DNA of 64,000 nt from an uncultured Methanomassiliicoccales archaeon (lineage in GTDB: Archaea; Thermoplasmatota; Thermoplasmata; Methanomassiliicoccales; UBA472), in NCBI GenBank assembly GCA_963800775.1, contig CAWDCQ010000048.1, positions 7,493 to 71,492 on the forward strand, in the 5' to 3' direction. Shown in pieces: positions 1 to 64,000 of the stretch. The notes beneath the pieces were generated by a model, which had not been told where the DNA came from, ran no database searches, and was given only the letters and a program-made list of their open reading frames with translations. Made by a program: the position numbers and the translations under genes. Within the stretch, counting starts at the first letter, position 1; each line of letters starts with the position of its first letter.

Positions 1-2
1 CG

Positions 3-866
3 GTCAAGCTCTGTCACTGGATGAAGGAGTCCATGCTTCACGGACGGCAGTGCTACAAGCAGGACTTCTACGGCATCAGATCGCACCGCTGCCTGCAGAT
101 GACCCCGGCGGTGAACGACTGCACCCACAACTGCCTCTTCTGCTGGCGGGTGCGTGGTTTCGAATCGACGGTCCATGAATGGAAGGAACCGGAGGAGATG
201 CTGGGTGCGCTCATAGAGCAGCAGCGCAAGCTGGTCTCCGGTTTCAAGGGCGACCCCCGCTGCACCAAGCAGATGTGGGACGAGTGCCGCGAGCCGAAGC
301 AGGTGGCCATATCGCTGGCCGGCGAGCCCACCATGTACCCTTATCTGAGCGATCTCATCGCCCTGTGCGAACGGAGGGGAATGACCACCTTCCTGGTGAC
401 CAACGGCACGTTCCCGGAGGTACTAGAGAAAATGGACTCCCTGCCCACCCAGCTCTATCTGACGGTGGCGGCGCCCAACGAGGAGCTGTACAAGAGGCTG
501 TGCGTGCCGCGCATTGAGGGCGGCTGGGACAAGCTGATGCGCACGCTGGAACTGTTCCCTTCGCTGGCCACGAGGACCGTGATCAGGCACACTCTGGTCA
601 AGGACTGGAACCTCGGCTGGGAGAAGGAGTACGCGAAGCTGGACGCCATCGCCGACCCTCTTTACGTGGAGCCCAAGGGATACGTCTTTGTGGGTGATTC
701 CCGGCGCCGGATGAGCATGGACAATATGCCCTCCATCGCCGACGTGATCCAGTTCGGGGAGAAGGTAGCGGAGGAACTGGGCATGTCCGTGGTCAGGAGG
801 AAGGACGAGAGCCGGGTTATCCTGCTAGGCGAGGAAGGCAAGGAAACGAAGATCCCCGGTCTCTGA
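3..866 (+). CDS. taw1: tRNA 4-demethylwyosine synthase Taw1/TYW1-type radical SAM enzyme (5' end off-window)
   Basis: ORF 21..866 stays open back to base 3 (VKLCHW...). Motifs SHRCLQMTP, CTHNCLFCWR (CxxxCxxC cluster), ISLAGEPTMYP, TTFLVTNG and YVEPKGY match archaeal Taw1 as I know it. Confidence 0.85.
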   Translation, partial: VKLCHWMKESMLHGRQCYKQDFYGIRSHRCLQMTPAVNDCTHNCLFCWRVRGFESTVHEWKEPEEMLGALIEQQRKLVSGFKGDPRCTKQMWDECREPKQVAISLAGEPTMYPYLSDLIALCERRGMTTFLVTNGTFPEVLEKMDSLPTQLYLTVAAPNEELYKRLCVPRIEGGWDKLMRTLELFPSLATRTVIRHTLVKDWNLGWEKEYAKLDAIADPLYVEPKGYVFVGDSRRRMSMDNMPSIADVIQFGEKVAEELGMSVVRRKDESRVILLGEEGKETKIPGL

Positions 867-1017
867 TCACCGCACGCTCTGGTCCGATCGTCCGCCACCA
901 CTTCCGGTTTATTATCCCGTCGGTATGGAAGGAGCTACCGTATGGGAATGATCGATGTGCCAGCCGGCGGAGGATGTTCGGCGTGCTTTATGACGATCTC
1001 GCACACCGCCGATCGCT

Positions 1018-1317
1018 TCATGCCTCGGTCAAGAACCCTTTCTCCAACAATCTCCTGACCATTGCTACCAGCTCACGCGAAGTTTCCTCGGCCAAGAACT
1101 CGTCCAGCGGGTCGTTCTTTTCTTCAAGGATCCCGGAATCGGACATCATGGTATCGATCACCTGTCTGACCGTCCTCTTGCCGTCCACCAGGGCCAGCAA
1201 GGGTACCACCGAGGGCTCGACCTCCAACATGTATCTGTTGTTCAGCTGAAGCAGGAACGACTTGTCCGGTACCTCGTACTGCCTGACTTCCACACCGGCG
1301 GAGGTCCTAAGTCTCAT
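1018..1317 (-). CDS. PqqD-like peptide-binding (RRE) protein
   Basis: 99-aa ORF from ATG 1317, which overlaps the upstream rSAM stop as ATGA (1314-1317). LLALVDGKRTVRQVIDTM and ELVAMVRRLLEKGFL resemble PqqD/RRE chaperones. The ORF-track version 1018..1440 adds an implausible N-terminus. Confidence 0.6.
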   Translation of the reverse strand: MRLRTSAGVEVRQYEVPDKSFLLQLNNRYMLEVEPSVVPLLALVDGKRTVRQVIDTMMSDSGILEEKNDPLDEFLAEETSRELVAMVRRLLEKGFLTEA

Positions 1318-2336
1318 GGCCAGGATGTCATTTTCTTCCATCTCATGGGGGTGATGCCCAGCTCCTGGATGCGGGAGATGGAGAACCCGATGCAGCCGCC
1401 CTGGCATATCTTGTCCTTGGCGTACTGGCACTTCGCGCATTCAGCAAGCGGGTAGACCTTGTGCTGGAATTGGTCAAAGGCATGATTGAAGAAATCGAAC
1501 GCCTCCTTGAAGGACCGGAAGTCGTCCATGTTCTTGTTGAACATGTTCGCCGTCCCGAAGCACCTCCACACCGAGAGGTCCGGTCCGATGTCCAGGGCCG
1601 GGAAGCACACGAAGTTGCGACGGGGGTCCAGCACTTCTTTCAGCATGAGCTCGCCCATCTGTTCCTTCGTGAACATGCATATCGGAACCGTGTTGTCGAG
1701 CTTGACGCAGACATCGGCGGCTTCCGCACGCTCCACGAATTTCATGATCATGGGGGCATATTCATGGTAGTCCTTCAGAGGAATGTGCGAATTCTTCGTC
1801 TGACCGACCACCACCGGCATAGAAAAGCTCAGCCTGAGGTTCTTTATGTTCTTCCTGGAGACGAGATCGAAGATGTACTCGTAGTTAGGGTCCTTCTCGA
1901 AGATATTGAAGCTCAGGGTCACATTTCCCCTTTCGCTCAAAGCCGAGAGGTTTCTCTCGATCCTCTCCCACTCCTTGTCCGAATATGTCCTCCTGCTGTC
2001 GATGTTCAGCAGGAACCCCAATTTTGTGGGGGATATCTTGGTGAACATATCGTTCTTCGAATCGTCCCACAGGGCATTGCTCAGGACGTTGAGGTTGAAG
2101 CCGCTGTCCAGCAAGGTCCTCAGGATCTCGTCGAACTCCGGGTGTACCGTGGGTTCCCCGCCGGCAAGCTGGATCGTGTCCGTCTCGCCCTTACCGAGGA
2201 ATTTGATGACCTTTTTCAGGTCCGGTAAGGTCATGTCCTTGTTCTTCTGCTGGTCCGAGTATGACCGTATCTTTTCCTTGGCAAAGCAGTAGCTGCAGGA
2301 TCGGTTACACCGCATGGTGATGAGTAGATTGACCAC
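1314..2336 (-). CDS. radical SAM enzyme with C-terminal SPASM-like auxiliary-cluster domain (peptide maturase type)
   Basis: 340 aa. It has an N-terminal CNRSCSYC (CxxxCxxC), a QLAGGEPTVHPEF motif, and a C-terminal Cys set CFPALDIGPDLSVWRC ... CAKCQYAKDKICQGGC. Confidence 0.85.
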   Translation of the reverse strand: MVNLLITMRCNRSCSYCFAKEKIRSYSDQQKNKDMTLPDLKKVIKFLGKGETDTIQLAGGEPTVHPEFDEILRTLLDSGFNLNVLSNALWDDSKNDMFTKISPTKLGFLLNIDSRRTYSDKEWERIERNLSALSERGNVTLSFNIFEKDPNYEYIFDLVSRKNIKNLRLSFSMPVVVGQTKNSHIPLKDYHEYAPMIMKFVERAEAADVCVKLDNTVPICMFTKEQMGELMLKEVLDPRRNFVCFPALDIGPDLSVWRCFGTANMFNKNMDDFRSFKEAFDFFNHAFDQFQHKVYPLAECAKCQYAKDKICQGGCIGFSISRIQELGITPMRWKKMTSWP

Positions 2337-2381
2337 GAATATTCCTCCGTAAAGAAAGGGAAAAAGGTTAAGGGAAGGGAT

Positions 2382-2747
2382 TTAGCGCGATCTTGTTCTC
2401 GCGGCTACCTGTTCTACTTCTCCCAGTCCCGCCACGCGGAAATCGGCTGGGTACCAGATCGGTCCAACCCTTAGGTAGGTCAGGACATGAGTTAACTCGC
2501 TTACCTTCCATCTCGAGAGGACCGTGTCGATCGGATAATATATCGGGCCCGGAGGTAGTCTGATATCGTTGAGGGAATCGATGAACATCGATGTCCTCTT
2601 GATCTTCTCAAGATGTTCGTTCGTTATTTCGAACCCATACTTCTCTCCCACGGCCTTCGGGTCCTTCAGGAACTCTTCCCTGAGGTCCCGGTTCCTCGAT
2701 GCCTTCAGGAGAAAATCTCTCATTTTGTTCTCTCTTTCTTCTGCCAT
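2382..2747 (-). CDS. putative RiPP precursor with NHLP/Nif11-like leader and duplicated GPI[YW]YP[IA]D core motif
   Basis: ATG 2747 follows AAGGTGA at about 6 nt (the ORF track starts at GTG 2756). The N-terminal RDFLLKASRNRDLREEFLKDPKAVGEKYGFEITNEHL looks leader-like. The C-terminal half is Cys-free and carries GPIYYPID and GPIWYPAD. Confidence 0.5.
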   Translation of the reverse strand: MAEERENKMRDFLLKASRNRDLREEFLKDPKAVGEKYGFEITNEHLEKIKRTSMFIDSLNDIRLPPGPIYYPIDTVLSRWKVSELTHVLTYLRVGPIWYPADFRVAGLGEVEQVAARTRSR

Positions 2748-3161
2748 TTTTGTCACCTTACTGCAACATGACGATATCCATCGCCACTGCCAGATTGTTT
2801 TGAGTGGCGGCTATTTTAAACAATACGAGGATTCGAATATTTGACAACAGAATCGAAAAAATAAGAATCAGAAAATCTTTTAATACCGCAAGGCCCAAGA
2901 ATTTTGAATCCTGATCCTATCTCCTAACAGATGAAGTCGATCCCGAATCAAATATCCTGACGTTGCTGGACAAATGACACTGGGGCGCGAGATCGATGCC
3001 CTTTGATCATTTCCTGCCAAATGCCCGAGGTCTCCGTTCGCTTCTTTAAGGTCCGAAAGATACAAACCGGAGATGGGATCGACAGGTCCTCCGGGAATTC
3101 ATAAGAACTATCGTGCCACCCGGATTGGTCTAAATAATGCACGGTGCGCTTATCTCAATCC

Positions 3162-3584
3162 ATGACCGAGGATAGGAAGCGCTGCGAGAACTGTTGGGTG
3201 ATGGTCGGGATGGAGGTGGACGTCTGCCCTAACTGCAGTCATCCCTTTCCGCCCGAGGAACCGGCGGGCGGGCCGGTTCAGGAGGTTAAGAAGAAGGAGC
3301 CGCTGCCGATGAAGATCAGACCACTGGTCGGGCGGCCCTTCAGGTTCATCACGCTGTCATTGCTGTCGTTCATCGCCATACTGACGTTCATGAACGCCGA
3401 GGGGCTTAAACTGAGCGGCCTGAACAACGGAAACTACATCCCGCTGGACCTGGTGGGGCTGATCCCGGCATCAATGCTCCTGGCAGCTATCCTTTCTTAC
3501 ATCGACTACCGGAATCCGATGATTGAACGCCAAACGTCCAGCCCCAGCATCGGGGCCGGATTACTTCATCCGGATGGTCTCTAG
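3162..3584 (+). CDS. zinc-ribbon membrane protein (hypothetical)
   Basis: CENC...CPNC ribbon followed by hydrophobic helices ([35 protein letters not shown]). ATG 3162 is preferred to GTG 3144. The 3' end overlaps the convergent aCPSF1. Confidence 0.5.
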
Positions 3585-5472
3585 GTTCATCGGGGGCGCG
3601 CGTCGCCACGTTGAACTTCTGTACAGCGCCGATGCCAGGTCCGAGGCACTTGGACTCTTCCCCGTGGCCGATGATGATGCGTTCCGGCTTGGGCTCGAGG
3701 GTGGCGATGTAGTTGATGAGCTGGCGCCGGTCCGAGTGGCCGGAGAACCCGTCGATCGTCTCCGAGTCCATCTTCTGCGAACCGACCGAGTGATCGGCTT
3801 CCCCTTCTCCATCATGGTCGAGGTCCTTGACCCCTCTCTGGATTTATGCCGATGGTCCCTTCGGCCTGATAGCCGACGAACACCAGGGTGGAGTTCGGGT
3901 CGTCCGCCCAGTTCTTGACCGTACTCGAGGACCGGGTCCGCCGTTCATCATGCCGCCGGTGGCGAGCACGATGCACGGGTCCGGGTCGTGCAGTATCTTC
4001 TCGCGCATGTCCTGCGAGTCGACCCGCTTGAATATGTCGGAAAGGAACGGGTTCTGGTTCATCTGGAAAATCTGGGTGCGCAGCTGCGAGTTCAGGAACT
4101 CCGGGTAGGCGGTGTGGATCGCCTCGCTTCCCAGATCATTCTGTTCAGGTAGACCGGGAGCTTATCGATCTTGCCGGTGCGGACCAGTTCCTCCACCACC
4201 AGCATGACTTCCTGGGAACGGCCGACGGCGAACACCGGCACGACGACCTTGCCTTTGCGGTCCAGGGTCCGGACGATGATGTCCCGGAGCTGGGTGGATG
4301 CCTCGACCCGGCTCGGCTGGATGTCGTGATAGCCGCCGTAGGTGGATTCGATGATCAGCGTCTCCAGGCGGGGGAACTTGTTCACCGTGGCGTTGAACAG
4401 CCAGGTGCGCTCGAATTTCATATCTCCAGTGAAGGCGATGTTGTACAGCCCGTCCCCAATGTGGAAGTGGCAGACGGCGCTGCCCAGGATGTGCCCGGCG
4501 TTCTGGAACGTGAGCCGGATGTCCGGGGCCACGTCGGTCGTCTCGCCGTACTTGAGCGGGATGCAGTGCTTGACCACGTCCCTCACCTGGGCGGACTCGT
4601 AGGGGCTCTTCTTGCCTTCCGAGTTTGCGACCTTGATGTAGTCCAGCTGCAGCAGGGACATCAGGTCCCTGGTGGGGGCGGTGCAATAGACCGGTCCGTC
4701 GTAGCCGTACTTGTACAGCGCCGGCAGGAGTCCGCAGTGGTCCAGGTGAGCGTGCGTAATGACGACGCAGTCGATCTGGTCCAGCGGCTGGATCTCCGGG
4801 GCGCTGAAATACGGCGTGGCGCCGTCCGCACCCACGTCCAGACCGCAATCGATTAGGTCTGGAGTCCCTGGTGGACAGAAGCGAGGCCGAACGTCCCACC
4901 TCACGGAACCCGCCCAGCGCGGTCAGGCGTATCCATGACTCGCCCTCGTACTTTTGCCGGGCCAGTTTCCGCCCGGTCTTGCGCAGGAAGTCCTTCCTTT
5001 CGGTCTGGATGTGGCGCAGGTAGGAGCGTATCTCGGACACCGTCTTGGACGGGATCGGCGGCGCGCGCACTACCTTGGGAGCCCAACCGACCTCTTTCTT
5101 GATCTCGTTGAGCACCGCGCCCTGCTTTCCGATGACCAGTCCGGGAGCGATCGCCTCGATCGTCACCTCGCCGGTCTCCGGTTCAAAGAATATGTCGGTG
5201 ATCTGCGCCTCTTCCGGAATGATCTCCCGGATCCGCTTCTCCACTACGTCCGGATCGGCCAGCAATGACGCGTCCGGCCTGATTGCGACCCGTCGCCGGA
5301 GGCCTTGGGCCAGCTGGCGCACGATGTCATTGTTGGAGGCGAATGCGTCCATGTCCTTGGTGTAGATGACCACTACCGGGCCCTCGAAGTCGATCGAGGT
5401 GATATTGATGTGAGAAGGTACTATCTTGCGTACCTGTTCTCGGGCATCTTCCAGAATTCTCTCAGCGCTCAT
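3561..5472 (-). pseudogene. aCPSF1 (KH + metallo-beta-lactamase/beta-CASP RNase), reading frame broken at least 6 times
   Basis: Fragments 4162..5508, 4092..4904, 3844..4062, 3487..3771 and 3561..3815 together spell one protein. It has KH (VIGKQGAVLNEIKKEVGW), [36 protein letters not shown] and a C-terminal NLETIRMK. Confidence 0.85.
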
Positions 5473-5533
5473 GAAATCAACTTTGTCTGGTATTAACAGT
5501 TTTAACAATCAGGAATGAGTTTGGAAAAAGGGT

Positions 5534-6187
5534 TTAGTTCGGCTTGGGCACGACAATGCCCATGCGCGAAGCCCGCTTCGAGATCTCCTCATCGGAGACC
5601 TCCACGTACCCGTCCTTGGTTATGGTTATGATCGCCATACCATCACCGCTTGCCGAGTCCCGCTTCATAGCGGCGTTCAGGGCGCGGATGGCCAGGTCGA
5701 TGGCGTCGGTCAGGGGCAGGTCCTTCTTGTAGTGGTCCTCGAGGACACCGTACGCGTACGGCGAGCCGGAGCCCACCGAGATGTAGTTGTCCGGGATGGA
5801 GCCGCCTGCGGCGTCCAGGGAGTACACGTGTCCTCCCTCGCTGTCGTGTCCGCCGATGATCAGCCCGACATAGAAGAAGCCCTGGGAACCCCCGCCTCTC
5901 CTGAGGATGTTGGACATCAGCGTGGCCGCTGCCTTAACTGACATCGGGGCCTGGCGTCTGAGCTTGTACAGCTCAACCTCTGCCTTGACGAAGCGGGCGA
6001 GCACCTGTGCGTCGCCTACCAGTCCGGCCGTGGTGAGTCCGAGGTTATCATCGATCTTGAAAACTTTCTGTGTTTCCTTGTGAGCGATAAAGTTACCCAT
6101 TGTCGCGCGGTGCTCCGAAGCTAGCACTACTCCGTCACTGTTGACGATTCCTATGGTGGTCGTACCCGTCTTTGTAGCCTCTACCAT
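5534..6187 (-). CDS. psmB: proteasome subunit beta
   Basis: Short propeptide MVEATKTG followed by the catalytic [19 protein letters not shown] and GSGSPYAYG are typical of archaeal PsmB. Confidence 0.9.
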
Positions 6188-6308
6188 ACATTACACCTTC
6201 CAGAATTGGTAAAAGGATGAACAGACAAATTCTGTCACGACTCCAATTGGGACTTCTCTATATATAGATTTTGCCAAATGGCTCGGTCATGTAGCGTCCC
6301 AGGTCGGC

Positions 6309-6924
6309 TCAGCTCTTGCCGCTGGGCCCAGTCTCAGGCTTCTTTCCCTTGGCTTTTCCTTCATCCACATCAAGGTATCTCGCCGCGAACTCGCACAGGA
6401 GCAGGGCGGCTGCGATGCCGCCAATGATGCCGGTCACCAGCCTGAGCGTGTTATTGGACTGATAGCTTGACACCGACTGGAGCCCACCGTCCAGGAGGAT
6501 CGGGATAAGGCCCAGGGCGAGCAGGTACGGGTTGACCCGCCTGACGTACAGCACACCGATCAAGCATCCCAGTAAGCAGGCCGATGGAGAGGCCGATGTC
6601 CCGCGAGCAGACCGGGAGCTCGTTGCCGTTGAGGTAGAAGGACCGCGCGGCGATCTGGTGGCATTCGATGTCGCCCATGGTGTAGACCACGTCGGCGAAC
6701 GGGTTCATCCTGGCCTCCTGGGCAGGATTGTCCAGCCGGCCCACTGCACCGGAAAGGTCCTTGACGCTGCCCGTGGGCAGCGTCAGCGGGGCGATAAGCA
6801 GGACCGCCAACCAGGCCACGAATATGGCCAATACCGTCAGCTTCCACTTCTGGAACGGGGTCCTGTGCTTGCTCATGCGTTCCCAAGCAGTCGCTCCCGG
6901 GTAGATAATGTTTCTGAATTTCAT
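6309..6924 (-). pseudogene. DUF2085-type membrane protein, one frame break near 6560
   Basis: ORFs 6451..7044 and 6309..6563 join into one protein. The signature is CHQIAARSFYLNGNELPVCSRDIGLSIG followed by TM helices. Confidence 0.5.
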
Positions 6925-7071
6925 GAGCTCCAGCACGGGGGCCGACCGGGCGGAAGTAACCCTGGCCCGGGCAGGTCGATGTCTACGGATACCGCCCCGC
7001 CGAAACATCCCGGGGCGTTCGCGATTGAAAAAAGCAATGTTCATCTAGCTCTAGGGATTTAACCATCCATC

Positions 7072-7510
7072 ATGACCGAATTGCCAGAAGAACTGGTCCC
7101 GCTGAAGCGATTCCATGGCCACCTGGGGCCGTACGTGGTCATCGGATACCGGATGGGCAGGCTGGCCCGGGAAAGGTTCGATGGCAAGATGACGGCGGTC
7201 GTCTTCGCCGGGAGGCATCCGCCCATGTCCTGTCTGATCGACGGGGTGCAGTTCACCACCGGATGCACCTTGGGGAAGAACAACATCGTGGTCCGGGAAG
7301 GGCAACGTTCCGGCGGTCCATTTCATCGACTCGAAGAAGACCCTGGAGGTCCGGCTGCTCGATTCCGAGCGGGTCCGAATTGACGGCACCATGACCAAGC
7401 ACAACGAGGAACAGCTTTCCGTCGACATCCTGAACGCCGACGAGAAGGACATTTTTTGGGTCACAGAAGTTGGGTCAGGCCTCCCCGAGCGGCTAGTGAA
7501 ACTGAAATGA
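7072..7510 (+). pseudogene. FmdE-domain protein, one frame break near 7310
   Basis: FHGHLGPYVVIGYRMG and CLIDGVQFTTGCTLGKNN are present. After about 7310 the sense continues in another frame (NVPAVHFIDSKKTLEVRLLD...IFWV) to TGA 7508-7510. Confidence 0.55.
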
Positions 7511-9211
7511 ACACGATCAGCGCCACCGGCGCCTTGGTGAAGAACCGGTAGGCGACCTCGGTCCAGCTCTTTCCGCCCAGCAGGAACACGGTGAAGAAAG
7601 AGACGATGAACGTCAGCTCGACCACGTAGATGCCGCCTATCAGAGTCATGTTCTGCACCGAACCGGAACCGGGAGAGACCGTCCCGACCAGGGCGAACAG
7701 GCTGCCGGTGATGCCCAGCACGATCGGTGCGAAGATGGCGCTGGTGGATGACATCATATCGACCACGCTCTGCAGCTTCTCCCGGACCTTGGACTGGCAG
7801 GAGCGCAGGTCGGAAAGGTACTGGGCCAGATTGAGCGCCACCTTGCCCGCGGCCTCCGGATCGGAAGCGGCGCATTCGGCGACCGTGAGCAGCGCATCCC
7901 TCACCAAGGGGGACATCCTTTGCAGGATCGCCTCCTCGGCGATGATGGAGCGGAGGTCCCGTCTGCTGGTCAGCGACCGGTAGATGGCCTTCCGGGCGAA
8001 CTCCCCGAACGGTGAAACCGAGCGGGTGCGGGCCACCTCCTCGAAGGCCAGGTCGAAGCTGGCCCCGGTCGTCATCCGGTTGCCGATCTGGTACAGGGCG
8101 TTGACGAAGTCCTTCTCCTCGGCCGGGACCTTCAGGGCGGCAGCGTGGACCTTCCGGTAACGACAGTAGAAATAGGCCGAAGGCACGCACACCCCTATGA
8201 TCAGCACCAGCTCCGGGAACGAACCGCCCAGAATGAGGGACAGGAAGACCATCGTTGCAACGTAGAGGGCGATCGTGGCCAAGGACCTCCGGTCCAGGGG
8301 AATGACCGGCCGGCCGACGGACTGAAGCGGGTTCCGGGACAGGGTGGAACGGGCATAGAGGAACGAAGCGGATGGGAACACGAGCAATAGCAGCAGTGCC
8401 AGCTCGAGGTCCGAAACGACCGGTCCGGCCTTCGCCCCCGTGCTCACCGACGAAACGCTGCCCAACGTCAGCAGCGGCACCAGCGAGAACATCATCACCG
8501 GCAGCAGGATGCCGAACGCGAAGAACACCATGGTGGGCAGCGAGAGCGAGGCCACATAGCGTTCGACCCGGTCCTTGACGCCGTCTATGACCAACGTATT
8601 CGCCTTGTCCAGCAGCCGGTCCATGCCTTCCCTGGTGGACTCATGAGTGGCGGAGATGAACAGGTGTATCGATTGACGCAGGCTCTCGTTCTCCTCGTCC
8701 AGGGTGGAGGCGAACTCCATCATGGAGGCGGGCAGGTCGGAAGATACCCGGGTCAGGACCTGCCACAGGATCGTCCGCAGCCGGAGGTTGAGCGGACCTT
8801 CCCCGCACTGGGAGGCGAACGCCACCGCCCGGTCCAGGGAGGGTTGGAGCTGCATGCTCATGGACATCGCCCCGATCACGGTGGGGGATTCGCGCAGCAT
8901 GTCCAGCCCTTCCCTTTGATGGATGCGGCGGGAGATCCGGTAGATCGGGAAGGCAGGATGACCAGGATTAGCAGGGTCGGCACCAGAAGATACGCCAGTA
9001 CCTGGATGCCGAGAAGCACGGAGGAGAGCACGACGACGGCGGCACCGATGGCCGCAACGGTAAGGAAGACCGAGTACGCCCTGCTCCGGAGCGATCCTTC
9101 GGTCACCCCGTTCCTCTTCATCCATTCCAGGTGGGCCGCGGTCCGCTTGCTCTTGAACGCCGACACGAACCAGTCGGGAGCTTTGCGTCCGGCGACGAAC
9201 GGGGAAGGCAT
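7461..9211 (-). pseudogene. FlaJ/TadC-like polytopic platform protein of an archaeal type IV pilus/archaellum-like machine, frame break near 8930
   Basis: The N-terminal piece is ORF 8876..9211 and the remainder is in 7461..9218. It shows two GspF-like repeats separated by TM blocks (VFFAFGILLPVMMFSLVPLL, AIFAPIVLGITGSLFALV). Confidence 0.7.
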
Positions 9212-9259
9212 CTCGCATCCCCCCGGGAGACCATCAGGGAGAAGTCCCGGACGATGGCG

Positions 9260-10930
9260 TCATCGTCCCGTCCTTCGAATCCACCCGGGCCCAGGGGACT
9301 CGTTGCACCTGCAGGTCCACTCCGGCCCGAGGCACTCCATCCTTCCAGCACCGGCAGCGTCGACCAGGACCTGCCTCATCCGGGCCCGGGCGTCGATGTT
9401 ATGCATGGCCTCCTCGTAGCTGATGTTCCAGGAGGAGGCGATGCGGGCCACGCATTCGGAGCGCAGGGAACGGTCGAACACCGGGACGCCGGCCGCGTTG
9501 TCGAACACCACCAGCCGGTTGAACTCGCCCACCCCCCGGGCCCGGGCGCATTCCGCCATCTCCACCACCTTGCGCTCCTGGCGTTGGCTTCCGGCGACCC
9601 GGTTGAGGCCCAGGGTGATCACCATATCGGTGGCGCTGAACGCCTCCCCGGAAATGCCCAGGTCATGGACCACCCGTTCGAACACAGACCTTGCCGAGTC
9701 GCCGTGAATGGTCCCCAGCACCGAGGAACCGGCCTTGCCGGTGCGCATGCTCTCGTAGAGGGTCATCGCCTCCTTGCCCCGCACCTCGCCGAGGACGATG
9801 GCCGACTCGCCCAGCCGCAGCGAGACCCGCAGCGCCTCGTCCGTCCGGTCCTCCCGGTCCTGTCCCATCCGGTTCTCCACCAGCATCGACTGCACATTGA
9901 AGCCGAGACGCTGCATCTGGCGGCACGGAAGCTCCATAGTGTCCTCGATGGTCAGGATCCGCTGGCTTACCGGGAACTCGAAAAGGGAGGCGGAGAGCAG
10001 CGACGACTTGCCGGAACCGCGGGCCCCGCAGAACAGGATGGTGCTCCGGCCGTCGATGAGGAACGATATGAGTCCGGCGGTCACAGCGTCCATGGTCCCG
10101 TTGAACATGAACCGAGGCAGCGTCCACACGCTGCGCGAATGCCTTCTGAGCGCCAGCGCCGTGCCGTTCGGCGAGAGCGGCTTCCCAATGAACGTGGCCC
10201 GGGCATCGAAACCCGCCACGTCCGTTTCCAGCACCGGGAAGGCCTCCGAGAACGGCCTCCGGCTGTATTGCCGGAAACGCGAGACCGAGTCCTCGATCTC
10301 GCGTGGGGACGCGACGATGTTGGTCTGGCAGCGGACCACCGTCCCGGTCCCCCTGATGCCGCCCACGGTGACGTGGATGGGATTGTCCTGGCTGGGGGCG
10401 TCGACGTAGACATCCTCGATGCGGTCATCACCGAGCAGGACCTCGAACAGGCCGAGCCCTATGGTGTAGCGCGCGGTTACCTGGGCAAGCTTCTCCACCG
10501 TCGCGGACCTTTCCTTCTCGTCGGGACCGAGAGCGATGTGGTCCCGCAGGACGATACGCCGGATGCTGCCTTCAGCGGTCTCCTTCACGTAGCGGCGTAG
10601 CTCGTCGTAGGAACGGGACAAGTCCGCCGGGGGCCGGTTGGAAACGGATTCGATGGTCTCCTGGACAGCCAGCGACCACTCCTTCGGGATGTTGTATTCC
10701 CAGGGCGTGACATGGTAGTAGGTCTGGGTCCCCTTCGATAGTATCTGCACCCTGGAGTCCGAGACCGAATAATCCTCCGCCACCGTCGCCCCGTTCGCCT
10801 GAGCGGGCAAGGTCCAGCACTGGGAGAACCGGGGGCGTTTCATGCGGTCCCGGTTCAGGAGCTTAAGCAGGGACCTGGGGACCTCGTTCTGGCGGACTGC
10901 TGCCGGATCGACTATGATCCGGGGCATCAT
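9260..10930 (-). CDS. FlaI/VirB11-type secretion/pilus assembly ATPase
   Basis: Walker A is CGARGSGKSSLL, with TIEDTMEL and an LGEVRGKEA Walker B region. ATG 10930 overlaps the upstream stop as ATGA. The ORF-track N-terminus (to 11239) is out-of-gene read-through. Confidence 0.85.
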   Translation of the reverse strand: MMPRIIVDPAAVRQNEVPRSLLKLLNRDRMKRPRFSQCWTLPAQANGATVAEDYSVSDSRVQILSKGTQTYYHVTPWEYNIPKEWSLAVQETIESVSNRPPADLSRSYDELRRYVKETAEGSIRRIVLRDHIALGPDEKERSATVEKLAQVTARYTIGLGLFEVLLGDDRIEDVYVDAPSQDNPIHVTVGGIRGTGTVVRCQTNIVASPREIEDSVSRFRQYSRRPFSEAFPVLETDVAGFDARATFIGKPLSPNGTALALRRHSRSVWTLPRFMFNGTMDAVTAGLISFLIDGRSTILFCGARGSGKSSLLSASLFEFPVSQRILTIEDTMELPCRQMQRLGFNVQSMLVENRMGQDREDRTDEALRVSLRLGESAIVLGEVRGKEAMTLYESMRTGKAGSSVLGTIHGDSARSVFERVVHDLGISGEAFSATDMVITLGLNRVAGSQRQERKVVEMAECARARGVGEFNRLVVFDNAAGVPVFDRSLRSECVARIASSWNISYEEAMHNIDARARMRQVLVDAAGAGRMECLGPEWTCRCNESPGPGWIRRTGR

Positions 10931-11352
10931 TCCGAGACCCCCACAATGCGGAACGCCTCTTTGGCCACGGTCCGATCGATGCCCTTGGCCAGCGTTTCCA
11001 GCCTGGCCATTACCTGGGCGGTGGACGCGGCACAGGTATAGCATCCCGGACGGATGCTGGCGGTGACCGCCCGGCGGCGCAGGTCCTCCCAGGGCATAGG
11101 AGCACGTTCTGCGATGGCCGCGACCAGCTTCCGGGGGTCGTTCGGGCAGGACCGGCATTGCTCCCCGGCAGGAACGTTCAGGTTGCTGGAGCGGCAGGCG
11201 CGGACCAGTTCTGCGTAGGCGTTGAGCACCCGGACGCACCCTTCCCGGTAAAGCGATTCCCAGTCGCCTGAGAGCACGACCTCTCTTACTTCAGTCTGCT
11301 CGGCTAGGGCCAGGATCACTCCCCTCAGGCAAACGATGTCGTTCAGGTCCAT
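10927..11352 (-). CDS. Cys-rich hypothetical protein translationally coupled to the pilus ATPase
   Basis: 141 aa with CRSCPND and CYTCAAS pairs. Its stop overlaps the ATPase start. It may extend upstream (CRGCPRG, and the 65-aa ORF 11390..11587) through a frame break. Confidence 0.4.
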   Translation of the reverse strand: MDLNDIVCLRGVILALAEQTEVREVVLSGDWESLYREGCVRVLNAYAELVRACRSSNLNVPAGEQCRSCPNDPRKLVAAIAERAPMPWEDLRRRAVTASIRPGCYTCAASTAQVMARLETLAKGIDRTVAKEAFRIVGVSE

Positions 11353-11969
11353 GCCCCGGGGGCAGCCGCGGCAATCGAACAGCAGTCCGTCATCGGTCCG
11401 TCATGCACTTGCATCGGGACCCTTTCGGTTCCGCCGCCTGGACGACCGGCCTCTTTGCAACCAGAATTCGTTTTGCCCTCATACTATCTGCTACAGTGAC
11501 GGTCGTCCCGGGTAATCCCGGTTGCATGTAACTGTAAGCTACATCTGCGAGACTGGCAAAATCAAAAGGGACAAGCTCAGAGAACAAGTAAGCGGACTTC
11601 TTGAGATGGCCGGCGTGAGCTCAAGACGGGGCAACGTCGTAGTGATCGATAGCTTAGGCTCTGTCTCTTCATTCCTTAGGCTGTGATGTCCGGCCCATTA
11701 TGGTTCGTGTACACACTCGAAGAAAACTCCGTTGAGGGCGGCATCAAGGGGATAGTAGTTGATTCACGGATGATGGATATGCAAAGCGCGTAATGATGAG
11801 AAGATATGGTCTAGCTTATGCGAAGGCTCTGAGTCCATAATTCCTGCATTGACCTTGGATCTGTTCCGCAAGAATTCAATCAAGGCCTTGGCAGTGGATA
11901 ATCAGTTCCGAGCGGCGTCCCGATAAATAATCAGCATCTATTCATACTGGAATTACAAAGATACGCGTT

Positions 11970-12001
11970 TTAGATCGGGAGTTCAAATCTCCTTGGGCCC
12001 A
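11970..12001 (+). other. isolated tRNA 3' fragment (T-arm + acceptor 3' strand), possible att remnant
   Basis: GGGAG-TTCAAAT-CTCCT followed by TGGGCCC-A fits a T-arm plus a 7-nt acceptor strand and discriminator. No complementary GGGCCCA 5' strand lies within 120 nt upstream. Confidence 0.45.
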
Positions 12002-13578
12002 CTACATTTGCCAGCGTTTACCCTATCTTCCTGTTCTGGTACGACGGCGGTACAGAGTGACCTGGCTGCCCTTTTTGGGCAGCGAGACAGTTTGGCGTTG
12101 AGGCAACTCGGTTCTTCGACGCACAACGGCGCGGAGAGCTCATTATCATTCTTAGCGCAGCTTCCATCTCTCTGGTGACGAGACCTTGATGTATCAAAGA
12201 CCGGCCGAACGTCGAATCCTTCTTCATAATGACGGTTCATTGAATCTAGCCACCGACAATATCGTTGTGGAGGGACCTCGGGGCGTACTTCATTCGTCCT
12301 CTTTTCCAGATATTCCCGGGTGTTCCTGTTTTAAGGGCAAATTGGAAATCAACGTTTCACAACATGATCTCCACTCGCTTTAGGAAATGTCATCATGACA
12401 GATCCATAGACCTCTGGCAACGCCTGCGCTCAGTTCTTGTTCTTTCCTCTATACTCCTTGTTTTCTTTCCCGAGCGCAACAGGTTAGCGGAAGTTACCGT
12501 TCCAATCATACGGTTTCAAGTTCTTTGAAACGATTGGACAGGCTTGACGATATCGGGGCCCTTCTTACTCTGTTCTATAGTGTCATCTTCCGAGGCGTTG
12601 TTAACTCTTCGTTCTAAATTCTTCCTCTGACGGCCCATTATGAACTCTTCACGATATCTCCCGATCTTTTTGGTCCCGGTCAATTTTCGGCTTGATGATC
12701 GAATTAGGACGGGCGCTACCGCAAGGGTTACAACTTCCTCCTAAAACCCCCCTTAATAGGAGAGTCGCAAGTAAATATAGTTTAATCGATATAAAATAAA
12801 GTATAAAGGCCGTACTACGATGTTTCTATAGTATAACCCCCTGTAAATTTTGGCCATTTTCTTCATTCCAGTCAACTTATTTCTTTCCACGGCATTCATC
12901 ATAATTATCCCTATATTGTGCCCCAGACTCTGAAATACAGTGAAAGAAAACGACCACGCCTATTATATATTAGAGTATTCTGGCGGTATTTGCCATAAAA
13001 AGGGTCGATAACCATTTTGTTTAATAATTGACGTATTTCTTAACAATACAATCGGCCGATGTATCTTGAAGGATTGATCCTCGATTGGTTCTGGGGAAAA
13101 TAGTATCATATTAGGTCCTCCGTTTCCATTTTTGATGGCCCCATAGGAAATTGGATCGACAGGGTATTCCGTTTTTCATCAAGACACCACCGGGAAAGGG
13201 GCTTGGTTCTCCGATCGGGCGGAAATGAGAATGAAATTCTATGCTGGGATTCGGGTCAACCCCTTACTGAACTAAAGATCACCCTTCAGGAAGTTCCACA
13301 ACACTCTACTGGAAAAAAAGGTAATTCAGTTGTAATGATCTCGGGAAGTGAATTGATCCCGGGTCAATATTTGGAGATGATACGTTATTTTCACCTGCTC
13401 AATACTGGAATGGAACCGGGTCTATCAGTTCCTCATCAATAAAACCGTGTTTTTCGAGAATTTACGTGTTTTAGAATTCATATCGATCTGAACAAGGCCA
13501 AAATGAATTGGAAAACGATATTCCTAAGCCATTAACCACCATAAAACATAGTGGGAAGAATAGATCATATCATTATTA

Positions 13579-13611
13579 AATGTAATACAAAAGTCTTACT
13601 AATGTAATACA
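13579..13611 (+). promoter_or_regulatory. two direct AATGTAATACA repeats upstream of the RHH gene (candidate operator/promoter)
   Basis: Perfect 11-mers at 13579-13589 and 13601-13611, 22 bp apart, ending 15 nt before ATG 13626. The context is AT-rich and TATA-like. Confidence 0.35.
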
Positions 13612-13625
13612 TTATACCCATCATT

Positions 13626-14078
13626 ATGAGAACAGGTCATTATTTTGGAAAAACAAAGATCCCTAAGAACGGCGAGAAGAAAGAACGTTCGAAGGTGGTG
13701 GAGGAGGTGATCGAAGAAAGGAACGAACTGACGGAACACTTGATCAGCGATTCACCGAGCGTTCTCCGGTTGACGCCTGCTGAAGAAGGGAACGGCTCTG
13801 TCTCGATCCAAGAACACTTGATAAGATCTCTTACACCAACGGAAACGATCTCCCCGGTGGTTAACAATAAGATCGGAAAAGGGAACAGACGGGGCAAGAA
13901 CACCGTCGTGGTCAGTCTCCAGATGCCGATCGAACTGGTGAATATCCTAGACGAGATAGCGGATGCCGGGGCATTCCGCAACCGTTCCGATGTCATACTG
14001 CAGGCAGTGAGGGCATTCCCCGATGTGAGCCGGCGTATCTCAAAGCTCGAATCAAAGAGATCGCCCAAGATGAAATAG
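13626..14078 (+). CDS. ribbon-helix-helix (CopG-like) DNA-binding protein with long low-complexity N-terminus
   Basis: C-terminal TVVVSLQMPIELVNILDEIADAGAFRNRSDVILQAVRAF shows the strand-helix-helix pattern. Confidence 0.6.
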   Translation: MRTGHYFGKTKIPKNGEKKERSKVVEEVIEERNELTEHLISDSPSVLRLTPAEEGNGSVSIQEHLIRSLTPTETISPVVNNKIGKGNRRGKNTVVVSLQMPIELVNILDEIADAGAFRNRSDVILQAVRAFPDVSRRISKLESKRSPKMK

Positions 14079-14081
14079 AAA

Positions 14082-14267
14082 ATGACCGTTCTGAAAAGTA
14101 TCCGGGTTATCTTCTACCAAAACTGGAGATTCTTGGATCGTCAGATCCTCATGGATAGAAGTCCGCAATTCAATGGACACTTTGATATCGGATCAATCAT
14201 CGTTTCTCCGTCGCGAGCGATCATAGGATCATATGCATTGTTGTGGTTAAATTATCGGCAAGCCTGA
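14082..14267 (+). CDS. small hypothetical ORF abutting the RHH gene
   Basis: 61-aa ORF whose ATG starts 3 nt after the RHH stop. I recognise no motif in it. Confidence 0.25.
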   Translation: MTVLKSIRVIFYQNWRFLDRQILMDRSPQFNGHFDIGSIIVSPSRAIIGSYALLWLNYRQA

Positions 14268-14295
14268 CCCGTTTTAAATTAGAGGTAACGTTAGA

Positions 14296-15758
14296 TCAGC
14301 AAGACCTGGTGGCCACTGATTTTTCCTCATCAGCTTCAATTCTTCCGGTTCTCACCGCTTCTAATAGCGCTTCGTAATCCTTCAGGTTCTGCCTGGCATA
14401 TTGCTGGGCGAAAGAAGCCAGCGACCTATCGAAAACATCACCCTTTCCAAGGTATCCCGATATCATCGCTGCATCGCCCGAACGTGCATGTGCCTTTGCC
14501 AACGCCATACTGCAAATCCTAGCGTATATTGACAGTAGCTCATAATTGGCCTCGACATGATTGAAGAGATAATTTATGTTCCTAGTTTGACGTATGTAGT
14601 AATGTCGCTCATTTATCGTAACCCAGCCCAGCATGATGTCACTATCCGCCTGGATCATCCTCTGACCCTCGACGACCCTTTGTCCCTGATGTGAGTATTC
14701 GCTCTTAGCGACATAAGGTTCGTACACTGAATGGGCTGCTTCCTTTATCTGCAAGAACAAAGGATCTTTGGCCTCGGCAAGAAGGGGCAAGGCCCACTGG
14801 GTCCCTATGCTCCCAACGCCTACTACCTTTATGGCAAAGTCCTCAAGGTGGTATCGGTCGAATAATATGCGGGGGGACGCGCTTAGGGAATGGCGATACT
14901 TTCTGAAGATCTCATCGATATCCGGCCATGCATTATCTTCCTTCAAATGGCAGATTAGGGGCGGTTGGTCGATCAAATGCATGTGTCCTTCCACGGAATT
15001 GGATATCTTCGGGTATGAGCGAGGGGTGAGCCGCCACCTCTCGGTCTTCTTGGCTTTTTTCATGGCCTTCAATGAGCCTTGGTCTTTGTCTACGGACAAA
15101 CCCATGTGAAGATCCGGCTGGAAGAACCACATTTCCATTACGTGCATCTTCGCTAGCACGCTCATAAACTCACGATAATTCTTGCCGCAGATGACCGCAA
15201 GTTCCAGGCAATTTCGTTCCGATAGCCGTCTTTCCATCCCGGAGACGTAGAGACTGGCCGCTAGCCTCTTCAGGTCCCATTCCCATGGTGCTCGAATCGT
15301 TTCATCGAAATCATCGATATCGAACACGACATTCCCTTCTGGTGTGGCAGAGAATCCAAAGTTGGCGATGTGACAGTCCCCACCCGCCTGAACATGGATA
15401 CCAGTGATCGGAGTTGCGGAGAGATCATAGGCCATCATCGCCCCCGCCCCCCTGAGATAATTAAAGGGGCTCTGGGCCATCCGACCGTGACGTATGGGGA
15501 GCAGCTCCGGCAACCGGACCTCTCCGTTTCCAGCATGATATCTATCGGGTCCGGGCGGTTCGAGGACGGTTCCCAGCAAGCATGATCGGTCCTCGGCACA
15601 TTCTCACGAATCACTCTGCCGATTTGGACGCGTTGTGCCGCGGTAACGAAATCGGGCCTGTGGGTCGGAATGATCCCCTCCCGATCTTCCGACGATTCCC
15701 TTTGGCCCTTTACTCCAAGGTTCGCCATTTTATTTTGCCCTCGATCGTATCGTTCCAT
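14296..15758 (-). pseudogene. DUF2252-family protein, one frame break near 15520
   Basis: PIRHGRMAQSPFNYLRGAGAMMAYDL, GDCHIANFG and FDIDDFDE are present. The N-terminus (PRTDHACWEPSSNRPDPI) lies in ORF 15435..15770. Confidence 0.7.
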
Positions 15759-15994
15759 TGTGATTCCCAAGATATAAAGAAAGTTGTTTGGCCCTGGACG
15801 TGGATAATGACCACATAATCGGTTCCCTTATAACTAATCGTAACGATGGTGCCAATTATTTTCTGGAATTCATCCTGACATTGTCATTCAGATACAGTGG
15901 ATCAGCTGTCAATTAGGTTATAGAATAGATTGAAAAAGAATTGAATTGGGCCTCTGTATTTTTGATGCGTTAATTGATATAGCCAATTGAATCT

Positions 15995-16009
15995 GACTGA
16001 CCGTCAGTC
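15995..16009 (+). promoter_or_regulatory. perfect inverted repeat GACTGAC-c-GTCAGTC, candidate TetR operator
   Basis: A 7+1+7 palindrome ending 13 nt before the tetR-like ATG at 16022. Confidence 0.5.
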
Positions 16010-16021
16010 TAAGGTTTTCAA

Positions 16022-16567
16022 ATGCCCCGGTCAAAAAAAGCCGCATCCGAACGCCGTCTCGAGTTCATCAACGCGGCCGAGGCTCTGTTCAATGAGAAGG
16101 GATTCGAGAACACCTCCATCGACGACATAGTCCAGCGTGTCGATGTCGCGAAGGGGCTGTTCTATTATTATTTCAAATCGAGGGAGGAGCTCCTAGCCGC
16201 CATCGTTGATCGGATCCTCGATGAGATGGAAAAGGTGGTCATAGAAGCAACTAGGAAAGAAGGCCTGACCGCCATGCAGCGTCTAAAGGAGATGTCCACA
16301 TCCTCTGAAGCGATACGGCTCCGGTCAGGAAAGCTTATGAATTACTTCCGTGAGGAGCGAAACCAGGCGTTACATCTCCAGCTCGAGGTCCGCACTATGA
16401 AGTTCCTTGTTCCAGCAATGGAGGCGATAATCGAACAGGGCGTCATTGAAGGTGTGTTTAACACCCCCTACCCTAGGGAAAGTGCCATCGCACTATTCGG
16501 TATTGAGGGAGTGATGGATCATACCCAAACCGGTACCGATTATTGCGAGGACATGAAGGACCGCTAA
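16022..16567 (+). CDS. TetR/AcrR family transcriptional regulator
   Basis: N-terminal HTH: RRLEFINAAEALFNEKGFENTSIDDIVQRVDVAKGLFYYYFKSREEL. Confidence 0.85.
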   Translation: MPRSKKAASERRLEFINAAEALFNEKGFENTSIDDIVQRVDVAKGLFYYYFKSREELLAAIVDRILDEMEKVVIEATRKEGLTAMQRLKEMSTSSEAIRLRSGKLMNYFREERNQALHLQLEVRTMKFLVPAMEAIIEQGVIEGVFNTPYPRESAIALFGIEGVMDHTQTGTDYCEDMKDR

Positions 16568-16737
16568 GATCATCGCATTCCTAGCGAAACCTCCTGGGAG
16601 CTAAAGAAGGAACATTCTCCGAGTTCCTAAAAGAATTGAAGTGCCACAGAATGGAAACTGGCAATTGAACTGATCATATCAAAGGAAGTGTTACGCTGTT
16701 CGGAAAGAAAAAAGAAGCAAAGGAAGACGGGGGTCCA

Positions 16738-18794
16738 TTGGCGCCCGAGGAGGGCTCGAAGAACCGTACTCGCTCCCTCATCATGATCGGGCTGGCGCTG
16801 GGCATGTTGCTGGCAAGACCTGGACCCGGGACCGGTTGTGGGCACTAGTTTACCCAAGATCGTGGGAGGAATTGGCGGAATGAGCCTGTTCTCCTGGTTG
16901 TTCACTGCCTATATCCTCGCCGAGGCAGTGCCATACCCCATGGCCGGAAAGATGTCGGATCGCTTTGGCCGGAGGTCCGTTTTCCTGGTCGGTATCGGGC
17001 TGTTCCTTGTCGGTTCGATCGTGGCGGAGAGCATGTCCAACTCCATGGAAATGCTGATCGCCTGCCGGTTCGTGCAGGGCATTGGAGCAGGTGTCATCAT
17101 GCCAGTGGCCATGGCTACCGTGGCAGATCTGTATGCTCCATCCGAACTTGGCCGCATGCAGGGCCTGTTGGGAGCCGTATTCGCCGTGGCCAGCGTCATA
17201 GGTCCGTTCCTTGGTGGTTTCATCGTCGAGAACATGAGCTGGCGCTGGGTGTTCTATGTCAACCTGCCAGTGGGCATCCTAGCGATTGCGCTGACGGCTA
17301 CGATGTTCCCCAAACATGTAAAAGAAACTACGAAGCGCATGGACTTCCTGGGCATCGCCGCTCTTGCTACCTCACTTTCTACTTTCCTCCTGGTCCTAAC
17401 TTGGGAGAGACAACTTATTCATGGACAAGTCTGGAGATAATCGGTCTTAGTCTTCTGTCGGTGGTAGCACTGATAGCGTTCATAACGATTGAGCGCAAAG
17501 CCGAGGACCCCATCCTGCCGCTACGTATGTTCCATGAGCGAATATTCACTTTGAGCAGCGCAGGCCTGATGATAGTAGGTGTGGGGCTGTTCGGGTAATT
17601 TCGTTCCTACCAGATGTTCCTACAGGCGGTCGTCGGGATGAGCCCCACCAACAGCGGGGGACGCTGATACCGTTGATGATCGGTCTGATGTTCACCGTGG
17701 TGATCAGCGGGTTCTTGCTAAAGCGCACCGGGTACAAGGTCTGGCTGGTGGCCGGACCGCCCGGTATCCGCAGTTGGTCTATATCTGCTGTCGACACTCA
17801 ATGCCAACAGTTCCCAGACCGAAGCGATAATTTATACTCTAATAATTGGCATGGGCATTGGAATGGTCATGTCGAACTTCATGGTTGCGACACAAGGAAT
17901 GTCACGTCTAAGAAGGACATGGGTGTGGTGACTTCGTCATTGACGCTGTTCCGAAGCCTGGGGTCGGCGATGGGGGTGGCTTTCCTCGGCTCGGTCATTA
18001 ACCGACAGATGGCCGTGGAGCTGGGAAAGAACCTGCCTGCAGGAGCAGCTGCCGTACTGCCAGCTACCGACGTCAACACCCTCGGTGGACTGTTGCTAAA
18101 TCCGATCGCTGCAGCACAGATACCGGTTCCCATATTGGAAGCCATCCGGCTTTCGTTGAGCAACAGCATGACCTATATGTTCCTGATAGCGGGCGTGATC
18201 GTGTTGTGCGCAATCCTTGCCAGCTTGTTCGTAAAAAGCGTGCCGCTGAAGACACCTGATGAGTATCATGAGAAAGAACCCAGTGCGATAGCGTCAAAGA
18301 ACGTTTACAAGAGAATATTAATCCCTACTGACGGGAGCAAATACAGCCGGTCAGCGGTCGAACATGCACTCAGAAGTTGCCGTAAATCGAACGCTGAGGT
18401 CACACTATTGAACGTAATAGACATCACGAAGCTGGCCTGGACGCCCCAGGTACTATCGTCCACACCACAGGCTTCTTCCATGGCCATATCGTCAGATGCC
18501 GTGATTGGAGAAGCAATAGCGATGGCTAAGAAAAGAGGCGTAAAGGCGGACACACAGGTCAGGACGGGAGACCCTGCAATAATAATAAACGAATTGTCCG
18601 GTAACTACGATCTGATAATCATGGGTACCCGGGGTCTCCACGGATTGCCCCAAATGATTTTGGGAAGTGTTGCAGAAAAGGTCGCCAGAGATTCCAAGTG
18701 CCCGGTTAAGGTGGTAAAAGACGACCAATTGGTGGATGGTCGGACCCTTCTAAAATTTTTGAGGTCTAAGAATCCACTAAAGGGTGACGACTAG
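16738..18794 (+). pseudogene. DHA2/EmrB-type MFS transporter fused to a C-terminal universal stress protein (UspA) domain; at least 3 frame breaks
   Basis: Fragments 16838..17440, 17401..17598 and 17673..18794 belong to one gene. MFS motifs are GKMSDRFGRRSVFLVG and RFVQGIGAGVIMP. The USP domain (YKRILIPTDGS...IIMGTRGLHGL..ILGSVAEKV) is in frame from about 18306 with no start codon of its own. Confidence 0.7.
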
Positions 18795-18849
18795 TTTCGT
18801 TAGGGATCGAGCAGGGGGATGCAACTGATGCGTGATTCCCCCGCCCATT

Positions 18850-19980
18850 CCGTGTTACTATACTCAACGACTTAATTGATTGCGCATAATTTCCTGAGCG
18901 AATCATTCTCATCATTCCAACAATTGTACTGCTGAGAGATGACTTCCTCAAGGCTATCCAGATCTGGATAAAGGCGATTGTGGGTGCACAATCGCCTAGT
19001 CAGCTTCCAAATCCTTTCGCATGGGTTGAGTTCAGGGCTGTATGGCGGAAGGAACACGAAGCGGAGGTGGTCCTCCACCTCCGCTCTCCATTGCTGATGC
19101 AGTAGGGCGTGATGGTATCTGGCATTATCCAGAATGACGATCCGGACCTTATCTTTATTCAGAGGCAACGATTCAATTTGCTTAAAGAACTGCCAGGTCG
19201 TCGCGGCATTGAAGGTCCCTTCAGGCCGACAATATATGAACCGGCCAGTGTCGATATTGATCGCACCGAAATAACCGACCGCCTTGCGGTTGGGCTGCAT
19301 AAAGGCGATCGGCTGCTTCACTTCCGGTGGGATCCACATGTGGCAGGTCGAACCATGGAGCTGAAAAAGTGCCCCATCCATCGCCCATATTTCCATATCT
19401 GGGTCGGACCTCAATCGTCGAATGTTTTTTTGAAGTCTTCCTTCGCCTCGGCCGAGGAGCCGAGGATCATCGGGCGGGGTTTACGGTACCGGAAACCCAG
19501 CTCTGGAACAGGCGCTGGCATTGCCTGACGCCGATGGTCAATTGGAATCTTTCCTGGATGAAGGCGGAAAGCGTCTTACCGTCCCAGATATCGCCAGGCA
19601 GTCCAAAATCGATGGGTGATCTTCGCAGGGCTGCCGAGATCAGGTCCATCTGATCATCGGTCAAACGCGCTGGCCTGCCCGAATGTTCGGCCTCCATCAG
19701 TCCTTCAAGACCGTCTTTGTTGAACGCGTTCACCCAGGACTGGACGGTCCTGAGCGAGTCGCCAAGATACTCGGCGACCTGCTTGCAACTGTTCCCTCTG
19801 GCAACCAGAAGTACAGCGTGCAGGCGATGATCATATCTGGCGTCCTTGTTCCTGTGGATCTCGTCTTGCAAACCCATTATGATCAATGGCGCATCTGGAA
19901 TGGTCAGATTCTTCAATCCACCCTCACCGATTAGGGTAGATAACATTCGCAACTATTTATGACGTTGGGTATAGTTACGG
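18850..19980 (-). mobile_element. IS630-family insertion sequence
   Basis: Imperfect terminal inverted repeats: CCGTGTTACTATACTCAACGAC (18850-18871) versus the reverse complement of GACGTTGGGTATAGTTACGG (19961-19980). The best ungapped stretch matches 14 of 17. They enclose an HTH + DDE transposase, and the size is about 1.13 kb. Confidence 0.75.
18872..19946 (-). pseudogene. IS630-family transposase in three frames (two shifts, one at an A7 run)
   Basis: The HTH part is 19467..19952 and the DDE part is 18872..19414 (ILDNARYH, LPPYSPELNPCERIW). The linker LGFRYRKPRP...EDFKK lies in a third frame, and the second shift is at TTCAAAAAAAC. Confidence 0.75.
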
Positions 19981-20353
19981 AAAATTTTTTTGCCACTATT
20001 CTCATATAGTGGTTCCATTGTCGATCATTCTTTGGAATTTCGTTAATTAAAATATCCGGATTCCAAAAGGATTTTCCTCGACGTATGTATATAACGAAGG
20101 AACGAACACGTGTCAATCGTTTATGCCTTGTCTTCTTTGATCCGTTCCTGGGTTATGTGAAATCTATACTCCACCAATAACCGTTCTTTGACCTTTCCAT
20201 ATACCCCGAACAGCTCATGGCTCTCTGTGTTCTCCATTGTGTGATGTGACGGCCTCGCTGAATCTTTTCTAAAGGATTGTCGTAATTGCTGATGACCAAT
20301 ATGTCATGTACAAGGACGGTCAGTTATCGATTCGTTCTGTACTCCATCATCCG

Positions 20354-20803
20354 TCAAGTGGTGGTGACCACTATTGACAGCACATGATCCCCACCCGTTG
20401 ATGGTGCGGTTATCACTAGCGTGTACGTCATCGAACCTTCAGGGGAGATCGGGCTGGATATGGACGGGGTGATCGAGTCTAATGCGAACGGAGATGATAC
20501 CTTTATACCGATAACAGAATGGGACAGCGATGTGGCGTTATTGGTCAACGTAGCCCTTTCCGTGAACTCCTCACCTGGGCGTACATCAAAATTCATGGTC
20601 TGGTTTTGAATGGTTGGTCCGAAGTAGCCTGAAGAGGTACCATCATAGTTGATATCCAACCTGAACCCGTTCAACGTGATCACATTATTGGTAGAGTTGT
20701 TTGCATTGTTGTTAGTAGCCCCAATAACCGCGACCGTCGCGATCAAAAGAACGATCATCAGGACCACCGCCCCCACAACGATCATTTTATCCTTGTTGTT
20801 CAT
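20354..20803 (-). CDS. N-terminally membrane-anchored extracellular protein (hypothetical)
   Basis: One TM helix (MIVVGAVVLMIVLLIATVAVIG) followed by an Asn/Thr/Ser-rich beta-like domain with many N-x-S/T sequons. Confidence 0.4.
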   Translation of the reverse strand: MNNKDKMIVVGAVVLMIVLLIATVAVIGATNNNANNSTNNVITLNGFRLDINYDGTSSGYFGPTIQNQTMNFDVRPGEEFTERATLTNNATSLSHSVIGIKVSSPFALDSITPSISSPISPEGSMTYTLVITAPSTGGDHVLSIVVTTT

Positions 20804-20819
20804 AGAACGCCGGTGTTGG

Positions 20820-21014
20820 TCATGCGACGTCGAATGAATCCTGCGGGCCAGGTCCGGAGGTGTTTGGGGGTGATGCTACAAAAGGTTCTACGGGCTGATC
20901 GGTTTGAGCCTGGTTTGATGAACTCTTATCAAATGATGGTGCTATTTGTTCTCCGCAGTTGCCACAGAATCTCGCGTCGTCAACGTTAGTAAATCCGCAT
21001 TTGGGACAGATCAT
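20820..21014 (-). CDS. zinc-ribbon domain protein
   Basis: MICPKCGFTNVDDARFCGNCGEQI followed by a Pro/Ser-rich tail. It sits directly upstream of the membrane-anchored ORF. Confidence 0.5.
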   Translation of the reverse strand: MICPKCGFTNVDDARFCGNCGEQIAPSFDKSSSNQAQTDQPVEPFVASPPNTSGPGPQDSFDVA

Positions 21015-21215
21015 TCTTGGAATGAGAGGGTTTTCAGATAAATTAGATTATCCATGCGAGTATTTGTTCGTTTATTATCTATTTAACATCGATCCGATTC
21101 GTTTCTTTTCTTTGAAAAAATCGTTAATTCGAATCATCATGGGGCTTTCAGAGACGTAGCTATTTAGAGCGGCCCCGCGCCACACAGATGTAGGCCGGGA
21201 CCGAGCCGATCGATC

Positions 21216-21611
21216 CTAGTTTTGCAGATGTGTGATCTGTATCAGGTTGCCGCACGTGTCATCGAATATCGCTATGGTCGAGCCGACTCCCGGCAGCTTC
21301 GTCGGCTCCATGGTGAACTTCACACCAAGGGGTTTTAACCGTTCGTACTCTTTTTGCACGTCGTCGACAAAGAACATGGTGGCGACTATGCCTCCCTTGT
21401 AAAGGCCTTCCTGGTACGCCTTTGCGACCGGATTCGCGTTCGGTTCCAGGACCAACTGAGCGCCGTCCTTGTCCTCTGGCGAAACAACGGTCAGCCATCT
21501 GTAGTTGTTGGCCTTTATGTCCGCCTTTTTCACGAAACCGAGTTTTTCGGTGTAGAACTTGAGCGCCTTTTCCTGGTCGTCAACGAGTAAGCTGGTCAGC
21601 TTGATCTTCAT
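21216..21611 (-). CDS. VOC/glyoxalase-bleomycin resistance fold protein
   Basis: 131 aa with the pattern LLVDDQEKALKFYTEKLGF ... FFVDDVQKEYERLK..GV.F...P. Confidence 0.8.
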   Translation of the reverse strand: MKIKLTSLLVDDQEKALKFYTEKLGFVKKADIKANNYRWLTVVSPEDKDGAQLVLEPNANPVAKAYQEGLYKGGIVATMFFVDDVQKEYERLKPLGVKFTMEPTKLPGVGSTIAIFDDTCGNLIQITHLQN

Positions 21612-21664
21612 GCCATCACGATTGCGATTGGTGATCCGAGTCTATAAAATCTTATGCCGAACAG

Positions 21665-22731
21665 GGTTCTGTAGAAACCATCCATCTATTAATTATGAAT
21701 AGTAAATTATAATTATTTCCCGGCACGAATTGACTCCATCCAGGGTCGACAGTCTTGCAGGACAAAGCCCCTGGGATGGTATGGTCTCGTGTCGAGAGAT
21801 GGGATAACTGGAAGCAACAATATTATTGTGCGGGCTCTACGCGAGGTAAAGATCGCGGTGCGGCGCACCGCATGGCCAAAGTACTCGAACAAAATGTCGA
21901 ACCATTTGTTCACCCAGCACCAGCTGCTGGCGTTGCTTGTGCTCAGGCAGCGCCTGAGCAAATCCTACCGCGAGTTCTTGTGCTGGCTGAGAGTGATGGA
22001 CGGAGTGGTGAAGGAGCTGGGTTTGGACGATCTTCCTCATTTCACGACCCTGCAGAAGTTCGCCCGCCGGATCGGTCTGGAGCGGCTCGAGGCGGTCATG
22101 GCGACGATCGCCAGGCGGCATGCGCGCGGCGACGTGACCGCGGCCGTCGATTCCACCGGGTTCTCCTGCGGCTATGCTAGCCATTACTTCATCCATACCA
22201 TCTCGGTCAAGCGGTCCGAGGGCGATCGGATGATCGAGCGGGCGGTGACCCGCCACGTGAAACAGCAAGCGGTCATCGATGTCGAGAGCCAGATGATACT
22301 GGCTCTGAGCTTCCGGTACGGTCCGTGCAACGACTTCCGGGACGGGGTCCCGGTGCTGGCCAAGGCGGCCGGCACGTTCAACATCGGGACCGTCCTGGCC
22401 GACAAGGGGTACGATTCGGAGGAGATCCGCCGGTTCATCATCAAGGAGATGAAGGCTGGCACCCAGATCCCTACCAGGAAAGCCAGTAGATTGGCGGGCG
22501 AGCTCAAGGGGCTGTATCGGAGGACCCAGTCCTCGACATTCGACGAGAATGTCTACCACCAGCGCTCGCTGGTGGAGACGATGCATTCGGTGTCGAAAAG
22601 GATCATGGGCGAGGCAGTCAGGGCCCGCAGCCAGGACGGTCAGTGGAAAGAATTGGTGATCAGGGGAATCGCTTATAACGCATGGAGGGCGAGCATCATA
22701 CCAGCGATCTGACCATGGTTTCTACAGAACC
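21665..22731 (+). mobile_element. IS5/IS4-superfamily insertion sequence with perfect 17-bp terminal inverted repeats
   Basis: GGTTCTGTAGAAACCAT at 21665-21681 and its exact reverse complement at 22715-22731 enclose a single DDE transposase ORF. Confidence 0.75.
21789..22712 (+). CDS. DDE transposase (IS5-like, DDE_Tnp_1 type)
   Basis: AAVDSTGF, LADKGYDSEEIRRF and YHQRSLVETMHSVSKRIMG are typical. The likely start is ATG 21894 (MSNHLFTQHQL). Confidence 0.75.
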   Translation: MSRDGITGSNNIIVRALREVKIAVRRTAWPKYSNKMSNHLFTQHQLLALLVLRQRLSKSYREFLCWLRVMDGVVKELGLDDLPHFTTLQKFARRIGLERLEAVMATIARRHARGDVTAAVDSTGFSCGYASHYFIHTISVKRSEGDRMIERAVTRHVKQQAVIDVESQMILALSFRYGPCNDFRDGVPVLAKAAGTFNIGTVLADKGYDSEEIRRFIIKEMKAGTQIPTRKASRLAGELKGLYRRTQSSTFDENVYHQRSLVETMHSVSKRIMGEAVRARSQDGQWKELVIRGIAYNAWRASIIPAI

Positions 22732-22787
22732 ACGCACAGAGTATAGATTTTAATAACGCCGCCTCCACTTTTAATCGGAGGATAATC

Positions 22788-23156
22788 GTGTCAAAAGTAT
22801 CTTGGTTCGAAATGAGCGCTGACGACCCGAAGAGAGCCATGGATTTTTATGAAGAGGTCTTCGGCTGGAAATTCCAGAAGCTGGAAGGCGGGGACTATTG
22901 GCTGGCGACGGCTGGGGACGAGAAGGAAATGGGGATCAACGGGGCAATCATGCCCAGAAAACCGCAGACCCCGCCGGTGGTCAATACCATCAACGTCATC
23001 AAGATCGACGAGGCCATTCGGAAGATAGAAAAGAAGGGCGGGAAGATAATCGTGCCGAAGATGGATGTGGCCATGGCAGGTACCCTGGCCTATTTCCTGG
23101 ATAGCGAGGGCAACATGCACGGCCTCTTGCAGCCTAAAGAGAACATCAAAATGTGA
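22788..23156 (+). CDS. VOC/glyoxalase-fold protein
   Basis: WFEMSADDPKRAMDFYEEVFGWKF ... GTLAYFLDSEGNMHGL. Confidence 0.8.
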   Translation: MSKVSWFEMSADDPKRAMDFYEEVFGWKFQKLEGGDYWLATAGDEKEMGINGAIMPRKPQTPPVVNTINVIKIDEAIRKIEKKGGKIIVPKMDVAMAGTLAYFLDSEGNMHGLLQPKENIKM

Positions 23157-23347
23157 GGGACCGGACGCCTCTCCATACATGTTCGGGCCCAGTCAACATC
23201 ATGCAGATGGAGGGTTTCCATCCACCCGGAATGCAATTGAAATCGGTTGAGGGCAGTCCAGATCTGACGAAAGGGCTGCCAGCATCTCATCCAACCGCCG
23301 ACGAAATAGCGATAGCAAAAGCGATTTGATGACAAATCGGTCGGCAA

Positions 23348-23668
23348 ATGGCTAATATTGTGAATGATAACTGCTTACTGGCCATGACAGGCTTCAACTA
23401 TGATCTTCTCGAACACCCATATTCGATCCAGATCCTATTGAACCTCAAGGATCATTTTCCCATGAAATTGATGGACCTGCAAAAGGAGATCAAGGCGAAC
23501 CGTTCCACCCTGGAGCGCAGGATCGATGAACTGGCCAGGGCAGGCATGATCAAGATAGAGCTCATGAGGAACATGAAGCGCAAGGTAAGGATATCCCTGA
23601 CCCCTTCGGCCGCGATGTGGCCAGCAGACTGGTGGAGATCGAGCGCCTCAGCAAACGGTATGTTCTGA
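23348..23668 (+). CDS. winged-helix transcriptional regulator (hypothetical)
   Basis: PMKLMDLQKEIKANRSTLERRIDELARAGMIKIE shows a wHTH pattern. The C-terminus is probably frame-shifted. Confidence 0.45.
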   Translation: MANIVNDNCLLAMTGFNYDLLEHPYSIQILLNLKDHFPMKLMDLQKEIKANRSTLERRIDELARAGMIKIELMRNMKRKVRISLTPSAAMWPADWWRSSASANGMF

Positions 23669-23821
23669 ATTGAGGTCAGACCAGTTCGCCTTGTTCCGTC
23701 TATGTTTGAAAGGCGCGTCATTCGCTCAGAAATCCGAGCTATGGCAAGGCCGAATGGTGAGGGTCTAAGGAGAGGCCGGTCTACCATCGAAGCGTCGACC
23801 AGCATGCATTGATCTCCCAGC

Positions 23822-24428
23822 TCAATCTGAACCAACCTGGCCTTTTTTTTCGAATCTCATCCGTCTGAGAAGGGCTACTACGAACGATATTGCGAGGACG
23901 ATGAGCACTATTACCAGGGTGGCCAAGGTCGCCGTCCCTTGTTGCGTGAACGTGAGGAACAACCCGCTGAGGGCCAGTATGAAACCGTACCTCACAATTC
24001 CTCCGATGGCCTGATACTTCAACGACAATCTCAGGTCCCAGTGTGCGAAGGCCACGAACATTCCCAGGAACCAGATCAAAGGTGCTACCCGGTTCACCAG
24101 GATCATGCGTTCATCGTGCACGAACAGAAAGTTTCGATAGGTGCTGAAGATCTTCCTCGATCCTCGTAGGAAGCCGGATTCGTTTCGCCAGAGAATAGAG
24201 GGTCAGCAGCCCCAACGCCTCGCTGATGGTCGCCACGATCAATATCAATATGGCCAGCAACAACGGGTCGATCCCATATCCAGTGGTGAAAATTATGACC
24301 AGGAACACCTCTGGAAGGGTGGGAACGGCGACCGAATTGATGTACAATATAAGAAACAGGGCCAGGAGTCCGCCCGCCAACCCGAGTGGTCGGAACAGAT
24401 CGTTGAGCATGCTTCCGATATCGGCCAT
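23822..24428 (-). pseudogene. DedA/VTT-like membrane protein, one frame break near 24115
   Basis: ORFs 24111..24464 (from MADIGSML) and 23822..24121 are contiguous hydrophobic halves of one protein. Confidence 0.4.
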
Positions 24429-24885
24429 GCGGCAATGATAGGAGTTTCGCTCTCTTAAATGCAATCTCCTGACGCCCTCCTTCCACTTACTTTAGGTGAA
24501 AGGGCCCGGTCCTGACCATCATGGTCCATGAGGAACGAGTCTCAGGATCGAAATTTATCGGATGAATGCAAACGACCTGGATAAAGGAATCAATTTTTCC
24601 AGAGGTCGGTAGCACCATATTCGATCGAAATCATTGAACGGGGAGGACCCTGGCCCGGTCATGAACTCCCCCAAGGGCCACAGTATCCCTGGTTCAGCAG
24701 GTCGATATGGAATAGATAGTGCCAAGGCATTGACAACATGTTCCAAAAATGGCCAATGGCGAAGGAACGATGTCCCGACCGGTCAAGGTCGTTCATAAGC
24801 GCTCGGCCAGATTGTCGGCCCAATTATCAATTCAGAGCACCAATGAGATTCCCCTTAAGTAACCAGATTTAGTTGTTTTGAGCGG

Positions 24886-26572
24886 ATGAACGCTGCGGTC
24901 ACGCCCATTTTACTCGATTGGACAATGGCAGTCCTAGCGGTCGTTCTCGCCATTTTGTTCTGGAGAAAGGGAACGAAGCAATTCAAGCTTCATTTTGTCC
25001 TGATGTCCCTGCTCGTGTGCTTGCTGGCGGTCAGTTATATGTTCGAACTGTTTAGCTCAGATATAGCTGCGAAACTTCTCTGGAACGACGTAGAGTACGT
25101 CAGCATCGTGGGCCTTCCCTTGATCTACTTCCTGATAGTGGTCAAATACGCAGGAAGAGAGGACCTCCTCACCCGGAGAAACATCCTTCTGCTCTCCGCT
25201 ATACCGATATTCAGTCTGATAATGGTCTGGACAAATGACTGGCATCACCTGTTCTACGAGTCGGTTCAGATGAGCACGGACCCTTTCGAGACCTATTCTT
25301 CGATCAAAGGTCCCGCCTATTTGATGCACCTTGTCTACTCTTTGGGACTGGTGGCGATGGCGATCGGAGTGGTGTCCGCTGCATTCGTCCGCTCACCCAG
25401 GTTTCAGCGCACCCAGATAGGCCTAATCCTGCTTTCGGGGATAATGCCCACCGCCTTCATCGCATGCTACAGTTTGGGGTTCCCATTCCCGGTCTCATTA
25501 GTGGACGGGATGATCATTTCGTTCATTCTCAGCAGTGTGTTCCTCTACCTGGGCGTTTTCCGGTATGGACTGTTCTCCGCCAGCCCCCTGGTGCTGAATT
25601 CCATAGCCGACATCATGCAAGACGGCGCGATCATGCTCAACCAAGACGACCAGATAGCCTATCTGAATCCCATGGCGAGCCGCATATCACAAAAAGGAAA
25701 ATCGCATCCCCTGGGAAGGCAGATCGGTGAGGTCTTTCCTTCCATCCATGCCGCCATTGGGCATGAGATCGAGGGATCGCGGACTATCGAGATGATCGGT
25801 CCGGAAGGCGATCCGCTCCGGATACAGGTCCAGATCTCCAACCATTGGGACTCCCCAGATGTGCTTGGGACGATTGCTCATCCTTAGGGATGTATCCTCC
25901 CTAAAGCGATCGGAGGAAGCATTGGCAGCTTCCAACAACAAATTGAACGTTATGTGCGGGGTCACGCGGCACGACATCCTAAACCGGACCAATGTCATCC
26001 GGGGATATGGTCAGCTGCTGTCCGACAACAAGAACTCTGCCCGTTCCCAAGAGTATTTACAAAAAATGATGGACTCAACGGCCGCCATCGAGCACATAAT
26101 CAATTTTACCAAGGACTACGAGAAGGTCGGAGTAGAGTCACCGGAATGGCAGAACGTGGCAAGGGTATATCAGAAGGCCAAGGTCCTTTGCGCGGAACAA
26201 CGTATCGAATATATGGTGGACGCGGCAACGGTAGAGGTGTATGCCGACCCAATGCTGGAACGATTGTTCTACATTCTCCTGGATAACTCTTACAGTCACG
26301 GTTTGAACGTCACCAGAATATCTCTCACAGCGAAGCAGGTCGGCGAAGAATGCCTCATCGTGTATGAGGACAACGGGGTCGGAGTGGCGCTGGAGCTTAA
26401 GAAAATGATATTCCGGAAGGGCTTCGGAAAGGATTCCGGTCTGGGCCTCTACCTGGGCACACAGATCCTGGCGATTACCGGCATAGGGATTCGGGAGAAT
26501 GGTGTTCCTTCAAAAGGGGCCCGGTTCGAGATCGAGGTCCCCAAGGGAATGTGGCGCTACTCGACAAAATAG
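24886..26572 (+). pseudogene. sensor histidine kinase (N-terminal 7TM sensor + PAS + kinase core), one frame break near 25860
   Basis: About seven TM helices are followed by PAS (IMQDGAIMLNQDDQIAYLNP). The H-box region is VTRHDILNRTNVIRGY, and the ATPase boxes are YEDNGVGV and GFGKDSGLGLYL. Confidence 0.75.
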
Positions 26573-26727
26573 TTCTGGATCAGAGGCGGCCGTCATTCCG
26601 TGCATTTCAGGAAGGTCAGGTCAATTCGCACCGACACCATCCCGGAACGGTGACTGTCTATGCGCCGTCCCCTTCTTGCTACTATATGTTTCATTCTGGA
26701 TGCGTTTCTCCGCAAGAATACGTCGGC

Positions 26728-27842
26728 TTAGTGGGGGCATCGAGTCAAGAAGATAATCGAAGGTGAATGGTTGAAAAACGCCTTCTGTTCCTCGATGGCA
26801 GTTTCAAGAAGCTCTTGTTGCGCTAAATCAAGTTCCCCAAAGGGATGAGCAGTGATTCGTATCGTTTCCTTTTCCATTCTCCTTTTCCAGATACCGACTA
26901 TCTCACCGTTGAGAACGATCACATTCTCCAATGGAATGTGGCCTCGCGCCGACATAGCCTTCGATTCATGGCTTTCATCGAACATGGCGCTCCGGTCCTT
27001 GTATCCGACCGTATACTCGTCATAATTAGGCAATAGCCAAAGCCCCATCCCATTCCCGCCATCCTCTCTCGGACCGGCATCCGACCAATAGGTCACATCT
27101 CCTATCCGTTCTTGATGAAGGTCTGATCGGGCCATTGCGAGGCCGCGCCGAGCCTCCGTCACGCCCAGTCCCGACCACCAGGAGAAGTCATGAACCGTCG
27201 CCGGGCCATGCCCTTTGAAATAACGGAGCGAGAGGCGCTCCAATGCCCCTTCATAGTCCAGGTCAGTAACACCGGGAAGCCATTCCTCGGCCAACGCGAA
27301 GACCTGCTGCCGGCCTTGGCGGGGTCCAAAGCAGATAAGCCCATCCACTTGCGCCCGTTGGAGCAGCAGCAAACGGGCAATACCTTTCACGGGGATCCCA
27401 TTTTCATGCAGGGCCGCACCCAGTTCATCGCGGGTCATGTGCTTGCCCCTATGCAGTGCTCCTGGCTATGATATCCTGACTTCTTTCGACCAGATCCTCA
27501 TTGAGGTCCAGGCCATTGGAGCGGGCGATACGGTCGATGAAGACACGCGAACGTGCAGAGGTCAGTTTCAGCATCCATCGGATATCTGCCGCGGAAACAA
27601 TGTGCAGGGTATTTCGAAAGAGCGTCGAGCGCACGATCCTCCCGCTCGGCAAACGACCTTTCCACCATGGCAAAGCTGGGGTTCTTGGTGCGGAGTCCGA
27701 TGGCCCATAATGCGGACTTATAGTCCTGGGCCTGAACCGCCCCCAGCGATTCGACCGTTTCCAAAGGTGTCGAGTATTTGCCGTCGCAAATGTGCTGTGC
27801 CTTGAGACGTCGCCGTCCGATTTCCAGGTTGCACCATTTCAA
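26728..27842 (-). pseudogene. YcaQ/AlkZ-like winged-helix DNA glycosylase family protein, at least 2 frame breaks
   Basis: Pieces 27498..28106 (LGAVQAQDYKSALWAIGLR), 27449..27673 (RSTLFRNTLHIVSAADIRWM) and 26728..27438 (LRYFKGHGPATVHDFSWWSGL, LLPNYDEY). Confidence 0.65.
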
Positions 27843-28930
27843 CGACTCCTCAGATGATAGAGTGAATCGACAAGAAAATGTTTTACACTTGGGAATGGGG
27901 CTCAATAAGCCTCTTTGAGGACGATGCTCGGCGAGGATGAGGTCATGATTTTGGAGAAGGGATGATTCTGCGGATGGCTTGTCGTGCGATCCGATCAAGA
28001 ATTGATGTTGAAGAACCTTCGGACTTGGAGACTTAGTGCTTTCTCCGGCACAACCAAGATCTGTTTTCGTTCCGCAAAATGCCTCCAGACGACTGGGGAT
28101 CATCAATTGACTTATGCCATTATGAAGAGCGAAGGACTACGAATTATGAATTCATCATCCGAAAATGATTTATCGCTATGCGTTGATGGTAGGTGGCACG
28201 CCGGCTGCGAGATGCATTTCCGACACAGAATACATCCCGATTAAACCTCGGCCGGCGTGTACCTTTGCATTTGTTCGTCATTTCTTCTTTGAATGATAAT
28301 TATCCCGAAAGGCGTTTAACCATATTTGGTCAATCGGTGTTAGCGAGGTTGGCTGCGAGATGATCTCAACCACCTTCTAGCAACTGTATCTCATTACAGG
28401 CCAGCCTCGCGTCCGCTTCTGCATAGGATGAGAGACATTGTACCGGATGGTTCAACGGGACCTGAAACCGACTGTGTTGCCGGTCCCAGAACCAAAGCTC
28501 CTCCGGTTTAGTTATCAGGACGGTATTGATGGCCCTGCTGGATCGATCCATCATTGGGGAGTATCATCACCATGAATAAGGGCCATGAACGCCTTCACCG
28601 GCCGTCTGGCGGATGCCAATGAATGCACCGATCAGATCGCGTTCAGTTCGGGGCGGGTCTCTATTCGGGACTGTTCTTCATCCCAGCGTTCGGCTGGACC
28701 AAAGTGATAATAACGAATTTGACTGATGGACTGCTCATAGCGGACAAGAACGGGAAAAAAATATCTCATCACTCCTTCGGACCCGGCCGGGTTCTCGAAA
28801 GTGTTGGAACAGAAATGACCTCGATTCCCGACGAACGTGGCCTGGTGACTGTTTTGCGAGTCTGCGGACCGTCCGGCGGGCAAAAGGCTATCATAAGATG
28901 GCGACCAAAGATGTAGGGAAACAAGATAAG

Positions 28931-29948
28931 ATGGAACTGAACGAGAGGGCACGCGCCTCATGCGGGCATTGGACCAGGATGAGCCAGACCGAGTCCCCTG
29001 TGCCAGCCCGATGCAGACCGGGACCGTAGAACTGATGGAGGCCAGCCAATGTTATTGGCCCGAGGCGTTCCGCGATCCCTCGAAGATGTGCTGCCTGAGC
29101 CGGGCGGCGCACGACATCGCCGGTCTGGAAGCGGTGCGGGTGCCGTTCGACGTGACCGCCGAGGCGTGCGCCCTTGGGGCCAGGACCGGACGGGAATCTC
29201 GGGACCGCCAGCCCTCGATCGCGGTGGCAGCCCTGCAGGGCAGGGAAGGACTTGACCGGTTGGAGGTGGCGGAGCCCTCGTCGGCCCAGGCGACCAAGAC
29301 GGTGCTGACGGCCTTGGAAATGCTGTCCTCCCGCACGGAAGGGGTACCGGTCATCTGCGGTGTCGTCGCACCTTTCATGCTCGCCTGCCAGCTTCTAGGG
29401 ATCGAACTGGCCTTGATGAACATCATAAGAGACCCTTCGTTCGTCCGCACGCTGGTGCACAAGGCGGAACAGTTCGATCAGAGGTATGTCGACTCGGCTG
29501 TCGAGGCGGGAGCCGACGTCATAACCCTGATCGATGCTACCGCCACCGGCGACATCCTGAGCGCCCAGCAGTACGAAGAATACGCCCTGCCTTACGAGAC
29601 CGGGATGGCATCGAGGGCCAGGTCCGGAGGGGCGCGCTCTGTCCTCCATATCTGCGGCAATACCGGTCCGCTTCTGCCCCACATCAGAATGTCAGGGGCG
29701 AACGCCCTGAGCGTCGACCAGTGCATGGACCTGGTCGAGGTGAAAAGGAGCTTGGACGGTAATATGGCATTGGTCGGGAACGTTAGCCCGACCGGATTTT
29801 GCTGTTCGGAGGACCGGATGCTGTTCGTAATGAATCAAGGGCTTGCCTCATCGCGGGGGTGGACGTGCTTGCTCCGGGATGCGGCCTGGCGCCCAGAACG
29901 CCGACGGCTAACATCAGGGCGATGGTCATGGCCGCCAAACTTCAGTGA
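28931..29948 (+). pseudogene. MtaA/MtbA-like methylcobamide:CoM methyltransferase (URO-D fold), at least 2 frame breaks
   Basis: MELNERAR then DEPDRVPCASPMQTGTVELME, WPEAFRDPSKM, VITLIDATATGDILS and LHICGNT. The tail ...APGCGLAPRTPTANIRAMVMAAKLQ is in another frame. Confidence 0.6.
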
Positions 29949-30042
29949 TTGGGTTTGCAGGTGATGCTCGTGACCGAGAATTCTTGAGCATGGGTGTAAC
30001 CATTAATACGTTCACCATCCCACTATCTCCCCTGGAAATCAA

Positions 30043-31163
30043 ATGACCAAGGTCCTCTACATCATTCCGGGGCCGAAGACCGCCCGGTCCGAGACCTATG
30101 TGCTCAACCTGGTCAGACATCCTGAACCAGCAGCGGTATCAGGTCACTGTCTGGTTCTATCAGGATTGGGGTACTCGCCGGGGAGGAGATCGGCAAGGCC
30201 GGGGCCAAGGTGGTCCAGAAGCCGATGCGCCCCTATCGACCTGACCATGTGCTCGGGGCTATAGGTTTCATCAGAAAGGGCCGGTTCGACATAGTCCATT
30301 CGCTCAGTTACGGCCCTAACTTCACCGATGCCCTGGTCTGCAGATTGTCCCGGGTCAAGGTCTTCATCACCTCCAGGAGGAGCATACGGCACCGAACCGG
30401 TCCACTCAATCTGCACATCGGTGAGCGCCTGAGGAACTTGATGACGGACCATGTGATAGCAAGCTCTGAGACGATCAGAGAGCTGACCATCGTCACGGAG
30501 CATCTCCCCGCGACCAAGATATCGGTCATCTATAACGGGGTGGACACAAAAGAGGCCGACATGGCTATCCATAGAACGTCAAAGCCCTTCAGGGACAGCC
30601 TCGGCATCCCGACCGGGGCGATCGTGATCGGCAACCTGGCCAAACTTCAGGAGGAGAAGGGCCAATTGTGCCTGATCAAGGCCTTCGCCGAAGCGGCCAG
30701 CAGAACCGCGAAGGAGCTGTATCTGGTCATACAAGGCGAAGGTCCGGAGGAAGAACATCTGGCCCTCACCGCAAAAGAACTGGGCGTTGATGGCCGGGTC
30801 AGGCTGTCCACATCGCCCCATGACCGTTTCGAGGTCTTGGGTTCCTTCGACATATTCGCCCTCCCCTCGCTGGGGGAGGGTTTTTCGAACGTGCTCCTGG
30901 ACGCCATGGCAATGTCCCTGCCATGCATCGCCAGCGATACCGGGGGGAACAACGAGGTGGTGGTGCACAACGTCTCCGGCATAATCGTTCCGGTCCGGTC
31001 CGTAGAACCGCTGGGCCAGGCGATCCTAAACTGGTGGAAGATCCGGCCCTGGCCAAGGAGTTCGGCGCCAAGGGTAGGGAGCTGGTCGATGAGACAGTAC
31101 ACCGTGGAAGGTATGGTGTCGGCGCATGAAAGGCTGTACGATGAATTGCTCCTGCGCGACTAA
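30043..31163 (+). pseudogene. GT4-family glycosyltransferase, several frame breaks in the N-terminal third
   Basis: MTKVLYIIPG..., FDIVHSLSY, and the C-terminal motif LPSLGEGFSNVLLDAMAMSLPCIASDTGGNNEVV. Confidence 0.75.
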
Positions 31164-31273
31164 GTCGCCTCGACAATCCCGTCCCAAGAACGGGCTACGA
31201 TGGTTCACAACCAGATATTAACGGGTGAAAATCTTATTATCCCCATCGCTTTACCTCGAGCCTAAGGCGTAAG

Positions 31274-32395
31274 ATGATCAAGATCCTCTACATCATTGCC
31301 TGCCTGAAGACCGGCGGTTCAGAGAAGTACTTACTCAACATGATCAAGAACTTGGACAAAGATCGTTACCAGGTGACCGTCTGGTGCGAAGGGGCATGGG
31401 GGCCGACCGGGGACGAGATAAGGAAAGCAGGGGCCGCCGTCGTGCAACGTCCCTTGCGTCCAGGTCGCCCAGATCAATTGCTCGGCGGGATCCGTTACAT
31501 CAGGAAGAACAAGTTCGACATCGTCCATTCGCTGAAGTACAACACCAATTTCATGGATGCGTTGGTCAGCAAAGGTTCCCGGGTCAAGGTCTTCATGACA
31601 TCGAGGCGGAACCTGCCCTTCTGGATCAAAGCCGACAAGGTCCGTAACCCAGAACGGATCCGCAACGCTTTGACGGACCGCGTTATCAGCGAACTCGGAG
31701 GCAGTGAAAGAACTGACGACCGTGGTCGAGAAGGTCCCGGCAAAGAAGATATCCGTGATTTACACCGGGATCGACCTGACCGAGGTCGATGCGGTGATCA
31801 AGAAACCAAGAGTCCTCCTATACCGCCGCCCTCGGGATACCAGAAAGCGCTCTGGTCATCGGTACCACTGGAGATCTACGCGAAACAAAAGGTCATACAT
31901 ACCTGATAAAGGCGTTCGCCGAGCTCGCGAAAAGAACAAAAAAGGATGTTTACCTGGTGATCCAGGGAGAAGGTCCAGAGGAGTCGAACCTCCGCTCGTT
32001 GGCCAAGGAGCTGAAGATCGAGGACCGGGTAAAGATAAACACGTCGCCGCGTGACCGTCTGGAAGTCACCCGGTCGTTCGACATCTTTGTCCTATCTTCA
32101 CTTACGGAAAGGCTTTCCAATGCTGTCATCGGGGCGATGGCGCCTGTCGCTTCCCTGCGTCGTCACCGACGTCGGAGGCAATCGTGAAGTGGTCGTTGAC
32201 AACGTCACCGGGTTCATCGTCCCGGCCCGGTCGGTGGAGCTGTTGGCCGAGGCGGTCCTCAAACTGGTGGAAGATCCGGCCATGGCCAAGGAGTTCGGGG
32301 CCAGGGGGCGGGATATCGTGGAGAAGAAGTTCACGGTGCAGCTGATGGCCTCGGAACACGAACGGCTGTACGAACAGCTGCTAGGGAAACGTTGA
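31274..32395 (+). pseudogene. GT4-family glycosyltransferase, tandem paralogue of the previous gene, several frame breaks
   Basis: MIKILYIIACLKTGGSEKYLLN and FDIVHSLKY are present. Pieces 31274.., 31704.., 31957.. and 32051..32395 carry ...CVVTDVGGNREVVVDNVTGFIV. Confidence 0.75.
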
Positions 32396-32396
32396 G

Positions 32397-34204
32397 ATGA
32401 GCGGCATCTGCGGCACCTACGGGAAGGACGATCTCGGCCTGATCCGAATATGTCCGACACCCTGGTCCATCGGGGACCGGACGAAGTGGGACATATTCCG
32501 ATGATGGCGTGGCCCTAGGTCACTGCCGGCTGGGTCTCAGCGACGCAGGTGCGGACCGCGAACCGGTCCGGAACCAGGACGGGACCGTCTGGGCGGTCTT
32601 GGACGGCACTATTTACAATCAAAAGGGACTTCGGGAAGGGCTCAGCCGGGCATCATTTCTACACCTCATCCTCGGCCGAGGTCATCGTTCATCTTTACCA
32701 GGATGACCCGGACCACTTCCTCGAACGGTTGAACGGACCGTTTGCATTGGCCATATGGGACTCGGGACGGAAGCGTCTACTATTGGCCCGTGACCCGCTG
32801 GGGATCAAACCGCTCTACTACTGCCAAGACGGTGGTGTTCTGTACTTCGCCTCGGAGATCAAGGCGCTATTGGCGGCCGGTGTGGAAAAGCGGGTCGATG
32901 AGGACATGATCGACTGCTATCTGGCATACCAATTCTGCCTGGGCGACCGAACTCTGTTCGGTGGTATTAGGAAGCTGATGGCCGGGCAAGTTCTGACCGC
33001 TGGCCGGGAGGGAATCTCCGTAAGGCAGTACTGGGACATCGTTCCCGGACCGACGACCACCACGGACCTGGCCGCTTCGGAGCGCCTCAGGAGATTGCTG
33101 GAAAGTTCCTGCGAGAACAGCGTTATGGCGGACATCCCCGTCGGCGCCTTCCTTACTGGCGACATCAGCTCTTCGGCGGTGGCGGCGCTGACGGGACCGT
33201 TCCACAAAGACCTCCATACGGTGTCGGCCGGGTTCACTGCGGGCCGCGAGCTGGAATTGGCCAAGATGGTCTCCGAGCACCTCGGTACCATCCATCACGA
33301 ACTGGTGATTGGACCGGAGATGGTGGCCAAGCATATGGAGAAGATGGCATGGCACAACGACGAGCCGTTGAGCGACCCGGAAGGGTCAAGGACCACTTTC
33401 TGTCCCTCGAAGCGAGCAGGTACGTCAAGGCGGTGGTCGCGGGCCGAGGGGGCGACGAGCTATTCGCCGGACTTCCGATCTATGCCCAAAACCTGAAGTT
33501 CGAAGAGACCCGGCACAAGATGTACGGGGGGTTGGCGAGATCACTGATGGGCATCTATCCGCAGCGGGGCAACATCTTCCGCAACCTGAAAGAGAAAGAG
33601 ATGTCCACTTTCGAGGCCGACAGCATAGAGGAGATGATGCTGCGCTCGATCAGGGAACTGAGCGACCACGAGATCAAGGTGGCTGCGCGGGAAGGCTGCA
33701 TCCCGTTATGATGCGATCGCGGTAATGCCCCGCGGGATCAAGTACCGTCTGGACCGGATGTTGTACATCGATTGCAAGAACCGGCTCCCTGAGAAGTACC
33801 TGGCATATGCTGACAAGGCGGCTATGGCCAGTTCCATCACTGCGGGAATGCCGGTGTTGGACAAGGCGATCGTTGAGTTCGCTTTCACACTGCCTCCGGC
33901 TCTCAAGCTCAATGCCGGTCAGGGCAACTTCGTCCTCAGGCTGGCCATCAAAGACCTACTGCCATCCGAGATCGTTAAGCGTGAGGATGCCGGATCCTCC
34001 GCGCCGATCGAGGATTGGATGAGGGGAGAGGTGGGCGAGATGGCGCTGGCCGAGTTGGATTCATCCGAGTTCCTGAGATCCCATTTCGACGCCGGACGTC
34101 TGGAAAGGATCGGGAAGGAGCTGGGCGCCAAGAACGGCAAGGCGTCGCGCAAGATATGGACGGTCTACACACTCGGTCTTTGGCATCGGACCTTTTTCAG
34201 TTGA
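32397..34204 (+). pseudogene. asnB: asparagine synthase (glutamine-hydrolysing) AsnB-like amidotransferase, at least 4 frame breaks
   Basis: MSGICG (Cys2 nucleophile), ARDPLGIKPLYY, and ADIPVGAFLTGDISSSAV (PP-loop-like). The ATG is 1 nt after the GT4 stop. Confidence 0.8.
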
Positions 34205-34489
34205 CACGATGGACTTCTTTACGGTTCCCTACCGATCGACGAATGTTCCATTAGAATAGTGGTCTAACCCTTGTCGAAAGGGTCGGAATCATCGTTTCGC
34301 TAGTTCGAAGAATTCCCCAATCCAAAGATGCGACGAAAACGTCATTTTCATATCTATCCAGATCGTCGTGCAATGAGTCAAGGGGATGTCAGGGCCATGA
34401 TTAACAAAATCCATTCCCGTTCAGTTAATATTTTATGATGACAAAGAATCTGCAGGAACCGGTCACGACCATTTCGCCGGTGCCTCTCT

Positions 34490-37400
34490 ATGATCAGGAC
34501 GATCTATATCGACGACGAGCCTCTGCTTCTTGAGCTCGCCAAGGACTTTATCGAGGACGGCGTCGAGTTCACCATGGACACGACTACATCGGTCGATGAG
34601 GCCATCCGCCGGGTCATGAACGGAGATTATGACGCGGTCATTTGCGATTACCAGATGCCGGCGATGAACGGCGTCGAATTCCTGAAGGCATTGCGTTCCA
34701 AGGGTGACGTGACCCCGTTCGTATTGTTCACTGGACGGGGCCGTGAGGAGGTGGTGATCGACGCCCTGAACAACGGCGTGGATTTCTACCTGAAGAAAGG
34801 CGGCGAACCCTCCTCTCAGTTCGCAGAACTGAAAAACCTGCTTATCCAGATGTCACGGCGCAGGCAGGCCGAGGACGCCATGACCCACAACGCCCGCCGG
34901 TTCCGGGCCATGATCGAGAACTCCATGGACATCATCGGGGTGTTGGACCGGAACAGCACCCTGCGCTACGTCTCACCGTCCATATATAAAATATTGGGAT
35001 ACACGGTCGATGAGGTCATAGGGACGAACCTCCAGACCTATTCCCATCCAGATCTGGTGGAGAACCTGGCCAAGGTCATCCAGACGATCAGGCCAGGGCG
35101 GACCGAGCGGTATGAGATAACGCTGCGGCACAAGAACGGCACCTACCGGCTGCTGGAGGCCTCCGTCGCGGTCATGCCCACAGAACTTGGTCCTAATCAG
35201 GTGGTGGTGAATGGCCGTGACATAACGGAACGGAGGAAGAAGGAGGACGAGCTGCGCCACTCCGAGGAGATGGTGCGCTATATCGTGGGCCACGCCCCCA
35301 ATGCCATGGCCATCCAGGACGTGGGACTACGGTATCTGATGGTTTCGGACCAATACCTGACCGCGTTCGCCCTGGAAGGCCAGGACGTCATCGGCCGGAC
35401 CCCTGAAGAGATATTCAAACAGGTACCGGATGAATGGAAGGCGGTCTGCGCCTCCGCTCTGACCGGAAGGATCAGAAAGGGGGAGATGGACTTTCCGATG
35501 GAGGGCCGCACCGGCCACATAGTCTACGATGTTCGGCCATGGCATGACGTCGCTGGAGAGGTCGGCGGTCTCGTGACGTACATCGGTTCTAGGCCGGGAG
35601 CCATCGTCCCCCGGGAAGGGCCCCGTCCGAGAACCGTTACCAGCTCCTGGCCGAAAATGTCCGGGATGTCATTTGGACTATGGACATCTCTGGCCGGTTC
35701 ACTTACGTCTCGCCTTCCATCCTTGACCTGCGTGGCTTTACGCCGGACGAGGTGAGGGCCCAGAGCATCGAGCAGGCCCTCGCGCCCGAGTCGGCGAAGA
35801 ACGTGCAACGTTTCATCGCCGAAGGCCTGGAGGTGCTGAAGAGCACCGGCCGTTTCCCGGAACAGACCAGGGAGGTGGAGCAGCTTAAGAAGGGCGGTGG
35901 ATCGGTTTGGACCGAGGTCATAGCCAGCGGCCTTTATGACGGCGAGGGCAAGTTCGTATCGATCCTGGGAGTAACGCGTGACATATCGGAACGACGCACC
36001 GCGGAAGAGGAACTGCGGGCCTCGGAGAAACGGTTCCGGGCCCTGTTCGAGAATTCTCCATTGGGCACTTTCATAATCGATCTGGACGGCAACTTCCTGG
36101 AGTCGAACAAGCGCTTCTGCGACATGCTCGGCTACGACATGGACTCACTGATGTGGACCAATATGAGCGAGGTCACCGAACCGTCGTTGGACATCAGACG
36201 GACCGCGGTGGTGCGCCGACTGCTGGAGCAGGACCTGGACAGCATCGAGACCGATTCCGCCTTCAGGAGACTGGACGGGAAGGTCCGGTTCGGGACCCTC
36301 TCCCTTTCCATGCTGAAGGACCAGAACGGAGTGAAGAGGCACGTTCTGGGCATGGTGCACGACGTCACCGAGAAGCGCCGGAAGGATGACGCGGTGGCCG
36401 AATCGGAACGGCGTTTCCGCACTCTGTTCCAGAACACTCAGCTGGCGATCACGATCGCCGATCTCGACGGGATGATCGTGGACTCGAACGAGCAGTTCTC
36501 TCATATGATGGGCTACTCCCCAGACGAGCTCAAGGGCAGGAACATCTACGAGCTACAGTCCCCCCGTATCCGCCCGGAGGATTCGGTGCTGATCCAGACG
36601 CTCTTGAGGCACAGCACGGAGAACGCCAACGTGGACCGGCAGTGGGTGCGCAAGGATGGCAGCACCTGGTGGGGGCACGTCGTGGGCTCGATGCTGAACG
36701 ACGACCAAGGCAACCCCAAACACATCCTGGCGGTCATACTGGACATCACCGAGCGCAAGAACTCGGAAATGATGGTCACCATCGCCAACCGGAAGCTGGT
36801 GCTGCTCGGCGATCTCACCCGGCATGACGTCAAGAACCGTCTGTCGGCCATGTCCGGCTTCCTCCAGCTGGCGGAGTTGAAGGCTTCCGACCTGCTGCTC
36901 AAATCCTACCTCTCAAAAGCCTCGCAGTTGGCGGTGGACATCGCCGGCCAGATGGATTTCTCCAAGGAGTACCAGAAGCTTGGCTCGCAGGAGGCCCAGT
37001 GGATCTCACTGGCGGCCGAGGACCTGGGGTCAAGGACCGGGTTCGACCTGGGGGATATCCAGCTGGAGTGCGACCTGGGGGGTGTGGAGATATTCGCGGA
37101 TCCCATGGTGCCGAAGGGATTACGCAACATCATCGAGAACTCTATCAAGCATGGCGAGCATGTCACCCGGATATCCATCCGCCACCAAGAGACCGAAGAA
37201 GGCCTCACGCTCATCATTGAGGATGATGGGGTCGGTATAGCCGAACCCGAAAAGAAGATGATCTTCGAGTGGGGATTCAAAAATCGGATGGGGCACGGCC
37301 TCCACTTTGTCTCTGAGATGCTGGCCATAACCGGTATGTCGATCCGGGAGATCGGGGAGTTCGGGAAAGGGGCCAGGTTCGAGGTGACGGTTCCGAAAGG

Positions 37401-37518
37401 TTCCTACCGGATCATCATCCCGGGACCGGCAATGGGCAGGCATGATTGTCAGGCCCATGTTCGTTTCATTCCAGCGGAAGGAACGGTATCATATATCGGA
37501 ATTAGAGCTACGGTTTAA
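34490..37518 (+). pseudogene. hybrid response-regulator receiver + multi-PAS sensor histidine kinase, one frame break near 35615
   Basis: Receiver domain (DAVICDYQMPAMNGVEFL), at least 4 PAS blocks, TRHDVKNRLSAMSGFL and EDDGVGIAEPEKKMIFEWGF..GHGLHFV. ORFs 34490..35755 and 35680..37518 overlap in different frames. Confidence 0.8.
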
Positions 37519-37557
37519 TATCTGATGCTAATACTCGGATTCAACGGTCTGGTCTGA

Positions 37558-39030
<1,473 letters not shown>

Positions 39031-39452
39031 AGAACCCTTATGCTGGACGAGAACATTTCGGTGAGATTTGCGCTGTTTTGACGAAATGGGCATTATTTCT
39101 TCATATTTCTATATCTAAGCCAACATTTTTTCATCCTTTGCTTTCATATGTAATTATTATTGATAATGATATTACCATAGCAAAGGGTGGCAAGGACAGA
39201 AAGTAACATCCTTTATTAAGAATATAATTATTCCAAGGGTGCCAGTTACTTTTTTTGGAATATGAACGATAGTTCTGTTCTCGAATAATTGTAGCAAAAA
39301 CCCTTTTAACCTCCTTGTGACATAAGGAGAATGCGCGTCCGGCCGGAACCTTCTCCAACTTCCCCACGTTTCTGATAGAATCCGGTCGGGCGCGTCATCA
39401 GTCTTCTCTAATATTGCAATATGGTCGGCAATCTACCAACTTTTTCTAAATT

Positions 39453-39860
39453 TTGCCGCGGGATCCCCGAATAGAATTAAATATCGTAAATAGGGCTATT
39501 CATCTGGGGAAGTTCATTTCAGAGAAACAGGGCGGTCGCGTGTCTGTCCACATGAACGAAGAACAGCGAGAACAAGCTGTACGCCTTTCATTGATGAAAG
39601 GCGTGGTTCGTTCTCTCATCGATTCTGAGGAGCGGAACCGCTCGGGAATGAGGTGGGACGACATAATGAGACAGTTTAGCTCGGGCGGTGCCCAGGCAAA
39701 GAAGGCTATCGAGGACCTAATCGACCTGAAGTATGTGGTCCGTATCATCGAGGGCGGAAAGGAAGAGGCCAAGGGCGACCTCCGCGTCAGGATGCTGATA
39801 GAGGTTTACGGTACAACCTTCTTTGGCCGAAAATGGCTGGCAGAACAGGAGAAGGGCTGA
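39453..39860 (+). CDS. hypothetical protein (possible winged-helix)
   Basis: Only the ORF supports it. The likely start is the internal Met (MNEEQREQAV...). I recognise no diagnostic motif. Confidence 0.3.
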   Translation: MPRDPRIELNIVNRAIHLGKFISEKQGGRVSVHMNEEQREQAVRLSLMKGVVRSLIDSEERNRSGMRWDDIMRQFSSGGAQAKKAIEDLIDLKYVVRIIEGGKEEAKGDLRVRMLIEVYGTTFFGRKWLAEQEKG

Positions 39861-40635
39861 TCAAATATATGGGTCGGAATCGGACCCGGCAAAGTAACGA
39901 CCTGGACGGAACGACCTTCCAGCCGCATTTGATGCATTCGGATTGATCCTTGAGTATCACCTTGCCGCACATGGGACAACGGCCGATGGCCTGGACCTTG
40001 ACCGGCATGGATATGGGCGGCCTCTCGGACCGGGGATCGGTTTGGAATCTTCCTTTCCACCGGTCGGGTCGCTTCCGCTGCTGATGGGACCTTCGGCCCG
40101 TCCAGAATTGGCCGGCTATCCTTCTGAGGCGGCTCAGGCCGGTCTGCCGCGGTCGGGCCCATCGTCGTTCCAGACTGAGTAGAGGACTGAACCTTCTGTC
40201 CTGTTCCCATCATGGCCAGTTCTGGATCGTTCTGCTTTCCTGGATCTTCATTTCTGTGGAAGGATTTCGATCCAGTCAATGTTCTGCGATCGTTCCTCAT
40301 CCTTTTCCCGTTCCGATAGGTCATCGTCCGTCTGCGTGTCCGGCGATTCGTCCGTTCCGGACGAACCATCGCGTGACATTTCGTTGCCATCGCCCTCGCC
40401 GTCCACTGGCCTCCATTGCTGGCGGGATTCGACCACACTGAAGAATGATGGCCACTCCGATGAAGGCGGTGAGCAACAGTATCATGTACACATTCAGGTC
40501 CACCGAATAGATGTATTGCTGTCCGTTCTGGACCACGATGCTCCCTTCCATCGACCTGAGAAGTATGAGCGTCGTTATACTGATGGTCAGGAACGCCACC
40601 GCGATGCCCAGGTTCAGCTTAGGGCGTTTGCTCAT
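39787..40635 (-). pseudogene. membrane-anchored, acidic low-complexity protein ending in a zinc ribbon; sense spread over 3-4 frames
   Basis: MSKRPKLNLGIAVAFLTISITTLILL..., then DGEGDGNEMSRDGSSGTDESPDTQTDDDLSEREKDEE, then CPMCGKVILKDQSECIKCGW, all co-linear on the minus strand. Confidence 0.3.
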
Positions 40636-40832
40636 GCGAGAACCAGCACGACGGATGGAATGGTTGCTGGACGGTTTATTGGTTTCTGCTCGGTGGCCGC
40701 CCGAACCGAATGATGTTCGTTCGATCAAGGGGTCCGCTAAGAGGATCACCACATGCCCTTCGACCGGGTAAAACAGATAGTTGATGCTAGGTCTCGCTAG
40801 AACAGGCTCCGCGGCAGTGTTCTGGAAGCCGT

Positions 40833-41330
40833 TCATGGGCGCTTGCGCCACGGGGCCTTGAACAGAAGATAGCCTTTCTGGTCCTGTGTCACGGTGACAT
40901 CCACAGACCCGTTCAGGCGGGACCCGGATGCGTTCGGGCGCCGAAGCGGATGCCTCCCCCATATGCGGAGACGGACGCCATTGTTCTTCTCGACCGACCC
41001 TTGCAGGAACTCCAGGCTATGGTCGTCGCTCTCTTTCGCCTCGCAGTTTATTGCCTTGCCCACCTCGATCAATATGATTTCTGCCAGCTCAATGTCGTGG
41101 AGTTCCTTCGCTGGATCGTCCTCATGGTTGACCATCCCCACGACAGCATCCGTTCCCCTGTCAAGCTGATTGCTGTGAGCTGCTAGGTGTCGCAGTATGT
41201 ACCCGCGTTCGATGCAGGTGGGATTTGCTTTGGCCGCGGGGGACCAGAAAACGATAACTCCCACCGTGTTCATGATCGAAGAGAGCGGAGTATCCTCGGA
41301 TGATCTGAAAGTGATGTCGATGACATGCAT
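40833..41330 (-). CDS. hypothetical protein
   Basis: 165-aa ORF with no recognised motif. Confidence 0.3.
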   Translation of the reverse strand: MHVIDITFRSSEDTPLSSIMNTVGVIVFWSPAAKANPTCIERGYILRHLAAHSNQLDRGTDAVVGMVNHEDDPAKELHDIELAEIILIEVGKAINCEAKESDDHSLEFLQGSVEKNNGVRLRIWGRHPLRRPNASGSRLNGSVDVTVTQDQKGYLLFKAPWRKRP

Positions 41331-42013
41331 CTAGACCATGGAGGTGCTGCAGGGATAAGAGAACTTTCCTTCAACCATCCTCATCGATTAGAGCAGCTCG
41401 GGTCTTCGTGCTCTAGAATGGAAGGTTTTGCCTCGATTTTCTTGGCAAGAATCGTTGCTGATAAAGAAAAAGGATTCATCGTTCGGTCAAGGTGTCGCTC
41501 CAGCGCTAAGAACCGCTGGATTGTGATCATTTCGGGTTTACATTCGATTAAAATTACTTTTGGAAAATATTCCTTGATAATCTATTATGAACATATTATC
41601 AAAATCAATAATGATAATCGGATGTTTTGGTTTAATAGCCCAAAATCGGGTTATTTTTTTCGCTAGACTGAGGAAAGAGGTAGGTCCGTGGGGACATCGA
41701 ATGTCCGGAAAACCTCCCTATCCAGTTAGTAAAGATCGTTATTCGTGAATTTAACGCGAAGGAGACTTAAAATGAAAAAAATGAGAACTTCGTGGAAAAA
41801 GGATGTTCTTGCTAGGTCAAGCATCAGGATAACGGTCACTCTTAACGCAACGGAAAGGTTCGCGGCCGCTGCGGGACATTTTTTGATCGGTGCCGCGAAC
41901 AGGACAAGAGAACGGGCACAGTGCAATGACGACCATACGACCGGCGCGGTCGCTTCGAGGTTCGTCTTTTCAGCGGTCACTGAGGCCGATTATACATTCG
42001 TTACAAAGGCAGG

Positions 42014-43432
42014 TTGGCCAAAATGAAAAAAACAAGATGCAATAGAAGGTCAGTAGCGTTACTCTCCATCCTATTCGTTGGAGCATTTCTAGGGACGGCG
42101 ATAGGAACAGCAATTTTCATACCCGGTGAGTCTTCCGCGGCGACAACAGGGAACGTAACCCCAACAGCTCCTGCATACACGATCTACAAGGACACCAGCG
42201 GTTACACCTGCGCAAAGAACTCGGTAACTCTGAAGATCGACTATCGGGACACGAACTCGAGAACGGTCATTCAGAAGGCCATTGACAAGACCACTGGTGG
42301 AAGCATCCTGATCAAAGCTGGAACATACAACATACCATCCACCATCTACACCTCGGTGACGTCCGTCACCGGGGAAGGCAACGCGACGATCCTCAAGGTG
42401 TCCGGCCCGATCGGCAGCGCGGTCATCATGGTGACCAACAACTACTACAAGATGGATGGGACAAAGGCCTTCGCAAGCAGCTCCAGCCGCCCGACCGGAA
42501 TAACCATCAGTAACATGCAGATTGATGGTAACGGGGCGGCCCGCATCACCGGCACCATGGAGGGCATAGGCTTCGTGAACGTCCTCAACAGCCAGATTTC
42601 CGGAGTCTATGTGCACGATGTGATGGGCGGACAGGGCATCTACATGTCCAACTCCCAGTACTGCACCGTGAAGAACTCGTGCATCTACAACATCGGGGAC
42701 AACTCCGATGCAAACTACGGATCTTGCATCGCCTTCGGCGAGGCCAGCTCGACCAAGGTCGCAAGCTCGCACATCACCATCAACAATGTGAGGCTCGGCA
42801 AGGCATCGATGTCCCTGATAGACCTCGAACCGGCAAACAACGTGACCATAACCAATTGCCAGTTCTACAACGCCACGACCTGGAAGGGAGTCGCTACTCC
42901 CGCCGTCACCCTGGTGCCGGTCAAGGGCTACGCGCCTAACGACTACATCACCGTAAGCGGCAACCTCATGTATGGCGCATTCGGAGAGTTCATCACCCTG
43001 ATGCCCAGCAACAACTCCGTGGTCAGCGGCAACGTCATCACATACACGACCGGCAACGCAGCTGCAATATACTCGACCTACTCCCACGGCGACAAGATCA
43101 CCGGAAACGTGATCCAGACTGTCTCCAAGGACGGCATCGTGTGCGTGAACTGTAATTCATTCGTGGTCAACAACAACATGGTCACCGACTCCACGCTCTC
43201 AGAGAGCGCCTACGGCATCAGGTTCTACTCTTCGGCCGGAACCTCATCTAACTACGACTCCGCTTGCGGCAATCAGGTGACCGGTTTCCATTATGGAATA
43301 GTTGCATACAGCGTATGCAATTACCAGACAGTATCGGCGAACATAATCAAGAGCTGCATTGTGGGTACGTGGATCCAGGGCACGGGCGCCGTCAAGACCG
43401 GGAACGTCTTGAACGGTGCGAGTGCCTGGTGA
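42014..43432 (+). CDS. secreted right-handed parallel beta-helix repeat protein (pectate-lyase-fold surface protein)
   Basis: N-terminal signal/anchor (RRSVALLSILFVGAFLGTAIGTAIF). It has repeated ~22-aa G-N/S-rich rungs (ISNMQIDGNG, VKNSCIYNIGDNS, ITINNVRLG, VTITNCQFYN, VSGNVITYT, ITGNVIQTV). Confidence 0.7.
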   Translation: MAKMKKTRCNRRSVALLSILFVGAFLGTAIGTAIFIPGESSAATTGNVTPTAPAYTIYKDTSGYTCAKNSVTLKIDYRDTNSRTVIQKAIDKTTGGSILIKAGTYNIPSTIYTSVTSVTGEGNATILKVSGPIGSAVIMVTNNYYKMDGTKAFASSSSRPTGITISNMQIDGNGAARITGTMEGIGFVNVLNSQISGVYVHDVMGGQGIYMSNSQYCTVKNSCIYNIGDNSDANYGSCIAFGEASSTKVASSHITINNVRLGKASMSLIDLEPANNVTITNCQFYNATTWKGVATPAVTLVPVKGYAPNDYITVSGNLMYGAFGEFITLMPSNNSVVSGNVITYTTGNAAAIYSTYSHGDKITGNVIQTVSKDGIVCVNCNSFVVNNNMVTDSTLSESAYGIRFYSSAGTSSNYDSACGNQVTGFHYGIVAYSVCNYQTVSANIIKSCIVGTWIQGTGAVKTGNVLNGASAW

Positions 43433-43743
43433 GGGGCCGGATAGGGCAGGGCATAGGATAATGGAAAACACTATCAGATCGACCGGGCCGCGTTGCGAAC
43501 GGGCTCGGTCCCTCTTTCTTTATCATCTCAAATCGATCAGGATCGGAATCCTCATCGATCGATACCTGAACTGGCGATGGAGGGATTGATGATGCATTCA
43601 TGATGCCAGGATATCCCTCCAGTGAAATCGATGCTCTCATTTATGCCAACTGGATCGAAACAGGCCAGCACAGGAATGATGCGTGGGTCGCGGACCTGAG
43701 AAAGAACGACGAAGCGATCAGAATCGAGCAAGGGGAGGAACTC

Positions 43744-44643
43744 TCAGCCGAACATCCGCATCTCGTCGATGCACAGGCAGGGGATCTTCGTGTTGTTCCA
43801 TATTTCTTCTGCAATTTTTACGTTATCCTCGATGAAATATCGTATCTGGATGTGGTTGATCGTCCTAATCTTATAAGAACCCGCTCCGTCGCGGTCCGAT
43901 TTGTCTGGCAGGTCCCACATTATCAGATTTTTATATTTGACGTCATTCTCTTTCAGCCATTTTTCGGTCTGGGGGCGATATTTTTCCAGTCTTGAGGTGA
44001 TGATGTAATCGATCTCATACTCCGGGATCAGATAGGGGCGGGCAGTGCTCAGGAACCTCAGATAGACCTCTTCATCCTTGTCGTTCGGGCATGCTTCGCA
44101 CAAGACCCCGTCCAGATCAAATCCGACCATCCCAAATTTGTAATGCATGAGATTCCATTGGAAGATCTGGATCCCATTGATGATCCCGAAATAAGTATCG
44201 ATTTCCGATTTGAGCCTGTCCGTGGCGTACAGGACTCCCTTATGCACATTAGCTTCCGGGTAAAGTTCCTTGATCCTGTCGACCGCGGCCTGGAGCGATT
44301 TCCCAGTGGAGACGCAATCCTCCACGACCAGGATGTTCTTGATGGGCTTGGGGGCAACCGACTTGCTTCGCCATATTATGTTGTCGCCGGTCGTGAGGGG
44401 TTTCCCGAGTTTGGTGGCGATCAAGGTAGCGATCATCAGTCCGCTACGGGGGACCCCCACTATCAGGTCGTATCGTGTTTCAAAGGACTTCACCCAAGCA
44501 TCAACGTCCGCTGCCATGTCCACGTTGCTGACGAAGTTGGGGTTTCTGTAGAATACTCTATCGATGGCCTTCTTTGGCAAAACCAGTTTGCCGCCACCGT
44601 TTAAAATATCAATTAATGAATTTATTTCATTTCTTATTCTCAT
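43744..44643 (-). CDS. phosphoribosyltransferase-domain / HAD-like phosphatase-domain fusion protein
   Basis: The N-terminal half has the PRTase PRPP loop ILVVEDCVSTGKSL. The C-terminal half has HAD motif I, GFDLDGVLC. Confidence 0.6.
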   Translation of the reverse strand: MRIRNEINSLIDILNGGGKLVLPKKAIDRVFYRNPNFVSNVDMAADVDAWVKSFETRYDLIVGVPRSGLMIATLIATKLGKPLTTGDNIIWRSKSVAPKPIKNILVVEDCVSTGKSLQAAVDRIKELYPEANVHKGVLYATDRLKSEIDTYFGIINGIQIFQWNLMHYKFGMVGFDLDGVLCEACPNDKDEEVYLRFLSTARPYLIPEYEIDYIITSRLEKYRPQTEKWLKENDVKYKNLIMWDLPDKSDRDGAGSYKIRTINHIQIRYFIEDNVKIAEEIWNNTKIPCLCIDEMRMFG

Positions 44644-44724
44644 GGCTAAACGACCAAATGACAGCGGTGATTGCCGAACCTAGATTATGAATTTATCTGA
44701 TTTATAGTTGTAAATAGTCCCAGT

Positions 44725-45528
44725 CTATTTCTTGGGTTCTTCCTCCGAAGATTTCTCCGGTTTTTTCTTTGCTATCCCTTTAATCTTTTGGCCTGCGGAC
44801 AACGCGCCCAGATAAATGGACTTGCTGGCCGTGTATGATTTCGAATAGCTCTTGTAATAACTGTATTTTTCAACCTGATGGCCGCCGAATCCGGCCTTGA
44901 ACTCGTTGATCCCTCTCAGCTCGTCTCCCAGCTGACCGGTGGCATAGCCTCCGAAATCATATTCCTGGATTCCTGCCTCCTTGGCGTATTTTATCAGCTC
45001 CCATATCGAGAGCCTGTTCCCCCGGCCGTAGGTGGACCGCGATATCTCGGGTTCCCAGTTCATCGTGCTGGCGGAAACGAGTTGCCTGATGTGGCTTTCG
45101 TCCTTGATGCACAGGTGCCCTCCCAGCACCTTTCCATCCTTCTCGTATGTCGCCAGGATGTAGTTCTTCTTCATCTCCTCAGGATCTACGATGAATGGGG
45201 TGAGACCTTTGCGTTTTCTGAATTCCTTGTTGATCTCATAGAACTCTGCGAACCGGTCATTGAATCGGATGACGATCCCTTCCTCGACCGCCTTGGTGAT
45301 GTGATGACGGCAGGATTTCTTCTCCATTGAACTAAAGATATCCTCCAGGCTCCTACTGAGTTCGAGCACCAGGGTGGTGGACATCTCTTTGGTGAATCCG
45401 GGCTTGTCGCCCGAGAATGAAGAGTTCTTGAATTGGATCGCGTCCGCATCCTCTACATCGTATACATCATCGCTAAACCAGATCTCCCTAATTGAGAACG
45501 GTCCCATTTTTCGATTGAATTCAATCAT
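44725..45528 (-). CDS. FemAB-like (GNAT-fold) aminoacyl/peptidyl transferase family protein
   Basis: GNRLSIWELIKYAKEAGIQEYDFGG...GINEFKAGFGG matches the C-terminal signature I associate with FemA/FemB/FemX-type enzymes. The tail is Lys-rich. Confidence 0.55.
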   Translation of the reverse strand: MIEFNRKMGPFSIREIWFSDDVYDVEDADAIQFKNSSFSGDKPGFTKEMSTTLVLELSRSLEDIFSSMEKKSCRHHITKAVEEGIVIRFNDRFAEFYEINKEFRKRKGLTPFIVDPEEMKKNYILATYEKDGKVLGGHLCIKDESHIRQLVSASTMNWEPEISRSTYGRGNRLSIWELIKYAKEAGIQEYDFGGYATGQLGDELRGINEFKAGFGGHQVEKYSYYKSYSKSYTASKSIYLGALSAGQKIKGIAKKKPEKSSEEEPKK

Positions 45529-45843
45529 CTTAACAAACCTGCCTCAAATCTATCTAGTCCGCTGAGCCCCAAATTAACTTTCATTATTTCCACTTTGCTT
45601 TGTTGGGTAAACAAGTACGAATGAAAATAGGAGACTCTCTCTAATAATATAGTTTTTGAACCTTCCAGAATTATAATCATAATTTAAAATCAATATATAT
45701 CAGAAACGTTGTTATAATGGTTCAGAAATAGAGTCCTAACCTAAAAGCAATGATGGATCGGCTGAACAACATCCGGCCGATCTTCACTGGACACATAGTT
45801 CGGACATAGGCGGATATTTATCAAATTGGCTCTGGACATCACC

Positions 45844-46905
45844 ATGCGCGTCGCAATAGTAACGTTCAACAAGACCGGAGGGCTCAATCATTACATCGCA
45901 TGTTTGGCGAATGAACTGAGCAAGATATGCGAATTACGATTGTTCGTACCGATAGGATTCGACCGCGGTTGGATCGAAAAAGTGGACATCCAAGAGCTGC
46001 CGATCCCGACCAGTGTTGGGGAAATGAAAGGATTGGCACTGCACCCGGAGCGATTCCTGAACATGTTCGAGGCGATCAGGGATTTCAGGCCTGACATCAT
46101 TCACGTGAACGAAAGGGATTTCGGGTTCTTCCCGGTACTGGCGTTGTTCGACAGCCGGAAGATAGTGCTCACCATTCACGACCCGGTGCCTCACATCGGC
46201 TCAAAGTCATGGTACTCCATGATCGAGACCCCGGCCTTCCTTTACAAGGCTCCCAACATCATCGTTCATGGAGAAAAGTTCAGAGGATACTTCCCGGATA
46301 AACGCGTGTTCGTGATCCCCCACGGCGAGTACGGACGTTTCAAGTCGACCGCGGAAGGGGTAGCCGAAGAGGCGGACACGGTCCTGTTCTTCGGCAGGAT
46401 CAACAAATACAAAGGGATCGAGGTTCTGATCAAGGCGATGGACGGGGTCTGGAAGGCCCGCCCGCAGACCAAGCTGATCATCGCCGGCGAAGGGGACCTG
46501 AAGGCCCTGGGCATCGAGGTCGATGGATTGAAAGGGATCGAGATACTCAACAATTACATCCCGAACGAAGAGGTCTCAAAACTGTTCCAGCGGGCCGCCA
46601 TCGTGGTCCTTCCATACATCGAAGGGTCGCAGAGCGGAGTATTGGCCACCGCACTGGCGCTCGGAAAACCAACAATAGCTACGAAGGTGGGGTGTTTCGA
46701 GGAGACCATAGAAAGCGGCAAGAACGGGTTACTGGTGAATCCAGGAGAATCCGAAGGCCTGAAGGACGCAATACTGGAATTGCTGGAAAATAAGAGCCTC
46801 AGAGAGGAGCTGGGCAGAAATGCCAAGCAATACTCCGACCAATTCCTTCAATGGGCCCCCATCGCCAAGTCGACATTGGAAGCATACAAAAAGATGCTCG
46901 AATGA
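45844..46905 (+). CDS. GT4-family glycosyltransferase
   Basis: MRVAIVTFNKTGG and LPYIEGSQSGVLATALALGKPTIATKVGCFEETIESGKNGLLV. ATG 45844 is preferred to TTG 45826. Confidence 0.8.
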   Translation: MRVAIVTFNKTGGLNHYIACLANELSKICELRLFVPIGFDRGWIEKVDIQELPIPTSVGEMKGLALHPERFLNMFEAIRDFRPDIIHVNERDFGFFPVLALFDSRKIVLTIHDPVPHIGSKSWYSMIETPAFLYKAPNIIVHGEKFRGYFPDKRVFVIPHGEYGRFKSTAEGVAEEADTVLFFGRINKYKGIEVLIKAMDGVWKARPQTKLIIAGEGDLKALGIEVDGLKGIEILNNYIPNEEVSKLFQRAAIVVLPYIEGSQSGVLATALALGKPTIATKVGCFEETIESGKNGLLVNPGESEGLKDAILELLENKSLREELGRNAKQYSDQFLQWAPIAKSTLEAYKKMLE

Positions 46906-47116
46906 GTCACTTGCCAGTCGGGGCGATCCATTTCGGCAGTGCGGCCACCGAAAGAACGTTTCGGAACGCACAGCTCACCCATTCACTGGTCCGAAGGAGC
47001 TTGCGCTTTCCGAGGGAATCGAAGACCCTGCAAAAGAGCTGACCCGTGGACCCGGTGCCGGCGGGAGATGTTTTCAAGAAGTTTATGTATCCAAAGGCAA
47101 TGACCGGCCTAGTTAC

Positions 47117-47851
47117 ATGTCAATTCAATCCAAACAAGATTATCTGTTCTATCTAGAAGCCGATGAGATTGCCTTGAAGATCCCTGATGACAAGAGGGGG
47201 CGATTAAGGGCCAGAATATTCAACCAGATATGGAAGTATGAGCGCATCCTTCGCAGAGCTGAATATTTCGCGAATTGCCGCCGGGGGAAGATCTGGCTGC
47301 CGCTCGTTTTCCTTACTCAGTATCGCCTCAGCCGTTATGGGTTCAAGCTCGGCTTCGAGATTCCAGTCAACGCATTCGGCGCCGGGCTCTCGATCGCGCA
47401 TCACGGAATGATCACGGTAAACGGAAACGTTAAGGTGGGGGAGAACTGCCGCCTGCATAACGGGGTCACCATAGGTACCGAGGCAGGCTACTCCGACAGG
47501 TGTCCCACCATCGGCGACAACGTGTTCATCGCTCCGGGTTCCCAGATTTTCGGGTCGATCACCATTGCGGACGGGATCGCTATCGGAGCGAACTCGGTGG
47601 TGAACAAGTCCTTCATAGAAGAGGGCATAACCATCGCCGGCGCGCCGGCCAGGAAGATCTCCGAGAAAGGGTCCAAGAAGATCTTCATCCGTTCCACCGA
47701 AATCCTGAGGAACAGGGAGGCCAAACAAAATCAGTACCGGCCCGCCGGCCCTGAAGAGCTCAGACAAAGGGTCCAGGACGACCTTCATCCGTTCCACCGA
47801 AATCCTGAGGAACAGAAAAGCCAAACCAAGCAACGAACGGAACACCAATAG
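47117..47851 (+). CDS. hexapeptide-repeat (left-handed beta-helix) O-acetyltransferase, serine-acetyltransferase-like, with aberrant duplicated tail
   Basis: VGENCRLHNGVTIG, IGDNVFIAPGSQIFGSITIADGIAIGANSVV. The start is ATG 47117; the ORF-track start 46820 is read-through from the upstream gene. Confidence 0.75.
   Translation: MSIQSKQDYLFYLEADEIALKIPDDKRGRLRARIFNQIWKYERILRRAEYFANCRRGKIWLPLVFLTQYRLSRYGFKLGFEIPVNAFGAGLSIAHHGMITVNGNVKVGENCRLHNGVTIGTEAGYSDRCPTIGDNVFIAPGSQIFGSITIADGIAIGANSVVNKSFIEEGITIAGAPARKISEKGSKKIFIRSTEILRNREAKQNQYRPAGPEELRQRVQDDLHPFHRNPEEQKSQTKQRTEHQ
47666..47833. repeat. direct repeat of about 68 bp, copies offset by exactly 100 bp
   Basis: Copy 47666-47733 versus 47766-47833. 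AAAGGGTCCA and a 32-bp block TTCATCCGTTCCACCGAAATCCTGAGGAACAG are identical, and the flanks are diverged. Confidence 0.85.
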
Positions 47852-48098
47852 CGCGATCGACCGGATCCTCCTACGTCAGGCGTCGCCGAACTTTCGGCGG
47901 GGAGCAACGATTCATCGCTGTTCTGCGGGTCATATCCCATGTCGATGAGGCCTGCGAATACCGGATCCGCATGTATCTGGCTCCTTATTAGCGATCGTAG
48001 AGACCGGGCCATCCCGACCCGGATTTCCTTCTCAAATATTCCGGTAGCGATGTTCTCTGCACATCTAATAAATAACATTACGGACTATTGCGTCGAAA

Positions 48099-49211
48099 AT
48101 GAGGGTCCTGCGAGTAGCTAGCGATATTTACCCAGACACCCCGGGCGGGCTCGGAATCCATGTCCACCAGATGTCTAAACTCCAGGTCCTGATGGGTTGT
48201 GACGTCACAGTGGTCACCTCGAGCACCCCTTCGAACCGGAAAGAGTTCGAGGAACGGGACGGGTATAAGATAGTCCGGCTCAAGACCCCGTTCCGGATGA
48301 TGGGAAATTCATTCCAGGTCGGATTGTTGACCTACATTCTCCAGAACCGTTCCAAGTTCGACGTGATCCACGCCCACTCCCATCTGTTCTTCTCCACCAA
48401 CGTCGCCGCCCTCCTCCGTAAGACCGGAGGGCCGCCCCTGGTCATAACGAACCATGGCGTCATTTCGACCAGCGCGCCCCTGGCATTCCAGGAGCTCTAC
48501 TTTCCGGCGGTAGGTAGTCCGACCCTCAGGGCAGCCGATGCGGTACTTTGCTACACCGAGGCCGACAAGGAAAAGATCATCGAGCTCGGGGTCCGCGAAG
48601 ACCATATCCGGGTGATCCACAACGGCATAGACTCGGCCCTTTTCGTGCCCGGTTCGATCAAGACCGACCCTCCCCAGATCCTATGGATCGGAAGGATGGT
48701 CAAAGGGAAGGGGCTGGAGTTCCTGATCGAGGCGCTCAAGATCCTCAAGGACCAGGAGATAGCCTTCAAGGTGGTACTCGTGGGCAAGGGCCCTGATTCG
48801 GAAAAGGTGGAGCAGATGCTGCTGCATTACGGCCTCACAGATCAGGTGCGCATCATAAAGAACGTCGATCAGGAGACAGCTGTGAAGCTCTACCAGGAAT
48901 CGACGGTCTTCGCCCTTCCGAGCATATCGGAAGGTATGCCCCGCACTCTGTTGGAATCGATGAGCTGCGGCACCCCGTTCGTGTGCACGGACCTCCCCCA
49001 GCTGGTAGACCTGGCGGTGGGGTGCGGGACCACCGCCGGTTATGGGGATGTCGAGGAGATCGCCTCCGGCCTGGAGATCTACCTGACCAACAAGGATGCG
49101 GTGCAGGCCCACGGCCGGAACGGGCGTCAGAAGGTCCTTGACCATTATTCCTGGAACGAAACCGTCGCCCAGACGGTCGAAGTATACCGTGAACTTGCCA
49201 AGGGCAGATGA
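48099..49211 (+). CDS. GT4-family glycosyltransferase
   Basis: MRVLRVASDIYPDTPGGLGIHV and LPSISEGMPRTLLESMSCGTPFVCTD. Confidence 0.85.
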   Translation: MRVLRVASDIYPDTPGGLGIHVHQMSKLQVLMGCDVTVVTSSTPSNRKEFEERDGYKIVRLKTPFRMMGNSFQVGLLTYILQNRSKFDVIHAHSHLFFSTNVAALLRKTGGPPLVITNHGVISTSAPLAFQELYFPAVGSPTLRAADAVLCYTEADKEKIIELGVREDHIRVIHNGIDSALFVPGSIKTDPPQILWIGRMVKGKGLEFLIEALKILKDQEIAFKVVLVGKGPDSEKVEQMLLHYGLTDQVRIIKNVDQETAVKLYQESTVFALPSISEGMPRTLLESMSCGTPFVCTDLPQLVDLAVGCGTTAGYGDVEEIASGLEIYLTNKDAVQAHGRNGRQKVLDHYSWNETVAQTVEVYRELAKGR

Positions 49212-49226
49212 CCAGTACTATCTCCT

Positions 49227-49814
49227 TCACTTCTCCTTCGGCACACCTCTCTTGGCCAGGGCCAGGTCATAACCTTTGATGATCTTCGAATCTGGGAACT
49301 TATTGCTTATGACCCTCGCCGGAACGCCTGCGAGAGTCACACCGTCTTCTTTGAACTCGCCGTGCACGACGGCATTGGCGCCTATGGCCACATTGTTCCC
49401 GACGACCGCATCGTTGAGTATCTTGGCGCCCGGTGCGATGTAGGTGTTGTTCCCTATCTTCGCCCCGGAAGCCACGTTGACGCCGTTGTGGATCCTACAG
49501 TTGCATCCTATGGTGGCGGTACCATTGATGAATATGCCCGTTCCATGCATGAGGGCCAGGCCCGGTCCGACCGAGTTCAGCGGGAAACCGAGCCGCATCT
49601 TGTCAGAAATGCGTATCAACAGGAATTTCTGGAGCATGGCATAGGACCGGGAGATCACATTGTGGCTGCAATTGGTATAATATTCTGCCTTCCTCAATCT
49701 CCGTATGAATTTCCATTCAAGCGGCACTGGAAATGGGATCTTGTCATTTTCGTAGCCTTGGGCAAACCGGTCGGAGGCTAGGTATAATGCGAGGTCTTCC
49801 CGCGATCGGATCAT
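49227..49814 (-). CDS. hexapeptide-repeat O-acetyltransferase (paralogue of 47117..47851)
   Basis: IGCNCRIHNGVNVASGAKIGNNTYIAPGAKILNDAVVGNNVAIGANAVV. The start MIRSREDLALYL (49814) aligns with the paralogue; the ORF track extends to 49919. Confidence 0.75.
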   Translation of the reverse strand: MIRSREDLALYLASDRFAQGYENDKIPFPVPLEWKFIRRLRKAEYYTNCSHNVISRSYAMLQKFLLIRISDKMRLGFPLNSVGPGLALMHGTGIFINGTATIGCNCRIHNGVNVASGAKIGNNTYIAPGAKILNDAVVGNNVAIGANAVVHGEFKEDGVTLAGVPARVISNKFPDSKIIKGYDLALAKRGVPKEK

Positions 49815-50150
49815 GAAAATTGGAAAGGCGACACCGGATATACCATTTGCGATTTCTTCTCTCGCTGGTTTCGACCTAGCCAGGCAAGGATAATCCATCA
49901 AAAGAGGGATCTTATTCAAGACATCCCGATGAAATAACGACCGTTCTCAGACCTATCTAACCTGCGGATCATAAGAACCGATCTTCACCACCAAACTGTC
50001 CATCCGCCGGTCAAAGCAAACAAATGGTTCTGTGGAAGATTATCATGACAAGATCGGGGGTCTGTAGGGAAACTCCCCTAGCATTTCTAGAATACCATAT
50101 TCGAGCTAGGGGCATCGTGTTTAAATGTTGCCATACATTCCGTTGTCATC

Positions 50151-51227
50151 ATGCGGCTCCTAATCGTGACGTCAGAATATGTGAATCTCAGCGCCGATCA
50201 CAAGCGGGGTTCCGGGATCGCCCGGGTGGTCTACGAGGCGGCCGAGGAGCTCAAGAAGAGGGGCGTGGATGTGGAGATATGTTCTCCGGAAGGGCCGCAG
50301 ATCGTCGTCCCCACGACGGGCATGCCGGGAAGGATCGGATTGCTCTTCTTCTGGCAAAAGGCCCTCAAGAAACTGGAATCGGTGGATGCAAACTATGACG
50401 CCATCTGGCTGCACAACCCGATCCTCCTCACCAGATACTCCACCAAGAAGCCCATGGTCGCCACCGTCCACTCCACTTCGCTGGGCAAGGCCAGGCAGTT
50501 CCGTTCACTCTTTTTCACCGGATACGTTTTCATCACCTCGGTGCTGGAGGTCTGGTCGAACAGGGCGATCAGCAGGTCTGGTTTCCAGGTGACATGCGTC
50601 TCAAACAGCGTGTGCAACGAGCTCATAAACATCGGGCCGGAAAAGAAGAGGATCGTCAGGAACGGGTCCATCTTCCCGCTCGTCTCCAAGGCGGTACCGC
50701 GGGAGGCCGCTCCCAGGAAGACCACCAATTTCCTGTACGTCGGGAGACTGGACAAGATAAAGAATCCAAGACGGATAATTAGGCTCTACGAATCGATAAA
50801 GAAGGAAGTAGATGGGTGTTCGTTGGTCATCATCGGCGACGGGCCGGAGTATTCCAGTCTGAAGGCCGAGAACGAGGACAGCACGATCACCTTCAAAGGT
50901 TTCCTGGAGCACGATGCCATCCTGCCGTACTACGACGACTCCGACTATTTCTTCATGGCATCGATCTACGAGGGTTGCCCGCTGACGCTCCTGGATGCTG
51001 TCAACAGGGGGCTCAGGTGCATTGTACCCGACATACCTTCACTGTCCTTCATAGAGGAGATGGAGCTGGGCAAGTGCTATGATAACAACAACGATCATCT
51101 GGCATCTAAGCAATTGATCGAATACGTCAAGCTTAATTCCGGTAAGCCGCGCGAGAACCGTGTAGACTTCACCTGGAGGCCGGCCATCGACAGCTACATG
51201 GTGCTGTTCAATGGGGATAAAGGCTGA
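50151..51227 (+). CDS. GT4-family glycosyltransferase
   Basis: MRLLIVTSEY and MASIYEGCPLTLLDAVNRGLRCIVPDIPSL. Confidence 0.8.
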   Translation: MRLLIVTSEYVNLSADHKRGSGIARVVYEAAEELKKRGVDVEICSPEGPQIVVPTTGMPGRIGLLFFWQKALKKLESVDANYDAIWLHNPILLTRYSTKKPMVATVHSTSLGKARQFRSLFFTGYVFITSVLEVWSNRAISRSGFQVTCVSNSVCNELINIGPEKKRIVRNGSIFPLVSKAVPREAAPRKTTNFLYVGRLDKIKNPRRIIRLYESIKKEVDGCSLVIIGDGPEYSSLKAENEDSTITFKGFLEHDAILPYYDDSDYFFMASIYEGCPLTLLDAVNRGLRCIVPDIPSLSFIEEMELGKCYDNNNDHLASKQLIEYVKLNSGKPRENRVDFTWRPAIDSYMVLFNGDKG

Positions 51228-51507
51228 TCTTCGCCGCCGGGGCATCGTCGCCACCGTAACCGCCCAACACGCCCGGACGATCTCGGGTCTGCCTTAAGCA
51301 TCCTCGATGATTCTGCAAGAATCGGCATTCTTACGATGATCCTCGGGCATTACCCCACTGTTGACGTTCATAACGCATCGGTCCACAGGCCGTACCATAC
51401 ATATTCCAACACGGGGATCGATTGAATGGACATCATCCCGCCCGGGGAATATCGGATAATTGATTCGGTGGAATTCTCTTTATGCTTGATTCATCATTCG
51501 AGCTCGA

Positions 51508-53541
51508 ATGCAGCTTAGAAAATACTCAAGTCAATACCTGATCGACGCCATTTTGTATTTCGCATTTATAGTATCAATACTGGCGCAGGAGTATTTTCAA
51601 TTCCAAAACGTCTTCGTTTCAGCTTTCGAGATCGGATTCATCTTCGTCTATCCGGCCAAATACATCCTGGCACTGGTGAATCTAAAGACGAAATCATTCG
51701 CCATCCTGGCGATCCTGTGCGTTGCCGCAGGCTTGGCTACGATCGAGTTCCTGGGGATGACCATAGCCTTGGTAGGGGGCATGTTCAATATCGCCCTCTT
51801 CACCAGAGAGTCGGTGCTCCTGGTGGTGACAGTGACCGTGTTCCTGTTCATGATTGTTTCAAGGGACATCAAGATCCCATCGGTCAAGGTCGATCAGCCC
51901 CATTACCTCTACTTCTCCATCCTGATGGTCGTGGTGGCCAGCTTTGGATCGATCTTGATGAACCAGTACCAGAACAACATAGTCAATCTGCTATTCTGGG
52001 GGCTGGTGCTGATCGCCTCATCGGTGCTGGTGCTGGAAAAGGGTCTGACCCTTCAATCTAAGATGGTCCTGATCTTCGGCATATCCCTTTCCTGCCTGCT
52101 GAATGTCACCCTGATCTCAAATTTCCTGACCGGCTGGGACATATTCTATGAATATTCCGTCGGGAACATGACCATCGCCACCGGGGTCTGGAACATCGAT
52201 CTCGGCTCCAACGTCAACGCCATGCTGAGCATTGCGGTCCTGGCACCGGCAATATCCTGGATCGGCAACATAGACCTTCTGTGGGTGCTAAAGCTGGTCT
52301 ACCCGGTCATCTACGCCCTGGTACCCATTGGTGTCTTCGTCTTCGCATCGAGGATGACCAACCAGACCGCAGGTGTGATCGGGGCGCTGCTCTTCATCCT
52401 TATCCAAGGGTTCCTTTTCGAGATGCCATCGATCGCACGTCAGGAGATCGCCGAGCTGTTCCTGATAACGATCCTCATAGTGGCGATGTTGGACGATTTC
52501 TCCAATTATCAGAAGGCCTCGCTGGGCATCCTGTTCGGATTCGGGCTGATAACCTCTCACTATGCCACGACTCTGTTGTTCATCGGCCTCCTGACGCTCT
52601 ACTACGTGGTCCGGCTCGTGTTCAGGGCCAAGGACAAGCCTATCTTCAGCGGATGGCACTTCCTGACCCTAATAGTCATGGAGCTCACCTGGCTCCTGTA
52701 TATAGGTAGCAAGGGCGTTCTAGGCTCGGTCCTCGAGGTCGTCGACAGCATCTACAGTGCGGTAGCGAACGAATTCTCCATAACCAGCAATGTCGTGGCT
52801 GACCGGGTGAGCGCCCCGGCCTCATTGCTGCATCAGGCGGGAAAGGGCATATTCATCCTGGTGATAGGGATCGTGGCCCTCGGCATCCTCGTCAGATTGT
52901 ACAAGAAGAGAAAGGGCATCGACAGCTATACCGCCCTCATGGTGTCGTTCGGGGTGTTGATGGTGATCGCTCTGACCGCCTCGAACTTTCTGGTCCTCTT
53001 CAGCGACATAAGGATGATCAGCCTGCTCCTAATCGTGCTAGGGGTGATGTTCTACTACGGCCTCAGCTGGATCCTAAGCCTTCCGTTGTTGAGGACCCAA
53101 AAGAGCAAGGTCCTCTACATAGCCGCGGCTCTCATTGCGGTGTACATCATCTTCAATTCGGGTTTGGTGTACCAGATCGCCAACGACGGACCTACATCCA
53201 TCGCATTGGACAGCACCCTCCTGTTCCCGGAGTTCTCGAACTCGGAGATCAAGCAGGCAATGTGGGTCCAGGACAACCTGGGGACGGGCCAGATGATAAC
53301 TGCCGACCAGATGGGCAGGAACGTGGTGGGTGGGTTTGGGTGGTTCACCGTCGATCGTGATAACAAGAACATCACTCACGTCGATAACGGGGAATTGATC
53401 TATCTTACCAATCTCAATGTCGAACAGTTGAATTTTGTCAATCCGACGACTGGAACTGTAAGTCCACTATCTTTGGATTCGATCTGGAAAAATCCGATCG
53501 TGTATTGTACTGAGAACTCCAAGGCGATGTACGTCTACTAG
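51508..53541 (+). CDS. large polytopic membrane protein with C-terminal soluble domain, candidate glycan polymerase/ligase-like (DUF2206-like)
   Basis: 677 aa with 14 or more hydrophobic segments and then a ~130-aa hydrophilic C-terminus. Its position is inside the glycan cluster. The family name is from memory only. Confidence 0.5.
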   Translation: MQLRKYSSQYLIDAILYFAFIVSILAQEYFQFQNVFVSAFEIGFIFVYPAKYILALVNLKTKSFAILAILCVAAGLATIEFLGMTIALVGGMFNIALFTRESVLLVVTVTVFLFMIVSRDIKIPSVKVDQPHYLYFSILMVVVASFGSILMNQYQNNIVNLLFWGLVLIASSVLVLEKGLTLQSKMVLIFGISLSCLLNVTLISNFLTGWDIFYEYSVGNMTIATGVWNIDLGSNVNAMLSIAVLAPAISWIGNIDLLWVLKLVYPVIYALVPIGVFVFASRMTNQTAGVIGALLFILIQGFLFEMPSIARQEIAELFLITILIVAMLDDFSNYQKASLGILFGFGLITSHYATTLLFIGLLTLYYVVRLVFRAKDKPIFSGWHFLTLIVMELTWLLYIGSKGVLGSVLEVVDSIYSAVANEFSITSNVVADRVSAPASLLHQAGKGIFILVIGIVALGILVRLYKKRKGIDSYTALMVSFGVLMVIALTASNFLVLFSDIRMISLLLIVLGVMFYYGLSWILSLPLLRTQKSKVLYIAAALIAVYIIFNSGLVYQIANDGPTSIALDSTLLFPEFSNSEIKQAMWVQDNLGTGQMITADQMGRNVVGGFGWFTVDRDNKNITHVDNGELIYLTNLNVEQLNFVNPTTGTVSPLSLDSIWKNPIVYCTENSKAMYVY

Positions 53542-53848
53542 GTCTAATGGTCTAGAACAACATAGCACGGTCTCCTGCTTTGACCGTTTGCGCTAGGTCC
53601 AGAGCAGACCAAATGCTCTCAGGGTCCGTTTAGTTCCTGGGCATCTTTCAGACGAATCAGAGTCATCACGAGAACGATGAGACGATGTCAGCAAAATTGC
53701 ACCAGTGGACGACTGGGATATGCCTTCATTGCCCGTACCCAGACTGGCCATGGACCGAGTTGGGACAACCTTGACAATTTATATATAGACATCCTCCTTT
53801 TTCAGGCTCACGAAAATACTGGAACATCGGGATTGGGACCTTTGGTCC

Positions 53849-54805
53849 ATGGTATTTGGCGCACTCCTCGTTATAGTGGTCGCCTTTGCCCTGCCGGATT
53901 CATTGCTTCCAATCATCCTGGGTTTCCTGTTCATCATCCTTCTTCCGGGGTACGCGATCCTGGCGGCCCTGTTTCCTGCCGCCAAGGACCTGTCGTCGCT
54001 CGAACGGATGGCCATCTCCTTCGCGCTAAGCGTCGCGATCTCCCCGATCGTGGCGATCGGCCTGAACTACTCCGACCTCGGAGCCAGTATAAGCATGGTG
54101 TTGCTCATCTTGGCGGCGATCACACTGATCCTGACCCTGATCGCTTTGTTCGTGAGGGGAAGGACCGAGTTCCCGTACCTGCCACCGGCGCTGGGCAAGA
54201 AAAAGGGAGCATCCTTCGCGCGGCGAAAGGGGAACCAGCACAAGGTCATCGCTATCGCGCTAGTGGTCGCGATCGTGGTTTCGGCAGGGGGTCTCGCCTA
54301 CCTGGTCGTTAACCCTCCCCAATCGGAGAGCTTCACCGAGTTCTATATCCTAAGTCAGAACGGGAACTCAACCGGCTATCCGCAGAACCTCATCGTCGGC
54401 CAGTCTGCGTCCGTACGACTGGGCATCGTCAATCACGAGAACCGCCCGGTGAACTACACCTTGGAGGTATGGCTGTCCAATACCACGGTAGTGAACAACC
54501 AGACCAACGTCCAGACCATGTACTTCTTCGAGTCGACCAACATCACACTGCCGAATGTACCGGTCAGCCTGGTCCAGAACGATACCAAGCAGTACGAGAC
54601 CAATTATACGTTCCAGGTGCAGCTCCAGGGCCAGTACAGGTTGTTCTTCCTGCTCTACAAGGACCATGAGCCTGCCCTTCCGGATTCGCCGATGATCCCC
54701 TATCACGACTACGCGGCCACCCAGGCATTCCGGATCACCGATGCTGTGAAGAACAACGTGATGAGCCTTGACCTGATCCTCAACGTCAATCCGCTGGGCC
54801 AGTGA
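53849..54805 (+). CDS. DUF1616-family archaeal membrane protein
   Basis: LLPGYAILAALFP...LERMAISFALSVAISPIVAIGLN followed by an N-x-S/T-rich extracellular beta domain. Confidence 0.65.
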   Translation: MVFGALLVIVVAFALPDSLLPIILGFLFIILLPGYAILAALFPAAKDLSSLERMAISFALSVAISPIVAIGLNYSDLGASISMVLLILAAITLILTLIALFVRGRTEFPYLPPALGKKKGASFARRKGNQHKVIAIALVVAIVVSAGGLAYLVVNPPQSESFTEFYILSQNGNSTGYPQNLIVGQSASVRLGIVNHENRPVNYTLEVWLSNTTVVNNQTNVQTMYFFESTNITLPNVPVSLVQNDTKQYETNYTFQVQLQGQYRLFFLLYKDHEPALPDSPMIPYHDYAATQAFRITDAVKNNVMSLDLILNVNPLGQ

Positions 54806-54916
54806 AGGCTGCTTTTTTATTAGGTCAAGCGGACAGTGAAAACAAGCAGATGCCCTGGAATTAACATCATCACATTTGGAACCGTCCCTTGTTCGGTCCA
54901 GAGAAAATAATCGTAA

Positions 54917-55132
54917 TCAATTCAACAGATGGGCGGCCTGCAGGATCTGGAACGCGACGGTCGCGGCAAATATGATCACCAAGGGAATGATGACCGCGTC
55001 TATCGTTCCCACCTTCTTCTTGGATCCATTGGGGGAGTTGCTAACGAGCAGTCTTACCATCAGTAATATGACCAGGACCAGGGCGATAAGAACCCCGCCC
55101 AAACCCCCGCTTAAGACTGGCATCGAGCTCAT
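54917..55132 (-). CDS. small two-TM membrane protein (hypothetical)
   Basis: 71 aa with two hydrophobic helices flanking KKKVG. Confidence 0.3.
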   Translation of the reverse strand: MSSMPVLSGGLGGVLIALVLVILLMVRLLVSNSPNGSKKKVGTIDAVIIPLVIIFAATVAFQILQAAHLLN

Positions 55133-55332
55133 AGACTTTGATTCTTACTGAATCTTACCTATATAATATTTCCTTTTGACGATTTTGGAGGTCCGTTTTT
55201 TCGTATCGGACGACAAACGCTCCAAATATTGTTCGAGGACGATTTATTTCCCAGATGCAAATGTCGTGTCGTCCATACTTTTGGACAATTATTTAGGCAG
55301 GAATTTATAAAAGGTGTTCTGGCAACAATTAC

Positions 55333-55339
55333 TTATATA
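55333..55339 (+). promoter_or_regulatory. TATA-box-like element for a leaderless flippase transcript
   Basis: TTATATA ends 27 nt before ATG 55366. The same spacing and flanks (GGCAACAATT..) recur before the second flippase. Confidence 0.4.
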
Positions 55340-55365
55340 GTTTTTCGCTCATGCAAGAGACCAAA

Positions 55366-56874
55366 ATGATTGGCCGCAGATCCGTATTGATCGTGATATC
55401 GACGGTCATTGCAGCCGTGCTCTCATTCGCGGGCCTACTGGCCATGACGAACTACCTGGGAAAGGACGTCTATGGCAATATCGCCTGGGTGCTGGCCACC
55501 CTGAGCGTGTTGAACGTGGTGTCCGATCTAGGTTTCCAGAGCGCACACGTCAAGAAGGTTTCCGAAGGCCAGGATGAGAACGATTGCGTCTCCACATACT
55601 TCGTGATCAAGATCGCCTTGACCTCGTTCATGGTCGTATTCGTGTTCTTGGCGCTCTTTGTTTGGAATGACGTTTCGAAAGGCGCTATCACACCAGAGGT
55701 CTGGAACCTGGTGATACTGTTTGTTCTTTACTACGTCATGTATGATCTGGCGAATGTTGTCACAATGACCTATATCGCCCGGATGGAGACGACCAAATCC
55801 CAGCTGATCGCGCTGACGGACCCGGTAATAAGGGTCCCGCTCATCATCTTCATTTCCATCAATCATATGACCCAGCTTGACCTGGCCTTCGCATACGTGT
55901 TCGCCGCGCTAGGGGTGCTGCTGGTTAGCGTATTCCTACTTTTCAGAGGCAGGGTCCGTTGGAAGCGGCCAACCTTGTTTCGTTCCTATCTCAAGTTCGC
56001 TCTTCCTATCACTTTCATCTCGGTCGCCAATGCAATCACCGGCAACCTGGACAAGATCCTGATAGGATATTTTGACACACCCGGGAACGTGGCCTACTAT
56101 TCCTCTTCCCAGACCATCCTTGCCACGGTGGGTGTCATAGGCACGGCGGTCAGCACGATAGCGTTTCCATCTTTCTCGTACCTGCACAGCAAAGGAGACA
56201 TCAAAGAGATCAAGAGGGTGACCTATGCGGCCGAGCGGTACATCTCCATGATCGGCCTGCCGATCATTACTCTGGTCGTGCTTTTCCCTACCGAGATATG
56301 CATATCCGTTTTCGGTCAGCAGTTCGCCCCTGCCGGGGACGCCATGCGTTTCCTAGGCATCACACTTGCATTCACCTTGCTGAACCAGGTCTACACCTCT
56401 CAGATATTGGGCGTCAACAGGCCGGACATCAGTGCCAAGATCGTCCTCGGGACATTCACCTTGAACGTCATCCTACTGTTTGTTTTCATTCCGAACGAAC
56501 TGTTCGGGATAAAATTGCTGGGGCTGTCGTACACCGGAGCAGCCATCGCCACCGCCATAGCCGCCATGGTGATGTTCATAACTGTGCGTTTGATCGTTAA
56601 GAGGCTTACCGGTACCGGCACCGAACCCAGGATATTGAAGCACCTGTTCGCAGCGGGTGTCGCTGGAGCGACGATCGAGGCGTTGAACACGGTGCATCAT
56701 CTGTCAGGGATCATCAACCTGCTGATCTTCTTCGGGGTCACCGTAGCCGTGTTCTTAGGCACTTTGATAGCGCTGAAGGAATTCACCAGATCGGACGTGA
56801 CCCAGATAATCGATATAGTGAACCCTTCAAAGATGTTCAGCTACATGGGAGAAGAGATAAAGAACAAGAAATGA
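55366..56874 (+). CDS. Wzx-like oligosaccharide flippase (MOP superfamily), copy 1
   Basis: About 14 TM segments. ATG 55366 (MIGRRS) aligns with copy 2 and gives 502 aa. The ORF-track start 55351 lies too close to the TATA box. Confidence 0.8.
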   Translation: MIGRRSVLIVISTVIAAVLSFAGLLAMTNYLGKDVYGNIAWVLATLSVLNVVSDLGFQSAHVKKVSEGQDENDCVSTYFVIKIALTSFMVVFVFLALFVWNDVSKGAITPEVWNLVILFVLYYVMYDLANVVTMTYIARMETTKSQLIALTDPVIRVPLIIFISINHMTQLDLAFAYVFAALGVLLVSVFLLFRGRVRWKRPTLFRSYLKFALPITFISVANAITGNLDKILIGYFDTPGNVAYYSSSQTILATVGVIGTAVSTIAFPSFSYLHSKGDIKEIKRVTYAAERYISMIGLPIITLVVLFPTEICISVFGQQFAPAGDAMRFLGITLAFTLLNQVYTSQILGVNRPDISAKIVLGTFTLNVILLFVFIPNELFGIKLLGLSYTGAAIATAIAAMVMFITVRLIVKRLTGTGTEPRILKHLFAAGVAGATIEALNTVHHLSGIINLLIFFGVTVAVFLGTLIALKEFTRSDVTQIIDIVNPSKMFSYMGEEIKNKK

Positions 56875-57148
56875 ACCGGTCATCGGTGCTGCGCCAGGGC
56901 GATGAATTCTGCCGCCTTGAACGAAGCACGATCCCAGGCCTCGATCCTCCGTGACTCGTTAGGGCTAAAGGCCTACGTCACCGGACATCGATCGGAAGGG
57001 ACCGGGAAGATATCAGAAAGTCATCGGCCGATCTCGAAGCGGACCGCAACACTTCCCCGTGTCCCGGTCATGCCGATGTGCAATTTCGTGCGTGCGGGCT
57101 ATCGAAAGACCGTTCCCGTCATTTCCATCTGATCTCATCGGCAACAAT

Positions 57149-57157
57149 TTATTATAA
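57149..57157 (+). promoter_or_regulatory. TATA-box-like element for flippase copy 2
   Basis: TTATTATAA lies 24-32 nt before ATG 57181 and is preceded by GGCAACAATT, as in copy 1. Confidence 0.4.
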
Positions 57158-57180
57158 CCGTTTTGGCTGATGCGCCCTGA

Positions 57181-58689
57181 ATGATTGGCCGCCGATCCCT
57201 TTTGATCATGATTTCGACGATCCTGACCGCCATATTGTCGTTCGTAGGGCTACTGGCCGTGACGAACTACCTGGGCAGGGACGTCTATGGCAACATCTCC
57301 TGGGTGCTTGCCACTGTGGCCACGCTGAACATAGCCTCGGACCTGGGCTTCCAGAACGCGCATATCAAGCGGGTATCCGAGGGCCAGAACGAGAACGACT
57401 GCATAGCCACGTATTTCATGACCAAACTGGTCCTGACCTCGCTCATGGTGGTGTTCGCGCTTTCCGCCATCTTCACATGGAACTCGATCACGAATTCTGC
57501 CATGTCCCCGGAGACCTGGGACCTGCTCATCCTGTTCCTGCTCTACTACGTGATGTATGACTTCGCCTACGTCGTCATCCACACCTACAATGCCAGAATG
57601 GAGACGACCAAGTCCCAGCTCATCCTCCTCACCGATCCTCTGATACGGATACCGCTGGTCATTTTCGTTTCCATCAACCATCTGACCACCATCGACCTGG
57701 CCTTCGCCTATGTGTTTGCTGCTCTAGGGGTGTTGCTGGTGAGCGCATTCCTTCTGAGGAGGGGAAGTTTCCGTTGGACAAAACCGACGCTTTTCCGTTC
57801 ATACATCAAGTTCGCGCTGCCCCTGGCCCTGGTCTCCATCGCAGGCGCTGTCACGCTCAATCTCGATAAGATACTGATCGGCGTCTTCTATTCGGCGGGA
57901 GATGTGGCCTATTACTCATCGTCCCAGACCTTTATCAGGACCTTCAATGTCATCGGGACCGCGGTCGCGGCGCTGGCATTCCCTTCCTTCTCCCGCTTGC
58001 ATGCCAAGGGGGATATGGCGGGGATCCGAAAAGTGACACACGCGGCCGAGCGGTACATATCCATGATCGGGACGCCGATCGTAACGCTGCTCGTCGTCTT
58101 TCCGACCGAGATCTGCGTTACCTTTTTCGGTTCCCAATTTGCCCCGTCCGGGGATGTCATGCGCTTCCTGGCGATCTGGTTATGGCTTACCCTGCTCAAT
58201 CAGGTGTACCTGTCCCAGATCCTTGGTGTTGACCGACCTGACATCAGTGCCAAAAGGACAATGGGGACCTTCATCCTGAACGTGATCCTTCTGTTCATCT
58301 TCGTCCCCAACGAGCTGTTCGGAGTGAAGATGCTCGGCCTGTCCTACACCGGAGCGGCACTGGCCACGGCGATCACTGCGGTCATCCTGTTCATCTCCAT
58401 GCGCCTGGTCCTGAAGAGCCTCACCGGGACGGGCAGCAACCCAGGGATCCTGAAGCACATGCTCGCAGCGGTGGTCTCGGGCCTGGTCATCGCAACATTG
58501 GGCACGTTCTACCACTTCTCCGGATTCGTTTCCCTGATCATCTTCGGATCGGTCACCATGGTCGTGTTCTTTTCGGTATTGACATTGTTGAAGGAGTTCA
58601 CGAAGTCCGATGTGATCTATTTCGCCGACCTTGTCAACCCCAAGAAGATGTTCGGTTACATGGGCGAGGAGATAAAGAACAAGAAATGA
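57181..58689 (+). CDS. Wzx-like oligosaccharide flippase (MOP superfamily), copy 2
   Basis: 502 aa, co-linear with copy 1 from MIGRRS to YMGEEIKNKK. Confidence 0.8.
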   Translation: MIGRRSLLIMISTILTAILSFVGLLAVTNYLGRDVYGNISWVLATVATLNIASDLGFQNAHIKRVSEGQNENDCIATYFMTKLVLTSLMVVFALSAIFTWNSITNSAMSPETWDLLILFLLYYVMYDFAYVVIHTYNARMETTKSQLILLTDPLIRIPLVIFVSINHLTTIDLAFAYVFAALGVLLVSAFLLRRGSFRWTKPTLFRSYIKFALPLALVSIAGAVTLNLDKILIGVFYSAGDVAYYSSSQTFIRTFNVIGTAVAALAFPSFSRLHAKGDMAGIRKVTHAAERYISMIGTPIVTLLVVFPTEICVTFFGSQFAPSGDVMRFLAIWLWLTLLNQVYLSQILGVDRPDISAKRTMGTFILNVILLFIFVPNELFGVKMLGLSYTGAALATAITAVILFISMRLVLKSLTGTGSNPGILKHMLAAVVSGLVIATLGTFYHFSGFVSLIIFGSVTMVVFFSVLTLLKEFTKSDVIYFADLVNPKKMFGYMGEEIKNKK

Positions 58690-58844
58690 TGCGGTTATAG
58701 GACAGGACCTGACTGCTGGTAGGTGTTCGCTCTTATTCAGGCGGGAAGGGCGGCTTCCATCGCTGGTCGATCCCGCCGTTGGGGCACACCACCTCGTTTC
58801 GTACAGTTCGAGATATCGACTAGACCGATTGGCTCGGAGTCCAG

Positions 58845-59817
58845 TCACTGGCGACGGCGGTCCCCGTTCTCCCGGGGGAAGTACTGGGGCATCTCTCCCA
58901 GGGTGGAGAAACGGAAATGGTTGTCCTTGGCATAGGCGAGGGCATGCTCGATGTTGCCCAGGATGCGCTGGCAATCCTTTTCCGTCGCCGCGTAGGGTGA
59001 GGCGCCGGGCATGATCTCCATGGAATGGAACATCATCGTCAGGGTCACGTCCTTCTTGTCCGAGTAGTGTTCCGCCGTCTGTTGCATCACTTCCACCATG
59101 CCAGGGCCGGTATTGTTGGAGGGCACGGAGCCATTGAAGGCGGTACAGCCGATCGGTCACGGTATGCATTACGCTGGCATGCCATTTTCTGTGTTTCTCT
59201 GGTTCCAGGATGGTCACCGGGACCTCGAGGACACCCTTTCCATTGGGGGCCAGCATGTCCTTTTCCTGCGGATAGTATGGCTGGTCGGGGGCCTTAAGGA
59301 AATTGGCCTTGCCCTCCGGGTAGTCCCAGTCCATCCTGGGCGTGACCGAGGAATCGACCTTGTAATTGAGCTCGTCCAGGATCTTCATGGTGTTCAGCCC
59401 TGCGGCGAAGCGCCCGGCGCGGAACGATGCCGGCTTGTAACCCAGGCGGGTGGCGAAAAGCGCGGTCAGGTTCACCATTTTCTGGCGTTCGATCTCATAG
59501 GGGTAGGAGGACTGCATCGCGTCGGTGGCCATGTTGGCCATCGGGCCCCGGTGCTCGTTAGGCCCGATCAGGTCACCATGCAGGTGGGTTCCAAGCTCAC
59601 AGTCCTTGGTGGACCTGAGGGTCTCGACACAGCGATCGTTCATGATCACTTCAGGCGACAGCAGGTAGGTAGGCCTCGCGCCATATTTCGAGAACAATGT
59701 GCCCAGCTTATCCGGGATGCCCGTGGTGACCGACGAGAAGCTCTCGTCAGACGAGACTTTCCAGCTCTTTGACTTGTCTATCTCGGTGTCGATGGTGATG
59801 AGCAGATGGATGGCCAT
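58845..59817 (-). pseudogene. polysaccharide deacetylase-like (CE4/WalW-type) protein, one frame break near 59130
   Basis: LLITIDTEID, CELGTHLHG and SFRAGRFAAG. The C-terminal part is ORF 58845..59126. The rest of ORF 58180..59826 is antisense read-through of the flippase. Confidence 0.55.
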
Positions 59818-60067
59818 TTTTCCCAAACCCGGGACGCGTTGAGCGCCTTCAACGTTTATGAATGATTGCCATGTAATGAATCCAAGGGGGCTTGATGGGT
59901 AACTATTATCCCAGAACAGCCTTCAAAACACTGGCGCATGAGCGGAGAGCTGGGAACAGTACATGTCGAACTTTTCAGTCCGGATCCCGAAAATACCAGT
60001 CCTTAGTTCATCAAATAGACCATTAGCATAGATAGGTTTATTCCCTTTTCCTCCATCCAGTTATCAT

Positions 60068-61057
60068 ATGGAGCCATCGAGGCCGTTAGAAACTGGCCTA
60101 AACGGACTTAATGATGCGGCAGGCGACCGCATTGCTGGTGCAGCAGTTCCGATAGGCAAAGCCCAACATAAGATCGCAGTAGTAGTTCCCGCTTACAACG
60201 AGGAGATCACGATCGGCAGTGTCGTCATAGGCGCGGCAAAATACAGCGACCGGGTGTATGTGGTCAACGATGGTTCGAAAGACCTCACCTCTGAGACAGC
60301 TAAGGCCGCCGGCGCATTCGTGGTCGAAATGGAAAAGAACGGCGGAAAGGCGAAGGCGCTGATGACCGGGCTGAGAAAGGCCCGTGAGGACGGTTACAAC
60401 GTAGTAGTGATGATGGACGGGGATGGACAGCACAAATCCATCGATATCCCGGCCTTGATCGATCCGGTGATCAACAACTCCGTCGACCTGGTCATCGGCT
60501 CCCGGTTCATGAAAGAGGATAATAAGATCCCAGCATACAGGCAGGCCGGGCAAAAAGTGCTGAACACCTTCACCAACATGGGGTCCTCGGGAAAGTTGAC
60601 CGACACCCAGTCCGGATTCAGGGCACTGGGACCAAGGGCATTGGAAAACCTGGACTTCGAATCCAGCGGATATTCGGTCGAGTCCGATATGATCACCTGC
60701 TTCTCCGAACGGAACCTGAGCATCGTCGAGGTGCCGGTAGCGGTAAGGTACGATGTCCCGAATGGGCACAAGCAAGGTTCCACGTCCATGGGCTTCACTC
60801 TCCTGGAGAACGTCATAACCACCGTCGCATACAAGCGGCCTTTGCTGGTGTTCGTCGGCCCGGGGGCATTGCTGGCCGGGATAGGATTGATCCTAGGATT
60901 TTTCGCCTTTGAGAACTACTATTTCTTCGCTTCCTGGTGGCTGCAGGTGCTTCTGGCGGAATTCGCCCTGGCACTGGGCTTCCTCATGATCGCGTTCGGC
61001 CTGATGCAGAACTCTCTGGCCATGTACATGAGGATGAACAAAGGGCAGCCCAAATAG
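60068..61057 (+). CDS. GT2-family glycosyltransferase (dolichyl-phosphate sugar synthase-like) with C-terminal TM helices
   Basis: VVVPAYNEE, VVNDGSKD, MMDGDGQH (DxD), and two C-terminal hydrophobic helices. Confidence 0.85.
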   Translation: MEPSRPLETGLNGLNDAAGDRIAGAAVPIGKAQHKIAVVVPAYNEEITIGSVVIGAAKYSDRVYVVNDGSKDLTSETAKAAGAFVVEMEKNGGKAKALMTGLRKAREDGYNVVVMMDGDGQHKSIDIPALIDPVINNSVDLVIGSRFMKEDNKIPAYRQAGQKVLNTFTNMGSSGKLTDTQSGFRALGPRALENLDFESSGYSVESDMITCFSERNLSIVEVPVAVRYDVPNGHKQGSTSMGFTLLENVITTVAYKRPLLVFVGPGALLAGIGLILGFFAFENYYFFASWWLQVLLAEFALALGFLMIAFGLMQNSLAMYMRMNKGQPK

Positions 61058-61140
61058 CCTAGCGGCTAGGCCGCAAACATCTTCCATCATTCTAATTCGA
61101 CGCTCATGGGCGTACTCTGCCTCCTACAGTTTCATGCCAT

Positions 61141-61410
61141 TTGTCGAGGCCCGTTCTGATCCTTACCCGTGAGCTCGTTCGCCCCCATCTCTCAGCGCTC
61201 ACGGTCGCTCCGATCACCACGACGATCCGGGGGCTGTCGTCTGAGGTACCAGTCGGTGCAGCCAACGGGCTCGATGGTCCCTCGGTGGTGAGCTGCGACA
61301 ACATCACGACGGTCCCCAAGCAGGCCATCGGTGTTCAAATCGGCGTTCTGCTCGACGACCAAGAGCTCGTGCTCAGCGCGGCGATCCGGGCTGCGTTCGA
61401 TCTCGACTAG
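61141..61410 (+). CDS. mazF: PemK/MazF-family toxin, apparently N-terminally truncated (bacterial)
   Basis: RPVLILTRELVRPHL..TVAPITTTIRGL.SEVPV...GL..PSVVSCDNI.TVPK resembles actinobacterial MazF3-type toxins as I remember them. Only a TTG start is available, and no antitoxin gene lies upstream. Confidence 0.7.
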   Translation: MSRPVLILTRELVRPHLSALTVAPITTTIRGLSSEVPVGAANGLDGPSVVSCDNITTVPKQAIGVQIGVLLDDQELVLSAAIRAAFDLD

Positions 61411-61463
61411 CGCCTGCGCGTTAGGAGCCGAGATCTGTCAATGCACTTGAGCAGAGGAGAAGC

Positions 61464-61873
61464 ATGAACGTAAGTCGGGAGATGGCAACTGCGTTCGTTG
61501 AGAGCTACGGGCAAACGTGGCAGAGCTGGGATTACGAGGCTTCGTCGACCTGTTCAGCGACGACGTCGTCTACGTGGAGCACCAGGTCGAGGAGACAGTA
61601 GTGGGGCGCGACGCGATGGCTCGCTACATCCGCAGAGAGCACTATGAAGCTGGCACCGTCGACGTTCGCATGGGCAGCCCGATCGTCGAAGGCAACCGGG
61701 TCGCTGCTGAGTTCTGGACCACGATGAGCAACCGTGAGGGCGAGCCGGAGGGGACGCTCATGGGGTGCTTGATCGCCCAGCTCGACCCTACGACCGGACG
61801 GTGCACGCGCTTTCGTCAGTATTGGCTTGAATCTGACGGACACTTCAAGCCGTCCAGCGGCTGGGGCGAGTAA
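61464..61873 (+). pseudogene. SnoaL/NTF2-like fold protein, one frame break near 61520
   Basis: ATG 61464 follows GAGGAGA (MNVSREMATAFVESYGQTWQSWD). The sense continues in ORF 61517..61873 (FVDLFSDDVVYVEH...). Confidence 0.5.
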
Positions 61874-62393
61874 TCGGCACAGCGCGGGCGCTCATCCGAG
61901 GCGCGGTCGACCGCAGGACGCCCCTCGAGCTGAGCGATCGACGAACGGCTGGCCTGGCCAACACCTGGGGTGCTTTCGCCGTCTTGCGCTGCATGGTTGC
62001 CTCTAGCCGACACCGAGCAGCTTGACGCTCCCGAGGCTGAAGAACGCAGCCCGGGCCCTGTCTTCTTCATCTCCCCGGAAGTCGACCGGACCCTCTGGGC
62101 CGCGGAACTCGGCGTAGGTTCAGGAGCCTGTGTCTGGCGATGATCGCTTTGCTCGTCGAGCAGGTGGCCGACCGAAAGCCGAACTGACGACCGCAACGGA
62201 CGACAAGCAAGCGTCTCGCTGACCCGTGGGTCGGCTCCTGCTTTGGCCTCGAAGCGGGAGCCGCCACAGGTCTCGACCTTCGTGCCTCGTGGGATAGGAG
62301 GCTCTGACGCGACGTCGGATCGCATCGGAGTCGAACGACACGACATCAGAAGATGCCACTTTGCAGCGGGATCGTCGTGAATTCGACAACGAG

Positions 62394-62479
<86 letters not shown>

Positions 62480-62590
62480 AGAGGGCGCGAGTATAGTCGC
62501 GCGCCCTCCGCCGGGCGGCAGGGGCGGTCGGCCCGCTTGCGTGCGGGTCCGCGGCGGCGCTTGCGTCCGTCCACGGGCGGCGCTACAGTG

Positions 62591-62604
62591 CGAACACACG
62601 TTCG
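62591..62604. promoter_or_regulatory. LexA operator (Gram-positive/actinobacterial SOS box CGAAC-N4-GTTCG)
   Basis: CGAACACACGTTCG is a perfect palindrome ending 31 nt upstream of the lexA ATG. An AGGAG RBS sits at 62621-62625. Confidence 0.75.
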
Positions 62605-62635
62605 TTGCATGTACCCGAACAGGAGTCCGGCAGCC

Positions 62636-63259
62636 ATGGATCTGACCAAGCGCCAGCAGGAGATATTCGACTTCATCCGCAAGTACTCGGCCAAGTACGG
62701 TTACCCGCCGACGGTGCGCGACATCGGCAAGGCGGTGGGCTTGGCCTCATCCTCGACCGTGCACGCCCATCTGGCCAACCTCGAGAAGATCGGCCTCTTG
62801 CGACGCGACCCGTCCAAGCCGCGCGCCATCGAGTTGCTCGATCGTGCGATGGGAGGAGCGGTTGAGAGCGTTCGCGGGATCGTGCGGGCCGAGGGCCTGC
62901 CCCTGCTGGGCGCGGTGGCCGCGGGGGCGCCGATGCTTGCCGAGGAGAACATCGAGGAGTACGTACCCGTGCCCACCGTCGCGGGCGGTGGTGATGGCGA
63001 CTACCTGCTGCGGATTCGCGGCGAGTCTATGACGGACGCAGGCATCCTCGAAGGCGACTATGTCGTGGTCCACTCACAGGACACCGCCCAGAACGGCGAC
63101 ATCGTCGTCGCGCTGCTCGGCGAGGAGGCGACCGTGAAGCGGTTCTTTCGTGAGTCCGATCACATTCGACTGCAGCCGGAAAACCCGGCCATGGAGCCGA
63201 TCCGCAGCAAAGAGGTCAAGGTACTGGGGAAGGTTGTGGGACTGTTGCGGACCCTCTGA
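62636..63259 (+). CDS. lexA: LexA repressor
   Basis: LTKRQQEIFDFI..YGYPPTVRDIGKAVGL.S.STVHAHL..LE..G.L, cleavage-site VAAG, catalytic GESM and ATVKRF. Confidence 0.92.
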   Translation: MDLTKRQQEIFDFIRKYSAKYGYPPTVRDIGKAVGLASSSTVHAHLANLEKIGLLRRDPSKPRAIELLDRAMGGAVESVRGIVRAEGLPLLGAVAAGAPMLAEENIEEYVPVPTVAGGGDGDYLLRIRGESMTDAGILEGDYVVVHSQDTAQNGDIVVALLGEEATVKRFFRESDHIRLQPENPAMEPIRSKEVKVLGKVVGLLRTL

Positions 63260-63344
63260 GCCCGCCGGCCGGCGTGAGGTGGTGTGGGGTGGGGGCACAG
63301 TTTCCCGTTCGCCCCTTCACGGCGGGGCTCGCGCGCGCTAGGTT

Positions 63345-63680
63345 GCTCGGGCAGGTCAGGCAGCCGCGGAGGCTTGGGCCTTCGAGGAAAGTCCGGACAT
63401 CACAGGGCAGGGTGGTCGAGAGATCGACCCGGGGAAACCCGCGGGAAAGTGCCACAGAAACAAACCGCCAACGTCCGCCGTCCCACGTGAACGGCGGGCC
63501 GGCAAGGGTGAAATGGTGCGGTAAGAGCGCACCAGCGTCGCGGCGACGCGATGGCTGGGCAAACCCCACTCGATGCAAGGCCAAACAGGACCGCTTGCAG
63601 GCTGCCCGCCGAGGTCCAGGTAGGCCGCTCAGATGGATGGCTGCTCAACGACAGGATCCGGCTTATCGATCTGCTACGGA
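63345..63680 (+). ncRNA. rnpB: bacterial type-A RNase P RNA
   Basis: Conserved blocks are GAGGAAAGTCCGGAC, GGGCAGGGTG, GGGAAAGTGCCACAGAAA, AAGGGTGAAA.GGTGCGGTAAGAGCGCACC and ACAGGATCCGGCTTATCG. P1 pairs 63350-63357 with 63668-63675. The ends are approximate. Confidence 0.85.
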
Positions 63681-63683
63681 AAA

Positions 63684-63705
63684 GCCCCGCTCCGGCGGGG
63701 CTTTT
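63684..63705 (+). terminator. intrinsic terminator after rnpB
   Basis: GCCCCGC-tccg-GCGGGGC followed by TTTT. Confidence 0.7.
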
Positions 63706-63817
63706 CTACATAGCGACTCACTGGGCGCTTGTTCAGGAGAGGATCAGCCCCTGGACGACGTCGACAGCGAGCGCGTCGGTGGATTGGCGCTCAGGCCTTC
63801 GGGTAGGCTGACGCTGA

Positions 63818-64000
63818 GTGAGCGCAGCTATCCAGCTTGCGGGCTTGGTGAAGTCGTTCCGCGGCACCCACGGGCCTGTTCATGCGGTGCGTGGGGTCGA
63901 TCTGTCGATATCCGCCGGTGAGACCGTTGCACTGCTCGGGCCCAACGGCGCCGGCAAGTCGACGACGATCGACATGATGCTCGGGCTCACCGCGCCCGAC
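63818..64000 (+). CDS. ABC transporter ATP-binding protein (5' part, runs off window)
   Basis: GTG 63818, then VSAAIQLAGLVKSFRG...VDLSISAGETVALLGPNGAGKSTTIDMMLGL with Walker A GPNGAGKST. It is absent from the ORF track because no stop is reached. Confidence 0.8.
   Translation, partial: MSAAIQLAGLVKSFRGTHGPVHAVRGVDLSISAGETVALLGPNGAGKSTTIDMMLGLTAPD

Follow-up and report, generated by a model that had tools for sequence, protein, structure and literature searches.

The 64,000-nt stretch of DNA analysed here (the window) contains a junction at which archaeal sequence gives way to bacterial sequence, and we infer, with strong support from sequence comparison, that this junction is an inter-domain chimera created by an assembly error inside one deposited metagenomic contig. 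At least 61 kb of Methanomassiliicoccales chromosome would have been butt-joined to at least 2.86 kb of chromosome from a Solirubrobacteraceae-like bacterium (Actinomycetota); the join would have arisen in sequencing or assembly, and the juxtaposition would carry no biological function. A first-pass annotation, made from the window's letters, had favoured misassembly of archaeal with bacterial DNA. Independent contigs bear this out: in separate assemblies, the natural sequence of each parent lineage runs on uninterrupted across the breakpoint.

Exact-sequence look-ups in NCBI and ENA traced every queried protein of the window, archaeal or bacterial, to one 84,618-bp contig. The look-ups covered seven archaeal-side proteins (proteasome beta subunit, MtaA, DUF1616, two flippases, GT2 and DUF2206) and three bacterial-side proteins (the MazF fragment, SnoaL and LexA), each of which is recorded on one or two contigs. 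Because proteins of both sides share one record, the chimera would lie inside a single public contig, along which the taxonomy of the genes changes abruptly. The idea that the window consists of two pasted records was rejected, as both sides sit on the 84,618-bp contig and the window holds no run of Ns. The earlier proposal of an unmarked contig junction in a bin is likewise unlikely, given that the proteins of both sides are on a single deposited contig. The contig most likely belongs to a Methanomassiliicoccales MAG, and its bacterial block measures at least 2.86 kb and at most about 23.5 kb.

Alignment of independent public contigs of both parent lineages to the window placed the join between positions 61143 and 61144. 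The archaeal contigs read CATGCCATTTG up to the break and GCCAAAC beyond it; the window reads CATGCCATTTG and then TCGAGGCCC; the bacterial loci read CTCGACAAG and then TCGAGGCCA. Archaeal homology stops at 61143, and the bacterial MazEF loci (12/12) start matching at 61143, so that G61143 is common to both parents and forms a microhomology of 1 nt. No inserted bases, adapter, repeat or duplication was found at the join, and a search of this left boundary of the bacterial block for an attachment-site repeat, a target-site duplication, an insertion-sequence end and an integrase or recombinase found none. The archaeal part ends 86 nt past the GT2 gene, in intergenic DNA, and the bacterial part opens inside mazF. 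The interval 61058-61140, which had been named as the switch point, proved instead to be intergenic DNA of the archaeon, with conserved counterparts in two independent archaeal contigs, and the break lies 3 nt to its right. The coordinates of the features discussed here are collected in the table.

Table. Annotated features of the window, with strand and supporting evidence.
Feature	Coordinates	Strand	Evidence
DDE transposase	18872-19414	-	
DDE transposase	21789-22712	+	
GT2 glycosyltransferase, AglJ-like (dolichyl-phosphate sugar transferase); last archaeal gene, with its own stop codon	60068-61057	+	Pfam, TIGR04182
Archaeal intergenic tail	61058-61143	.	aligns with archaeal contigs L038 and L030
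Breakpoint	61143-61144	.	end of archaeal homology and start of bacterial homology
mazF (MazF3-like), 5'-truncated; codons 12-99 and stop	61144-61410	+	Pfam PemK_toxin
SnoaL-like gene, frameshifted	61465-61873	+	Pfam SnoaL_2
tRNA-Leu(GAG), bacterial	62393-62479	-	ARAGORN; Rfam tRNA, 51.4 bits
SOS (LexA) box CGAACACACGTTCG	62591-62604	+	consensus scan CGAAC-N4-GTTCG
lexA, complete, 207 aa	62636-63259	+	TIGR00498, Pfam
rnpB, bacterial class-A RNase P RNA, full length	63348-63682	+	Rfam RF00010 (RNaseP_bact_a)
Terminator-like hairpin and T run after rnpB	63689-63710 (hairpin 63689-63701)	+	consensus scan
ABC transporter ATPase gene, 5' part, cut by the window end	63818-64000	+	Pfam ABC_tran, E 5.2e-10

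The archaeal parent is represented by two JGI metagenome contigs, L038 (sample 3300042090), which is 97.2% identical to window positions 59776-61143, and L030 (sample 3300069644), which is 95.3% identical to positions 57898-61143. Past 61143 both run on, for 0.7 kb and 5 kb respectively, into an archaeal Epimerase_2 gene, and this flank occurs nowhere in the window. At 95-97% identity, these contigs demonstrate that the join is missing in close relatives, and say nothing on the exact strain.

Two short sequence elements lie close to the join. The only repeat that straddles it is an exact 12-nt direct repeat, GACGCTCATGGG, present at 61099-61110 on the archaeal side and at 61753-61764 within the bacterial SnoaL gene. 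A misjoin through a shared repeat was rejected, as the archaeal copy is 33 nt away from the join and the bacterial copy 610 nt. Within this 12-mer the sequences of L030 and L038 depart from that of the window, and the repeat is probably due to chance. Immediately 3' of the GT2 stop codon, at 61058-61070, there is a 13-nt palindrome, CCTAGCGGCTAGG, which is partly kept in L038 (CCTAGCGCCTAGG) and in L030 (CCTACTGCCTAGG) and may serve regulation or termination in the archaeon.

Protein comparisons assign the left side to the Methanomassiliicoccales. The GT2 gene product matches Pfam Glycos_transf_2 (E 1.2e-22) and the AglJ model TIGR04182 (E 2e-36, below that model's cut-off). When one genome per species was scanned with this protein, 23 loci were recovered, of which 22 are from Methanomassiliicoccales, and the amino acid identities to two Methanomassiliicoccales MAG chromosomes were 77% and 73%. 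Further upstream, the left side encodes a Taw1-type wyosine radical-SAM enzyme, the KH domain of the archaeal termination factor FttA and an MtaA-type methyltransferase, and a large glycosylation cluster spans about 30-61 kb of the window. The earlier statement that every recognisable gene on this side is archaeal in type holds for Taw1, FttA, the proteasome beta subunit, DUF2206, DUF1616 and the AglJ-like GT2, which are clearly archaeal, but not for most of the others (glycosyltransferases, kinases, TetR, MFS and transposases), which are of kinds that occur in both domains. Separate classification of the two parts, which had been suggested as a check, returned Methanomassiliicoccales on the left and a Solirubrobacteraceae-like bacterium on the right.

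The archaeal side has some features of its own. A low-GC stretch (43-53%) at 11500-22800 carries DUF2252, TetR, a truncated MFS transporter, a Usp protein and the two DDE transposases; the stretch, whose dinucleotide signature falls on the archaeal side, is probably a genomic island of the archaeon with many insertion sequences. ARAGORN and Rfam found one tRNA gene in the 64 kb, which is the bacterial tRNA-Leu. Across the 61-kb archaeal part, Rfam reported no archaeal structural RNA gene above its gathering thresholds.

Immediately right of the join lies a truncated copy of a member of the MazF/PemK family. The frame 61096-61410 matches PemK_toxin (E 3.2e-11) over profile positions 21-105 of 109 only, and a relative of full length (99 aa) gave an E value of 2.8e-40 against MazF3 of M. 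tuberculosis (PDB 5UCT), in agreement with the earlier call of a MazF3-like toxin. As had been noted from the letters, neither ATG nor GTG occurs in phase in the open frame, which extends from 61096; the number of missing N-terminal codons can now be given as 11. Relatives with an identity of 90% or more have 99 aa and begin MRPIHVASLDK-SRPVLIL, where the window reads ...SCHL-SRPVLIL. In all of these relatives a 77-aa gene, mazE, ends where mazF starts, so they have both a complete PemK fold and an adjacent antitoxin gene; the window has neither. The earlier reading that the bacterial piece lacks an antitoxin gene and begins mid-operon is thus confirmed, with mazF cut at codon 11/12 and the upstream mazE missing. 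The public record annotates an 89-aa protein here (P0147, 61141-61410), whose TTG start at 61141 comes from archaeal-side bases.

Directly beyond mazF lies a SnoaL-like gene that the first-pass annotation had overlooked (SnoaL_2, E 1.4e-9 on the frame 61517-61873; Pfam). It is broken by a 1-nt deletion at about 61535, where the window has one G fewer than the bacterial loci L032 and L034, and L034 carries an intact 129-aa SnoaL_2 gene directly 3' of its mazF.

The genes listed earlier for the remainder of the bacterial block, namely tRNA-Leu(GAG), lexA with its own box, a type-A RNase P RNA with a terminator, and an ABC ATPase, were all recovered, the terminator only as a terminator-like hairpin. 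The LexA protein has both the LexA_DNA_bind (PF01726) and Peptidase_S24 (PF00717) domains, scores 223.8 bits against TIGR00498 (cut-off 110.95), and is preceded by an SOS box 32 nt upstream of its ATG. The 64 kb contain no CGAAC-N4-GTTCG site other than this box, CGAACACACGTTCG, where chance would give 0.14. The closest source-named relatives of LexA, at 87-88% amino acid identity, are from Solirubrobacteraceae; other relatives reach 91%. The rnpB gene aligns to all 367 positions of its model (1-367) at 221.5 bits (gathering score 100, E 1.5e-70). For the hairpin downstream of it, the terminator-like scan found one site where 1.7 were expected, which makes it weak evidence alone. The 60-aa ABC ATPase fragment had short relatives of at most 83% identity, the nearest named of which are Solirubrobacteraceae, and a protein search with the fragment gave no 100% match.

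We compared the bacterial block with related loci to place it in a chromosome. Twelve independent MazEF loci (L024-L029 and L032-L037; 83-94% nucleotide identity, each with a 99-aa MazF) begin matching the window at exactly 61143; upstream of that point, each of them carries the 77-aa gene and the opening 32 nt of mazF, both of which are missing from the window. One of these, L034, has the order 77-aa gene, mazF, SnoaL, matches window positions 61143-61947 at 89%, and carries a tRNA-Leu(GAG) further on that is 97% identical to that of the window. A 2.8-Mb contig, L031, carries a minus-strand tRNA-Leu(GAG), the box CGAACACATGTTCG (41 nt upstream of its lexA), lexA and a class-A rnpB in the same order and orientation as the window; the tRNA position agrees, and the rnpB genes are 92% identical in nucleotide sequence and follow lexA in both. 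Named relatives of MazF, LexA and the ABC fragment are Solirubrobacteraceae, a family of the class Thermoleophilia (Actinomycetota). The right block thus comes from the chromosome of a Solirubrobacteraceae-like, high-GC soil bacterium, which fits the actinobacterial-type partner that had been proposed.

Carriage by a known mobile element was rejected, as no plasmid or phage covering more than 12% of the bacterial segment was found. Because of this, and because of the synteny with L031 and L034, we read the block as native chromosomal DNA and not as a mobile element. In L034, three partial tRNA-Leu copies (12857-12977, 13839-13899 and 16452-16483) lie between SnoaL and the intact tRNA, and in L031, tRNA-Leu(GAG) directly adjoins a region (3236-9886) that encodes a TrwB-like ATPase, a relaxase, a methylase and a serine recombinase. 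This tRNA gene is an integration hotspot in the bacterial relatives, and the mazEF-SnoaL module thus belongs to a tRNA-Leu island of the bacterial parent.

Composition changes abruptly at the breakpoint. The GC content is 54.4% for positions 1-61143 versus 65.0% for 61144-64000, as expected from the earlier remark that the right-side DNA is GC-richer. GC alone is not decisive, because an archaeal segment at 8-11 kb is also 65% GC. A tetranucleotide log-likelihood profile (archaeal versus bacterial) was driven by GC, with that segment scoring near zero, and for this reason it was replaced by a GC-normalised dinucleotide signature (relative abundances compared by the delta* distance). The delta* between the right piece and the left part was 124, as against 47 +/- 13 (maximum 75.5) for 117 left segments of equal size. 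The right piece lay at a distance of 57 from the bacterial comparison loci and 127 from the archaeal loci, and none of the left segments was nearer to the bacterial loci than to the archaeal ones. This signature, in which GC is normalised, is decisive for the foreign composition of the right piece.

The GC-rich archaeal segment merits a separate description. It spans 7461-11239, has a GC content of 63-66%, equal to that of the bacterial piece, and contains a 585-aa ORF without a Pfam match and a T2SSE-type secretion/pilus ATPase (9260-11239, minus strand). By its archaeal-like dinucleotide signature, this segment does not appear to be a second chimeric block.

Many genes of the window are split into ORFs that lie next to each other or overlap, at 4092-5508, 24886-26572, 32549-34204, 58180-59826 and 61465-61873; they are FttA, a 7TM histidine kinase, an asparagine synthase, a gene whose unbroken form in L030 encodes 323 aa, and SnoaL. 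For those with close relatives, the cause of the split was a single-base indel: such indels disrupt one archaeal gene twice, at 58788 and 59124, and SnoaL once, at 61535. The splits look like long-read consensus errors spread along the whole contig, and not like pseudogenes. Because indels break genes on both sides of the join, a noisy long-read assembly is suggested, and the naming of related records, taken with the indel patterns, likewise indicates that the source assembly was long-read. The likeliest route would be a chimeric long read, or a misjoin by a long-read assembler, in a sample holding both organisms; this route is favoured because an overlap of 1 nt is too short for a misjoin through shared k-mers. 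JGI sample 3300042090 yielded both the archaeal contig L038 and the bacterial MazEF locus L028. A junction-spanning 30-mer, with known polymorphic sites made degenerate, had 0 matches in JGI metagenome contigs; the same contig set does contain each flank in unbroken form, the archaeal one in L030 and L038 and the bacterial one in L027-L029, L033 and L037.

We considered whether an archaeal contig and a contaminating bacterial contig of the same bin were pasted together without a gap, by submitter scaffolding or by a pipeline step before deposition. Such a binning or scaffolding artefact would place the contig ends anywhere, as is the case here for an end in mid-gene on the bacterial side and an intergenic end on the archaeal side, and would leave no more in common than the one base found at the join. 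Scaffolders normally insert Ns between the contigs that they join. The window has no such run, and the proteins of both sides are on one 84,618-bp record, so we regard a pasted join as improbable.

We give still less weight to the reading of the junction as a real molecule, from a Methanomassiliicoccales archaeon that recently received at least 2.9 kb of Solirubrobacterales DNA (lexA, rnpB and tRNA-Leu) downstream of GT2 by illegitimate recombination or end-joining, and whose insert is still bacterial in composition. The placement of both sides within a single deposited contig and the co-occurrence of the two organisms in the same samples would suit such a transfer, and a blunt join with 1 nt of microhomology is compatible with end-joining or illegitimate recombination in vivo. 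The archaeal relatives at 97% and 95% identity are nevertheless uninterrupted at the site, and the junction 30-mer is not found in the JGI metagenome contigs. Decay following a transfer could account for the truncation of mazF and the frameshift in SnoaL, but similar 1-nt indels break archaeal genes too, which points to sequencing error over decay. Moreover, neither an integrase nor an attachment site, a duplication or an insertion-sequence end marks the left boundary; the block consists of housekeeping DNA of a bacterium and keeps its native chromosomal synteny; and the composition of the right piece is fully bacterial. The marks of a horizontally acquired island, namely an integration signature (here at the left boundary), recurrence in other samples or relatives, and mobile-like cargo, were thus not seen. 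With multi-domain chimeras a known assembler error, we consider a real transfer very improbable; if true, the junction would record a striking transfer, between domains, of regulator genes and genes for housekeeping RNAs. An assembly error within the deposited contig remains our preferred explanation.

The biological interest of the junction is low, and its main value lies in quality control. A public contig of 84.6 kb carries at least 2.9 kb of Solirubrobacteraceae-like DNA; left unflagged, it would place a bacterial lexA, rnpB, tRNA-Leu and mazF in an archaeal genome, and could mislead studies of horizontal transfer, pangenomes and marker genes. The chimera has already yielded a database entry for a hybrid 89-aa 'protein'. 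The case also illustrates that a chimeric breakpoint can be located to a single nucleotide without reads, by means of independent contigs of both parents.

Multi-domain chimeric contigs are a documented class of error for metaFlye, metaMDBG and hifiasm-meta, and can be told by an abrupt change of GC content and of taxonomy at the level of genes (bioRxiv 10.1101/2025.04.22.649783). The junction described here resembles those long-read chimeras in its shift of GC and taxonomy within a contig, in joining the DNA of an archaeal population to that of a bacterial population of the same sample, and in the lack of a biological signature at the breakpoint. Unlike them, it was judged from sequence comparison, whereas the published chimeras were confirmed by read clipping (bioRxiv 10.1101/2025.04.22.649783). 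The block also shares with tRNA-adjacent genomic islands and integrative elements a foreign composition and a toxin gene near tRNA-Leu. In contrast to such islands, its archaeal-bacterial boundary is not at the tRNA, has no attachment-site repeat or recombinase, and cuts a gene, and the block carries the chromosomal housekeeping genes lexA and rnpB. The tRNA-Leu island biology is thus a feature of the bacterial parent and not of the archaeal-bacterial boundary. Taken by themselves, the lexA with its CGAAC-N4-GTTCG box, the RF00010 RNA and the MazF3-like toxin are typical of the LexA/SOS, class-A RNase P and MazEF families of Actinomycetota, and the sole unusual trait relative to Actinomycetota MazEF is the mazF cut at codon 11/12 with the loss of its antitoxin gene.
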